The notes beneath the pieces are model-generated. The model searched no databases and was not told the DNA's origin. It saw nothing but the letters and a program-made list of their open reading frames with translations. A stretch of DNA of 64,000 bases from Alphaproteobacteria bacterium. GTDB taxonomy: Bacteria; Pseudomonadota; Alphaproteobacteria; UBA828. The stretch's first letter is position 1, and the number at the start of each line of letters is the position of its first letter. Below, one piece after another: positions 1-64,000 of this stretch. A program made the translations under genes and the position numbers. The stretch lies in contig CAXXVO010000007.1 of assembly GCA_963422645.2 (NCBI GenBank), positions 768,001 through 832,000 on the forward strand, given 5' to 3'.

Positions 1-2
1 AT

Positions 3-359
3 TTCTGGTTCTGCTTGCTGCACGAGTTGGCCCATGTGGGCAGACACATGGACAACGACAGGGGCGAAGCCTTCGTCGACGACTTCACGCTTCGCAAACT
101 CGATGGGAGACGGGAAGACCCCAGGGAGGCGCAGGCAGACGAATGGGCGGAAGAATCGCTCATTCCGCGCATCGATTGGGAAGCAAGCGCAGTGCGGGAT
201 CGGCCGACGACCATGGCCGTGATGAATCTCGCCAACGCCCTGCAAGTGCATCCGGCGATCGTCGCAGGGAGGGTTCGATACGAACGGAAGAACTACCGGC
301 TGTTGTCGCAATTCGTCGGGACCGGCGAGGTCCGGCGACAGTTCGGCATGGGATCCTGA
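3..359 (+). CDS. ImmA/IrrE-family Zn metallopeptidase domain protein (HigA-ImmA type), 5'-truncated by the window edge
   Basis: Frame open from position 3: FWFCLLHELAHV (HExxH), later EAQADEWAEE and HPAIVAGR motifs typical of this family. Confidence 0.8.
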   Translation, partial: FWFCLLHELAHVGRHMDNDRGEAFVDDFTLRKLDGRREDPREAQADEWAEESLIPRIDWEASAVRDRPTTMAVMNLANALQVHPAIVAGRVRYERKNYRLLSQFVGTGEVRRQFGMGS

Positions 360-371
360 GGTAACGGGCCG

Positions 372-1319
372 ATGAACTTCCATAGCGGACTGGGAGCTGG
401 ACTGTCCTCGCTGCCGCTAGGCGGAGCAATTCGGTGGTACTACGTCCGGCCGCGTTTTCGAGCGTTTCTTGAAAACCTGATGATCACCGAGGATCAGGCC
501 AACGATGGCGAGACCAAGCATCGGGGTGTCGTTTCCTGCCTGAACCGCGGCTACTGGAACAGCAGCGACGATGCCTTACACCGAATTCTGATCGGCTCCT
601 GGGGGAAGTTCACCCGGGTTCGCCCGCCGCGTGATGTCGACATTCTCTATGTCCTGCCGGTAGAGGTGTACTGGCGATTTGAGCAACGCTCGGGCAATCG
701 GCAGTCGCAGCTCTTGCAGGAAGTGAAGATCTGCCTTCAGACCACCTATCCGCAGACCGACGTTCGAGGGGACGGGCAGGTAGTCGTCGTGCCCTTCAAT
801 TCGTGCAAGGTGGAGGTTGCGCCGGCTTTCCCCTGCCAGGGAGGCGGTTACCTCGTATGCGACACCCACGAAGGCGGACGCTACAAGTGGGTCCATCCGG
901 AAGCGGAGATTGCCGCGCTCGATGGCGCCGATACAGCGCTGAACGGCAACGTGGGGAAACTCACGCGGATGCTCAAACAGTGGCAGCGCCACTGCAACGT
1001 GCCCATCAAGTCGTTCCAGATCGAAGCGCTCATTATGGAAGTGTTGCCGCGCTTGATCTACGGCGGCCGTGATGAATTCTGGTTCGACTGGCTGGTGCGG
1101 GATGTCTTGGGTCACATGATCAGCCGTGCCAACGGTTGGTTCACGATGCCGGTCACTGGCGAAGTGATCCAACTCGGAGATGCGTGGCTCAGCAAGGCTT
1201 CGAGCGCCCATGGGCGCGCGCTCAGGGCCTGCGTATTTGAAGACGGGAACTGGGAAACTCTGGCAGGTGACGAGTGGCAGAAGATCTTCGGCACGATGAT
1301 CCCGACGAAGATCGGTTGA
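372..1319 (+). CDS. cGAS/DncV-like (SMODS) nucleotidyltransferase, CBASS CD-NTase
   Basis: GSWGKFTRVRPPRDVDIL (GS-x-DxD), third acidic residue in VEVAPAF, C-terminal RMLKQW..IKSFQIEAL. Confidence 0.85.
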   Translation: MNFHSGLGAGLSSLPLGGAIRWYYVRPRFRAFLENLMITEDQANDGETKHRGVVSCLNRGYWNSSDDALHRILIGSWGKFTRVRPPRDVDILYVLPVEVYWRFEQRSGNRQSQLLQEVKICLQTTYPQTDVRGDGQVVVVPFNSCKVEVAPAFPCQGGGYLVCDTHEGGRYKWVHPEAEIAALDGADTALNGNVGKLTRMLKQWQRHCNVPIKSFQIEALIMEVLPRLIYGGRDEFWFDWLVRDVLGHMISRANGWFTMPVTGEVIQLGDAWLSKASSAHGRALRACVFEDGNWETLAGDEWQKIFGTMIPTKIG

Positions 1320-1816
1320 GCGAGGCGTCCGCCACGCTCGTACGCGAATGCGAGGTGGAAGAGCGTAACTGCCTCTATACCTCGACGAGCTTCTTCATTT
1401 GGGTGCGCTGTCTGCGCTACCTGCGAGGCGCGCTCTGGATCGGCGCAGTCGCAGGGAGCGCGGTCGCGGCTTCGCACATTCTGCGGGGTGATCCCTCGTA
1501 TCGAATTCTCATGGCGGCAGCGGCGTTGGCGGCGGTGATCCTCCCCGGCATCGGTCGTGCCGTGCGCATCGATGCTGCGATCCGCGATTACGCCGCCGCT
1601 GCGGCCGCGTTCAAGAATTTGCAGAGCGAGTTCAGGCGGGCGGCGCAGGTTTGGTCGCTGAAGCCTTATCCCGAGTTTGAATCAGAAGCGCGCAAATTGT
1701 TCCGTTTGATGAATGAGGCGCGCAAGCCGTCCCTCACGCCCCCGGAGTTCTGCTTCCGTCTCGCGCGATGGAAGATCAGGCGGGGCCACTATGAGAATGA
1801 CGAGAACTCGAAATGA
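1316..1816 (+). CDS. Two-TM SLATT-like CBASS effector
   Basis: TTG start overlaps the CD-NTase stop (TTGA); two hydrophobic helices followed by a helical soluble tail. Confidence 0.7.
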   Translation: MSEASATLVRECEVEERNCLYTSTSFFIWVRCLRYLRGALWIGAVAGSAVAASHILRGDPSYRILMAAAALAAVILPGIGRAVRIDAAIRDYAAAAAAFKNLQSEFRRAAQVWSLKPYPEFESEARKLFRLMNEARKPSLTPPEFCFRLARWKIRRGHYENDENSK

Positions 1817-2188
1817 GTGGTCGAATCGGCGCCAAGTGGTTTCCTGCGGGTTGGGATCGTGGTTAGCGCTGAGCGGAGGCAACAGTTGGAGAAGGAGTTG
1901 ACCTCGGCGAGATACTTAAGGGTTTTGAACCTCGAGATCGTCGCCGTCTGTATGGGATAGAAAAGGTTCAAGTATTCGCACGGAATAAGCGATAGTTAGC
2001 AACTGTTCCGTGGTCACTGGCCTAGAGTGAAATTCATAATTGCGGTGAGGACTTAAGGCACGGATTCGACCCGTCACCTTTTTCAACGTTGTACCATGGT
2101 GAGCAAAGTAGTCAGACCAATGTGCCGTCAGAATATCGGCGAGTTCGGCAAACTCAGCGTAAAAAATGAGATCGTGTACCGCTAGATT

Positions 2189-2301
2189 CAGACTTCCTGA
2201 CCTCGTGATGCTGGCTGTTCTGGGCAGCGTGCCGGGAACTCCTTGAATTCTGATACATTTCGGTTGTTTCAGGCGGTTTTTCGCTGGGTGTCGCGCCCGA
2301 G
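2189..2301 (+). repeat. 113-bp left end of the CAGAC-ended transposon (matches 10611-10723)
   Basis: Same sequence as 10611-10723; reverse complement of 4853-4965. Confidence 0.9.
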
Positions 2302-2420
2302 TGTTGTTAAGCGTGGAAAAGTGACCCCCTATTGGGGGTGATCGGCGTCCAAAATTGACCCCCTTGGATTTGTGTCCATGAACACACCTCGTCGTTTGGA
2401 CGGACGGGGTGGTGGGGGAG

Positions 2421-3935
2421 ATGCTGGTTGTGGAAACGATCGCGAAGATCCGTCGGGATCATCTGGTGAAGGGCGTTCCGATCAAGAAGCTCGCCCGGGA
2501 TTTGAGGGTTTCCAAGAACACGATACGCAAGGTGGTGCGGGGCGATGCGACCTCGCACAGCTACGAGCGCAAGATCCAGCCGATGCCGAAGCTTGGGCTG
2601 TGGGTGGAGGAGCTTGAGCGCCAGCTGAAGGCCAACGAGAAGAAGGCACGCAAGGATCGGCTGTCTCTTCTGCGGATTCATGAAGACCTTGTGTCGCTGG
2701 GCTACAAGGGCGGCTATGACGCGGTTCGCCGCTATGCCAGGGCCTGGCGGCGCCGGTGGCGGCTGTTGTCGCCGGCGCAGGCCTATGTGCCGCTGATCTT
2801 CGATCCCGGCGAGGCCTACCAGTTCGACTGGAGCCACGAGTACGCGCGTCTGTCGGGCGCGACGACCAGGGTGAAGGCGGCGCACATGCGGCTGTGCCAC
2901 AGCCGGATGTATCTGGTCCAGATCTTTCCCCGCGAGAGCCAGGAGATGGTCTTCGAGGCGCACGAGCGTGCCTTCCGCTTCTTCGGCGGGGTCTGCCGGC
3001 GGGGCATCTACGACAACATGAAGACGGCGGTGAGCACGATCTTCGTGGGCAAGAAGCGGGACTACAACCGCCGCTTCCAGGAGCTGTGCTCGCACCATCT
3101 GGTGGAGCCTGTGGCGTGCACGCCAGGGGCTGGCTGGGAGAAGGGGCAGGTCGAGAAGCAGGTGGGTGACCTTCGCGGCCGCCTGTTCGTGCCCATCCCG
3201 CGGGGCCGCTCCTACGCCGAGATCAACGAGTGGCTGATGGATCGGTGCATCGAGGACGCCAAGAAGCATCCGCATCCGACAATCCCGGGCAAGACGGTGT
3301 GGCAGGTGTTCGAGGAGGAGCAGCCCTTCCTGATGGCGTATCGCGGCCCCTTCGACGGCTTCCATGCCAGCGAGGTGTCGGTCTCGAAGACCTGTCTGGT
3401 GCGCTTCGACAACAACCAGTACAGCGTCGCGGCCCGCGCCGTCGGCCGGCCGGTGGACGTGCGGGCCTATGCCGATCGGATCGTCATCCGCCAGGACGGC
3501 GAGACCGTTGCCGAGCACCCCCGCAGCTTCGGGCGCGGCCGGTTCGTCTACGATCCGTGGCATTACGTGCCGATCCTGACGCGGAAGCCCGGCGCGCTAC
3601 GCAATGGCGCGCCCTTCAAGGACTGGCAGTTGCCCAACGCGCTCGGCCGCCTGCGAACCCGGCTCGCGGGCCACGACGACGGCGACCGGCAGTTCGTCAA
3701 GGTGCTCGCGGCGGTGCTGGAGGACGGACTGGAGGCGGTTGAGGCGGCCTGTGCCGAGACGCTCGACTGCGGTGCCTGCAGCGCCGACGTGGTGCTCAAC
3801 ATCCTCGCCCGGCAGCGCCAGCCGGCACCGCCGGCAATCATCCCGACGCCCGAGGGCCTGCAGCTTCGCCACAAGCCGGTAGCCGACTGTCAGCGCTACG
3901 ACAGCCTGAGGGAGGCCGGTCATGGAGCGTCATGA
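2421..3935 (+). CDS. istA: IS21 transposase IstA
   Basis: N-terminal [26 protein letters not shown] motifs. Confidence 0.95.
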
Positions 3936-4650
3936 TGTGCTGGAGATGATGACCCAGCTGAAGCTCGCAGGTATGCGCGCCGCTTACGACGACATCCTTG
4001 CCGACGGGCTCAAGCGCCGCCATCCGGTGCAACAGATCATCGGTACGCTGCTGCAGGTCGAGATCGCCGACAAGAGGGCCCGCTCGATCAAGTACCAGAT
4101 GGCCTCCGCCAAGCTGCCGACGGTCAAGGAGCTGGCCGACTTCGACTTCGCCGCCTCGCCGGTCAACGAGCCCCTGATCCAGGAGCTCGCCGGCGGCGGC
4201 TTCCTCGAGGGCAAACGCAACATCGTGCTGGTCGGCGGCACCGGTACCGGCAAGACCCATCTCGCCGTCGCCATCGCGCGGTCCTGCATCCGCAAGGGCG
4301 CGCGCGGCCGGTGCTACAACGTCGTCGACCTGGTCAACCTCCTCGAGGCCGAGCTTCGCGCCGGACGCCAGGGCCGCACTGCAGACCAGCTCGTCCGCCG
4401 CGACTTCGTCATCCTCGACGAGCTCGGCTACCTGCCCTTCGCCCAGGCCGGTGGGCAGCTGCTCTTCCATCTGATGAGCCGGCTCTACGAGCGCACCTCG
4501 ATCGTCATCACCACAAACCTCGCCTTCGGCGAATGGCCATCCGTCTTCGGCGACCCCAAGATGACCACAGCGCTGCTCGATCGCCTCACCCATCATTGCG
4601 AGATCATCGAGACCGGCAACGAGAGCTGGCGCTTCAAGAACCGCTCCTGA
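3922..4650 (+). CDS. istB: IS21 helper ATPase IstB
   Basis: GGTGTGKT Walker A, ILDELGY Walker B, LLDRLTHH. Confidence 0.95.
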
Positions 4651-4852
4651 CCCGCCGCCGGCCTCCCTTGCGGCCCGGTTGCCCCGGTGGGCCAACAGGG
4701 ACCCCCCACGCGGCTTCGCTCCGCGTAGCGCAGGGCGCCACACGAAGCCGCGCGGGTCCCCCCTATTGGCTACCGGGACAACCTCCGCCGTGCCACTCAG
4801 GGGGGTCAATTTTGCACGCCGATCGGGGGTCAGTATTGAAAGCCGATTGACA

Positions 4853-4965
4853 CTCGGGCGCGACACCCAGCGAAAAACCGCCTGAAACAACCGAAATGTA
4901 TCAGAATTCAAGGAGTTCCCGGCACGCTGCCCAGAACAGCCAGCATCACGAGGTCAGGAAGTCTG
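4853..4965 (-). repeat. Inverted 113-bp copy of the same transposon left end
   Basis: Reverse complement of 2189-2301, directly abutting the IS21 right end. Confidence 0.9.
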
Positions 4966-5167
4966 AGGCTAGGGCTGATCGGCGCTACAACGTGTTGATT
5001 CACTTCGATTCCGAGGGGTCAAAGGGCGACACCGAGCAACAGTCGGCGCTGGGCTCGTATTCCAACTGAATAATCATCGTGCCAGCGCCCCCGTGCCGAT
5101 TGCCCACATAACGCCGACACGGCCGTTTCAGCCCTGCTTCGAAACCCACCTAACCCATTGAAAAGAT

Positions 5168-5213
5168 TGGTGGGCGCACTAGGACTCGAACCTAGGACCC
5201 GCTGATTAAGAGT
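5168..5213 (-). tRNA. 3' half of tRNA-Lys(CTT); att-site duplication, not a complete tRNA gene
   Basis: Minus strand ACTCTTAATCAGCGGGTCCTAGGTTCGAGTCCTAGTGCGCCCACCA: anticodon loop, T-arm and CCA; no D-arm upstream; next to an integrase. Confidence 0.85.
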
Positions 5214-5374
5214 TTGCGTTTTGGTGTTCACGTCGGCGCACGAGCGTTCATGGGTATCATCATAAATATCTGTAAAATAGAAGTATTTTACGACCGCGTT
5301 TAGCGGTTGCACACGAGCGCTCACGAGCATATCGTGGCGTTCTTGTGACATCCTTGTGACACGCGAGGCCAGAC

Positions 5375-6550
5375 ATGCTTACCGAGCGCATCATCCGAGA
5401 CGCCAAATCGGACGGAAAAGCCCGCACAATTTGGGACGCCCAGGTGAAGGGTTTAGGCGTTCAAATCACGCAAGGCGGCAAAAAGAATTTCGTTCTGCGC
5501 TACAAGGGCAGCACCGGCATGCGGCAAGCGATCATCGCCCGGTGCAACGAGATATCGCTGAGGGATGCCCGCTCGCGGGCCGGCCGGGAACTGGCCAATA
5601 TCAGGGCGGGCGAGACCGACCCGCTAAGCCGTCGCGAACAAGCCATACAGGCGCCGACGATGGCCGAACTATGGTCACGCTTCGAGACCGAGTTCGCGCC
5701 CGACCGAATCGCCGTCGGGCGTATGACCGAGCGCACCCTGACCGAGTACCGCAAGGCAGCGCGGCGACATCTACTCCCCGCCCTCGGTCGCAAGCGCGTC
5801 GCCGACGTGAAGCGAGCCGACATCGAGCGCATGGTGAAGGGGATGGCGTCGACCCCATCGGCGCGCAACAGGCTACTTGCCCTGACCAGCCGGTTGTTCT
5901 CGTTGGCGGAGGTGTGGGAGCTACGGCCGCAGTCCACTAATCCCGTCAAGGGCATCGTCCGGGCGAGGGAAGATGCGCGGGATCGCGTGCTCTCTGACAG
6001 TGAGCTTACCGCACTAGGGCAGGCGCTGGACAAGCTACAGGAACAGCACTCCGTCGCCGTCGTTGCCATCAAGGTGGCAGCGCTATCGGCTTGGCGTATC
6101 TCCGAAGTGCTGAATCTCCGATGGTCCGACATCAGCTTTGAGCGCGGCGTTGCCACATTGCCCGAGACGAAGACAGGCAGACAGGTTCGGCCGCTGCCCT
6201 CTACGGCACTGGACCTGCTGGCAGCTATGCCCCGGATCAACGGCGTCGATTGGGTGTTCTCCATCCGCCGGGGAGTCCCTACCCGTTACCGCCACGTCCG
6301 GGCTGTCTTTGCGCAGGCCGTCGAGGCGGCCGGTCTGGACGATGTTCGGATGCACGACCTACGTCGTTCCTTGGCGACCCGCGCCGCAGCATCGGGCGTA
6401 AGCCTGCCAGTGCTCCGCGACGTGCTTGGCCACGCTCAAATCACGATGGCGGCGAGATACGCGAGGATGGCGGACGCAGCCGTTGCGGCTGCCATAGAGA
6501 CAACGGGCGGGGGCGTAGCCGCTGCGCTTGACGGTCGCAAGCGGACTTGA
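5375..6550 (+). CDS. int: Tyrosine integrase (P4-like, arm-binding N-terminal domain)
   Basis: WDAQVKGLGV arm domain; catalytic R (WRISE), HDLRR, LGH, RY. Confidence 0.92.
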   Translation: MLTERIIRDAKSDGKARTIWDAQVKGLGVQITQGGKKNFVLRYKGSTGMRQAIIARCNEISLRDARSRAGRELANIRAGETDPLSRREQAIQAPTMAELWSRFETEFAPDRIAVGRMTERTLTEYRKAARRHLLPALGRKRVADVKRADIERMVKGMASTPSARNRLLALTSRLFSLAEVWELRPQSTNPVKGIVRAREDARDRVLSDSELTALGQALDKLQEQHSVAVVAIKVAALSAWRISEVLNLRWSDISFERGVATLPETKTGRQVRPLPSTALDLLAAMPRINGVDWVFSIRRGVPTRYRHVRAVFAQAVEAAGLDDVRMHDLRRSLATRAAASGVSLPVLRDVLGHAQITMAARYARMADAAVAAAIETTGGGVAAALDGRKRT

Positions 6551-6576
6551 CCCGCCACGACGTACCCTGTATGTTC
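6547..6576 (+). promoter_or_regulatory. Sigma70-like promoter overlapped by an alphaproteobacterial LexA box
   Basis: TTGACC(6547)-N17-TATGTT(6570); GTAC-N7-GTTC at 6562-6576 (GAAC-N7-GTAC on the minus strand). Confidence 0.6.
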
Positions 6577-6652
6577 CTATCGTCGGCGCGAAGGCAGCGC
6601 GACGACCCGCAGAAAGGGACAAGTAACGTGGTTCACTTTCTGCCGGGAGTCG

Positions 6653-6874
6653 GTGCCGATGTTCGACGAGACCAAGCTATACCTGAACACCGATGAGGCG
6701 CTCGACGTCATCGCGCCTCGCCACACGCGCAACGACTGGCGCTACAAGGGCGTCGGACCCGCCTACATCAAGCTCGGTGGCCTGCGCATAGCCTACAGCG
6801 GCAAGGACCTGAACGAGTGGCTTCGCGAGCGCCGCATCGAACCTGCCGACCGACTGGTGCCAGCCGCAGCCTAA
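6653..6874 (+). CDS. AlpA/excisionase-like HTH protein
   Basis: 73 aa, TRNDWRYKGVGPAYIKLGG.RIAY...DLNEWL; downstream of the integrase. Confidence 0.8.
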   Translation: MPMFDETKLYLNTDEALDVIAPRHTRNDWRYKGVGPAYIKLGGLRIAYSGKDLNEWLRERRIEPADRLVPAAA

Positions 6875-6989
6875 CAAAACAGTCATGGTCCCCGCGGTTC
6901 TGAGCCACCCCGTGGCATGAAACAGGAGCGGTTCGGCTGACGTTTTCCTTGCGCTTGCACCCATTTGCCGTGTCAGGATGGGTATTGGC

Positions 6990-7200
6990 GGAGGTGGGGA
7001 CGTGTGAGCGTCGTTATATCGGTGACGTAGTTCCCGATGACAAAACTGCTTCCGGCGGCCGGCTCCGCACCCCGTATTGTACCCGGCCCGTGGCCGTGGA
7101 CGCGCGGCAAATTGCACCGCACCCGCTCGTCGGATGCGTGTTCTTCCGACCGCTGTCCCCGCCTCCACCGTGGCGATGCCACGGCGTGATCGTACGCCGC
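6990..7200 (+). ncRNA. Candidate IS110 bridge RNA (boundaries approximate)
   Basis: About 350-bp non-coding left end; ATGACAAAA (7037-7045) resembles target CTAACAAAA; CGCGGCAAA (7103-7111) resembles donor end CACGGCAAA. Confidence 0.55.
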
Positions 7201-7231
7201 CGTGGCGAGAGCGCAAATGAGGAGGAAGGCG

Positions 7232-8482
7232 ATGAAGACGGAAGGCTTGCACGTCGTCCGGCCGCGCGCGGCGGGTCTGGACGTGCACAAGATGGAGATC
7301 ACCGCGACGGTTCGCCTCTGTGAGGGCGAGGGTGAGCCGGTGGTGGAGACGCGCTGCTTCGGCACGCTGCCGAGCGGTCTGGAGGAGATGGTCGCGTGGC
7401 TGACCGGTCACGGCGTCGAGGCTGCGGTGATGGAAGGGACCGGGGTCTACTGGCAGGCGCCCTTCGCGGCCCTGGAGGCGGCCGGGCTCGAGGCGATCCT
7501 GGTGCATGCGCGTCAGGTGAAGCAGTTGAAGGGGCGCAAGACCGACGTGGCGGACAGCGTGTGGCTGGCCTGCGTGTGCCAGTTCGGGCTCTGCACGCCT
7601 TCCCACGTTCCGCCTGAGCCGTTCCGGGAGCTGCGCGCACTGAGCCGCCAGCGCCGCGTCCTGGTCAGGCAGCGCTCCGCCGTGCGCAACCGCGTGCAGA
7701 AGATCATCGACCGCGCCGGTGCGCGCATCGGCGGCATCCTCTCCGACGTCTTCGGCGTCAACGGCCGGAAGATCCTCGACGGCCTGGCGCAGGGGACGGC
7801 GCGCGAGGTCATCCTCGCCTCGCTCACCAGCCACGTTGCGAACAAGCTGGAGGGGCTCGGCGAGGCGCTCACCCTGAGCCTGGGCGACAACGACCGCTTC
7901 ATGCTCAACGACCTGCTGGAGGAGCATGACGCGCTTGAGGCGCGCATCGCGTCCTACACCAGGAAGATCGACGGGCAGATGACACCGTGGGAGGAGCAGC
8001 TCCGTCTGCTGACCACCATCCCCGGCATCGACCGCACCGCCGCCTCGACCATCCTCATCGAGATCGGCCCCGACATCGGCGTGTTCGCCTCCAAGGAGCA
8101 CTTCGCCGCCTGGGCCGGGCTCTGCCCCGGCAACAACGAGAGCGGGGGCAAGCGCCGCAACGCACGCACCCGCATGGGCTCCAAGACCCTGCGCGCCTGC
8201 CTCGTCGAGTGTGCCCACGGCGCGGCCCGAACCAAGGGGTGCCAGTTCGAGGCTCATCACCGCGCCCTCGCCGCCCGGCGCGGCTACAAGCGCGCCATCG
8301 TCGCCGGCGCTCACAAGATGCTGCGCATCATCTATGTGGTGCTCAAGACCGGCAGGCCCTACTACGACCGCACGGCCGACTACGACGCTCTGATGGTCAA
8401 GCGCAACGCTCCTCGGTGGATCCGCATGCTCCGCCGCTACGGCTACATCGAGCCCGTAGGCGCGGAACTCAAGGCCGCCTGA
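7232..8482 (+). CDS. IS110-family DEDD recombinase/transposase
   Basis: GLDVHK, MEGTGVYW, KTDVADS, LCPGNNESGGK; GAGGAGG RBS. Confidence 0.95.
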   Translation: MKTEGLHVVRPRAAGLDVHKMEITATVRLCEGEGEPVVETRCFGTLPSGLEEMVAWLTGHGVEAAVMEGTGVYWQAPFAALEAAGLEAILVHARQVKQLKGRKTDVADSVWLACVCQFGLCTPSHVPPEPFRELRALSRQRRVLVRQRSAVRNRVQKIIDRAGARIGGILSDVFGVNGRKILDGLAQGTAREVILASLTSHVANKLEGLGEALTLSLGDNDRFMLNDLLEEHDALEARIASYTRKIDGQMTPWEEQLRLLTTIPGIDRTAASTILIEIGPDIGVFASKEHFAAWAGLCPGNNESGGKRRNARTRMGSKTLRACLVECAHGAARTKGCQFEAHHRALAARRGYKRAIVAGAHKMLRIIYVVLKTGRPYYDRTADYDALMVKRNAPRWIRMLRRYGYIEPVGAELKAA

Positions 8483-8918
8483 GCGGCCCGCATCTCGTCA
8501 GCCGGCTACGCGGGACCGCTTCGGACCACATCGGGGAAGTCCACCGCTCGTCTCCGCCGCGCCGACCCTGGCGGTCTCAGCCAACGCCGTGACCTCGGGG
8601 TTGGAGCGTCACCGCGCGTCCCTCGCCAGAATCTGTTTCACGGCAAATGAGTAACTGCCCAGGTTCTTGCTGTGAAAATTCTCTGGGATTCGGCACAACG
8701 CTACCCACGCGACGCCCGTGTGCTCCTCTGGGGTCGCCGGGTTTCACAGCTCACGATGCCCCTCTTGCGGACTGCGACCGGTAAGCTACCCCGATGTGGC
8801 CCGAAGTCCGCCCGCGCGACGGGCACCGATTTTCATTCTATGGGGTGGTCCAGCACGGCGTCGACCATGATCGTTTATGAGAATGGCTCCGCTGTTGGAG
8901 AACCCGTGCCAGGTGAGC

Positions 8919-10424
8919 TTACGCGCACTTGACGGTGGCGATGAGCCGATCCGATGGGCTGGTCAGGGCTTCGATGATATTCCAGCCCTGCTTTCTGGCG
9001 GTGGTGATGACGCTGCGCAGGATGGCGAAGTTCTCGGCCCCCTGCGCGGACCGGAAGCCCCCGGAGATCTTCTGGCGCAGCTTCATCATCCGAAGGTCGC
9101 GCTCGGCCTCGTTGTTCGTGAACCCGACCTCGAGGTCGATCAGGAACCGGAGCACCGCGCATTTGTGGTCGCGCAGCCTCAAGGCCAGATTGTGACCGAT
9201 CCTTCGCTTCCGGCGCTTCTTCCTCTTGCCAGGCGAGAACGGTGGTTGGCTCTCGTGAAAGGCCAGCGCATCGGCGATGATCTCGTCGTATCGGCGCTCG
9301 ATCAGCGCCACAAGCCTCGCCGGAACGGCGATATCCTTGTCCAGCGCGATGCGGGCGGCGCGATTGGCTCGGCGCAGGAGCTGCTGCATCCGCCGGGCCC
9401 AAGCCTCCCCTTCGATGTCCACCAGCGCCTGCAACTCCCGCAGGTGATGGGCGTTGCACAGGCCGTGCTCCACCCCTTCCATCGCGAAGTACGGCTTCCA
9501 GTGATCGTGCACGACGATGCCGGAGACACCCGAGAGCAGGGCGCCGCGCTTGCCGCTGACCCGGTACGCCGCCAGCAGCGGCGTGCAGATCACATGAAGC
9601 CACTGCGTCTGACCGCCGATCCGCAAGCCGGTCTCGTCCATGTGTTTCACCCGCGCCGTGCCCGCCGCCAGGTCCTGTATGTGCAAGGCCGCGTCCCGCA
9701 GCCGCTCGGCCGCCCTCTCGCTCATCGTCGCCAACGTCGCAGCCGTCACCGGCGCGCCGAAGAGCTCGGCCATCACCTGCGACAGCCGATCCTCCGGCAG
9801 GAAGTGAGCGTGCTGAAGGTAGACCGCCACCCCGGCAATGCGCGGGCCGTACTGCACCGGCGCCGACACCCCGTCGGGGAACGCCGCCCGGGTCACCGTC
9901 CCGCAATGCCCGCAGCACTTGGCATGCGCCCGGTGCTCGGTCACCTCCAGGGGGCTCGGCTCGGGCAGATCGAACACCTGGCGGGCGACGGGCGTTCCCG
10001 CCCTGGCCGCGTCCGAAAGCGGCGAACCGCATCCCTTGCAGGAAGCCGGGACGTGATCCTTCACCCGATCCGGGTGATCGGCGCGGCGCAGCGTCTTGCC
10101 CTTGTGGCCGGGCTGGCCACCGGGCTTGCGGCCCGATTTGCCGCGCAGGCTTCGGGTTCGCCGCTTCGAATTCGGCTTCCTCAGCCCATCGCTCGAAGGC
10201 GGCTTGCCGCTGTTGCCGCTGTTGAGGCCGAGACGGCGCTCCAACTCCTCGATGCGCTCGACGAGACGCGCGACTTGCTCTTCCAGCCGCGCGTTCTGCT
10301 GCCGAAGCCAGGCATTTTCCTCCCGAAGCCGGGCGTTCTCCTCCTCCAGGCGGGCGATCTTCTGCGCGGGCGTTTCGGGCGCTGCTCCCGTCGAAGGGCC
10401 GCGCGGCGACTCGGGATTGCTCAT
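8919..10424 (-). CDS. IS66-family transposase
   Basis: Coiled coil, NSGKPPSSD, GGQPGHKG, Zn finger, MDETG, CNAHHLREL, TNNEAERDLR. Confidence 0.95.
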   Translation of the reverse strand: MSNPESPRGPSTGAAPETPAQKIARLEEENARLREENAWLRQQNARLEEQVARLVERIEELERRLGLNSGNSGKPPSSDGLRKPNSKRRTRSLRGKSGRKPGGQPGHKGKTLRRADHPDRVKDHVPASCKGCGSPLSDAARAGTPVARQVFDLPEPSPLEVTEHRAHAKCCGHCGTVTRAAFPDGVSAPVQYGPRIAGVAVYLQHAHFLPEDRLSQVMAELFGAPVTAATLATMSERAAERLRDAALHIQDLAAGTARVKHMDETGLRIGGQTQWLHVICTPLLAAYRVSGKRGALLSGVSGIVVHDHWKPYFAMEGVEHGLCNAHHLRELQALVDIEGEAWARRMQQLLRRANRAARIALDKDIAVPARLVALIERRYDEIIADALAFHESQPPFSPGKRKKRRKRRIGHNLALRLRDHKCAVLRFLIDLEVGFTNNEAERDLRMMKLRQKISGGFRSAQGAENFAILRSVITTARKQGWNIIEALTSPSDRLIATVKCA

Positions 10425-10610
10425 GTCGTTGTTGAGTCATTTCCCGAAATTCCCGTCAAGCCCTTTCCACCAACTCCGAACGAGAAACGCCTCAATCCAC
10501 GTAACTACCCAGGTACCCCGCCGCCAGTTCTGAGTGCGTGCTGATGTTGCTTGCCGTCGGTGCCGTTTCGCCGTCGGCGCGTCGTTGATCCCCGCTTGAC
10601 TGTATAGGTT

Positions 10611-11633
10611 CAGACTTCCTGACCTCGTGATGCTGGCTGTTCTGGGCAGCGTGCCGGGAACTCCTTGAATTCTGATACATTTCGGTTGTTTCAGGCGGTT
10701 TTTCGCTGGGTGTCGCGCCCGAGGTCTGATAGTATAATTTGATACCAATTGCACGGTCTCAACCATGCCCAGTACCCTCCCAATGTGCCCTCCAGAGGCG
10801 GTCTCGATCGGCAACAGCTGCTTCGCCGTCCTGATCTCGGACGACACCTTCACCTACTTTTCCAACCTCATTCCCTTTGACAGCCACGCCGCCGATGACC
10901 GCACGGCCATGCTCTTGCGGATCGGCCGCCTCGCGGCGATCAGCGCGGTCTCGCCGCAGGAACTGGCTGACGCTTTCGCTGTCTCGCGCGCGACGGTGCA
11001 GCGCGCACGACGGCGCTACCTGGCCGAGGGCGAAGCGGGGTTCATGAAGCCCCGGCGCGGTCGCGGGCCGTCGGTGTTCACTCCGGAGTTGGCGGAGAAG
11101 GCGACGGCGTTGCTGGCATCGGGCCTGAGCGGCTCTGCGGCGGCCCGGGTTCTCGGCGTGTCAGCGCCATCGGTCAACAAGTGGCGCCGTCAGGGACTGA
11201 TCGGCAACACGGAGGCGGATGGGGAGCCCGGACGCTCAGCGCTGGCTGCGCCGCCTGACGCGGGTGCGGCTCCTGAAGGCCGTGTCGATGAAGAGAGTAC
11301 CGGTGCCCCGGGGCCGGAGACGGCGCCGGGGCTGGAAGCGCAGCCGCAAACGGATCGCAGCGCGCGCGATCGGCGGGACCGGCAGGCGCCGATGGGGCGT
11401 GCGACTTGCGATGTTCCGGCTCGGGTTCTGGCCAGTTGTGGCCTCCTGCGGGTCCACATTCTTGGCCTCGCAAACGACGCCTGCGACCGTTGGATCGATG
11501 CGGTTCTGAGCGACCTGAACGCCACCGAAACGGTCTTCCCCGGCACCCGTCTGCGCATAGTCTACGACATCGACGGGGCCTCGGAATCCGCGCGGCTCGT
11601 GTCACCTAAAATCAGCAGAGGTCAGGAAGTCTG
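10611..11633 (+). mobile_element. Internally deleted non-autonomous transposon with CAGACTTCCTGACCTC inverted repeats
   Basis: 16-bp terminal inverted repeats; 5-bp duplication AGGTT (10606-10610, 11634-11638). Confidence 0.85.
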
Positions 11634-11634
11634 A
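10765..11634 (+). pseudogene. Internally deleted putative transposase (double HTH joined to C-terminal LNATETVFPGTRLR..RGQEV)
   Basis: HTH motifs and the transposase-type C-terminus remain; no catalytic core visible; stop codon completed by the target A. Confidence 0.65.
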
Positions 11635-11680
11635 GGTTCTCTCGCCTATGGGTTGCACTCTCGCATGAGAGGAGCAGCCG

Positions 11681-12349
11681 GTGGGGTATTTCGGGTCGAA
11701 GGCGACGACCGGTCTGAGCCAGGCGCTGATTGCGCTGATGCCGCGGCACTCTGTCTATATCGAGAGCCATCTTGGGGGCGGGGCGCTGATGAAGCGCAAG
11801 CCTGCGGCCATGCGCTCGATCGGGATCGACCGCGACGAGCGGGCGCTTGAGGCCTTTGGCTGCGACTACCCGGTGGAGTTGGTGCACGGCTGCGCCCATT
11901 CCTTCCTGGCCTCGTTCCCGTTTCTGGGCCCGGAGCTGGTCTACAGCGATCCGCCCTATCTGCACGCGACCCGGCGTTCGTCGCAGCGCTACCGCTTCGA
12001 GTACGAGGAGGCCGACCACGTCGCGCTCCTCGAACTGCTCAAGGGTCTGCCCTGCCAGGTGATGGTCTCGGGCCACCCGTCTGCGCTCTATGACGAGCTG
12101 CTGGCGGGCTGGCGCCGGCTGGCGCTGCAGGTGACGACCCAGGCCCAGGTGCGGACCGAGGTCGTGTGGTTCAACTTCGCGCCTGACCGGGTGCACTGGG
12201 CGAGCTTCGCCGGCCGGAACTTCACCGAGCGCCAGTGCATCAAGCGCAAGGCGGCCAACTGGGGCCGGCGCTACGAGGCCATGCCGGCGGGCGAACGCCT
12301 GGCGGTGCTGGCCGCGATCATGGCCGTCGAGGCCGACGAGGGTTCGTGA
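11681..12349 (+). CDS. Compact Dam/D12-class N6-adenine DNA methyltransferase
   Basis: YFGSK, YIESHLGGGA (motif I), YSDPPY (motif IV). Confidence 0.85.
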   Translation: MGYFGSKATTGLSQALIALMPRHSVYIESHLGGGALMKRKPAAMRSIGIDRDERALEAFGCDYPVELVHGCAHSFLASFPFLGPELVYSDPPYLHATRRSSQRYRFEYEEADHVALLELLKGLPCQVMVSGHPSALYDELLAGWRRLALQVTTQAQVRTEVVWFNFAPDRVHWASFAGRNFTERQCIKRKAANWGRRYEAMPAGERLAVLAAIMAVEADEGS

Positions 12350-13887
12350 CAGTGTCGCGCTGGCACGAGGACCTCGCTGCCCACGACGAGGCCTTCGCGT
12401 GCCTGCAGGACCTTTTCACCCCACAATCCTTCGCAATGACCGCCGTCAAAGCCATTCGGGAATGGGGCCAGAGGTTGCTGCGCCTGAGCGCGGCCCTGGT
12501 CAAGGAGAACGACGCGCTGGAGCGGGAGAACGCCCGCTTGCGCGAGCGGATCGCCGAACTCGAGCGCAGCGCCGCGCTCGACAGCACCACCAGCTCCAAG
12601 CCGCCGGCCAGCGACGGTCTGAAGAAGAAGAGCGGTGACCGGGAGAAGCGCACCCGGAGCCAGCGCGGCAAGTCCGACAGGCCCAGTGGCGGCCAGCCGG
12701 GCCACAAGGGAACTACCCTGGAGCGGACCGCGACGCCCGACCATGTCGTCGATCATGATCCGTCCGCCTGTGAGGGCTGCGGCGCGCCGCTGTCGGACGC
12801 TGACCGTCACGGAGCCCCCGTCTGCCGGCAGGTCTTCGATGTGCCCGAGCCGCAGCCCCTCGAGGTCACCGAACATCGCGGCCATCGTTGCCTCTGCGCT
12901 GCCTGCGGCACCGTGACGACAGCCGTCTTCCCGAACGGCGTGAGCGCACCGGTCCAATACGGGCCGCGCATCACCGCGTGGGTGACCTACCTGCTGCACG
13001 CTCAGTTCATTCCCGAGAAGCGGGTCGCCGAGGTCATGAGCGACCTCTTCGCGGTCAAGCTCTCAACAGCCACCATCGTCGCCATGGGAAGGCGCACCGC
13101 CCGGCGCTTCGAGGGCTTCCTCGATCGCCTCGCGGAGATCATCCGCACCGCAGCCCCAGTCAAACACCTCGACGAGACCGGCATCCGCATCGCCGCCCGG
13201 ACCCATTGGCTCCATGTGCTGTGCACCCCGTTGCTCACCATCCTGCGCGTCGCCACCGGGCGCAGCCACATCGACGAGAAGCTCAACGGCATCGTCATCC
13301 ATGACGACTACGCCACCTACTTCGCTCTCGAGGGCGTGCGCCACGGGGCCTGCAACGCCCATCACCTGCGCGAGCTCCAAGCCCTCATCGAGATCGAGAA
13401 GGAAGACTGGGCAACGAGCACGCACCGGCTCCTCATCCGTGCCAACAGAGCCGCCCGCTTCGCCCACAAGAACGACCGCGACGTGCCCGCCTCACTGGTG
13501 GCCCGCATCTCGCGAGCCTGGGACCGCATCCTCGAACGTGCCATCGCCTCTCACGAAGAAATGCCACCGCTCCAGACCGGAAAGCGCGGACGACAAAAGC
13601 GCCGCATCGGTCACAACCTCGCCCTCCGACTCCAGAAGTACAAGGAGGGGTGCCTGCGCTTCCTCACCGATCCGCGAACCCCCTTCTCCAACAACGAGGC
13701 CGAGCGCGACCTCCGAATGGGCAAGCTGCGCCAGAAAATCTCAGGCGGCTTCCGCTCGATACAAGGCGCCCGCGACTTCGCAAACCTGCGATCCGTCATC
13801 GCCACCGCTCGAAAACAGCGCTGGAATGTCCTCGAAACCCTGGCGCACCCCGATCCAATCCAGCTGATCCCCGTATTGCGCTTCTGA
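12346..13887 (+). CDS. IS66-family transposase
   Basis: GTGA overlap with the MTase stop; SSKPPASD, LDETG, CNAHHLREL, SNNEAERDLR. Confidence 0.93.
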   Translation: MTVSRWHEDLAAHDEAFACLQDLFTPQSFAMTAVKAIREWGQRLLRLSAALVKENDALERENARLRERIAELERSAALDSTTSSKPPASDGLKKKSGDREKRTRSQRGKSDRPSGGQPGHKGTTLERTATPDHVVDHDPSACEGCGAPLSDADRHGAPVCRQVFDVPEPQPLEVTEHRGHRCLCAACGTVTTAVFPNGVSAPVQYGPRITAWVTYLLHAQFIPEKRVAEVMSDLFAVKLSTATIVAMGRRTARRFEGFLDRLAEIIRTAAPVKHLDETGIRIAARTHWLHVLCTPLLTILRVATGRSHIDEKLNGIVIHDDYATYFALEGVRHGACNAHHLRELQALIEIEKEDWATSTHRLLIRANRAARFAHKNDRDVPASLVARISRAWDRILERAIASHEEMPPLQTGKRGRQKRRIGHNLALRLQKYKEGCLRFLTDPRTPFSNNEAERDLRMGKLRQKISGGFRSIQGARDFANLRSVIATARKQRWNVLETLAHPDPIQLIPVLRF

Positions 13888-14100
13888 AATCCTGCGCTGC
13901 TCCGGGAAAGCGCCGCCTGACCCCTGGCTGGTCAGAACCATCAATCCATCACGTCCGAGTGCTCGGCAGAATCAGACCTGGGCAGTTACCAATCCACTGG
14001 CCCAAAATGACAAATCAGACGACCTGGGCAGTTACCAAAATGAAACGCCCGCCGCGGGCGGCGACCCTTTGCGGCGGGCGGAAATGGAAGCGAGCGCACC

Positions 14101-14520
14101 ATGGCCGATTCGCGCCGACGGGGCAAGCGATACCGAGGCAGGGTTTACGTGGCCTGTGCTCGCAACGGCGACGCGATATGGCACGTCCATGTCTGCGCCG
14201 ACCTGTTGGGCGCGTGCTTGGCCCTGGCCGGCCAGCCGGACGGTCATCTGTACGTCTATGGGCCGGGCGAAGGCGGGGCGTGGCGCGACTATCTGAGCGG
14301 CGGTCCCGCACCTATCGAGGGCGTGGGCATGTCGCGGTGCGCCGTCCCTATCGTCCCCAAAGTGGCACGCGACGCGGAAGCCTCACCCCGAACAGTGCGA
14401 CGCTGCATCCTGCGGACGCTTCGCGAGCGGGGCGGCATCGGCAACGACGTTTACGAGTTCCACGGTGTCAAATCCGGGCACGAGGCGCAACTCGGGAGGC
14501 GCCCGCGCCGCACGGCCTAG
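14101..14520 (+). CDS. Hypothetical protein with an HTH-like segment, possibly a degenerate replication initiator
   Basis: VARDAEASPRTVRRCILRTLRERG resembles a winged HTH; position between xis and packaging genes. Confidence 0.35.
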   Translation: MADSRRRGKRYRGRVYVACARNGDAIWHVHVCADLLGACLALAGQPDGHLYVYGPGEGGAWRDYLSGGPAPIEGVGMSRCAVPIVPKVARDAEASPRTVRRCILRTLRERGGIGNDVYEFHGVKSGHEAQLGRRPRRTA

Positions 14521-14897
14521 CCGGCCACGTTACCTGTGCGTCGACGCGATACCTGGGGCTGCCCAGGGACGGCACCGGGGCGCACGGGGGAAGGGCACAC
14601 CGGGGGATGCGTCAAACCCCAACCCGAGACCACAACACTCAAAGCGAGACCGCGAGCGCAAGCCGGAATCAGGGAGAGTGTGGGGGAGAGCGGGTGACGC
14701 GGCAGGCGGTTCCTGTCTAAGCTACTCCCATCTACGGGCGAACCGAACGGCCTCATGCCGTCGTGCCGTGGACGCCGTAAGCGGTGCCGGCTCCGGCCAA
14801 CGCATCCCCGGTGCAAGGGTCTACCCAGCTAACCGGCTGGGATAGACCCCGTGCGCCGTTTCACAATGCCTCACCAACCAACGCAAAGGGACAGGAC

Positions 14898-15158
14898 ATG
14901 AGCGGAGAGAAGAAGCCGAAGTGGAAATACATGATGTCTCCACGACCGCCGGTGCGCGGAAAAGTGGGGATTTGCATCAACGAGGAAATTACGCCTCCCG
15001 AAAGGGCGCTGGCGTATTTGGACGCGGCGGTCAGGGAGTTGACGGACGAGTTGGCGTGTTATGCGGAGAAAAGCGAGCGGCACGACAAGGTGCAGGGCTT
15101 GCTTGATGAGACGCGTCGGATCAAAGATGACGTTGAAGATTACGCGGGCAAGGGCTGA
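14898..15158 (+). CDS. Small hypothetical satellite protein
   Basis: 86 aa with an AGGA RBS; helical C-terminus. Confidence 0.45.
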   Translation: MSGEKKPKWKYMMSPRPPVRGKVGICINEEITPPERALAYLDAAVRELTDELACYAEKSERHDKVQGLLDETRRIKDDVEDYAGKG

Positions 15159-15240
15159 CCCCGTGGGACCCCTGCGGGCGTGTGGCCGGCCCCTTGGAGA
15201 CCGTCGGGGTGGAGTTGACAGGCCACACAGGAGGTGAGGA

Positions 15241-16746
15241 TTGAGCGCGGCGCTGGCGGCCTACATCGGCCAGTTGACGTTGACGGGTGGCGACCATGAC
15301 GGCGCGCCGTTCACGGTGCTGGGATGGGAGCGGCGGTTTCTCAAAGGCGCCTTCGCGAAGCCCGGCCCGGCTGCGTTGTCCGTCGCGCGCGCCAACGGCA
15401 AGAGCGCATTGGTCGCGGCCATCGCCACGGCCATGGTGGACCCCGGTGGGCCGCTTCACGGTCGCCGTCGCGAGGCCGTTTGCGTGGCGTCATCGTTCTC
15501 GCAAAGCCGGATCATCTTTGAAGACGTGCTGCATTTCCTGCGGGAGCGTCACGACCTACGCGACCGCAGGACGTGGCGCCTACAGGACAGCGCGAATAAT
15601 GCGATCATCGAACACCGGCCATCCGGCGCGCGAGTGCGGTGCATCGGGAGCGATCCGGCGCGCGCTCACGGCATGAGGCCGGCCCTGGCCCTGCTAGACG
15701 AACCTGCGCAATGGCCTGCGAACACGTCCGATAGGATGCTGGCCGCCGTCCGCACCGGACTGGGCAAAGTGCCAGCGTCAAAGCTGATCGCCTTGGGAAC
15801 GCAGCCGAGCGACGAGTCGCACTGGTTTGGCCGGATGCTGCGGGGTGGCGCGACCTATTGCCAGCTGCACGCGGCACGGTCGGACGATTCGCCCTTCCAA
15901 GTGCGGACGTGGCGCCGGGCCAACCCATCGCTCGACCATCTGCCAAGCTTGCTTGCCGAGCTTCGCGAGGAAGCGCAGGCGGCGAAGGCGGACCCGTCCA
16001 TGCTGGCAGCGTTCCGCGCCTTGCGGCTGAACCTTGGCACTTCGGACGTGCTGCAAGCGATGCTGCTGGACGCCGGCACGTGGCAAAGGATCGAAGGAAC
16101 GGCCGCCAGAGACGGCCAGCTGGTCTACGGCTGTGATCTCGGAACCACGGCGGCCATGAGTGCTATCTGCGCCTACTGGCCCCTGAGCGGACGCCTAGAA
16201 GCCGTGGCGGCCTTCCCTCGCGAGCCGGACCTGCGCGAGCGCGGCTTGCGCGATGGTGTTGGCGGGGCATACGCGGAAATGCACAAGCGGGGAGAACTGA
16301 TCCTTGCCGGCGGCCACGCGGTCGATATCTCCGAACTACTGCGGGCGGCGCTCGACCGATTCGGCCCGCCGGCCGCTGTCTCGGCTGATCGCTGGAGAGA
16401 AGGCGAATTGCGCGACAGCTTGAAGCGGGCGGGCGTGCCGCTCGCGGCCTTGGAGCTTCGCGGCCAAGGCTACCGAGACGGCGGCGAAGACGTGCGGCTG
16501 TTTCGTCGTGCGGTCGCGGAAGGGCGCGTGACTCCGGTGCCGTCCCTGCTAATGGTCGCGGCCATGGCGGAAGCCCGGACGATATCGGACCCCGCCGGCA
16601 ACGCGAAACTCGCGAAGGCGACGGAAGGCGGACGGCGCTTCAAGGCGCGGGACGATGCAGCTGCGGCCAGCATCTTGGCCGTGGCGACAGGATCGCGCCG
16701 ACAAGCCCGGCCTGTTCGCGGGGCATATCTTGGCAAAACGGCGTAA
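15241..16746 (+). CDS. terL: Phage terminase large subunit
   Basis: VARANGKS Walker A, LLDEP Walker B, GCDLG and RDDAAAA nuclease motifs; GGAGGTGAGG RBS. Confidence 0.85.
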   Translation: MSAALAAYIGQLTLTGGDHDGAPFTVLGWERRFLKGAFAKPGPAALSVARANGKSALVAAIATAMVDPGGPLHGRRREAVCVASSFSQSRIIFEDVLHFLRERHDLRDRRTWRLQDSANNAIIEHRPSGARVRCIGSDPARAHGMRPALALLDEPAQWPANTSDRMLAAVRTGLGKVPASKLIALGTQPSDESHWFGRMLRGGATYCQLHAARSDDSPFQVRTWRRANPSLDHLPSLLAELREEAQAAKADPSMLAAFRALRLNLGTSDVLQAMLLDAGTWQRIEGTAARDGQLVYGCDLGTTAAMSAICAYWPLSGRLEAVAAFPREPDLRERGLRDGVGGAYAEMHKRGELILAGGHAVDISELLRAALDRFGPPAAVSADRWREGELRDSLKRAGVPLAALELRGQGYRDGGEDVRLFRRAVAEGRVTPVPSLLMVAAMAEARTISDPAGNAKLAKATEGGRRFKARDDAAAASILAVATGSRRQARPVRGAYLGKTA

Positions 16747-17023
16747 TCATCCCGCACATTCTGATAAAGCGCGGTGGAAAAAAACCCGCTTGCGTGTCCT
16801 AAATCGTGACGGCTGGGCGTGCAAGACATGCGGTAAACGCGGGCGCTTGGAGGTAGATCATATCACGCCGGTTGCGCGGGGCGGCGCAACTTGGGATTTA
16901 GAGAACTTACAGGCGTTGTGTCGCAACTGCCATTTTCTCAAGTCCGCAGGCGAGCGGGAGAAGCCTAACAAAGAGCGGGCGGCGTGGCGTAGACTTGTTG
17001 AAGAACGTCTAGCGAACATTTAG
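16730..17023 (+). CDS. HNH endonuclease (cos-packaging cofactor type)
   Basis: CKTC..EVDHITP..GG...NLQALCRNCH. Confidence 0.9.
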   Translation: MAKRRNHPAHSDKARWKKTRLRVLNRDGWACKTCGKRGRLEVDHITPVARGGATWDLENLQALCRNCHFLKSAGEREKPNKERAAWRRLVEERLANI

Positions 17024-17056
17024 AATCGCTCCATCCTCTAACGATGGAGCATTACC

Positions 17057-18274
17057 GTGACCCGCAAGCAAAAGCTGGAGCTTCGCGCTTCTGAAATTCG
17101 CACGCGGCTCGCCGAGCTTGGCGGGCTGGAATCCCTGGAAGACGAACAGCGCGCCGAGCTAGACCGGCTGCGAGGCGAGTACGGCGACACCGAACGCCAG
17201 ATCGGCGCGCTCGCCATTGCCGACGATAAGCCCGCCGAGGCCAAGAGCGAAGACCGGCAGTTTGCCGAGCTTCGCGGCAAGGTGAAGGTCGGGAACTACT
17301 TGGCGGCGGCCGTGGAAATGCGCGGCGCCAACGGGGCGGAAGGCGAGTTCAACCAAGAGGTCGGAATCGGCCTGGACCGCTTCCCGCTGGAACTGTTGGC
17401 CCCGGTCGAGGAACGGGCCACCACGTCGACCGACGGTGCGGTGGCGCAACAGAGTTGGCTTGACCGGCTCTTTGCCGAGACCGCAGCGGCGCGCATCGGC
17501 CTCACCATGGAGTCGGTCGCGCCGGGCATCGCAGCGTTCCCGGTCACGACCGCAGGCGCCACGGGTGCGCAGCGGGCGAAGGAACAGGACGCGGCGGCGG
17601 CTGCATGGACGGTCGGCGTCACGGAACTGAAGCCGACGCGCAACGCCGTTCATGCGACGTTTGTCATGGAAGACACGGCGCGCCTGCCCGGCCTGGAAGA
17701 CGCGTTGACGCGCGATCTGCGCATGGCGCTCACAGACGCCATCGACAAGACCGTGTTCCTTGGCGATTCCGGGGCCACCGGCACCGACGCCGACATCACC
17801 GGACTCACCACGGCGGCCAACGTCACCGAACAGACCATCACCCAGACGAACAAAGTGAAGGGGCCGGAAACCCTCACGGCGTTCTCCGGTCTGGTCAACG
17901 GGATTCACGCGACCGGATTCGGCGACCTGCGCACTGTGGCGACCGTAGGGGCGTGGCGGTTGTGGGAGTCCACCGTCATCAACTCGGCTGCGGACAACAT
18001 GACCCTGGGCGCGTTCCTGCGCACGGCGGGCCTGTCGTGGTCTAGCCGGGGCGATATCGAGGAAGCCACGTCCAATAACAAGTTCGGGGCCTTCATCGGG
18101 CGCGGCCGTGGCATCGGCGGCGCGGGCGTTGTGGCCGTCTGGTCTGCCGGCCAGTTGATCCGGGACCCGTACAGCGGGGCCAAAAAGGGCGAAATCGCGC
18201 TGACCCTCAACTATCTGTGGAACTTCGGGCTGCCGCGCCCGGCCAACTTCGCGCGCATCAAGTTTGTTACCTGA
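17057..18274 (+). CDS. Major capsid protein (HK97-like, N-terminal coiled-coil scaffold)
   Basis: 405 aa, N-terminal coiled coil, LTDAIDKTVFLGD, IRDPYSGAKKG. Confidence 0.8.
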   Translation: MTRKQKLELRASEIRTRLAELGGLESLEDEQRAELDRLRGEYGDTERQIGALAIADDKPAEAKSEDRQFAELRGKVKVGNYLAAAVEMRGANGAEGEFNQEVGIGLDRFPLELLAPVEERATTSTDGAVAQQSWLDRLFAETAAARIGLTMESVAPGIAAFPVTTAGATGAQRAKEQDAAAAAWTVGVTELKPTRNAVHATFVMEDTARLPGLEDALTRDLRMALTDAIDKTVFLGDSGATGTDADITGLTTAANVTEQTITQTNKVKGPETLTAFSGLVNGIHATGFGDLRTVATVGAWRLWESTVINSAADNMTLGAFLRTAGLSWSSRGDIEEATSNNKFGAFIGRGRGIGGAGVVAVWSAGQLIRDPYSGAKKGEIALTLNYLWNFGLPRPANFARIKFVT

Positions 18275-18705
18275 TGGCCAGCATCCTCCTATCAGGGCCG
18301 GCAGGGGCAGCAAAATCTGCCCTTGCCCGGCGCATTCTGGCGGAACATCCGCAGCTGGCAGTCATTGCGGATTTTCAGCTTGTCTATCGCGCGCTGACGG
18401 ACGTGGAACGCGGGCGCGACGGCCACTATCCGTTGCGCGATGACCGGCTTTTGCCGCTCACAGAGTACATGCGGCGGGCCGTTATCACGGGCGCCATCGG
18501 TCGAGATATCGACGTGATTGCGACCAACTCTGACGGCGACCCGGCCCGCCGTGAGTTCCTGCTTGCGCAGCTTGGCGACGGTGCATCGGAGCGGATCGTT
18601 GACCCTGGCCGTGCCGTCGTGGCGGCCCGGTTGGCGGACCCGCAGACGGGCGACCTGTCGCCAGAGTGCGACGCGGCCATAGGCCGCTGGTACGGGAGAG
18701 TCTGA
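18274..18705 (+). CDS. Small P-loop NTPase/kinase-like protein
   Basis: ILLSGPAGAAKS at the N-terminus; ATG overlaps the capsid stop (TGATG). Confidence 0.65.
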   Translation: MASILLSGPAGAAKSALARRILAEHPQLAVIADFQLVYRALTDVERGRDGHYPLRDDRLLPLTEYMRRAVITGAIGRDIDVIATNSDGDPARREFLLAQLGDGASERIVDPGRAVVAARLADPQTGDLSPECDAAIGRWYGRV

Positions 18706-18706
18706 T

Positions 18707-18794
18707 ATGGACGAACTGCGATGCGCGCTCGAATGGCGCGCCGACGATAGCCGGCAGTCTCCCGGCCGCCTGATCGGCCGGCTGATCGAGTATG
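18707..18794 (+). pseudogene. Probable HK97-type prohead protease N-terminus, truncated by IS66
   Basis: MDELRCALEWRADDSRQSPGRLIGRLIEYG, then the GTAACTGCCCAGG IS end. Confidence 0.5.
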
Positions 18795-18821
18795 GTAACT
18801 GCCCAGGTCGTCTGATTTGTC
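18795..18821 (+). repeat. 27-bp left end of a second IS66 element A copy
   Basis: GTAACTGCCCAGGTCGTCTGATTTGTC = reverse complement of 14009-14035 region. Confidence 0.8.
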
Positions 18822-18906
18822 GTAACTACCCAGGTACCCCAATCCTGAGTTGAGGACGGTGATTATGGCGGCGGCCGCGGTCTGGTTCTGCCACCGCGAT
18901 TGGTTC

Positions 18907-18935
18907 TTGACCTCATAGAGTTGCGGGACTATGGA
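18907..18935 (+). promoter_or_regulatory. Putative promoter of the MTase-transposase operon
   Basis: TTGACC-N17-TATGGA; the equivalent TTGACT-N17-TATGGG is restored in B when 10611-11638 is removed. Confidence 0.55.
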
Positions 18936-18963
18936 CTGCTCTCTCGCGTGACGGGAGCGGTCC

Positions 18964-19629
18964 ATGGGGTATTTCGGCTCGAAGGCGACAGCAGGTCTGT
19001 GCCAAGCGCTGATTGCGCTGATGCCGCCGCACTCCGTCTACATCGAAAGCCACCTTGGGGGCGGGGCGCTGATGAAGCGCAAGCCGCCGGCCGTGCGTTC
19101 GATCGGCATCGACCGCGATGCGCAGGCGCTCGAGGCCTTCGTCTGCGACTACCCGGTCGATCTGGTTCACGGCTGTGCCCATGACTTCCTGGCCTCGTTC
19201 CCGTTCCTGGGCCCGGAGCTGGTTTACAGCGATCCGCCCTATCTGCACGCGACCCGCCGCTCGGCGCAGCGCTACCGCTTCGAGTACGAGGAGGCCGGCC
19301 ACGTCGCGCTTCTCGCGCTGCTCAAGGCTCTGCCCTGCCAGGTCATGATCTCGGGCCATCCGTCGGCGCTCTATGACGAGGTGCTGGCGGGATGGCGCCG
19401 GCTGGCGCTGCAGGTCACGATCCAGGGTCTGGTGCGAACCGAGGTCGTCTGGTTCAACTACGCCCCCGACCGGATGCATTGGGCCAGCCACGCAGGCCGG
19501 AACTTCACCGACCGCCAGCGCATCAAGCGCAAGGCAGCCAACTGGGGCCGGCGCTACCAGGCCTTGCCGCCGGGCGAACGCCTCGCCGTGCTCGCCGCCA
19601 TGATGGCCGTCGAGGCCGAAGACACGTGA
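18964..19629 (+). CDS. Compact Dam/D12-class N6-adenine DNA methyltransferase (paralog of 11681-12349)
   Basis: YFGSK, YIESHLGGGA, YSDPPY. Confidence 0.85.
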   Translation: MGYFGSKATAGLCQALIALMPPHSVYIESHLGGGALMKRKPPAVRSIGIDRDAQALEAFVCDYPVDLVHGCAHDFLASFPFLGPELVYSDPPYLHATRRSAQRYRFEYEEAGHVALLALLKALPCQVMISGHPSALYDEVLAGWRRLALQVTIQGLVRTEVVWFNYAPDRMHWASHAGRNFTDRQRIKRKAANWGRRYQALPPGERLAVLAAMMAVEAEDT

Positions 19630-20923
19630 CGGTGTCGCACTGGCACGAAGACCTCGCCGCCCGTAACGAGGCCTTCTGCTGCCTGAAGGAGCTTCTCGAG
19701 CCATCATCCCTCGCAACCACTGTCGTCGTTGCCGTCCGGGAATGGGGGCAGGGGCTGCTGCGATCAGCCACCGCGCTCGCCCGGGAAAATGCCGCACTCG
19801 AGCAGGAGAACGCGGCCCTGCGCGAGCGCATCGCCGAACTCGAGCGCAGCGCGGCCCTCAACAGCACCACAAGCAGCAAGCCCCCCGCCAGCGACGGGCT
19901 CAAGAAGAAAAGCGGAGCCCAGAGGCGCACCCAAAGCCAGCGCGGAAAGTCCGGCGGGCCCAGTGGCGGCCAGCCCGGCCACAAGGGAACCACCCTCGCG
20001 CGGAGCGACAGCCCGGACCGTGTCGTCGATCACCACCCCTCCACCTGTTCCGGCTGTGGCGTCGAGCTCTCGGACGCCGACCGGCAAGGCGCGCCCGCCT
20101 GTCGGCAGGTCTTCGACGTACCCGAGCCGCAGCCTCTCGAGGTCACCGAACACCGCGCCCATCGCTGCCTCTGCGGCGCATGCGGCACGCTGACACGAGC
20201 CGCCTTCCCGCCGGGCGTCACCGCCCCGGTCCAGTACGGCCCTCGCATCACCGCTTGGGTGAGTTACCTGCTGTACGCCCAGTTCGTGCCCGAGAAGCGT
20301 CTGGCCGAACTCATGAGCGACATCTTCGCGGTGTCCATCTCCACTGCCACGATCGCCGCCATGGGCCGGCGCACAGCGCAGCGCTTCGAGGGCTTCCTCG
20401 ACCATGTCGCCGATCTGATCCGCACGCAGGCGCCGGTCAAGCACCTCGACGAGACCGGCCTGCGTATCGCCGCCCGTACCCGCTGGCTCCATGTGCTGTG
20501 CACCCCGTTGCTCACCGTCCTGCGCATCGGCGAGGGACGCGGCGATGTCGAAAAGAACCTGAAAGGCATCCTCGTCCACGACGACTTCGCCCCCTACTTC
20601 ACCATCAAGGGCGTCCGCCACGGCGCCTGCAACGCACATCACCTGCGCGAACTCCAGGCCCTGATCGACATCGAGAAGGAGGAATGGGCGGCGAGCATGC
20701 ACCGCCTGCTTCAGCGCGCGCGCAGGGCCGCCCGCTTCGCCCGTGAGAAAGACCGTCAAGTCCCCGCCTCCCTGGTGGCCCGCATCTCAAGGGCATGGGA
20801 CCGTATCCTCGAAGAAGCCATCGCCTTCCATGAGGCCCAACCGCCGCTCCAGATCGCAAAGCGAGGGCGAAAGAAACGCCGCATCGGCCACAACCTCGCG
20901 CGCCGCCTTCAAAAGCATAAGGA
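19626..20923 (+). pseudogene. IS66 transposase, C-terminally truncated
   Basis: Homologous to 12346-13887 up to RLQKHKD; NNEAER catalytic region missing. Confidence 0.88.
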
Positions 20924-21022
20924 TGAGCGTGCGCCCAGCATTTGATGGTGCGGTTTTCGGATTATTTGATGTTCGTGATGCGGCGCTTGGTTGATCTGCG
21001 AGAGCGGTGAGTGGCCTGGCTT

Positions 21023-21892
21023 TCATCGAGACCGCAGGAGCATCTCGTTCCAGTCCTTGGCGTGTCGTGGGCGCAACCTTTTCACCCTTGGATCGTTGAG
21101 CACGAGATGCTCGGCGGCAGTGTCGCCGGCGCTGTCTGCGTCGTAGGCACAGACGATGCGACGTGGCTTCCACTCCTTGATCCAGGGCGGGACCGAGCTG
21201 GCGATGCCGGCGGTTGAGGCGACGACGGCGCCGTTCTCGCGCGTCCCCTCGACGCGCAGGCTTCGTGCAGAGATGGCGTCGACGGCGCTCTCGGTGAGGA
21301 TGACGAGGGCGGGCTGGTTTCGGTCGCAGTGGAGCCAGAAGCCGCCACGCGCCTTGCGCGATCCCGGGGCCATGCCCCTGAAGCGTTTTGTTCCGGGCTG
21401 CGGCGCGGTGCCGAGGATCTCGGCGCCGGTCGTGTGCCCGCTGGCGTTTCGGCAGATGAAGACGGCGTTGATCCTGTCATCGGCGTAGAGGAGGCCTCGG
21501 CCGTGGCAGGCTTCGAGCACGTCGGTGCCGATAGCGCGTTGGCGGATGAGGGCGTCCCGGACCCTGGGCCAGGCGCGGGGACTGGGCCTTGGCAGCCGCA
21601 GGCGTCGCGGGGCGGCTGGGATGGTGGTGATCTCCCTCCGCCCCTCATGGCTTCCGAGGAAGCGGAGGGCTTCCGGGAAGCGGCATCCCGTCGCATGGAT
21701 GACGAGGTCGATGGCGCCACCCCCTCCCGTGCCGCGCAGGTGATCGAAGAACTTCTCGCCGTTGATGCTGATGACCGAGCCCCCGCGCTTGAAGCGCGCC
21801 CGGTCGGTCGGGTCTCTGCGGTAGCCGAGGGCGGCGGCGACCCGGTCGAGGGGGATGTTGCGGCAGGTGGCCAGGGGATCGCCGCCGCTCAT
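21023..21892 (-). CDS. Toprim-domain primase-like protein (DUF3991/Toprim type)
   Basis: GGGAIDLV N-terminal motif, LTESAVDAIS, AYDADSAG, KDWNE. Confidence 0.82.
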   Translation of the reverse strand: MSGGDPLATCRNIPLDRVAAALGYRRDPTDRARFKRGGSVISINGEKFFDHLRGTGGGGAIDLVIHATGCRFPEALRFLGSHEGRREITTIPAAPRRLRLPRPSPRAWPRVRDALIRQRAIGTDVLEACHGRGLLYADDRINAVFICRNASGHTTGAEILGTAPQPGTKRFRGMAPGSRKARGGFWLHCDRNQPALVILTESAVDAISARSLRVEGTRENGAVVASTAGIASSVPPWIKEWKPRRIVCAYDADSAGDTAAEHLVLNDPRVKRLRPRHAKDWNEMLLRSR

Positions 21893-21994
21893 TGCCGGGT
21901 CCCGGCGAAGGTCTGCTTGGAAGGGAGGCTGACGGCGTTCCCGTTCCTGTACCCTTCAACGCTTAAGAGTTCCGGGAACGGGAACGGGAACGCC

Positions 21995-22993
21995 TCATCC
22001 CGCACTTCCGTTGATGGCGGCAGGGGATTGCGGCTCCCGGTGCGCCTCGGCGGCTGCGAGGCGATAGCCACCCCTGGGCGCCCGTTCGATGCGCCCCTCC
22101 CTGGTGAGGCTCTCGATGGCGGCAACGACGGTGGCGTTGCGGGCAGCGGCGCGTGAGCGGATCTGGGCTTTCGAGAGCGGCTTTTCGGCCTGCTCGATCG
22201 CCTTGAAGACGCGCTGCTCGACGGTGGCGGGCTCGTGCCTGTCTTCATCTGCCGCGTCCTGGTGCAGACGGAAGGCCGGCCCATGTCCGCCGTCGACGAG
22301 TTCCAGCTCGATGTCGTTGAGGCCCCGGGCGTCGCGCTGCTCGACCGTCATGACGATCTTCTTGTCGCGCCGGCGCAGGTACAGATTTGAGTCACCCCAA
22401 GCGTGCAGCTCGCTGCTCCCGCGCAGGGCCTGCCCCGGCCGGGTGCCGCCGCTCTTGCGGGCGTGGTGGACGAGGAGGACGGCGGTTTCGAAGCGGCGCT
22501 GCAGTTCGCGCAGGAAGCCGAGGATGGGGGCGATCTCTGCGACGGCGTTCTCGTCGACGCTGTGCAGGCGGACCAGGGGATCGAGGATCAGGAGGCGCGG
22601 TTCGATGCGCTCCACGGTCTGCTGCAGGCGTTGACGGTCGCCGGGCCGGTCGAGACGCAGGGTGGGCACGTCGATGACGGCGATGTCGAGTTCGTCGAAG
22701 GGGGTGGCGGCGGCGCGGGCGATCCCCTGCAGACGCTTGCGCACCCTGTGGCCGGCGTCCTCGGCGGCGAAGAGCAGCACGGTGCCGCTTGCGCTGGGGC
22801 GGTAGTGGCGCAGGCATGGGACGCCGGTGGCCACGGCGACGGCGAGATCGAGCGCGAGCAGGGATTTGCCGCACTTGGGCTCGCCGCCGACGATGCCCAC
22901 GGCCTGCTCGGCCCACAGCGTGTCCACCATCCACTGTTGCGCCCGGGGGCGATCCTCGAGCTGCATCGGCGCCCGTGTCGGGAAGCCCTTCAC
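21995..22993 (-). CDS. RecA-fold RepA/AAA_25 helicase with C-terminal winged HTH
   Basis: GGEPKCGKS, AAED, ILDPLVRLH, VHHARK, RGSSEL; GTGA overlap with the upstream ATPase. Confidence 0.85.
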   Translation of the reverse strand: MKGFPTRAPMQLEDRPRAQQWMVDTLWAEQAVGIVGGEPKCGKSLLALDLAVAVATGVPCLRHYRPSASGTVLLFAAEDAGHRVRKRLQGIARAAATPFDELDIAVIDVPTLRLDRPGDRQRLQQTVERIEPRLLILDPLVRLHSVDENAVAEIAPILGFLRELQRRFETAVLLVHHARKSGGTRPGQALRGSSELHAWGDSNLYLRRRDKKIVMTVEQRDARGLNDIELELVDGGHGPAFRLHQDAADEDRHEPATVEQRVFKAIEQAEKPLSKAQIRSRAAARNATVVAAIESLTREGRIERAPRGGYRLAAAEAHREPQSPAAINGSAG

Positions 22994-23823
22994 CGCCGTG
23001 CCCTCTTCGGCTTGGCGGGCTCGCCCAGGATCTCCATGAAGAGCTTCTCGTCGAGAACCTCGCGGTTCTTCTCGGCGCCGGCGGCGAGCAGCATGTCGCC
23101 CATGACGGTAAGCGCCCTGGGGTTGCCGCCGGCGTGGGTGACCAGGGTGTCCTTGAGCTCTGCGCTCATGAGGCCCGGATTGCCGGCCTGCTCGACCAGA
23201 TGGTCGAGCAGGGCCGCGAGGTCGCCGGCGTCTGCCTGGGTCATGACCAGGCGCTGGCGCAGGCGCGAGGCGATGGGCTGCAAGTCGGGCTGGCGGAGCC
23301 TGTCGATCAGGCGGCTGTCGCCGGCGAAGACGACCGAGAGGATGGCGCGCGAGTCGAAGTCGGTGGACGCCAGCAGGCGGATCTCGGAGATCACCGAGGG
23401 CAGCAGCTCCTGGGCCTCGTCGATGAGCACCACGGGCCGCATGCGGGTGTCGTCGACATGGGTGAGCCATCGCTCGCGCAGGTTTTTGAAGCTGGCCCAG
23501 CGGTTGTTGTACATCAGGTCGACGCCGAACATCCCGCCGATCTCGCGGTAGAAGTCGGACAGCCTGGAAGAGGGGTGGGTGATGGCACAGACCCTGAGCC
23601 CGTCCGAGCGGCCGAGGCGGTCGGCGAGCACGCGCAACGCCACGCTCTTTCCGGTGCCGGGCTCGCCGGCGATCAACGCGAAGCCGCCCTGGCGCACAAG
23701 ATGATGCTCGATTCTGAGGCAGAAGCTGTCGACGGCGGGGCTCACCATGAGGCTGTCGACCGGAAGGTCGGTGGCGAAGGGGTTCCATTTGAGCCCGTAG
23801 AAGGTGAGCAGCTCGCGGTTCAT
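22990..23823 (-). CDS. ExeA-like AAA ATPase (transposition helper)
   Basis: YGLKWNPF, GEPGTGKS, LIDEAQ, SRL; ATGA overlap with the transposase. Confidence 0.88.
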   Translation of the reverse strand: MNRELLTFYGLKWNPFATDLPVDSLMVSPAVDSFCLRIEHHLVRQGGFALIAGEPGTGKSVALRVLADRLGRSDGLRVCAITHPSSRLSDFYREIGGMFGVDLMYNNRWASFKNLRERWLTHVDDTRMRPVVLIDEAQELLPSVISEIRLLASTDFDSRAILSVVFAGDSRLIDRLRQPDLQPIASRLRQRLVMTQADAGDLAALLDHLVEQAGNPGLMSAELKDTLVTHAGGNPRALTVMGDMLLAAGAEKNREVLDEKLFMEILGEPAKPKRARR

Positions 23824-25298
23824 GACGGATCTCCCTGATCGTCGTCCTCGCCCGGACCGGGCGTCTTGTTATGGGGTACCCAGGCCGGCGGCAGGCCTGT
23901 TGCGGCCTGGGCGTCGAGCACGCCCTTGAGCAGCGGCGGAAGTTCGCCGACGCCCGCGCTGGCGCCGCCATGGTCGCTGCCGGGTCTCGCAGGACGGCGG
24001 ACGCCATCGGCGTTGCCGCGCTTGTCGAGGGGGTACAGCGTGCACAGCCGCTCGCCGCTTCGGCCTTCCACCAGATCGACGCCGCTGAGGTCCCAGCGCG
24101 CATAGCGGACCCAGAGCGTCCTCAGGTGGCGCCACGGCTGTGGCACCTGGTAGCGGATGCCCTCGACCGAGACGGTGCCGTCCGAGCGCCTGAGCGTGCG
24201 CTTCCTGGCGATGCGGAAGGCCGCCTTGAGCTCGTCCGAGGCGGGGCAGGGCCTCGATGCCTTGACGCTCCCGGCGAGGCGTTCATGCGGCGTCATGCCG
24301 AGCTCGCGGTGCACCCGCCGATGGTAGTCCTGCTCCAGCCAGGCTATGGTGGCGTCGTTGAGCATCTTCAGGGTGAGCGCGTCGACGCCTTCGAGCTGAG
24401 CCATCAGGCGGCCCTCGACCGTGCCCCAGAACGACTCGATTTTTCCATTTTGATGGGGGCTGTAAGCGAGTGTCGTGGCCCCCACGATGCCGATGAGGCG
24501 GTGCAAGCCCTCCTCGACCTCGCCCGCCGTCATCGGCCCGCCGTTGTCGGTCAGCAGGGACCTGGGCAAGTCCCTCTTCATGAAGGCCTGACAGAGCCCG
24601 TGGACGAAGACCTCGGCGGTCTCCTCCAGGTACCACTGCAGGTGGCAGCCAAGCCTGGAGTGGTCGTCGAGGAAGCCGAGCAGGATGGGCGTCTGCCATT
24701 CGCCCGACGCCGTCAGCACGCGGCGCTTGCCGTGGTGGAAGTCCCCGTGCCACAGCGCGTGACTGCGAGACACCTCGTAGCTAAGGACCTCGCGGGCTTC
24801 GACCGCCGGCTTGTCCTCACCCTCGTGCCACTTCCTGGGGCGCTCGCGCACCAGGCCGCGATTGCGCATCGCCCGCGTCAGCGTCGCGTAGGACGGCATC
24901 GGGCCGAGCTCGGGATGGGTCGCAACATGAGCCTTGAGGGTCTCGTAGTGGAGCTGCGCCGCCCACGAGGGATGGACCCGGTACTGCTCGCGCAGCGCCG
25001 CGATCAGCCCCGCCGACATGGACCGCTCGCGGCCGACGTCGGTCCGAGGCTTCCGGCGCAGCGCCTTGACCGGGTCCTGCTCCTCTGCCCGCGCCCGGTA
25101 GTACCAGCGCTCGATCGTCGAGGCCGCAAAGCGCACCGGCCCCTTGCCCGACGGGTGCTCCCAGTCGCGCTGCGACAGACGCTCGAACTCGGCCCCCAGC
25201 TGGCCTGCAGGCGGCGGTGAAGCCAGAAGCGGCCCCACCACCGCAAAGCGCAGCCGGGCCCACTTCTCGCGCCTGGCGCCTGCGTCGTCCTTGTCCAT
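23820..25298 (-). CDS. DDE (rve) transposase with Mu-type C-terminal domain
   Basis: WHGDFHH, DDHSR, TDNGG, NGKIESFW, DGTVSVEGIRY. Confidence 0.9.
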   Translation of the reverse strand: MDKDDAGARREKWARLRFAVVGPLLASPPPAGQLGAEFERLSQRDWEHPSGKGPVRFAASTIERWYYRARAEEQDPVKALRRKPRTDVGRERSMSAGLIAALREQYRVHPSWAAQLHYETLKAHVATHPELGPMPSYATLTRAMRNRGLVRERPRKWHEGEDKPAVEAREVLSYEVSRSHALWHGDFHHGKRRVLTASGEWQTPILLGFLDDHSRLGCHLQWYLEETAEVFVHGLCQAFMKRDLPRSLLTDNGGPMTAGEVEEGLHRLIGIVGATTLAYSPHQNGKIESFWGTVEGRLMAQLEGVDALTLKMLNDATIAWLEQDYHRRVHRELGMTPHERLAGSVKASRPCPASDELKAAFRIARKRTLRRSDGTVSVEGIRYQVPQPWRHLRTLWVRYARWDLSGVDLVEGRSGERLCTLYPLDKRGNADGVRRPARPGSDHGGASAGVGELPPLLKGVLDAQAATGLPPAWVPHNKTPGPGEDDDQGDPS

Positions 25299-25347
25299 TC
25301 CGGCATCCCTCCCTCGCCGCATCGGAGAGATGCCCATGTAGAACGCC

Positions 25348-25965
25348 CTATCCGGGCGTGACAGGAACACTTTCTGCGGGCGGCGCCGAGCCATCGCCGA
25401 GCCCGCAATAGCCCGTCCACGGCTTGAACCAGATCAGGCTCAGGAACAGACGCTCACCGAAGCGTCCGCCCCGCATCTGCCGCAGCACGAAGAGCAGCGG
25501 CACCTCCTCGGGTGGCATCACCAGTTCGCCACGCTTCGCTCCCCAGGGCTCCGTCGCCGGGAACGCCTCCAGCCACCACTTCCGCCAGCGGCGCAGTGTG
25601 GCGACCGAGACCCCCCACTTCCGCTTGATCGTCTGCAACCGCACCCCGCCTCTCAGAACCAGTGCACTCAACAGAACGAACAGGGCGCCCAGATAAAAGC
25701 GGCGCCCGAAGAATCGTACCGATGGTGGGGTCGCTCGCAGGCGGCAATCCGCGCAGCAGAAGCTGAACCGCCGCGTGCCCTCTTCCCTCAACTCGGCTGC
25801 CAGACCGTACGGCTTGCGCGGATACGTCGCGCTGTGCAGCTTGCCGGGGCAGTGTCGGCAGCCCGCCTCGCGGCAGCGCGCCGCCTCGGCCTCATCGACC
25901 TCGCGCAGCCAGGCCCAGACCAGGGCGTTGCAAAGCATGGAGTGGCGGAAAATGTTGTGCGACAT
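25348..25965 (-). CDS. Zn-finger/HTH transposon accessory protein
   Basis: CRHC, CCADCR..TPPSVRF, GVSVATLRRWRKWW. Confidence 0.75.
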   Translation of the reverse strand: MSHNIFRHSMLCNALVWAWLREVDEAEAARCREAGCRHCPGKLHSATYPRKPYGLAAELREEGTRRFSFCCADCRLRATPPSVRFFGRRFYLGALFVLLSALVLRGGVRLQTIKRKWGVSVATLRRWRKWWLEAFPATEPWGAKRGELVMPPEEVPLLFVLRQMRGGRFGERLFLSLIWFKPWTGYCGLGDGSAPPAESVPVTPG

Positions 25966-26115
25966 TGGGGCCGTCTCTGGCGATTGTGACCGTCACCACG
26001 AGACAAAGCCCCCCGGCGAACTTCTTGCAAGTTCGCCGAGGGGCACCCGCCCCAAAACCTCAACAAATCCGAGCGGATCAGGCCCCGATCCCCGCTGAAA
26101 GACCGCGCGCGCTCA

Positions 26116-26589
26116 CCCGTGGCGGTCCAGGAGAAAATAGCGCAGATGCGCGCCGACCAGACGATGCAGCCCGAGATAGTGGTGGCGCGCGACGAACTCG
26201 TTCCACAGCCCGCCCTCCTCCTTGCCCGCCGCAATCGACAGGCGCAGCGGCATCAGCGCGGCCAGGTCCTCCGCGATCGCCGCGGCCGGCGCCGTCCGCT
26301 CGCTCCGGGCCATCGCCTCCTGCGGCCCCCGCACCTGCGCCTCGTCCCGCGCCGGCAGGGTCAGGATGCCCAGCCGCTCCAACTCCTCCAGCATCCGCAG
26401 GCAGACCGCGACACGGTTCCGCCCGCTCGGCGCGCGCCAGTTCAAATGCTCGCAGATCGTGTGCCCGAGCTCGTTGCGGCTGATCGCCGGAAACAGCGCC
26501 ACCGTCTCCTGGATGTCGGCAATCTGCCGGCGGGTCAGACGTCTGCCGAAAAAGGTCGTCGACTTCAGCGCGGTGATGCGGGGGTCCAT
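26116..26589 (-). pseudogene. DUF4338 (DruA-like) domain N-terminus of an IS4-type transposase, truncated
   Basis: SRNELGHTICEHLNW, WNEFVARHHYLG..G..LRY; cut by the transposon end at 26115. Confidence 0.7.
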
Positions 26590-26759
26590 GGGCCGGCTCC
26601 ACTGACAGGGGGACAGCCACAGTGTGCCAAAGCACACGCCGCCGGTCAATCCCCCTCGTGCGGGAAACGCCGAGACCGACAATCCACACAAGAAATCAAC
26701 TCGTTACGACACCACCAAAAAAACCCCGGAACAATCTTCGCGCCAAATGAATGCCATTG
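26116..26759 (-). mobile_element. Left-end remnant of an IS4-like element
   Basis: Minus-strand end CAATGGCATTCATTTGG at 26759, upstream of the truncated ORF. Confidence 0.55.
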
Positions 26760-26852
26760 GGCGCCTGCGCGGGCGCGCCGCATTAGCGGCGGGCCGCAGT
26801 CGCGGCCTGTATCGAGCCCGTCGGAGATCGGGCTCGCTCCTGCAGGTTACGG

Positions 26853-27692
26853 CTACACCGGCACCCTTCCCTCGATGAGGATGCGGAGCAGGCGGCGCGG
26901 GTGGTCGCCTTCGTGGGGCGAAGCCCTGTGCATCGTGCAGCGATTGTCCCAGACCACGATGTCGTCCGGCTGCCACGCGTGGACATGCACGAACGCCGGC
27001 TGCGTCGCGTGCGCGATCAGCGCGTCGAGCAGCGCGTCGCCCTCATCCAGCGCCAGGTCCGCGATCCGGTCGATCCGATTGGGGTTGATGTAGAGCGCCT
27101 TGCGGCCGGTCTCCGGGTGCGTGCGCACCAGCGGGTGCGTCACCGGCGGGGTGCGCGCCTCCTCCTCGGGCGTGCGTGCCGGCACCGGCGAGCGGTTGCG
27201 CCGGGACTGATAGGTGTGCACGGCCTTCAGTCCCGCGATGCGCGCCTTGATCTCGTCAGCCAGCGCCTCGTAGGCCAGGCGCATGTTGGCGAACGACGTA
27301 TCGCCGCCCTCGGGCGGCACCACCTCGCCATAGAGCAGCGTCGCAGCACACGGCACCGCCATGTACGAATCGTCGGTGTGCCAATGGCCGCCGAAGGTCG
27401 CCGCCTTGCCGGTGGCGGTGCTGATCCCCTGGCGGCGCTCGATCAGCGAAATCTCGGGGTAAGCGGTGTCCCGCAGGACGCCCATCAGCTCCCGCTGCGG
27501 CGTGCCGAAGATGCGGGCGAGGCGCAGGAACGAGTCGGGCGGCGCCTTGCCGCTACGGAGGCAGAGCATTGGGCTTGCCCGAAATGCGCGGCGCAGAGCC
27601 TCGCACTCCCCGGGCGCCGGCGACTCGAGGTCGAGGCCGGTCACCACGGCGCCCAGCCCGGCGCTGCCGGGGTCCGTCACGGCTATACCCAC
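26853..27692 (-). CDS. TauD/TfdA-family Fe(II)/2-oxoglutarate dioxygenase (start uncertain)
   Basis: WHTDDS, GGDT, HPLVRTHPETGRK, WDNRCTMHR. Confidence 0.9.
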   Translation of the reverse strand: MGIAVTDPGSAGLGAVVTGLDLESPAPGECEALRRAFRASPMLCLRSGKAPPDSFLRLARIFGTPQRELMGVLRDTAYPEISLIERRQGISTATGKAATFGGHWHTDDSYMAVPCAATLLYGEVVPPEGGDTSFANMRLAYEALADEIKARIAGLKAVHTYQSRRNRSPVPARTPEEEARTPPVTHPLVRTHPETGRKALYINPNRIDRIADLALDEGDALLDALIAHATQPAFVHVHAWQPDDIVVWDNRCTMHRASPHEGDHPRRLLRILIEGRVPV

Positions 27693-27941
27693 CGCGCGCC
27701 TCGTCCCTTCCTGCTGCCGGCTCGTGCCTCGTCCGTGCGACGCTCGCATATCGCCGCGACTCGGGCAATTGACGGCAACATTGCGCGCCTTGCCCTTGCG
27801 CTTTTGGCTCCGGGGCGAGGGAGCGCAAACGGAAAAAGGGCGTCAATTGGAGCGCGGGTTTTATCTGCCCGGCATATTCGTTGCCCGCACATGCATTTGG
27901 GCCTATGTTTCGGGCGCTTTTCTGGCCAGGAGTACGAATAC

Positions 27942-28511
27942 ATGGTTCCGAGGAAATTGGTGAGTGCGCTCGCCAGGGTGGGCGCGCTCGGGCTCGTCTT
28001 GATTGCGTTGGCGGGCTGTCCGCCCATGCAACAGGGCGAAGGCGGCGAAGGCGGCGGCGGCGACATGCTCATGTCGATCCTGCCGCTCATCCTGATCTTC
28101 GTGGTGTTCTACTTCCTGCTGATTCGCCCGCAGCAGAGGAAGCAGAAGGCCCACCGCGCGATGCTCCAGAACGTGAACCGGGGCGACGACATCGTGACCA
28201 CTGGCGGCTTGGTCGGGAACGTCATCAAGGTCGGCCGCGGCGACACCATACTCGTGGAGGTCGCGCCCGACGTCAGGGTCCGGGTCATGCGCAACATGCT
28301 CTCGCAGATCATGCCGCGCCATGAGCAGTACGAAGAAGAAGACGACGACGAGGACGAAGAGGACGAGCGCGAGGACGAGACCCTCGAGGAAGAAAAGGAC
28401 GAGGTCGAGGACGACGAGCGCGAGGACGACGACGACGAGTTCGAGGACCTCGACGAGGACGAGGAGGACGAAGAGGAAGAGGACGACAGGCGGGGAAGGC
28501 GCAGGCGCTGA
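27942..28511 (+). CDS. yajC: Preprotein translocase subunit YajC with N- and C-terminal extensions
   Basis: FYFLLIRPQQRK, GDDIVTTGGLVG; upstream of secD. Confidence 0.9.
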   Translation: MVPRKLVSALARVGALGLVLIALAGCPPMQQGEGGEGGGGDMLMSILPLILIFVVFYFLLIRPQQRKQKAHRAMLQNVNRGDDIVTTGGLVGNVIKVGRGDTILVEVAPDVRVRVMRNMLSQIMPRHEQYEEEDDDEDEEDEREDETLEEEKDEVEDDEREDDDDEFEDLDEDEEDEEEEDDRRGRRRR

Positions 28512-28538
28512 TCGGGCCCTTCTTTTCCCGTATAGCCG

Positions 28539-30116
28539 ATGCTCCGTACCCGTCTCTGGCAAGTCGCTGTCGTCGCGGTGATCATCGCCGCGGCGATCCT
28601 CTTTGCCGTGCCCAACCTCTTCAATCGTGCCTCGCTCGACAGCTATCCCATGTGGCTGCCGTCGAGCCAGGTCAACCTCGGCCTCGATCTCCAGGGCGGC
28701 TCGCACCTCCTGCTCGAGGTGCAGGTCGGCGACATCCTGCGCGAGCGGATCACGACACTGGTCGATGACACACGCGTGGCGCTGCGGCGCAACGGCGTCA
28801 AGTACACCGGGCTGAAGGCGGCGCGGGATCGCGTCGTCTTCCAGCTCATCGACCCCGCTCAGATCGACGTGGCCGACGAGGCGGTAGAGGACCTCGACCC
28901 CGAGGCCGAGATCGACAACGATTCCGGCGGGGCCTTCCAGATCGTGCTCACCGAGGAGGCGGTCGAGGGCCGGCGCCTCGCTGCGGTGAACCAGTCGATC
29001 GAGATCATCCGCCGCCGCATCGACGAGACCGGCGTGCGGGAGCCCACCATCCAGCGCCAGGGCGAGGACCGCATCCTCGTCCAGCTGCCCGGCGTGGACG
29101 ATCCCGAGCGCATCAAGCGCCTGCTGGGCAGGACCGCGAAGCTCACCTTCCACCTGCTCGACGAGAACGTGACTGCGGAGGACCGGCGCTCAGGCCGCGT
29201 GCCGCTGGGCTCGGTGCGGTTGCCGGGCGACGAGGTGGGCGAGGACGGCGAAGAGATCATCTACATCGTCCGCAAGCGGGTCATGGTGAGCGGCGATTCC
29301 CTGGTCGATGCGGCGACCACGCGCGACCAGACCGGGCAGTGGGCGGTGAGCTTCCGCTTCGATTCCACCGGTGCGCGCAAGTTCGGCGACGTGACCACCG
29401 AGAACGTCGGCAAGCCCTTCGCCATCGTGCTGGACGGCCAGGTCATCAGTGCGCCGGTAATCCGCGAGCCCATCGTCGGCGGCAACGGGCAGATCACCGG
29501 CAACTTCGCCGTCGAGGAAGCCAACGACCTCTCGCTCCTGCTGCGCGCCGGTGCGCTACCCGCGCCAATGAAGATTTTGGAGGAACGCACGGTCGGGCCC
29601 GATCTCGGCGCCGATTCGATCGAGGCCGGCAAGATCGCCTGCATCATCGGGCTCGCGGCGGTGATCGTGTTCATGGTGCTCTACTACGGTCTCTTCGGCC
29701 TGGTCGCGGATCTCGCGCTGATCCTCAACCTGATCATCATGCTGGGCGTGCTGTCGCTGCTGCAGGCGACCCTGACGCTGCCCGGCATCGCCGGCATCGT
29801 GCTCACCATCGGCATGGCGGTGGACGCCAACGTGCTGATCTTCGAGCGAATACGCGAAGAAGCCAAAGCGGGCCGGGCGCCCTTCTCGGCCATGGAGGCC
29901 GGCTATCGCCGCGCCTTCACCACGATCATCGACTCCAACCTGACGACGCTGATCGCCGCCATCATCCTCTTCATCATCGGCACCGGGCCGGTGAAGGGCT
30001 TCGCCGTCACGCTCGGCATCGGGATTGCCACCTCCATGTTCACCGCCATGCTGGTGAGCCGGATCATCCTGGTCGCCTGGCTGCGCCGGCGCCGGCCCGC
30101 AGCGCTGCCGCTCTAG
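28539..30116 (+). CDS. secD: Protein translocase subunit SecD
   Basis: LGLDLQGG, GMAVDANVLIFERIREE. Confidence 0.97.
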   Translation: MLRTRLWQVAVVAVIIAAAILFAVPNLFNRASLDSYPMWLPSSQVNLGLDLQGGSHLLLEVQVGDILRERITTLVDDTRVALRRNGVKYTGLKAARDRVVFQLIDPAQIDVADEAVEDLDPEAEIDNDSGGAFQIVLTEEAVEGRRLAAVNQSIEIIRRRIDETGVREPTIQRQGEDRILVQLPGVDDPERIKRLLGRTAKLTFHLLDENVTAEDRRSGRVPLGSVRLPGDEVGEDGEEIIYIVRKRVMVSGDSLVDAATTRDQTGQWAVSFRFDSTGARKFGDVTTENVGKPFAIVLDGQVISAPVIREPIVGGNGQITGNFAVEEANDLSLLLRAGALPAPMKILEERTVGPDLGADSIEAGKIACIIGLAAVIVFMVLYYGLFGLVADLALILNLIIMLGVLSLLQATLTLPGIAGIVLTIGMAVDANVLIFERIREEAKAGRAPFSAMEAGYRRAFTTIIDSNLTTLIAAIILFIIGTGPVKGFAVTLGIGIATSMFTAMLVSRIILVAWLRRRRPAALPL

Positions 30117-30125
30117 GCTCGTATC

Positions 30126-31301
30126 ATGTGGCGATTCCGACTCATCCCCGACAACACGAAGATCCCCTTCCTGCGGCTGCGCCGCACCTTCTTCGTCGTC
30201 TCCATCGTGCTAGCGGTGCTCTCGGTCGCAGTGCTCTTCGGTCGCGGGCTCAACTTCGGGATCGACTTCGCCGGCGGCATCCTGATCGAGGTGGGCACCG
30301 AGCGGGAAGCCGACATCGGGCAGATGCGGAGCGCGCTCACCGGGCTCGGCCTCGGCGAGATCGCGCTGCAGGAGTTCGGCTCGCCCACCGAGGTCCTCAT
30401 CCGCATCGAGCGCCAGCCCGGCGATGCGGGCGCCCAGCAGGTCGCCGTCACCACCGTGCGCGAGGCGTTGAGCGCGAACTACAGCGATACGCTGAGCTAC
30501 CGCCGGGTCGAGACGGTGGGGCCCAAGGTCGGCGGCGAGCTGATCCAGGCCGGCATCATCGCGGTGGTGGTCTCGGTCTTCCTGATGCTGGTCTATATCT
30601 GGTTCCGGTTCGAGCTGCCCTTCGCCATCGGCGCGGTGATCGCGCTGCTCCACGACGTGCTGCTCTCGCTCGGAATCTTTGCGGCGCTCGGGCTCGAATT
30701 CAATTTGCCCATTGTCGCCGCGATTCTGCTCATCGTCGGCTATTCGATGAACGACACCGTGGTCGTGTACGACCGCGTGCGCGAGAACCTGCGCAAGTAC
30801 AAGACGATGCCGCTTCTCGCGCTGCTCAACCAGAGCGTCAACGAGACCCTCGCCCGCACCGTTATCACCTCGATGACCACCCTGCTCGCCCTGCTCGCGC
30901 TGCTCATCTTCGGCGGCGCTGTCATCCGCGATTTCAGCTTCGCGATGATCTGGGGCGTGATCGTCGGCACCTACTCTTCGATCTTCATTGCGGGCGCGCT
31001 GCTGCTCTACGTGCAGCCGCAACGGGGCGGCCAGAAGAAAGCGGTTGGGCAGGCCGAGCGAACCGCTGCCATCGACGAGGATGTGCCGCCCGCAGGGCTT
31101 GCGTCCGAGCCCAGGGCCGCCCTGCCGGAGCCGGAAGCGCCGGTGACCAGTGTGGCCGACATCGCCCGGGCCGCCGAGGAGGCAGAGGCCGCGCTGACGG
31201 AAGAGAATGGGGACACGCCCGAGCCCGAGCCTACCGGCTCGCGCAAGCAGCGCCGTGCGAGCTCGTCACGGGAGCGCCGGCGCCGGCGCCGCAAGCGCTA
31301 A
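30126..31301 (+). CDS. secF: Protein translocase subunit SecF
   Basis: GIDFAGG, GYSMNDTVVVYDRVREN, GTYSSIF. Confidence 0.97.
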   Translation: MWRFRLIPDNTKIPFLRLRRTFFVVSIVLAVLSVAVLFGRGLNFGIDFAGGILIEVGTEREADIGQMRSALTGLGLGEIALQEFGSPTEVLIRIERQPGDAGAQQVAVTTVREALSANYSDTLSYRRVETVGPKVGGELIQAGIIAVVVSVFLMLVYIWFRFELPFAIGAVIALLHDVLLSLGIFAALGLEFNLPIVAAILLIVGYSMNDTVVVYDRVRENLRKYKTMPLLALLNQSVNETLARTVITSMTTLLALLALLIFGGAVIRDFSFAMIWGVIVGTYSSIFIAGALLLYVQPQRGGQKKAVGQAERTAAIDEDVPPAGLASEPRAALPEPEAPVTSVADIARAAEEAEAALTEENGDTPEPEPTGSRKQRRASSSRERRRRRRKR

Positions 31302-31310
31302 GAGCGCAGC

Positions 31311-31694
31311 GTGGATATCACGCCGCTCGTCCCCGAAGGCCGGCAGATCATCGAGAGCTACGGCGACGACGGCTTCAGCATTAGCGGCGAGCGTTATCCG
31401 GGCTCGGTCATCGTCTGGCCCGAAGGCGTGGCGGACTGGGCGGTATCGGGCATCGGGGCCGCCGCGATCGAGACCCTCGATGCGATGTTCGCCGCCGAGC
31501 CCCCGATCGAGATATTGTTGATCGGCAGCGGCGCCACCTTCGAAATGGCACCGGCGGCGTTGCGCTCGGCACTCGGCGCACGCAGGGTCTCCATCGAGAG
31601 CATGGACACCGGCGCCGCCTGCCGCACCTACAACGTGCTGATGGCCGAGGATCGCCGGGTCGCCGCAGCGCTCATCCCGGCGCGGGAGGGCTGA
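31311..31694 (+). CDS. Mth938-like (NDUFAF3) protein
   Basis: MDTGAACRTYNVLMAEDRRVAAAL. Confidence 0.92.
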   Translation: MDITPLVPEGRQIIESYGDDGFSISGERYPGSVIVWPEGVADWAVSGIGAAAIETLDAMFAAEPPIEILLIGSGATFEMAPAALRSALGARRVSIESMDTGAACRTYNVLMAEDRRVAAALIPAREG

Positions 31695-31715
31695 CCCTCC
31701 CAACCCCTTCGGGGG

Positions 31716-32300
31716 TCAGCTCAGCGGGATGTCGCTGTCCCCCTTCGACGCCTGATACACGGACGACAGCTCGTCGTAGAGCGCGTGCAGGCCGCGAATC
31801 CTCTGCTGCAGGCCTTGCTCGCCACCGACGAGATCGTCGACGGACCGGCTGCGCCAGAACGCGTTCTCGCGGGCGTAATCCCCGTTCTCGATGCGGAAGA
31901 CCTCGCTCAGAATCCGCAAGTCATGGGGAATGTTGAAGGCGTCCCGGGTGTCCACGTAGCCGAAGAGGTAGTGGAAGTTGTCGAACCCGGCCCAGGTGAT
32001 GGCAGACAGGCAGAGCGAGCAGGGCTCGTGGGTGGAGAGGAACAGGCACTCTTCGGGTGCAGGGCGCGCCTCGCCGGGCAGCGCGAAGAACGCGTTGAGC
32101 GTGGAGATCTCTCCGTGGAAGAGCGGGTTCTCGGTCTCGCGGTTGGTTGCGGCGATGACCAGCGAGAGGTCCGGCTTGCGGAGGATCGCCCCGCCGAAGA
32201 CCTTGTCGCCGCGCTCCACGCCCGCCCGCGTCAGCGGAACGATGTCGTGCTCGATCACATCCAGGAAGCGGGTGGCGAGCGCCTGATCCGAATGGGTCAT
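31716..32300 (-). CDS. Nucleoside/nucleobase deaminase (CDA fold)
   Basis: HGE...EPCSLC zinc motif. Confidence 0.88.
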   Translation of the reverse strand: MTHSDQALATRFLDVIEHDIVPLTRAGVERGDKVFGGAILRKPDLSLVIAATNRETENPLFHGEISTLNAFFALPGEARPAPEECLFLSTHEPCSLCLSAITWAGFDNFHYLFGYVDTRDAFNIPHDLRILSEVFRIENGDYARENAFWRSRSVDDLVGGEQGLQQRIRGLHALYDELSSVYQASKGDSDIPLS

Positions 32301-33319
32301 GGCCCCACCTCCGACGCCGCGTAGCCCTCCAGTCGGCTGAGCAGGGCACGCTGCTCCTCCGCCGGCAGCCAGCTCGCCTCGAAGGCGTTGGCGGCGAGCC
32401 GGACGACCTGATCCCGGCTCAGATCGGCCTCCTCCTGGGTCGCAACCAGGTTCTCCTGCACGTACCCCAGGAAATACGCGGGATCGTCGGAGTTGACGGT
32501 TGCCCTCATGCCCTTCTCCAGCATGCGCCGGATCTCCAGCGCCTTGAGGCTGCCGGTGATGCACTTGTTGGAGATCGGGCAGACCGTGAGCGCCAGGCCC
32601 CTGCGCATTATCTCGTCGCAGAGCGCCTCGTCCTCGAGCGAATTGACGCCGTGGTCGATTCTGTCGACCCCGATGTCCTCGATGGTCTGCCAGATGTGCC
32701 GGGTCGAGTTCTCCTGGTCCACGTCGCAGTGCATGGTCAGCCGGTAGCCCTCGGCGCGCGCCCGGTCGAACACCGCCTTGAACTTGATCGGCGGATTGCC
32801 CTTCTCGTCGGAGTCCAGGCCGACGCCGATGATCCAGTCCCTGTAGGGCAGGGACTCTTCCAGCGTCGCCATCGCGGACTCGGCGCTCATATCCCGCAGG
32901 AAGCACATGATGAGCTGGGTGCGGATGCCGAGCGTGTCCTGCGCGTCCACCTGCGCCCGGCGAATCCCCTGAATCACGGTGTCGTAGTCGATGCCGCGCA
33001 CGGCGTGCGCCTGGGGGTCGAAGAATATCTCCGCGTAGACCACGTTCTGGGCGTGCGCCTTGGCCAGGTAGGCGGCGGTTAGATCGCAAAAATCCTGCTC
33101 GGTCACCAGGACGCTCATGCCCTCGTAGTACATCTTGAGGAACGAGGGCAGATCGTCGAAATCGTAGGCCGCCCGCATCTCGTCGACCGATCGGTAAGGC
33201 AGCTCGACGGCATTGCGCCGGGCAAGCTCGAACTTCATCTCCGGCTCCAGCGTTCCCTCCACGTGAACGTGCAGCTCGGCCTTCGGCATGCCCTCGATGA
33301 AGCGTCTCATGTCCGTCAT
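32297..33319 (-). CDS. add: Adenosine/adenine deaminase
   Basis: PKAELHVHVEG, RIDHG, NSDDPAYF. Confidence 0.9.
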   Translation of the reverse strand: MTDMRRFIEGMPKAELHVHVEGTLEPEMKFELARRNAVELPYRSVDEMRAAYDFDDLPSFLKMYYEGMSVLVTEQDFCDLTAAYLAKAHAQNVVYAEIFFDPQAHAVRGIDYDTVIQGIRRAQVDAQDTLGIRTQLIMCFLRDMSAESAMATLEESLPYRDWIIGVGLDSDEKGNPPIKFKAVFDRARAEGYRLTMHCDVDQENSTRHIWQTIEDIGVDRIDHGVNSLEDEALCDEIMRRGLALTVCPISNKCITGSLKALEIRRMLEKGMRATVNSDDPAYFLGYVQENLVATQEEADLSRDQVVRLAANAFEASWLPAEEQRALLSRLEGYAASEVGP

Positions 33320-33517
33320 GACTTCAAGCCTGTAGTTTGGCGTCGACTGGTCGGCCCCTCGGATACATGAGAATTCAAGAGGCTGCCACACTCTTCGGCC
33401 TCCAGCCAGCACCACCGAGCAGCGAACGGAAGCACAAGTTGCCGGCGACAATTGCAACCGCCCGCACACGCACTATGCTAGGTACTCGCGAATCGTGATT
33501 GCAGGGGGGCACCAGAC

Positions 33518-33610
33518 ATGACCAACCCGCTGACTTCTCTTTCCAAAACAGTGATCATGGGAGTCGCTCTCACCGTGATCATGGTCGCTATTCTCGCGGC
33601 TATCAGCTGA
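33518..33610 (+). CDS. 30-aa single-TM small protein
   Basis: MTNPLTSLSKTVIMGVALTVIMVAILAAIS; G-rich RBS; 16 nt upstream of the next gene. Confidence 0.55.
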   Translation: MTNPLTSLSKTVIMGVALTVIMVAILAAIS

Positions 33611-33626
33611 CCAGAAGGGTAGGGAG

Positions 33627-34166
33627 ATGGACATGGACATTCCATTCGTAGACTACTACTGGTGGGCGTTCTTCTTCCGCTGGACCCATGTCCTCGCGGG
33701 CGTGATGTGGATCGGGCTGCTCTGGTATTTCAACTTCGTCCAGATCCCGAACATGCCGAAGATCCCGGACGAGCAGAAGCCCGCGATCGGCAAGGTGATC
33801 GCGCCGGCGGCGCTCTTCTGGTTCCGCTGGGCGGCGCTCGCCACGATCGCGACCGGCATCGTGCTCGCGCTGATGAACGAGTATTTCTCGGATGCCATCA
33901 CCCTCGGCATCCTCGGCGCGGCTACCGACGGGCACGTGCTGAGACACACCGCGATCGGCATCGGCATGTGGCTCGGCATCATCATGATGCTGAATGTCTG
34001 GTTCATCATCTGGCCGAACCAGAAACGGGCCCTCGGCATGGTGGAGGTCGAGGCAGGTCGCAAGGCGCGATCCGCGCGCTACGCCATGCTGGCGTCGCGC
34101 ACCAACACGATGCTCTCGATCCCGATGCTCTACTCCATGGTCTCGGCGCAGCAGGGCATCTACTGA
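33627..34166 (+). CDS. Urate hydroxylase PuuD-like membrane protein
   Basis: RWTHVLAGVMWIGLLWYFNFVQ, NVWFIIWPNQK, SRTNTMLSIPM. Confidence 0.8.
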   Translation: MDMDIPFVDYYWWAFFFRWTHVLAGVMWIGLLWYFNFVQIPNMPKIPDEQKPAIGKVIAPAALFWFRWAALATIATGIVLALMNEYFSDAITLGILGAATDGHVLRHTAIGIGMWLGIIMMLNVWFIIWPNQKRALGMVEVEAGRKARSARYAMLASRTNTMLSIPMLYSMVSAQQGIY

Positions 34167-34233
34167 CGCGATAGCGCACAGGCACCCGCCCGGCCGCCGA
34201 ATCCTCCGGCTCCGGGCGGGGCCCTTCCTCAGA

Positions 34234-35508
34234 TCAGTCGGCGGCGAGCGCGCGCAGCGCGTGCTGCGCCGCGGTAACGCCGGAGCGCACCGCCCCCTCG
34301 ATGGTGGCGGGCAGCCCGGTTGCGGTCCAGTCGCCGGCGAGGAAGAGGTTGCGAAAGCGGGTCTCGGCCGGCGGACGCAGCGGCAGCGCAGCAGGGATCT
34401 GGGCGAAGGTCGCGCGCTTCTCTTTCAAGATGCGCACCGCAGGCATGGCGGGCGGCTGATAGTCGAGTGCCCGCGAGACGTCGGCCCAGAGCAGTTCCGC
34501 GATCTCCGTCGCCGGACGCTCCGCCAGCGCGCCCGCCGCGCTCACGGTGACAGACGCGATATCGCCGCGGGCGAAGATCCATTGCGCCGTGCCGCCCACC
34601 ACGCCGAGGATGGCGCCGCCGCCCGGCATCGGCACCGGCCGGTCGAGGCGGAAGTGGGCGTTGACGATGGGCCGGGTCTCCAGCGGCGCCGGAATCCCGG
34701 GCAGGAGCTGCGTGCAGACCTGCGGCGTCACCGCGAGCACGGCGACATCGCCCGGCGCGAACTTCGCCGCGTCGTCGCCATCGCCGGCGAAAGCGAGGGC
34801 CGTCACCGCGCGCCCGTCGTGCTCGATGGCGCGCAGCCGGCGGTTGTAGAGGAGCCGGCCGCCGCCGCGCTCCACATAGCGCACGCCCGGCTCTACCAGA
34901 TCGGGGCCGAGCCCTTCGCGGGTGAGATAGGCGCGGCAAGCCGCCTCGCCCTGACCGAAGGTGAGGCGCACGACCGGCCAGAGCAGGCGCGCGGACGCCT
35001 CTTCCACCGAGGCGTTGAGCACGGCCACGATCAGCGGCTCCCAGAGCCGCTCCAGCAGCAGCCCGGTGCCGCGCAGCCGCTCTGCGGCGGTGTCGGCGTC
35101 CTGCGCGCGGGCGAGGGCGAGGCCGGCCAGATAGTGGCGCACGCGGCTGCCCGGCACGCGGCGCCCCGGCGCCATGATCCACCAGGGCAACGGCCCCGCA
35201 TTGGGGCGCAGGGTCCAGCGCTCGCCGGTCCGCAGGTCGACGAAGGGGAAGGCCGCACGCTCCTGGCCGACCAGCCCGTCGCGCGCGCCGATGGTCTCCA
35301 GATAGCCGAACACGGCGGGATTGGCGCCCAGGATCAGGTGGTTGCCATTGTCGATGGTCCGGTCCAGGTTGGCGTCGTGAAACGAGCGGCAGCGGCCGCC
35401 TGCGTGCGCCGCCGCTTCCCAAAGGACGACGCGCTGCCTCGCCTTCACCAGCTCCACGGCGCAGGAAAGCCCCGCCATGCCGGCGCCGATCACGTGAACG
35501 GTCGCCAT
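34234..35508 (-). CDS. hpnE: Hydroxysqualene dehydroxylase HpnE
   Basis: GAGMAG, GGRCRSFHD..IDNGNHL, EKRATF, AGDWTATGLPATIEGAVRSG. Confidence 0.88.
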   Translation of the reverse strand: MATVHVIGAGMAGLSCAVELVKARQRVVLWEAAAHAGGRCRSFHDANLDRTIDNGNHLILGANPAVFGYLETIGARDGLVGQERAAFPFVDLRTGERWTLRPNAGPLPWWIMAPGRRVPGSRVRHYLAGLALARAQDADTAAERLRGTGLLLERLWEPLIVAVLNASVEEASARLLWPVVRLTFGQGEAACRAYLTREGLGPDLVEPGVRYVERGGGRLLYNRRLRAIEHDGRAVTALAFAGDGDDAAKFAPGDVAVLAVTPQVCTQLLPGIPAPLETRPIVNAHFRLDRPVPMPGGGAILGVVGGTAQWIFARGDIASVTVSAAGALAERPATEIAELLWADVSRALDYQPPAMPAVRILKEKRATFAQIPAALPLRPPAETRFRNLFLAGDWTATGLPATIEGAVRSGVTAAQHALRALAAD

Positions 35509-35592
35509 GCTCCCTCTCATCCCTCCGGCGCGTCCATGTATAGGGGAGGGAAGGCGCCTGGCAAACGCAGGGTGGGCCGGGGAGGCGCCTGA

Positions 35593-36438
35593 GTGACGCC
35601 CGCGCTCTCATCCGTCGGCGCGCTGGCGCGGGTGGCCGACTACGACCGCTACCTCTCCGCCGTGTTCGCGCCGGCCCCCCGCCGCGAGGCGCTATTCGCA
35701 CTGATCGCCTTCAACCACGAGATCGCGCGAATTCCCGAGGCGGTGAGCGAGCCGATGCTGGGCCGCATCCGGCTGCAATGGTGGCGCGAGGTCCTCGATG
35801 CGGTCTATGCCGGTGAGCCCGCCCGGCGCCACGAGGTGGCGCTGCCGTTGGCCGACTCGATCCGTGTGTGCGGGCTCGACCGCGCCCCCTTCGACGCGCT
35901 GCTGGAGGCGCGGGAGGACGATCTGGGGTCGGAAGGACCGGCCGATCTTGCGGCGCTGGAGCGCTATGCCGCCGCCACCGGCGGGAGCCTTGCGGAACTC
36001 ATGGTGCGGGCTGCCGGCGCCGACCCTGGCCCGGCGCTGGAGGCGGGGCGGCAGGTCGGCACCGCCTGGGCCTTGGTCGGCACGCTTCGGGCGGCGCCCC
36101 GAACTGCGGCGCAGGGCCGGGTCACGCTCCCGGCCGACCTGCTCTCCAAGGCCGGGATCGCCGCCGAGGATCTGGGGGCGGGCCGGGGGTTCGAGCGTTT
36201 CGCCGCCCTTGCCGAGCCGGTGGCGGACCGCGCCGCCGAATTGCTGGCCACGGCGCGGCAGGCCCGGCGCGCGGTGCCCCGGCAGTGCCTGGGCGTGCTG
36301 CTGATTGCCCGCCTCGCCGATCTCTACCTGGCGCAATTGCGGCGCGCCGCCTGGGACCCGCGCAACCCGCGCGTGGCCTGCGGCCCGCTCCGCAAGCAGG
36401 CGGTGATGCTGAGGGGCGCGGTGTTCGGACGCTACTGA
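35593..36438 (+). CDS. Squalene/phytoene synthase-fold protein (NDUFAF6-like)
   Basis: DYDRY, AFNHEIARI..VSEPMLGRIRLQWW. Confidence 0.85.
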   Translation: MTPALSSVGALARVADYDRYLSAVFAPAPRREALFALIAFNHEIARIPEAVSEPMLGRIRLQWWREVLDAVYAGEPARRHEVALPLADSIRVCGLDRAPFDALLEAREDDLGSEGPADLAALERYAAATGGSLAELMVRAAGADPGPALEAGRQVGTAWALVGTLRAAPRTAAQGRVTLPADLLSKAGIAAEDLGAGRGFERFAALAEPVADRAAELLATARQARRAVPRQCLGVLLIARLADLYLAQLRRAAWDPRNPRVACGPLRKQAVMLRGAVFGRY

Positions 36439-36662
36439 CCCTCACGCGGCGAGGGAAGGGGCCGGTCACCCGGTCCACCCCGGATCAGGGTGTAGCCGGA
36501 CGAAAGTCTTTGCGAATCGCGGCCGGAAGTCTTTGCGAATGGCCTGGAAAATCGTCTGGTTTTCGGGGCTGAATCGGGCTGGAAAAACCGGCCTGTGCAT
36601 GGGCCGTGAAGGAGCGCTGCGCGGGGGGTTCAGGGCCCGTGCACGGGCGGTGCGTGAGGGTT

Positions 36663-37544
36663 TCAGGCGCGGTCGGGACCGGGGCGGGCGCCGGGGCGGC
36701 ACGGGCGTTCGAGTTCGGCCTTCCACCATTCGGGGTCTTCGACGGCGCGTTCTGCGGCGTCGTATCCGTCGTGACCGGTCCATCTTCCGGGGTCGGCGTC
36801 GGCGTACCATCGGCCTGCGCCGCGGTGTCGTTCGAGGGCGTCGTCGATGCGGGCGACCTGGTCCGCCGGGCGTCCCCGGCAGAAGCGCTCGAAGAAGGCG
36901 TTGAGGCGGCATCTGGGGCAGCGTCCGCAGGGCTCTGCCGCGGCGGTGCACCGGTAGGTGAGCGCCTCCAGCCCGGGCGGGAGCAGGGCCTGGAGCATGA
37001 AGCGCCCGGCGACGGGTCCGAAGGGGTCGTCCCGCGACGGCGGCCACTGCGCGCCGTCCTCCCAGCCGGGGAAGAAGGGGAGTTCCATGGGGACGGCGGT
37101 GCGCGCGCGGTAGACGGGATACCAGTACATGCGGTGCATGTCGTCGGCGGTGCCCCACGAGGTGATGCCGAGCATCACCCGGTCGGCGCGGTGGCGCTCG
37201 GCCTCGTCGGCGTGGGTTGCGTACCGGTCGAGGCCCCAGGGGCCGAATGTGGGGTCGCAGACGCCCTCCCACCCTCTCCCGTCCCTGATCGGGTATTCGG
37301 CGCCGGCGTCGAGGTCGAGGCGCAGGGCGTCGCGGCTGACGTGGCGCACGGGCCGGACGTTGCGGGAGAGCCAGTCTGCGACGGCCTCGCTTGCGGCCTG
37401 CTCGCGGGCGATGCGCTCCGGCAGCTCGCGGGCCGGTTCGCGGTAGTAGGAGAGGACGACCTCGTCTTCGGTCTCGCGCAGGACGAGGAGGGCGAGGGCG
37501 GTGCTGTCGATGCCGCCGCCTGCGGGGACGAGGGTGCGGCGCAT
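36663..37544 (-). CDS. QueC-like PP-loop ATPase
   Basis: N-terminal AGGGIDST; C-terminal LTYRC....PCGRCPRC zinc cluster. Confidence 0.6.
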   Translation of the reverse strand: MRRTLVPAGGGIDSTALALLVLRETEDEVVLSYYREPARELPERIAREQAASEAVADWLSRNVRPVRHVSRDALRLDLDAGAEYPIRDGRGWEGVCDPTFGPWGLDRYATHADEAERHRADRVMLGITSWGTADDMHRMYWYPVYRARTAVPMELPFFPGWEDGAQWPPSRDDPFGPVAGRFMLQALLPPGLEALTYRCTAAAEPCGRCPRCRLNAFFERFCRGRPADQVARIDDALERHRGAGRWYADADPGRWTGHDGYDAAERAVEDPEWWKAELERPCRPGARPGPDRA

Positions 37545-37549
37545 CGCGA

Positions 37550-38320
37550 TCAGCCCCACTCGATGACGATATAGCCGGCGGAGACCGGGGAGGGCACGGT
37601 GAGCTGGGTGTGTCGGCTGACGCCGCTTGCGCCGGCGGGGGCGGATGCGGTTCCGTCTGCGCCGTCTGCGCCGTCGCGTCGGCCATACGCTCTCTTGCCG
37701 CCCTTGCCGCCGCGCGCCGTGCCGCCGAGGACGGCGGTGTTGCTGCCGTCGCCGCCGTCCCTCAATCGCGCTCCGTCCACGCCGTTGCTTCCCACGGACC
37801 AGAAGTAGGAGCTGCCCGCCGAGACCGCGATCTCGAAGTAGATGAAGCCGCCGTCGCCGCCGTCGCCGCCCGTCCAGCTGATCGGCGCGGCGCCCCTGTT
37901 TTGTTCGAAGCCGCTATCGCCGGCGCCGTCGCCGCCGTCGCCGCCCCGCAACTGCACGCGCACGCGGGTCACGCCCGCGGGCGCGCGCCAGTACCCGGAG
38001 CCGGGCGTGGTGAAGGTCTTGCGCCCGCGCGGCGTGGGCCGGGGCGCCGGCTCGGGCGCGGGACGCGGCGGCGCCGCGCGCTCGCTGAGGTTGGCCAGCC
38101 GCGTGCGCTCGGCGGCGGTGAACACCTCGCCCCGCATCTGGCGGAAGGGGTGCAGGCCGGAGCCGTCGAGGGTGGCGACGCCGCCCGGATCGCCGGCGGC
38201 GGCGATCATGGCGTTTATGGTGTCGGCCATGGCCTTGATGGCGGCGCGGGCGTGGGCGGGCGAATCGCTGCCCTGGTCGAGGTGGGTGGTGTCGATCTTC
38301 CTGGTGGGCCATGCGGTCAT
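37550..38320 (-). CDS. Phage tail fibre-like glycine-rich protein
   Basis: GVATLDGSG, TFTTPGSG.W.AP.GVTRVRV, Gly-rich repeats; follows the tail gene. Confidence 0.6.
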   Translation of the reverse strand: MTAWPTRKIDTTHLDQGSDSPAHARAAIKAMADTINAMIAAAGDPGGVATLDGSGLHPFRQMRGEVFTAAERTRLANLSERAAPPRPAPEPAPRPTPRGRKTFTTPGSGYWRAPAGVTRVRVQLRGGDGGDGAGDSGFEQNRGAAPISWTGGDGGDGGFIYFEIAVSAGSSYFWSVGSNGVDGARLRDGGDGSNTAVLGGTARGGKGGKRAYGRRDGADGADGTASAPAGASGVSRHTQLTVPSPVSAGYIVIEWG

Positions 38321-38341
38321 GGGGTTTCCTTTCGCGATCGC

Positions 38342-39699
38342 TCAGCCCGCCGGCGCGGCGATATGGGCGCGGGCGAGGCCGAAGCAGAGGTACTTGACGG
38401 TGGGAATCTGCCCCCGTTCCCAGGTCCAGGTCCACTCGACCTGGACCACGCGACCGGTAATCGCGTCGCCGGCGGCGTAGCCGGTCCAGGCGGCGTCGTC
38501 GAGGTCGTCGCGGCCGTCGGCGGCGCGCACGCGCACCGTCGGTTGGACGGGGGAATCGGACTCCCAGGTGAGCAGCGACACGACGCCGTCCTGGCCGAGG
38601 GCCGCCGGCATGGAGGTGTAGACGGTGGGCTCCGCCGTCCAGCCCGCGCCGGGGAGCGCCCATCCGGTCCAGGCGTCCCAGGTGGTGAGGCCGCCCCAGG
38701 CGTAGTCGGCGGCGCCGGTGGCGGGATCGGCCCAGGAGAAGTCGAGGGCCGCGCCGGCGAGCGTGCCGCGGGTCCATCCCTCGGCGCTGGGGCAGGCCCA
38801 GAACAGGCTCTCGCCCCGGCGCTGGGCGCCGAGGCGCGCGGTGACGCGGCTCTCGGGGCCGTAGCGCCCGCCCGTGTCGAGCGGGCGAAAGGAGAAGATC
38901 CAGTCGCCGGCGGCGGGCTCGACGGCCTCCCACGGGCTTGCGGTGAGCCACCCGCGGTGGATCGCGCGCAGCTCTTCCCACGGCGTGCCCGGATCTGCGG
39001 GCCAGCCGGGCGCGGGTCCGTATCTGATGCGGACGCCGAGCAGGTCGGGGTCGGCCGGCTCGACCCAGCGGAAGCGCCGGGTGCCGTCGCCGAGGCGCTC
39101 GACGTGGGCCTCGGTGACCGCGCCGGGGGGCGTGCGCAGGCCGCGGATCGTATATGCGGTGCGGTGCGGCGGTCCGCCGCCGCGGGGCAGGACGACGATC
39201 TCGATCCAGCCCTCGGGCGGGCTGGTCCAGCGCGCCTCCGTGTCGCCGCCGTCGAGGCTGGCGACGGTGCGCATGGGCCGGCGCTCCCACGACGCGCGGA
39301 CCTCGGCGCCGCGCCAGTCGCCGGCGACGGTGAGGGAGAGCGCGATCTCGACGAGGAAGGCGGCGCCGACGCGGATCAGGGTCTCGGTGACGGTGGCGTG
39401 CAGGACCCGCGGCAGATTGCGCCGTATCTGCGGCAGATCGACCGAGAGGTCGGCGGTGGCGGCAGCGTAGTAGGCGCCGACCTCGTCGACGGCCTCGAGG
39501 CGCACCCGGTCCCCGGATCTGGGGCTGACGCCCACGACCTTCACCCTCGCCGGCCCGGCGCCTGCGGGATAGAGGCGCCAGAGCGTGTCGACGGGCTCGC
39601 CGATTCCGTCCTCCGGCGCGGGTGTCGTCCACACGCGGGCGGTTTCGGCGCCGTTCGCGCGCGCGTCGGAGCCGGGCGGGCCGGCATGGGCGCGCACGG
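38342..39699 (-). pseudogene. Phage tail tip/host-specificity protein C-terminal part, 5'-truncated by the transposon
   Basis: VRLEAVDE....Y, FN3-like W..P.DPDLLGVRIRY segments. Confidence 0.65.
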
Positions 39700-39798
39700 T
39701 GAGCGTGCGCCCAGCATTTGATGGTGCGGTTTTCGGATTATTTGATGTTCGTGATGCGGCGCTTGGTTGATCTGCGAGAGCGGTGAGTGGCCTGGCTT

Positions 39799-40668
39799 TC
39801 ATCGAGACCGCAGGAGCATCTCGTTCCAGTCCTTGGCGTGTCGTGGGCGCAACCTTTTCACCCTTGGATCGTTGAGCACGAGATGCTCGGCGGCAGTGTC
39901 GCCGGCGCTGTCTGCGTCGTAGGCACAGACGATGCGACGTGGCTTCCACTCCTTGATCCAGGGCGGGACCGAGCTGGCGATGCCGGCGGTTGAGGCGACG
40001 ACGGCGCCGTTCTCGCGCGTCCCCTCGACGCGCAGGCTTCGTGCAGAGATGGCGTCGACGGCGCTCTCGGTGAGGATGACGAGGGCGGGCTGGTTTCGGT
40101 CGCAGTGGAGCCAGAAGCCGCCACGCGCCTTGCGCGATCCCGGGGCCATGCCCCTGAAGCGTTTTGTTCCGGGCTGCGGCGCGGTGCCGAGGATCTCGGC
40201 GCCGGTCGTGTGCCCGCTGGCGTTTCGGCAGATGAAGACGGCGTTGATCCTGTCATCGGCGTAGAGGAGGCCTCGGCCGTGGCAGGCTTCGAGCACGTCG
40301 GTGCCGATAGCGCGTTGGCGGATGAGGGCGTCCCGGACCCTGGGCCAGGCGCGGGGACTGGGCCTTGGCAGCCGCAGGCGTCGCGGGGCGGCTGGGATGG
40401 TGGTGATCTCCCTCCGCCCCTCATGGCTTCCGAGGAAGCGGAGGGCTTCCGGGAAGCGGCATCCCGTCGCATGGATGACGAGGTCGATGGCGCCACCCCC
40501 TCCCGTGCCGCGCAGGTGATCGAAGAACTTCTCGCCGTTGATGCTGATGACCGAGCCCCCGCGCTTGAAGCGCGCCCGGTCGGTCGGGTCTCTGCGGTAG
40601 CCGAGGGCGGCGGCGACCCGGTCGAGGGGGATGTTGCGGCAGGTGGCCAGGGGATCGCCGCCGCTCAT
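39799..40668 (-). CDS. Toprim-domain primase-like protein
   Basis: Same translation as 21023-21892. Confidence 0.82.
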   Translation of the reverse strand: MSGGDPLATCRNIPLDRVAAALGYRRDPTDRARFKRGGSVISINGEKFFDHLRGTGGGGAIDLVIHATGCRFPEALRFLGSHEGRREITTIPAAPRRLRLPRPSPRAWPRVRDALIRQRAIGTDVLEACHGRGLLYADDRINAVFICRNASGHTTGAEILGTAPQPGTKRFRGMAPGSRKARGGFWLHCDRNQPALVILTESAVDAISARSLRVEGTRENGAVVASTAGIASSVPPWIKEWKPRRIVCAYDADSAGDTAAEHLVLNDPRVKRLRPRHAKDWNEMLLRSR

Positions 40669-40770
40669 TGCCGGGTCCCGGCGAAGGTCTGCTTGGAAGG
40701 GAGGCTGACGGCGTTCCCGTTCCTGTACCCTTCAACGCTTAAGAGTTCCGGGAACGGGAACGGGAACGCC

Positions 40771-41769
40771 TCATCCCGCACTTCCGTTGATGGCGGCAGG
40801 GGATTGCGGCTCCCGGTGCGCCTCGGCGGCTGCGAGGCGATAGCCACCCCTGGGCGCCCGTTCGATGCGCCCCTCCCTGGTGAGGCTCTCGATGGCGGCA
40901 ACGACGGTGGCGTTGCGGGCAGCGGCGCGTGAGCGGATCTGGGCTTTCGAGAGCGGCTTTTCGGCCTGCTCGATCGCCTTGAAGACGCGCTGCTCGACGG
41001 TGGCGGGCTCGTGCCTGTCTTCATCTGCCGCGTCCTGGTGCAGACGGAAGGCCGGCCCATGTCCGCCGTCGACGAGTTCCAGCTCGATGTCGTTGAGGCC
41101 CCGGGCGTCGCGCTGCTCGACCGTCATGACGATCTTCTTGTCGCGCCGGCGCAGGTACAGATTTGAGTCACCCCAAGCGTGCAGCTCGCTGCTCCCGCGC
41201 AGGGCCTGCCCCGGCCGGGTGCCGCCGCTCTTGCGGGCGTGGTGGACGAGGAGGACGGCGGTTTCGAAGCGGCGCTGCAGTTCGCGCAGGAAGCCGAGGA
41301 TGGGGGCGATCTCTGCGACGGCGTTCTCGTCGACGCTGTGCAGGCGGACCAGGGGATCGAGGATCAGGAGGCGCGGTTCGATGCGCTCCACGGTCTGCTG
41401 CAGGCGTTGACGGTCGCCGGGCCGGTCGAGACGCAGGGTGGGCACGTCGATGACGGCGATGTCGAGTTCGTCGAAGGGGGTGGCGGCGGCGCGGGCGATC
41501 CCCTGCAGACGCTTGCGCACCCTGTGGCCGGCGTCCTCGGCGGCGAAGAGCAGCACGGTGCCGCTTGCGCTGGGGCGGTAGTGGCGCAGGCATGGGACGC
41601 CGGTGGCCACGGCGACGGCGAGATCGAGCGCGAGCAGGGATTTGCCGCACTTGGGCTCGCCGCCGACGATGCCCACGGCCTGCTCGGCCCACAGCGTGTC
41701 CACCATCCACTGTTGCGCCCGGGGGCGATCCTCGAGCTGCATCGGCGCCCGTGTCGGGAAGCCCTTCAC
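40771..41769 (-). CDS. RepA/AAA_25 helicase
   Basis: Same translation as 21995-22993. Confidence 0.85.
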   Translation of the reverse strand: MKGFPTRAPMQLEDRPRAQQWMVDTLWAEQAVGIVGGEPKCGKSLLALDLAVAVATGVPCLRHYRPSASGTVLLFAAEDAGHRVRKRLQGIARAAATPFDELDIAVIDVPTLRLDRPGDRQRLQQTVERIEPRLLILDPLVRLHSVDENAVAEIAPILGFLRELQRRFETAVLLVHHARKSGGTRPGQALRGSSELHAWGDSNLYLRRRDKKIVMTVEQRDARGLNDIELELVDGGHGPAFRLHQDAADEDRHEPATVEQRVFKAIEQAEKPLSKAQIRSRAAARNATVVAAIESLTREGRIERAPRGGYRLAAAEAHREPQSPAAINGSAG

Positions 41770-42599
41770 CGCCGTGCCCTCTTCGGCTTGGCGGGCTCGC
41801 CCAGGATCTCCATGAAGAGCTTCTCGTCGAGAACCTCGCGGTTCTTCTCGGCGCCGGCGGCGAGCAGCATGTCGCCCATGACGGTAAGCGCCCTGGGGTT
41901 GCCGCCGGCGTGGGTGACCAGGGTGTCCTTGAGCTCTGCGCTCATGAGGCCCGGATTGCCGGCCTGCTCGACCAGATGGTCGAGCAGGGCCGCGAGGTCG
42001 CCGGCGTCTGCCTGGGTCATGACCAGGCGCTGGCGCAGGCGCGAGGCGATGGGCTGCAAGTCGGGCTGGCGGAGCCTGTCGATCAGGCGGCTGTCGCCGG
42101 CGAAGACGACCGAGAGGATGGCGCGCGAGTCGAAGTCGGTGGACGCCAGCAGGCGGATCTCGGAGATCACCGAGGGCAGCAGCTCCTGGGCCTCGTCGAT
42201 GAGCACCACGGGCCGCATGCGGGTGTCGTCGACATGGGTGAGCCATCGCTCGCGCAGGTTTTTGAAGCTGGCCCAGCGGTTGTTGTACATCAGGTCGACG
42301 CCGAACATCCCGCCGATCTCGCGGTAGAAGTCGGACAGCCTGGAAGAGGGGTGGGTGATGGCACAGACCCTGAGCCCGTCCGAGCGGCCGAGGCGGTCGG
42401 CGAGCACGCGCAACGCCACGCTCTTTCCGGTGCCGGGCTCGCCGGCGATCAACGCGAAGCCGCCCTGGCGCACAAGATGATGCTCGATTCTGAGGCAGAA
42501 GCTGTCGACGGCGGGGCTCACCATGAGGCTGTCGACCGGAAGGTCGGTGGCGAAGGGGTTCCATTTGAGCCCGTAGAAGGTGAGCAGCTCGCGGTTCAT
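41766..42599 (-). CDS. ExeA-like AAA ATPase
   Basis: Same translation as 22990-23823. Confidence 0.88.
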   Translation of the reverse strand: MNRELLTFYGLKWNPFATDLPVDSLMVSPAVDSFCLRIEHHLVRQGGFALIAGEPGTGKSVALRVLADRLGRSDGLRVCAITHPSSRLSDFYREIGGMFGVDLMYNNRWASFKNLRERWLTHVDDTRMRPVVLIDEAQELLPSVISEIRLLASTDFDSRAILSVVFAGDSRLIDRLRQPDLQPIASRLRQRLVMTQADAGDLAALLDHLVEQAGNPGLMSAELKDTLVTHAGGNPRALTVMGDMLLAAGAEKNREVLDEKLFMEILGEPAKPKRARR

Positions 42600-44074
42600 G
42601 ACGGATCTCCCTGATCGTCGTCCTCGCCCGGACCGGGCGTCTTGTTATGGGGTACCCAGGCCGGCGGCAGGCCTGTTGCGGCCTGGGCGTCGAGCACGCC
42701 CTTGAGCAGCGGCGGAAGTTCGCCGACGCCCGCGCTGGCGCCGCCATGGTCGCTGCCGGGTCTCGCAGGACGGCGGACGCCATCGGCGTTGCCGCGCTTG
42801 TCGAGGGGGTACAGCGTGCACAGCCGCTCGCCGCTTCGGCCTTCCACCAGATCGACGCCGCTGAGGTCCCAGCGCGCATAGCGGACCCAGAGCGTCCTCA
42901 GGTGGCGCCACGGCTGTGGCACCTGGTAGCGGATGCCCTCGACCGAGACGGTGCCGTCCGAGCGCCTGAGCGTGCGCTTCCTGGCGATGCGGAAGGCCGC
43001 CTTGAGCTCGTCCGAGGCGGGGCAGGGCCTCGATGCCTTGACGCTCCCGGCGAGGCGTTCATGCGGCGTCATGCCGAGCTCGCGGTGCACCCGCCGATGG
43101 TAGTCCTGCTCCAGCCAGGCTATGGTGGCGTCGTTGAGCATCTTCAGGGTGAGCGCGTCGACGCCTTCGAGCTGAGCCATCAGGCGGCCCTCGACCGTGC
43201 CCCAGAACGACTCGATTTTTCCATTTTGATGGGGGCTGTAAGCGAGTGTCGTGGCCCCCACGATGCCGATGAGGCGGTGCAAGCCCTCCTCGACCTCGCC
43301 CGCCGTCATCGGCCCGCCGTTGTCGGTCAGCAGGGACCTGGGCAAGTCCCTCTTCATGAAGGCCTGACAGAGCCCGTGGACGAAGACCTCGGCGGTCTCC
43401 TCCAGGTACCACTGCAGGTGGCAGCCAAGCCTGGAGTGGTCGTCGAGGAAGCCGAGCAGGATGGGCGTCTGCCATTCGCCCGACGCCGTCAGCACGCGGC
43501 GCTTGCCGTGGTGGAAGTCCCCGTGCCACAGCGCGTGACTGCGAGACACCTCGTAGCTAAGGACCTCGCGGGCTTCGACCGCCGGCTTGTCCTCACCCTC
43601 GTGCCACTTCCTGGGGCGCTCGCGCACCAGGCCGCGATTGCGCATCGCCCGCGTCAGCGTCGCGTAGGACGGCATCGGGCCGAGCTCGGGATGGGTCGCA
43701 ACATGAGCCTTGAGGGTCTCGTAGTGGAGCTGCGCCGCCCACGAGGGATGGACCCGGTACTGCTCGCGCAGCGCCGCGATCAGCCCCGCCGACATGGACC
43801 GCTCGCGGCCGACGTCGGTCCGAGGCTTCCGGCGCAGCGCCTTGACCGGGTCCTGCTCCTCTGCCCGCGCCCGGTAGTACCAGCGCTCGATCGTCGAGGC
43901 CGCAAAGCGCACCGGCCCCTTGCCCGACGGGTGCTCCCAGTCGCGCTGCGACAGACGCTCGAACTCGGCCCCCAGCTGGCCTGCAGGCGGCGGTGAAGCC
44001 AGAAGCGGCCCCACCACCGCAAAGCGCAGCCGGGCCCACTTCTCGCGCCTGGCGCCTGCGTCGTCCTTGTCCAT
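42596..44074 (-). CDS. DDE transposase
   Basis: Same translation as 23820-25298. Confidence 0.9.
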   Translation of the reverse strand: MDKDDAGARREKWARLRFAVVGPLLASPPPAGQLGAEFERLSQRDWEHPSGKGPVRFAASTIERWYYRARAEEQDPVKALRRKPRTDVGRERSMSAGLIAALREQYRVHPSWAAQLHYETLKAHVATHPELGPMPSYATLTRAMRNRGLVRERPRKWHEGEDKPAVEAREVLSYEVSRSHALWHGDFHHGKRRVLTASGEWQTPILLGFLDDHSRLGCHLQWYLEETAEVFVHGLCQAFMKRDLPRSLLTDNGGPMTAGEVEEGLHRLIGIVGATTLAYSPHQNGKIESFWGTVEGRLMAQLEGVDALTLKMLNDATIAWLEQDYHRRVHRELGMTPHERLAGSVKASRPCPASDELKAAFRIARKRTLRRSDGTVSVEGIRYQVPQPWRHLRTLWVRYARWDLSGVDLVEGRSGERLCTLYPLDKRGNADGVRRPARPGSDHGGASAGVGELPPLLKGVLDAQAATGLPPAWVPHNKTPGPGEDDDQGDPS

Positions 44075-44123
44075 TCCGGCATCCCTCCCTCGCCGCATCG
44101 GAGAGATGCCCATGTAGAACGCC

Positions 44124-44741
44124 CTATCCGGGCGTGACAGGAACACTTTCTGCGGGCGGCGCCGAGCCATCGCCGAGCCCGCAATAGCCCGTCCACGGCT
44201 TGAACCAGATCAGGCTCAGGAACAGACGCTCACCGAAGCGTCCGCCCCGCATCTGCCGCAGCACGAAGAGCAGCGGCACCTCCTCGGGTGGCATCACCAG
44301 TTCGCCACGCTTCGCTCCCCAGGGCTCCGTCGCCGGGAACGCCTCCAGCCACCACTTCCGCCAGCGGCGCAGTGTGGCGACCGAGACCCCCCACTTCCGC
44401 TTGATCGTCTGCAACCGCACCCCGCCTCTCAGAACCAGTGCACTCAACAGAACGAACAGGGCGCCCAGATAAAAGCGGCGCCCGAAGAATCGTACCGATG
44501 GTGGGGTCGCTCGCAGGCGGCAATCCGCGCAGCAGAAGCTGAACCGCCGCGTGCCCTCTTCCCTCAACTCGGCTGCCAGACCGTACGGCTTGCGCGGATA
44601 CGTCGCGCTGTGCAGCTTGCCGGGGCAGTGTCGGCAGCCCGCCTCGCGGCAGCGCGCCGCCTCGGCCTCATCGACCTCGCGCAGCCAGGCCCAGACCAGG
44701 GCGTTGCAAAGCATGGAGTGGCGGAAAATGTTGTGCGACAT
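44124..44741 (-). CDS. Zn-finger/HTH transposon accessory protein
   Basis: Same translation as 25348-25965. Confidence 0.75.
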   Translation of the reverse strand: MSHNIFRHSMLCNALVWAWLREVDEAEAARCREAGCRHCPGKLHSATYPRKPYGLAAELREEGTRRFSFCCADCRLRATPPSVRFFGRRFYLGALFVLLSALVLRGGVRLQTIKRKWGVSVATLRRWRKWWLEAFPATEPWGAKRGELVMPPEEVPLLFVLRQMRGGRFGERLFLSLIWFKPWTGYCGLGDGSAPPAESVPVTPG

Positions 44742-44891
44742 TGGGGCCGTCTCTGGCGATTGTGACCGTCACCACGAGACAAAGCCCCCCGGCGAACTTC
44801 TTGCAAGTTCGCCGAGGGGCACCCGCCCCAAAACCTCAACAAATCCGAGCGGATCAGGCCCCGATCCCCGCTGAAAGACCGCGCGCGCTCA

Positions 44892-45506
44892 ACGGCGCCC
44901 ACGCCCGGAACCGTCCGCGTCCACAACGAGAGCGAGACCTGGCAGCCCCTCGCCCCCGACCTCGGCGGCCGCGACCTCGACGCAACATCCCGCCTCTTCC
45001 GCAACCACCTGCTCGGCGGCGCCGGCATGCCCGAGCACTGGTTCGGCGGCGGCGGCGACGTCAACCGCGCAACCGCCGCAGAGATGGGCGATCCCGCCTT
45101 CAAGACCCTCAAGATGCGCCAGAGGCTGTGGACCGAGATCCTGCGCCGGGCCGCAGACTACGCCATCGCCCGCAGGCTCGACCCCTCCGGCGCATCATGG
45201 CCCGATCCCGCAGACCCCGCCCTCGCCGTCTCCGTCGAATGGCCCGAGATGGTGGTCGCCGACGCCTCCCGACACGCCGCCGCGCTCGCCCAGACCGCAG
45301 GCGCCGCGGCGCTGGCCATCGAGCGCGGCCTGCTCTCGGACGCCACCGCGCTCCGCGTCATCGCCGCCGTCGCCGGGCGCCTCGGCGTCGAGATCGACGC
45401 CGACGCCGAACTCGAGGCGGCGCGCGAAGACGCCGCCGGACGGGCCGAAGAAGACGCCTTCCGCGAGCCCCCGCAGGACGAGGACGCCGACGACGGCGAG
45501 GCGTAG
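44892..45506 (+). pseudogene. Phage portal-like protein C-terminal part, 5'-truncated by the transposon
   Basis: Frame open from the junction: VRVHNESETW...MPEHWFGGGGDVNRATAAEM; precedes the head morphogenesis gene. Confidence 0.65.
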
Positions 45507-45509
45507 CAC

Positions 45510-46445
45510 GTGGCTACCGACCGTCAGCGCCAGCACAGGCTCAAGGGCGAGCGATCCCGCCGCGCCCGCGCCCTGCCCCGCATCCAGAAGGACACCGCCG
45601 CCGAGGTCGGCCGCATCCTCGGGCGCGCCGAGCGCGACATCCGGGCCACCCTCGCCGGCGCGCCCTCCGATTACCAGGCATGGGCGCTGCCATCCCTCCA
45701 GGCCTCCGTCCGGGACGCCCTCGACAGCCTCGGCGCAGACGCCGGGCAGGCCATGGCCGAGGGCGCAACCCGCGCCTGGGACGCCGGCATCGATACCATG
45801 GACGCCCCCGTCGACGCCGCCATGCGCCTCGATGCCCCCGACTTCCGCATCGCCGCCGTCCTGCCCGAGGTCGACACCCGCCAGCTCCTCGCCATGCGAT
45901 CCTTCCTCACCGACAAGATGAAGGGCGTCACCGCCGCCCTCGCAGACCGCGTCAACACCCAGCTCGGCCTCGCCATGACCGGCTCGGTCCCCGTCGGCGA
46001 GACCACCGGACGCGTCGCCGCCATCCTCAAGAGCGGCCGCTCCCGTGCGCTCACCGTGATCCGGACCGAGCTCGGCCGCGCATACTCCATGGCCGGACAG
46101 CAGCGCATGGAGCAGGCCGCCGGGATCCTGCCGGGGCTGAGGAAGCAGTGGCGACGCTCCGGAAAGCTCAGAAGCCGCATCGCCCACGACGCCGTCGACG
46201 GACAGACCAGGGAAGCCGCCAGGCCCTTCGACGTCGGCGGCGCTTCGCTCATGTACCCCCGCGATCCCGCCGGACCCGCCGCCGAGACGATCAACTGCGG
46301 ATGCCAGTCGCTGCCATGGATGGAAAGCTGGGAGGTCGAGAACCCCGGGCGAAAGCCGTTCTCCGACGAGGAGATCGCACGCGACCCGCGGCGCGCCGAT
46401 CTCGAAGGGAAGGAGGCCGGCGCGGGGACAACGCCGGCATCGTAG
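45510..46445 (+). CDS. Phage head morphogenesis protein (MuF/SPP1 gp7 family)
   Basis: IRTELGRAY, KQW...R..H...DGQ....PF....LMYPRDP...ETINCGC. Confidence 0.85.
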   Translation: MATDRQRQHRLKGERSRRARALPRIQKDTAAEVGRILGRAERDIRATLAGAPSDYQAWALPSLQASVRDALDSLGADAGQAMAEGATRAWDAGIDTMDAPVDAAMRLDAPDFRIAAVLPEVDTRQLLAMRSFLTDKMKGVTAALADRVNTQLGLAMTGSVPVGETTGRVAAILKSGRSRALTVIRTELGRAYSMAGQQRMEQAAGILPGLRKQWRRSGKLRSRIAHDAVDGQTREAARPFDVGGASLMYPRDPAGPAAETINCGCQSLPWMESWEVENPGRKPFSDEEIARDPRRADLEGKEAGAGTTPAS

Positions 46446-47079
46446 ACCGGGCGAGGCGAAGCCCCGCGCCGCACCCCGATTTACCGGCGAATCCGCACCC
46501 CCGGAACCGCCCCGATTTACAGGCCTTTCAGCACCCCTGAAACGCCCCGAAAATCACCGTTTCCAGCCAATTCACGGCCCTTTCCGGGCCGGATTCGCAA
46601 AGACTTTCGTCCGGCCCGCCAGACCCCGGAAACGCCGCCAACCCCTTGACCGTCCGCCTTCTTCCGCCTTCTTCCCGGCATCTTCCGGATTCGCAATGAC
46701 TTTCGTCCCCCTACACAGGGTGCGGTGCGCGGCGCGCTCCGCCCGCATGACGCGATTGCCGCGCCCGCGACCCTTCAGGCGCAGGAGACACGCGTGCGGG
46801 ACTCCTGATTTCGCGCGCACGACGCTGCGCGAGCGCGCGACCCACTCATCCCACTTGAATCCCACTTATCCCGCGAATCCCGCATAAAATTTTTCGCCCT
46901 CCGCATCGCGGCCCCGCGCACGACTCTGCGGGCGGGCGCAACGTCGCCTCCGGCCCTTACCAATACCTGCACCGGCGGCGTCTCCGCCGTAGTTGCCGAA
47001 GCGAGGCGATGGCTGATCCCGCCGAGCTTGACCCTGTCTCCGGCGATAACGCGCACAGGTACCCCGCTAAGCGGCCGGC

Positions 47080-48435
47080 TCAGGCTGCCGCGGCGCGGCC
47101 TTCCCCCAGCCAGTGGCCGAGATCCGCGCGGGCGCGCTCTACCATCGCGACCTTGCGTGCGCGCTTGGGCACGCGCCCCGCGAGCGGCGGGAACAGGCCG
47201 AAGTTGACGTTCATCGGCTGGAAGGTCCCGCCTGCGCCCAGATGACCGCCGGTGATGTGGCTGAGCAGCGCGCCGAACGCCGTGGTTGGCGGCGGCGGCG
47301 GGGCGGTCGCACCCGTAATCTCCGCCGCAGCGAAACGCCCCGCGAGCAGCCCGATCGCCGCGCTCTCGACATAGCCCTCGACGCCGGTGATCTGACCCGC
47401 GAAGCGCAGATGCGGGGCGCGGCGCAGCCGCAGCTCCGCGTCCAGCAGCACCGGGCTATTGATGAAGGTGTTGCGGTGAATGCCGCCAAGCCTGGCGAAG
47501 CTCGCCTGCTCCAGCCCCGGGATCAGACGGAAGATCCGCTTCTGCGCCCCGTGCGTGAGCTTGGTCTGGAAGCCCACTATGTTGAAGAGGGTGCCGAGCG
47601 CGTTGTCCTGACGCAGTTGCACCACCGCATGCGGGCGGGCGCCGGTGGCGGGGTCGGTCAGACCCACGGGCTTCATGGGGCCGAAGCGGAGCGTTTCGCG
47701 GCCGCGCGCCGCCATCACCTCGATGGGCAGGCAGCCCTCGAAGTAGGGCGTGTCGCGCTCCCAGTCCCTGAAGGGGATCGTGTCGCCGGCGAGCAGGGCG
47801 TCGATGAAGGCCTCGTAGCGCTCGCCGTCGAGCGGGCAGTTGATGTAGGCCGCGCGGTCGCCGCCGGGACCCGCCTTGTCGTAGCGGGACTGGAACCAGG
47901 CCCGGTCGAAGTCGATGCTGTCGCGGTGGACGATGGGTGCGAGCGCGTCGAAGAAGGCGAGGTGGTCCTCGCCGGTCTCGTCCAGGATCGCCTGGCTCAG
48001 CGCCGGGGCGGTGAGGGGGCCGGTGGCGACGATGGTCAGGCCCTCCGCCGCATCGGGCAGGCCGGGGGCTTCCGCACGGCGCAACCGGATTGCGGGCTCG
48101 TCTTCGATTGCTTGCTGCACGGCCTCGGCGAAGCCCGTGCGGTCCACGGCGAGCGCCTGCCCGGCCGGCACCTTGTGGCGGTCGGCGGCGGCCATGACCA
48201 GCGAGCCCGCGCGCCGCATCTCCTCGTGCAGGAGGCCGACGGCATTGCGCTCGGCATCGTCGGAGCGGAAGGAGTTGGAGCAGACCAGCTCGGCAAGCCG
48301 GTCCGTGATATGCGCCTCGGTGGCGCGCACCGGCCGCATCTCCCACAGCTCGACCGCTCCGCCTTGGCGCGCGATTTGCCACGCCGCCTCGCAGCCGGCG
48401 AGGCCGCCGCCGATGATGCGGATCCGCTCTTCCAC
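47080..48435 (-). CDS. trmFO: Folate/FAD-dependent tRNA U54 methyltransferase
   Basis: [38 protein letters not shown]. Confidence 0.97.
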
Positions 48436-48465
48436 CCGTCTGCTCTCCGCGCTCCGCCGCCCGGC

Positions 48466-51357
<2,892 letters not shown>

Positions 51358-51527
51358 GGGCGCGGACGAATTGGCTTGGGGATCGGTAGCAGAATATAGG
51401 AGCTTCGCCCTGCGAAGGCGAGAGCCGCCGCTATGGGTCGCCGGCATCGTGAGGTCGGTTTGAGGCGGCCCGGGCAATCGGCTAAGAGTGGCCACCGGAA
51501 CCTGCGAGCACAGAGGGAGTTTGGGTC

Positions 51528-51992
51528 ATGGCGGGGAGCGTCAACAAGGTCATTCTGGTCGGCAACCTGGGACGCGACCCGGAAACCCGTCAGACACAGG
51601 ACGGCAGGCCCATCGTCAACATGTCGGTCGCCACCAGCGAAAACTGGAAGGACCGTCAGACCGGCGAGCGGCGCGAGCGGACCGAGTGGCACCGAGTCGT
51701 TATATTTAACGATCGCCTCGGCGAGGTCGCGCAGAACTACCTGCGCAAGGGCTCCAAGGTCTATCTCGAAGGCCAGCTGCAGACCCGCAAGTGGACCGAC
51801 CAGTCGGGGCAGGAGAAATACACCACCGAGGTGGTGCTGGGGCGCTTTCGCGGCGAGCTCACCATGCTGGACAGCCGTGCCGATAGCGGCGGCGGCGGGC
51901 GCGACTATGGCGGCGAGCAGGCCGCCGCCCCGGCCGCCGCCCGCGACAGCGGACCCTCATCCACCGACCTGGACGACGACATCCCCTTCTAG
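51528..51992 (+). CDS. ssb: Single-stranded DNA-binding protein
   Basis: [12 protein letters not shown]...DDDIPF. Confidence 0.98.
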
Positions 51993-52240
51993 CCCTCGGT
52001 TGCCGCGCCGGCGGGACGCGGCGCTACTGCCCGACCGGAATCCGTTGATGGGGCGGCCCATCAACTTTGCATTTGCGTGATTCGGTTGCGCGATGCGTCT
52101 TCACCGGACTCCGTCCAGTTGGAAGTCGAACGCGGTCGTACGCGAGCGACCGCAGATCACTGGACAATGGAAGGGTGAACGACACAGCGCAGCAGCGCGC
52201 GCTCCGCTGACCCGGCGGAGAGCGGGCGAAGGGGCAGGGC

Positions 52241-53254
52241 ATGAGCAGGACAGGGAAAGATCTGATCGTAAGCGTGGCGGCGGGTGCCGCCATTGTGGCG
52301 CTGTTCGCAAGCTTCGAACTGGTGGAGAGCCTGTTCGAGCTCACACGCGAGTACGAAGACTGGGATCTGGACGAGATCATCGCCTGCATCCCGGCGCTCG
52401 CCATCGTGGCAACGTGGTTTTCCCTGCGGCGTTGGCGAGAGGTCTCGGAACTGAACAGGACCCTGAACGGACAGGCCATCGAGCTCGCCGACGCGTTGGA
52501 GCAACGCCGGGCCATGGAGGAGCAGCTTCGCGAGGGGTACGAGGTCGCCGCCATGGGGACGCTTGGTGGCGGATTCGCCGGTGAGCTCCGTCGCGTGCTG
52601 GAGCCGATCGCAGGGCTTGCCGAGGAGGGACTCGAGCAGAGCGCCGCAGTCTCCGACGAGAAGATCCGACTGGAAGGGATCTCGGACGCGGCAAAGGGAG
52701 GTCTTGCGATCGTCAGTCGAATGCTCGCGTTCGGCGACGGCGGCATGCGGGTGCCGAAAACCATAGTGGCGGCCGACGGGGTGTTGGAGAGCATTTCGCT
52801 TGCCGGGGAGGCGCTCGATCCCGTCCCGGAGATCACTTGCCGCACCACCGACGACGCTTCCCGAATCCACGTCAACCCTTGGGAGCTCCACGAAGTCGCA
52901 GCACAGATCGTTACCAACGCGGCTGAGGCGACGGGCTCAGGCGGGCGGATGCAGGTGACCGTCGAGCGCACAGCGATCGATCCGCAGGGTGCAGAGGCGC
53001 GAGGCTTGACCGCCGGCAGCTATGTCCGGGTCACGGTGGAAGACGACGGACCGGGGATTCCACCGGGGCTCCAGGGCCAAGTGTTCGAGCCCTTCTTCAC
53101 GACCAAGGGGGCGGGGGATGGCAAGGGCCTCGGGCTTGCCATCGCCTATAGCCTGGTGCGCGGGTGGAAGGGCGATTTGTCGGTGGATTCCGAACCGGGA
53201 AGGGGCGCAATCTTCGAGATATTGATCCCAACCAGAGATGCGGACGAATACTGA
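52241..53254 (+). CDS. Membrane sensor histidine kinase-like protein with a degenerate H-box
   Basis: Two TM helices; N, G1 (DDGPG), F (FEPFFTTK), G2 (GKGLGL) boxes. Confidence 0.85.
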   Translation: MSRTGKDLIVSVAAGAAIVALFASFELVESLFELTREYEDWDLDEIIACIPALAIVATWFSLRRWREVSELNRTLNGQAIELADALEQRRAMEEQLREGYEVAAMGTLGGGFAGELRRVLEPIAGLAEEGLEQSAAVSDEKIRLEGISDAAKGGLAIVSRMLAFGDGGMRVPKTIVAADGVLESISLAGEALDPVPEITCRTTDDASRIHVNPWELHEVAAQIVTNAAEATGSGGRMQVTVERTAIDPQGAEARGLTAGSYVRVTVEDDGPGIPPGLQGQVFEPFFTTKGAGDGKGLGLAIAYSLVRGWKGDLSVDSEPGRGAIFEILIPTRDADEY

Positions 53255-53447
53255 ATAACAGGTGGAAGAACTTGGAGAGATCAGGAGATTCGATCGCTGG
53301 AAGCAGCCATCGAAGGGTCCGCTGGCGGCATCGCAATTCGCGTCTGCAACATTGTGGATCAGGGCCGATTCCTGTAGCCTATATGTCATGAGGACCGAGT
53401 CACGACGCGTGGCCTAATTCCTTGTCTTCCAATAATCTTTCCGGTCA

Positions 53448-56154
<2,707 letters not shown>

Positions 56155-56162
<8 letters not shown>

Positions 56163-56661
56163 GCGGGTCGGCCTCTATCCCGGAACCTTCGACCCGATCA
56201 CCACGGGTCACCAGGACATCATCAAACGTTCCCTTAGAGTGGTGGACAGGTTGGTCGTGGGGATTGCCGTCAACGCCGGCAAGAGCCCGCTCTTCGACGT
56301 GGACGAGCGGGTGGCCCTCACCCAACAGGACCTCGAAGCGCTCGGTCTCAAGCCGCCGCAGCTAGAGGTCCGCAGCTTCGACAGCCTGCTCATGCACTTC
56401 GCTCATGAGGTCGGCGCCACTGTCATCATGCGCGGGCTGCGCGCGGTAGCCGATTTCGAGTACGAGTTTCAGATGGCAGGCATGAACTCCAGGCTCGACC
56501 AGGGTGTGGAGACCGTGTTCCTGATGGCGTCGGAGCGGCATCACTTCATCGCCTCCAAGCTGGTCAAGGAGATCGCCTCCCTCGGCGGCGACGTGTCGAG
56601 CTTCGTCTCGCCGCTCATCGCACAGCGACTCGCCGAGCGGTTCGGGACGCCGCCTCCCTGA
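56155..56661 (+). CDS. coaD: Phosphopantetheine adenylyltransferase
   Basis: [24 protein letters not shown]. Confidence 0.97.
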
Positions 56662-56685
56662 GGCAGGCGGCGCCGGCGGCCAGCG

Positions 56686-57714
56686 GTGCGTGTCGACCCC
56701 TTCGATTTCGACCTCCCACGCGAGGCAATCGCGACACGCCCCGCCCGTCCGCGCGATTCGGCGCGCCTGCTGGACCTGACCACCGGCCTCGCCCACCGTG
56801 GCATAGCGGATCTCCCGGCCCTGCTGCAGCCGGGCGACATGATGGTCTTCAACGATACGCGGGTAATCCCGGCGCGCCTTGTGGGCCGGCGGGGCGAGGC
56901 GAAGGTAGAGCTCACCCTGCACCGGCGCGTCGCGGACGACCGCTGGCAGGCACTCGCCAAGCCCGCGCGGCGGCTTAGGCCGGGGGACAGGGTGCGCTTC
57001 GCCGGAGATTTTTGGGCCACGGTCGAGGCGCGGGATGGGCCGGAGGTGAGCCTGGTCTTCGACCGGGGCGGTACGGCGCTCGCCGAGGCGCTGCAACGCC
57101 ACGGCGCCATGCCGCTGCCGCCCTATCTCCGCCGCGCCGCCGACGCGCGCGACCGCGATGATTACCAGACCGTGTTCGCACGCTGTGAGGGCGCCGTCGC
57201 CGCCCCGACTGCCGGTCTGCATTTCACCGAGCGAGTGCTGCAGGCCATCGACGCGCGCGGCATCGCGCGGCGTTTCGTCACCCTCCACGTCGGTGCCGGC
57301 ACGTTTCTGCCGGTCTCGGTCGAGGACACCGCCGATCACCCGATGCACGGCGAGTCTTGCGTGCTCACGCCCGACACAGCCCTCGCCATCAACCGCTGCC
57401 GCGCGGCCGGCGGGCGCATCGTCGCGGTGGGCACCACCGTCGTGCGACTGCTGGAGAGCGCCGCCCAGCCCGATGGTAACGTCGAGGCGTTCGCCGGCGA
57501 GGTCGATCTCTTCATCGAGCCGGGTTATCGCTTCAAGGCTGTCGACTTGATGCTGACCAACTTCCACCTGCCCCGTTCCACGCTCTTCATGCTGGTCTGC
57601 GCCTTCGTCGGCACCGAGCGGATGAAGGCGGCCTACACGGAGGCTCTTGCGGCAGGCTATCGCTTCTACTCCTACGGCGACGCCTGCCTGCTCGCGCGCG
57701 GGGAGGCCCCTTGA
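56686..57714 (+). CDS. queA: SAM:tRNA ribosyltransferase-isomerase
   Basis: [30 protein letters not shown]. Confidence 0.97.
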
Positions 57715-58829
57715 GCCTCGGCTTTGCCGTCGAGGCGACGGACAGCCACGCCAGGCTTGGCCGGCTGGAGACCGCCCATGGGCCTGTACACACGCCCGCG
57801 TTCATGCCGGTTGGGACCCAGGCAACGGTTAAGGGGCTCACGGTCGATGCCGTGAGGGCAAGCGGCGCGGAGATGGTGCTTGCCAACACCTATCACCTGA
57901 TGATCCGCCCCGGCGCAGGCCGTATCGCCCGTCTCGGCGGCCTGCGCAGGTTCATGAACTGGCCGGGGCCCATCCTCACGGATTCGGGTGGCTTTCAGGT
58001 GATGTCGCTCGCCCAGCTCCGCACCGTGCAGGAGGACGGCGTCGTCTTCCGCGCGCACACCGACGGCTCCCGCCATCATCTGACGCCGGCGGGCGCCATG
58101 GAAATCCAGCATGCGCTGGACAGCAATATCACCATGGTGCTGGACGAATGCACGCCCTATCCGGCCAGCGAGCCGGAGGCGGCCGACTCCATGCGCCGCT
58201 CCATGCGCTGGGCCGCGCGCTGCAAGGAGGCGTTCGTGCCCAGGCCGGGCTATGGGCTCTTCGGCATCGTGCAAGGCGGCGTCTACCCTGAGCTACGGGC
58301 GGAGTCGGCGGCAGCGCTGACGGAGATCGGCTTCGACGGCTACGCCGTGGGCGGGCTCGCGGTGGGCGAGGGGCAGGCCCAAATGCTGGCGGTGCTCGAT
58401 GGGCTCGAGGGCGCGTTGCCGGCGGAGCGGCCGCGTTACCTGATGGGGGTAGGCACGCCGGACGACATCGTGAAGGCGGTCTGCCGTGGGATCGACTTAT
58501 TCGACTGCGTGCTGCCCACCCGCTCGGGCCGCACCGCGCGCGCCTATACCGCGAGCGGCACCCTCAACATGCGGAATGCCCGACACGCCGAGGACCCGTC
58601 GCCGGTCGATACCGCCTGCGCCTGCCCCACTTGCGCGGACTACAGCCGCGCCTACGTCCACCACCTCTTTCGCACCGGCGAAATGCTCGGCCCCATCCTG
58701 CTGAGCCAGCACAATCTCTACGTCTATCAGCGGCTGATGGCCGATCTGCGCGCCGCGATCGCAGACGGGCGCCTCGACACCTTCGCGGCGGCGCAGGGAA
58801 GGGGCGGGGAGGCCGAGGAAGACGACTGA
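57711..58829 (+). CDS. tgt: Queuine tRNA-ribosyltransferase
   Basis: [22 protein letters not shown], CxCxxC. Confidence 0.97.
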
Positions 58830-58838
58830 CCGGTGAGG

Positions 58839-59600
58839 TCAGTCGCCGAAGCTCTTGACCCGCTCTGCCGTCTCGGGGTCGAGGAAGCGCTGCACCGTCG
58901 CCTCGGTCTCCAGCGCTAGCGCGCCCTCGATATCGAGGCCGCCCGCCCGGTTGAGCACCCGCTTGAGGTCGCGCACCGCGCCCTGGGGCAGGACGGCGAT
59001 ACGCGCGGCCGTCTCGTGCGCCGTCTCGAACACCGCATCGTCCGGCACCACGCGCCAGGCGAGGCCCATCTCGTGCGCGTCTGCGGCGCCGAAGGTCTCG
59101 CCGAGCAGGAGCAGTTCACGGGTCTTCGCCAGCCCCACGATGCGCGGCAGGATCGCCGTTACGCCGCCGGTCGGGAACATGCCCCACTTGATCTCCGGGA
59201 AGAAGCACCTGGTGCCCTCGCCGAAGACGGCGAGGTCGCAGTTGATCGCCCACTCCAGCCCGCCGCCCACGGCCCAGCCGTGAATGGCGCCGACCACCAC
59301 TTTGTCGCCCAGTACCAACCGGCGCGAGACCTCCTGGATCGCCTCGATAAAGGCCCGGGTTTCCACTTCGCCGGCGGTCTGGTTCTCGATCTCCTTGAGG
59401 TCATCGCCGGAGCAGAAGGCGCGTCCCGCCCCGCGCAGGACCAACGCGCCCACGCCATCGTCGGCAAGCGCTGCATCGAGTGCTGCGCAGAGATCGGCGA
59501 GCAGCGTGTCGTTGAGCGCGTTGAGCCGTTCCGGCCTGTTGAGCGTGAGCGTGGCCACTCCCGCCGTCACCTCGGTGAGCACGGTACCCGCCATCCTCAA
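58839..59600 (-). CDS. Enoyl-CoA hydratase/isomerase family protein
   Basis: LNRPERLNAL, AFCSGDDL, GGGLE. Confidence 0.9.
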   Translation of the reverse strand: MRMAGTVLTEVTAGVATLTLNRPERLNALNDTLLADLCAALDAALADDGVGALVLRGAGRAFCSGDDLKEIENQTAGEVETRAFIEAIQEVSRRLVLGDKVVVGAIHGWAVGGGLEWAINCDLAVFGEGTRCFFPEIKWGMFPTGGVTAILPRIVGLAKTRELLLLGETFGAADAHEMGLAWRVVPDDAVFETAHETAARIAVLPQGAVRDLKRVLNRAGGLDIEGALALETEATVQRFLDPETAERVKSFGD

Positions 59601-60895
59601 TCCTCCCGGATCAGCCGCTGCGTCTTGCCGCCGGTGCGCGGCAGCGAGCCAGGCGGCAGCAGGGTCACGTTGGCCGAGGCGCGGAGCGTCGCCTTGATCG
59701 CCTCTTCCACCCGTGCGGCAAGCGCGCCCGAGGCCGCGGCGCCTTCCTCCATCTCGGCTTCCACCGGCAGCCGGTCGTAAGGTCCGCTCCCCTTGAGCCG
59801 AATGCGGAATTCTCCCGAGAGCGCGTCGAAGCCGCCGATCACGCCGCCGACGGCGGTGGGAAAAATATTGACGCCGCGCACCACCACCATGTCATCGCTG
59901 CGACCGAGGACGCGGAAGCGGGTCGCCTCGCGCCCGCAGGTGCACATGCCCGTGCCGGTGATCACGATCACGTCGTTGGTGTGAAAGCGCACCAGCGGTT
60001 GCGCCTCGCGCTTGAGGTGTGTCAGCACCAGCTCGCCGCGCGCGCCCTCGCGCCAGGGCACCGGCTCGCCGCTCTCCGGCTCGATCAGCTCCGGGTACAG
60101 CACGTCCTCCCCTAGGAAGTGCAGGTCGTTGTTGGCCCAGCACTGGCTCGCGAAATTGCTGAACACGTCGGAGACGCCGTAGTTGGCGTTGCGCGCGGTC
60201 AAGCCCCAGACGGATTCCAGGCGTTCACGAAAGCTGGGATTGTCGAGCCCCGCCTCGCCGCCGAAGAGGCCGAGCCTCAGCCCCAGGTCACCTGGCGCGA
60301 GGCCCGGGAAGTGCTCCGCGATCGTCCGCTCCAGGACGGCGGGGTAAGAGGGCGTGCAGTGGATCACGCTGACCTTGAGGTCGAGGATCGTGCGCACCAG
60401 CAATTGGCTGTCTCCCGCGCCGAAGGGAATTACAGTCGCGCCGGTGGCCTCGAGGGAGAGATGATCGCTCACGCCACCCATCCACATCCGATAGTTGAGG
60501 CAGTGGACCGTGAGCGTCCCGGTGGTGAGCCCCGCGGCCTGGAAGCAGCGCGCGCCGACCTCGGCCGTCTGCGCCGCGTCGGCCTCAGTCTGGGCGATGT
60601 TCATGGCCTGGCCCGTGGTGCCGGAGGTGCGATGCAGGCGGATGACGAACTCGCGCACGGCCGCGAGGTAGTCGCCGAAAGGCGGATTCGCCGCCTGGGA
60701 CTCGCGCAGCATTGCCTTGTCGCAGAGGGGGAGCGCAGGCAGGTCCTTCAGCCGCTCCGGCACTGAGCGGCCAGCCCACAGCCGAGCGAAGAAGGGCGAT
60801 CGCCCGATCACGTAAGCCCGCTGGGCACGCCAACGCTCTTGCTGGAGTGCGGCAATGCCTTCAGACGGCCGAAGCGCCTCGCTTACAGGGCTCAT
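59597..60895 (-). CDS. Phenylacetate-CoA ligase-family protein
   Basis: TSGTTG, YGVSD, GRSDDMVVVRGVNIFP. Confidence 0.88.
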   Translation of the reverse strand: MSPVSEALRPSEGIAALQQERWRAQRAYVIGRSPFFARLWAGRSVPERLKDLPALPLCDKAMLRESQAANPPFGDYLAAVREFVIRLHRTSGTTGQAMNIAQTEADAAQTAEVGARCFQAAGLTTGTLTVHCLNYRMWMGGVSDHLSLEATGATVIPFGAGDSQLLVRTILDLKVSVIHCTPSYPAVLERTIAEHFPGLAPGDLGLRLGLFGGEAGLDNPSFRERLESVWGLTARNANYGVSDVFSNFASQCWANNDLHFLGEDVLYPELIEPESGEPVPWREGARGELVLTHLKREAQPLVRFHTNDVIVITGTGMCTCGREATRFRVLGRSDDMVVVRGVNIFPTAVGGVIGGFDALSGEFRIRLKGSGPYDRLPVEAEMEEGAAASGALAARVEEAIKATLRASANVTLLPPGSLPRTGGKTQRLIRED

Positions 60896-60937
60896 GGGTT
60901 ACGACCCCGCGCGCATTCGGCCGCGTCCGCGAGCGGC

Positions 60938-64000
<3,063 letters not shown>

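Follow-up and report, generated by a model that had tools for sequence, protein, structure and literature searches.

The window analysed here, a 64,000-nt stretch of an alphaproteobacterial contig (CAXXVO010000007.1), carries two copies of a five-gene transposon that joins the core of Tn6049 to genes for a predicted helicase and a predicted primase. The core is known; the helicase and primase add-on is new, in that the literature searched, with subscription journals outside its scope, yielded no description of RepA-type helicase or DnaG-type primase genes in a DDE transposon. The add-on hints at elements that take part in initiating their own replication during transposition, and comparison with relatives shows the two genes behaving as exchangeable accessory end modules in a slot behind the ATPase gene.

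Sequence comparison within the window showed that positions 20924-26115 and 39700-44891 are 100% identical over the full 5192 bp, with identity breaking exactly at both ends. The termini, TGAGCG...CGCTCA, are of the TG..CA type, and all five genes lie on the minus strand. The copies and their ends are as follows.

20924..26115, minus strand: copy 1, a 5192-bp transposon without target duplication
39700..44891, minus strand: copy 2, 100% identical to copy 1
25966..26115, minus strand: gene-proximal end, with terminal 5'-TGAGCGCGCGC; the remainder is the untranslated leader upstream of gene 1
20924..21022, minus strand: gene-distal end, with two CATCAAA motifs and terminal ...GCGCACGCTCA-3'

An inverted repeat of about 11 bp links the two ends; the gene-proximal end is also found in relatives, and the CATCAAA motifs are common to the distal ends of the element and its relatives. 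A sequence-only reading of the window had described two identical copies with these ends, as confirmed here, and had further claimed that a different gene is truncated at all four junctions. The latter holds for copy 1, which is flanked by two different truncated genes (IS66-family transposase and DruA-like), but not for copy 2, a simple insertion into a single long open frame with a 4-bp ACGG duplication. By coordinate arithmetic, the frame that begins at 37391 resumes in frame past 44895, and both junctions of copy 2 thus belong to one gene.

When the genome's 23 contigs were searched with blastn, 44 pieces of the element were recovered at 99.4-100% identity on 15 of them, together with one additional piece at 89% identity. 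Sorted by state, the copies are 8 intact, 4 interrupted full-length and some 20 truncated; in all, the 5.9-Mb genome has no fewer than 26 left and 24 right element ends, which are 99.4-100% alike. Target duplications of 4-5 bp were present at 5 of the 12 full copies, and in two relatives clean 5-bp duplications were seen at most of 16 copies. Flank matches between the duplication-less copies were 4-5 nt long, a length too frequent in GC-rich DNA to separate recombination from chance. The pattern of copies shows an active transposon in a recent burst within this genome, and the many near-identical copies here and the clean duplications in relatives agree with the earlier view that the unit moves whole.

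These copies also bear on the explanation that the second copy or the five-gene layout is an assembly error or a chimera, which has virtually no chance of being right. It is refuted by the 44 near-identical pieces on 15 contigs, as well as by relatives and by independent runs. The same five-gene 5.2-kb form occurs at 73-91% protein identity in other MAGs (loci L034/L049), genes 3-5 recur on a partial contig (L040), and the primase is present on public contigs 5185-5209 bp in length. In addition, public contigs from six runs of three studies contain 0.96-0.97 of the sampled words of the stretch; the underlying search listed 24 runs, whose carriers are stored as contigs, the sole raw-read run being Hi-C and no RNA run being listed as a carrier.

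The first three genes of the element form its core.

25348..25965, minus strand: gene 1, 205 aa, Cys-rich (CxxC...CxxC), weak HTH_23 match
23820..25298, minus strand: gene 2, rve-type DDE transposase; the longest open reading frame extends to 25394
22990..23823, minus strand: gene 3, a 277-aa AAA_22 ATPase (E 6e-19)

Genes 2 and 3 overlap by ATGA and genes 3 and 4 by GTGA, both 4-nt stop/start overlaps, in accordance with the five same-strand genes and the linked middle three described before. The true start of gene 2 is probably M33 at 25298, because relatives have upstream stop codons. In BLASTP/tblastn comparisons with the copy of Tn6049 on pHS87a, gene 1 was 41% identical to the first gene (E 2e-33), gene 2 was 47.7% identical to the transposase (E 1e-129), and gene 3 was 50% identical to 'gspA' (E 3e-94). 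On these comparisons the element belongs to the Tn6049 family, the trio standing in the same order on one strand and the ends and duplications fitting as well; the arrangement, previously regarded as unnamed, therefore has a named core. Gene 3 is the counterpart of MuB/TniB/TnsC-type helpers, while for gene 1 we can offer only a guess, namely end binding or regulation. A feature-based lead connects gene 1 to DUF6431.

The matches of gene 2 to rve, rve_3 and HTH_32 all fall under the Pfam cut-offs, and the transposase also stays below Pfam Mu-transpos_C. Although PGAP labels the Tn6049 transposase as IS481, that family was rejected for gene 2, which scored 109.9 bits against an NCBIfam cut-off of 224; a single-gene IS of about 1 kb is also unlike a five-gene 5.2-kb element in build. 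The NCBIfam IS21 score was 38 bits against a cut-off of 160. The element is nonetheless a variant and not a typical Tn6049 member: the typical fourth gene, of about 60-90 aa with an acidic C-terminal tip, is missing, and its slot holds the following features.

21995..22993, minus strand: gene 4, 332 aa, GTG start, AAA_25 (E 2.5e-36), RecA-fold ATPase
21932..21995, minus strand: hexamer-repeat palindrome/hairpin, (GTTCCC)3...loop...(GGGAAC)2, MFE -38.4 kcal/mol
21023..21892, minus strand: gene 5, 289 aa, DUF3991 and Toprim_2

For gene 4, RSF1010 RepA (1g8y) was the best match both in sequence (E 1.9e-8) and in fold (E 3e-12, TM 0.73 on target), with DnaB and RadA next, and a winged-helix-like domain follows the ATPase at the C-terminus. 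Residues K43, E78/D79, D138, H176/H177 and R191 were invariant in 33 gene-4 sequences down to 34% identity; by analogy with RSF1010 RepA, we take these to be the Walker A lysine, the catalytic glutamate, the Walker B aspartate, the sensor histidine and the arginine finger. Gene 4 is thus a RepA(RSF1010)-type ATPase with a complete catalytic motif set, a predicted helicase. The palindrome begins at its stop codon and accompanies the AAA_25 gene at all 26 loci examined. The compensatory pattern of the palindrome comes from single-sequence folds only, and a consensus fold of 19 sequences gave just 4 pairs, MAFFT slipping register between the hexamer repeats. No Rfam family reached its gathering score in three relatives, and Rfam gave only chance-level miRNA matches on the element itself. 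A double-stranded operator or a terminator would be an equally good reading of the palindrome.

Gene 5 gave at least 40 Foldseek matches at E <= 0.001, and all those listed were DnaG-family primases or primase-helicases; matches to nucleases and topoisomerases appeared only at E > 0.01 (nucleases at E >= 0.013). The Toprim acidic residues E201, D251 and D253 (E...DxD) were invariant in 32 gene-5 sequences. The N-terminal domain is zinc-finger-like and Cys-less, with a weak match to the DnaG zinc-binding domain (1d0q, E 0.05); it has D50, H51 and H66 as its invariant residues and no conserved Cys pairs or CHC2 ligands, which makes template recognition, and even primase activity, uncertain. The protein stops about 10 residues past the Toprim fold and lacks a helicase-binding C-terminal domain. 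With this fold, gene 5 is a predicted DnaG-fold mini-primase. The dN/dS values were 0.24-0.41 (helicase), 0.33-0.58 (primase) and 0.27-0.35 (transposase), in support of purifying selection on the first two genes as strong as that on the third. The carriage of RepA-type helicase-fold and DnaG-type primase-fold genes, as first proposed, is thus upheld by fold and sequence matches and by selection.

Relatives of gene 5 were detected in 97 plasmid records at 30-38% identity, with alignments spanning 94-98% of the protein. MobV relaxase fusions account for seven of the 25 records listed; also included are one more helicase-domain protein, four enzymes of 'plasmid recombination', and DUF3991+TOPRIM genes that stand alone, one of them adjoining VirB-type genes; the 2.9-kb pAES1 carries only RepL and a MobV-Toprim fusion. 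By sequence similarity, the nearest annotated relatives of gene 5 are transfer-linked primases. For the helicase, plasmid records gave only 4 weak tblastn matches.

We then compared the slot across three lineages, namely lineage A (Tn6049-like) and lineages B and C (Mu/TniB-like and IS21-like). The helicase was kept in all 15 close lineage-A clusters and the primase in 4; 6 close clusters with room to judge were without primase, and 33 of the 37 distant lineage-A clusters had neither gene. For the wider family this is the outcome that the sequence-only reading had named as counting against it. Four-gene forms without primase are multi-copy and active, and lineage A gained the primase at least twice. 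The helicase module also occurs in the Mu-like lineage; the transposases of the two helicase-bearing lineages are only 25-29% alike, and DNA similarity between these lineages begins exactly at the helicase start codon. Homologues of the primase form the fourth gene of the Mu-like lineage (17 clusters) and the fourth and last gene of the IS21-like lineage (IstB_IS21, E 1.7e-53), in lineage B and C forms without helicase and without hexamer palindrome. The frequencies in lineages B and C are biased, their loci having been found through helicase or primase queries. A lineage-B ATPase query of 300 genomes of the class returned only 27-36% identical matches, one per genome in all but one genome, which are probably other AAA_22 proteins.

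The slot genes occupy the same strand and the same position in every relative, and the helicase and primase mostly occur singly. Helicase-only and primase-only elements both thrive, and the two proteins therefore need not act as a pair. In 25 of 31 helicase-less relatives the slot encodes a small protein with a DDPPF, DDEIPF or DDIPF terminus, compared with 20 of 1823 segments in the background. The terminus of the host SSB is DDDIPF, and this short motif hints at an SSB-like tip on the small slot protein. Neither the small DDPPF proteins nor the proteins encoded first in lineages B and C matched Pfam.

That the modules are swappable and dispensable would also suit cargo unrelated to mobility. 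The ATPase and its Toprim neighbour would then be a module for defence, counter-defence or addiction, comparable to ATPase and Toprim nuclease systems such as OLD, Gabija or PARIS, or the ATPase would be a TnsE/TniQ-like target selector. Transposons of the superfamily often carry defence cargo that includes Toprim nucleases, according to the accessible text of PMC8649781. The Toprim protein here, however, has the fold of primases and not of OLD-type nucleases, the ATPase is RepA/DnaB-like and not an ABC ATPase, and, in contrast to typical cargo, the two genes, usually found singly, are confined to a single slot and coupled there to the ATPase gene. We consider this explanation improbable.

The plasmid relatives of the primase, including the MobV fusions, and the spread of the family over MAGs labelled as different phyla led us to weigh a role in transfer. 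The primase, and perhaps the helicase, would act on single-stranded entry by conjugation or transformation, priming the complementary strand, a task that conjugative primases perform for plasmids, and aiding establishment rather than the chemistry of transposition. This role is quite unlikely, given that no relaxase or oriT-like feature was seen in the element and that translation and position tie the primase gene to the transposition operon in three lineages; it also leaves unexplained both the helicase and the SSB-tip protein in the same slot.

Close relatives, their transposases 74-84% identical to that of the element, are spread over MAGs with the labels of four phyla, a distribution that calls for some vehicle. 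Near-identical elements are found in MAGs with different phylum labels, several of which are sponge-associated by record name. Megablast found no match of the element among 72,556 plasmid records, and no sign of a phage vehicle was seen, viral contigs giving only helicase relatives at 24-36% best-segment identity. The element might itself be a minimal replicon, an excised circle or tandem that replicates alone like RSF1010 without RepC and thereby gains in copy number or persists once transferred. Replication would begin at the palindrome, the RepA-like protein with its winged helix would serve as both initiator and helicase, and the Toprim protein would make the primers. The unbroken association of helicase and palindrome, the structural match to RSF1010 RepA, the primase relatives on small plasmids such as pAES1 and the spread across labelled phyla all favour such a replicon, yet every copy seen is a chromosomal insertion, the plasmid search was blank, four-gene forms do without the primase, and lineage B and C forms do without helicase and palindrome. 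Contigs of four public runs contained no end-to-end element joint, a weak counterargument, as contigs hide rare forms. On balance, a minimal replicon seems unlikely.

We put the chance that the slot is a replication-coupling slot, through which the element starts its own replication for transposition, somewhat below even. Since the element has neither a TnsA-type second nuclease nor a resolvase, DDE strand transfer would lead to forked joints that need replication, as in Mu, or to copy-out synthesis. In plain Tn6049-type members, the small protein with the SSB-like acidic DDPPF tip would draw in the restart machinery of the host; the accessible text of PMC5778457 states that Mu replicative transposition requires the PriA primosome and that PriC binds the SSB C-terminus. 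The window's variant would instead bring a self-loading helicase, whose winged helix may bind the palindrome or the fork, and also its own primase, since only DnaB-type helicases can recruit host DnaG. In this way the 5 kb of the element would be copied efficiently in any host reached. The dispensability of the modules in the family, seen in the distant clusters without both, argues against replication coupling. The idea that the host lacks restart and that the element fills the gap was rejected, as the host has PriA (630 bits).

More broadly, it is possible, if doubtful, that the three DDE and AAA+ lineages share a distal replication-coupling slot. Its occupant would be a small adaptor that mimics the SSB tip and so attracts the restart primosome of the host, a RepA-type helicase that loads itself at its own palindrome, a mini-primase of the DnaG type, or helicase and primase together. 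If so, these bacterial DDE transposons would supply some or all of the primosome themselves, and the choice of module would set their dependence on host restart proteins and hence their spread across phyla. To our knowledge, phage Mu, which relies on host PriA-dependent restart, is the only case in which the hand-over of forked joints from replicative or copy-out DDE transposition to a replisome is known in detail. Widespread and evidently very active small transposons, with either an adaptor resembling the SSB tail or one or both of the RepA-type helicase and DnaG-type primase in a fixed slot, may make this hand-over experimentally tractable. Replication genes have, in addition, been exchanged as modules among transposon backbones of unrelated origin, and the spread of the element bears on the origin of insertion-sequence blooms in symbiont genomes.

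Among known systems, Tn6049 (12 copies in Cupriavidus metallidurans CH34; also on Pseudomonas aeruginosa plasmid pHS87a) has the same three core genes in the same order. The accessible texts describe TG..CA termini, a short inverted repeat and 4-bp direct repeats (PMC4739549), and multiple copies with an ATPase gene named gspA (PMC2864759). Tn6049 differs in its length of 3.5 kb, in a 90-aa fourth protein with no similarity to gene 4 (E 0.61), and in the absence of helicase, hexamer palindrome and primase. In the literature searched, subscription journals being outside its scope, accounts of Tn6049 are descriptive in the text accessible, and no published mechanism was found there.

Mu, Tn552, Tn5053/Tn402 and Tn7 share with the element TG..CA ends, duplications of about 5 bp, and an rve-type DDE enzyme with an AAA_22/TniB-type ATPase. 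Their helicase and primase come from the host; a resolvase is encoded by Tn552 and Tn5053, and TnsA together with target selectors by Tn7, whereas the window's element has no resolvase, TnsA or target selectors. In Mu, the strand-transfer joint is replicated by a primosome, according to the accessible text of PMC5778457. IS21 (IstA and IstB) likewise pairs a DDE enzyme with an AAA+ helper, and the IS21-like lineage bears a gene 5 homologue, but the window's ATPase is AAA_22 and not IstB. Classical IS21 has two genes only.

Two further systems link mobile DNA outside plasmids to a dedicated helicase and primase proposed for replication steps of mobility. One is the Cch and primase pair of SCCmec (PMC7581432); the other is IEE, an IS excision enhancer that is a PrimPol-helicase (bioRxiv 10.1101/2023.06.07.543989). 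As far as the accessible texts go, SCCmec uses serine recombinases and IEE is a PrimPol encoded outside the IS, and in neither case does the element itself encode a protein of the RepA or DnaG type within a DDE/AAA+ operon. RSF1010 resembles the element in the RepA fold and motif set of gene 4. It supplies both a helicase (RepA) and its own primase (RepB'), since host DnaG is not recruited; RepB', however, is not a Toprim primase, and RSF1010 has the initiator RepC and iterons and is a plasmid, not a DDE transposon. Finally, the primases of plasmid mobilisation and conjugation (DUF3991 with Toprim; MobV-Toprim) are fused to relaxases or lie beside type IV secretion genes, whereas gene 5 is free-standing and forms the last gene of a transposition operon.

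The two window copies of the transposon (copy 1, 20924–26115; copy 2, 39700–44891) were identical over 5192 bp, and this identity stopped abruptly at TGAGCG... and ...CGCTCA, confirming the ends proposed in the sequence-only reading. In the host genome (5.9 Mb, 23 contigs), a blastn search with the unit returned 44 pieces of the element at 99.4–100% identity and one at 89%. Eight copies were intact, four were full-length but split by another insertion, and about 20 were truncated; counted over the whole genome, there were 26 left ends and 24 right ends. Of the 12 full-length copies, five had a 4–5-bp direct duplication (ATGT, ACGG, GGGAA, CCTGC, and CAAGG); for the seven copies without one, recombination between copies would be the simplest explanation in such a repeat-filled genome. 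The element is live and multi-copy in its host, and an artefactual origin of the element or of its second copy is hardly conceivable. Copy 2 was a plain insertion with an ACGG duplication inside one long open frame, whereas copy 1 had a truncated gene on either side, one for an IS66-family transposase and one DruA-like. The earlier claim that every junction truncates a different gene thus holds for copy 1 but not for copy 2, where a single frame is interrupted.

Mobile DNA crowded the surroundings of the element (11646–12943 versus 18929–20220; 19392–20923; 26116–26691). An IS66-family element was present in two diverged copies (77–86%), one of them cut by copy 1, and the gene cut at the other side was DruA/DUF4338-like; loose ends in public contigs revealed uninterrupted versions of both flanks elsewhere. 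The frame split by copy 2 comprised about 1300 codons (37391–39699 and 44896–46540, plus strand) without a Pfam match, and a weak Phage_Mu_F-like match at 45510–46445 was in a different frame. Most other host-genome copies were typically 5189–5190 bp long. In each of the four public runs compared, the contigs were missing three nucleotides at 24492, in the transposase gene, so that the window copies have one extra transposase codon.

The window has 67.7% G+C and therefore many long spurious ORFs. Within the element, all five domains named earlier were found in five co-oriented minus-strand ORFs: a 205-aa Cys-rich protein with a weak HTH_23 match (gene 1), an rve-type DDE transposase (gene 2), an AAA_22 ATPase (gene 3), an AAA_25 ATPase (gene 4), and a DUF3991 plus Toprim_2 protein (gene 5). 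Genes 2/3 and 3/4 do overlap by 4 nt at their stop/start codons, through ATGA and GTGA, respectively. Because stop codons precede the position equivalent to M33 in relatives, the transposase gene probably begins at 25298, which would leave no overlap with gene 1.

When the transposase was used as a query, genes 1–4, or as many as the contig held, occurred in the same order in 25 of 28 loci, with MAG labels of Alphaproteobacteria, Gemmatimonadota, Acidimicrobiales, and Chloroflexota, and the Toprim gene was found in only three of the 28. The four-gene form is 4.4 kb long, stops shortly past gene 4, has TGAGC(G/A)GG..CTCA ends with 5-bp duplications that are mostly clean, and was present in many copies in each of two MAGs. 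More distant relatives at about 50% identity were reached by profile search, and the loci of lineage A (Tn6049-like elements, including that of the window) were grouped at 95% transposase DNA identity into 52 clusters. Among the 15 close clusters (at least 60% transposase identity), all carried the AAA_25 gene, and the Toprim gene was present in four and clearly absent from six, the contig being too short in five. The 37 distant clusters (47–55%) comprised four with AAA_25, Tn6049 itself, and 32 with neither gene. The helicase is thus old and stable in one clade, yet dispensable for the family, and the primase is, in these sequences, sporadic. The dN/dS values of both module genes (0.24–0.58) resemble those of core genes. 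That the modules are unrelated cargo or serve target choice seems very improbable to us.

Transposases 74–84% identical to that of the window were found in MAGs labelled as four phyla (loci L011–L035, L040–L070), and helicase relatives at 62–89% identity in MAGs labelled as several further phyla (Acidobacteriota, Gammaproteobacteria, Binatia). Many of these MAGs share one sampling series, and the labels may reflect either cross-phylum spread or a mis-binned repeat. At L036 (5430–7931), a lineage-A element ended about 98 codons into the transposase and was followed by a Toprim gene 68% identical to that of the IS21-like lineage C, so one family has probably inserted into the other here.

The element is modular, and its modules have moved from one transposon backbone to another. 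With gene 4 as a query, we found four elements whose AAA_25 protein was 69–73% identical to that of the window, whereas their transposase and ATPase were merely 25–29% identical. In these elements, termed lineage B, the DDE enzyme is of the Mu-transpos_C type, the AAA_22 ATPase is TniB-like, and the first gene is unrelated. DNA similarity between such an element and lineage A (75–82%) set in no more than about 30 nt from the start codon of AAA_25 and spanned this gene and, in several elements, the non-coding DNA behind it. Homologues of gene 5 (42–56% identity) were the fourth and last gene in 17 lineage-B clusters without AAA_25, and also occurred in lineage C, which has a 254-aa ORF, a DDE enzyme with Mu-transpos_C_2, IstB_IS21, and Toprim. 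Elements of lineages B and C end in TG..CA, have duplications of roughly 5 bp, and occur many times in a genome; their frequencies are biased because they were found via the module genes themselves. In a 15-row tree, lineage-A primases formed two well-supported separate groups, one clustering with a lineage-B sequence (98/96), which points to at least two acquisitions. Another sign of mosaicism was that dS differed 2- to 3-fold between neighbouring genes of the same element pair.

The best sequence match of gene 4 among solved structures was the RSF1010 RepA helicase (E 1.9e-8), and its AlphaFold model (pLDDT 88) likewise matched RepA best (TM 0.73 on the target), followed by DnaB and RadA. 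Invariant residues among 33 gene-4 sequences, the most divergent at 34% identity, fall in Walker A, the catalytic Glu/Asp pair, Walker B, HHxRK, and LRGSS. The last ~60 residues adopt a winged-helix fold in the model, and some relatives have precomputed GntR or MarR_2 matches in this region. It is a large subfamily: 459 representative clusters scored E < 1e-30, and no named member was among the 120 clusters listed. Gene 5 had no sequence match among solved structures; among the matches of its model (pLDDT 88) listed at E <= 0.001, only DnaG-family primases appeared. Its fold matches include Aquifex and E. coli DnaG, T7 gp4, Twinkle, and the T4 primosome, with nucleases and topoisomerases ranking far behind. 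The E and DxD of the Toprim domain do not vary; the N-terminal domain is similar to the zinc finger of DnaG but has none of its zinc ligands, and the helicase-binding tail is absent. Autonomous replication of an excised form is an unlikely account of the two genes. Among annotated proteins, the nearest relatives of gene 5 belong to MobV relaxases of small plasmids or are encoded by stand-alone plasmid genes, one of which adjoins type IV secretion genes. That the modules act upon entry into new cells is also unlikely.

An inverted repeat of 53–69 nt lay at or over the AAA_25 stop codon in all elements examined (20 loci and six distant ones, including lineage B), and was not found in three-gene relatives. 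Each arm consists of two or three hexamer units, which vary by element while the arms stay complementary (GTTCCC/GGGAAC, GTTACC/GGTAAC, GTTTCC/GGAAAC, GGTTCCC/GGGAACC, CTTCCC/GGGAAG). This pattern would fit a hairpin as well as a binding site in duplex DNA; single-sequence folds gave minimum free energies of -23 to -47 kcal/mol. The palindrome had no Rfam match and occurred 24 times in the host genome, only inside the element. In the window, the primase gene sits between the palindrome and the distal element end, which has two CATCAAA motifs.

Downstream of the palindrome, Toprim-less elements had a further conserved non-coding motif in common, GATCGGCCCnTGGCCGnAAGCT...GCTTACGGCCATG, which can itself form a hairpin (L012:9400–9470, and matching places in L011, L021, L022, L023, L041, L050, L061, and L066). 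Rfam searches of L012, L023, and L041 gave no match. The window element lacks the motif, and the primase gene occupies that place.

Of 31 lineage-A loci lacking AAA_25, 25 encoded a protein of 59–91 aa in the slot behind the ATPase gene. These loci, in relatives outside the window, are as follows:

L171:7279–7458, small slot protein
L205:7291–7518, small slot protein
L217:2622–2849, small slot protein
L214:7246–7518, small slot protein
21 further loci, small slot protein

These proteins are homologous to each other and to the 90-aa ORF of Tn6049, and have no Pfam family. They share a conserved helical core (..FE.HY..QI.RYY..) and end in DDPPF, DDEIPF, DDIPF, DDVPF, or DDDLPEF, a type of tip seen in 20 of 1823 background segments. 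As a reference for the SSB tip, we used the host SSB (51528–51992, plus strand; 154 aa; PF00436 at 130.6 bits), which ends in DLDDDIPF. The SSB tip docks proteins of replication and restart, including PriA, DnaG, and chi. It is also described as the docking site for PriC (PMC5778457). From this likeness we infer that the small slot protein may mimic the SSB tip.

All three lineages appear to combine a DDE enzyme with an AAA+ helper and to do without a second nuclease and without a resolvase, so strand transfer should leave forks needing replication, as in Mu, for which a PriA primosome is described as carrying out this step (PMC5778457). Alternatively, the element could be copied out. Only one slot varies: it is occupied by an SSB-tip protein, by a RepA-type helicase accompanied by its palindrome, by a DnaG-type primase, or by the two enzymes together, and its simplest common denominator may be the coupling of transposition to DNA synthesis, which we regard as quite possible though short of probable. 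Against coupling stand the dispensability of the modules, the success of both helicase-only and primase-only forms, the presence of PriA in the host, and the transfer-linked relatives of the primase. The proposal that the element supplies its own unwinding and priming is partly supported: the anatomy, mobility, fold assignments, and modularity are established, but the modules are dispensable across the family.

The sequence-only reading did not place the arrangement in a named family. The first three proteins of Tn6049 on pHS87a, annotated as a 181-aa 'transposase', an 'IS481 family transposase', and an 'AAA family ATPase', are 41%, 47.7%, and 50% identical to genes 1–3, which are thus the core of a named, mechanistically unstudied family. 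By protein homology, the window element is a variant member of it. The fourth Tn6049 protein, a 90-aa hypothetical, is unrelated to gene 4, and the window element does not share this fourth-gene feature. Tn6049 is described as 3.5 kb long and as present 12 times in C. metallidurans CH34, each copy containing 'gspA' (PMC2864759), and as having 12-bp imperfect inverted repeats beginning with TG and 4-bp direct repeats (PMC4739549). Scores of the window element were below the curated cut-offs for IS481 and IS21. Its way of working would resemble that of transposons of the Mu/Tn552/Tn5053 type. Of the closest conceptual parallels, RSF1010, with RepA plus its own primase, is not a DDE/AAA+ operon; the same applies to the SCCmec helicase–primase pair as portrayed in PMC7581432, which has no such operon with the enzymes inside the element, and to the PrimPol-type IS excision enhancer as presented in bioRxiv 10.1101/2023.06.07.543989, which is not an in-element operon of this kind. 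In the openly accessible literature covered, we found no description of such DDE transposon forms. New in this analysis are the two-enzyme form, the census of clusters, the sharp boundary of the module, the IS21-like carrier, and the SSB-tip protein.
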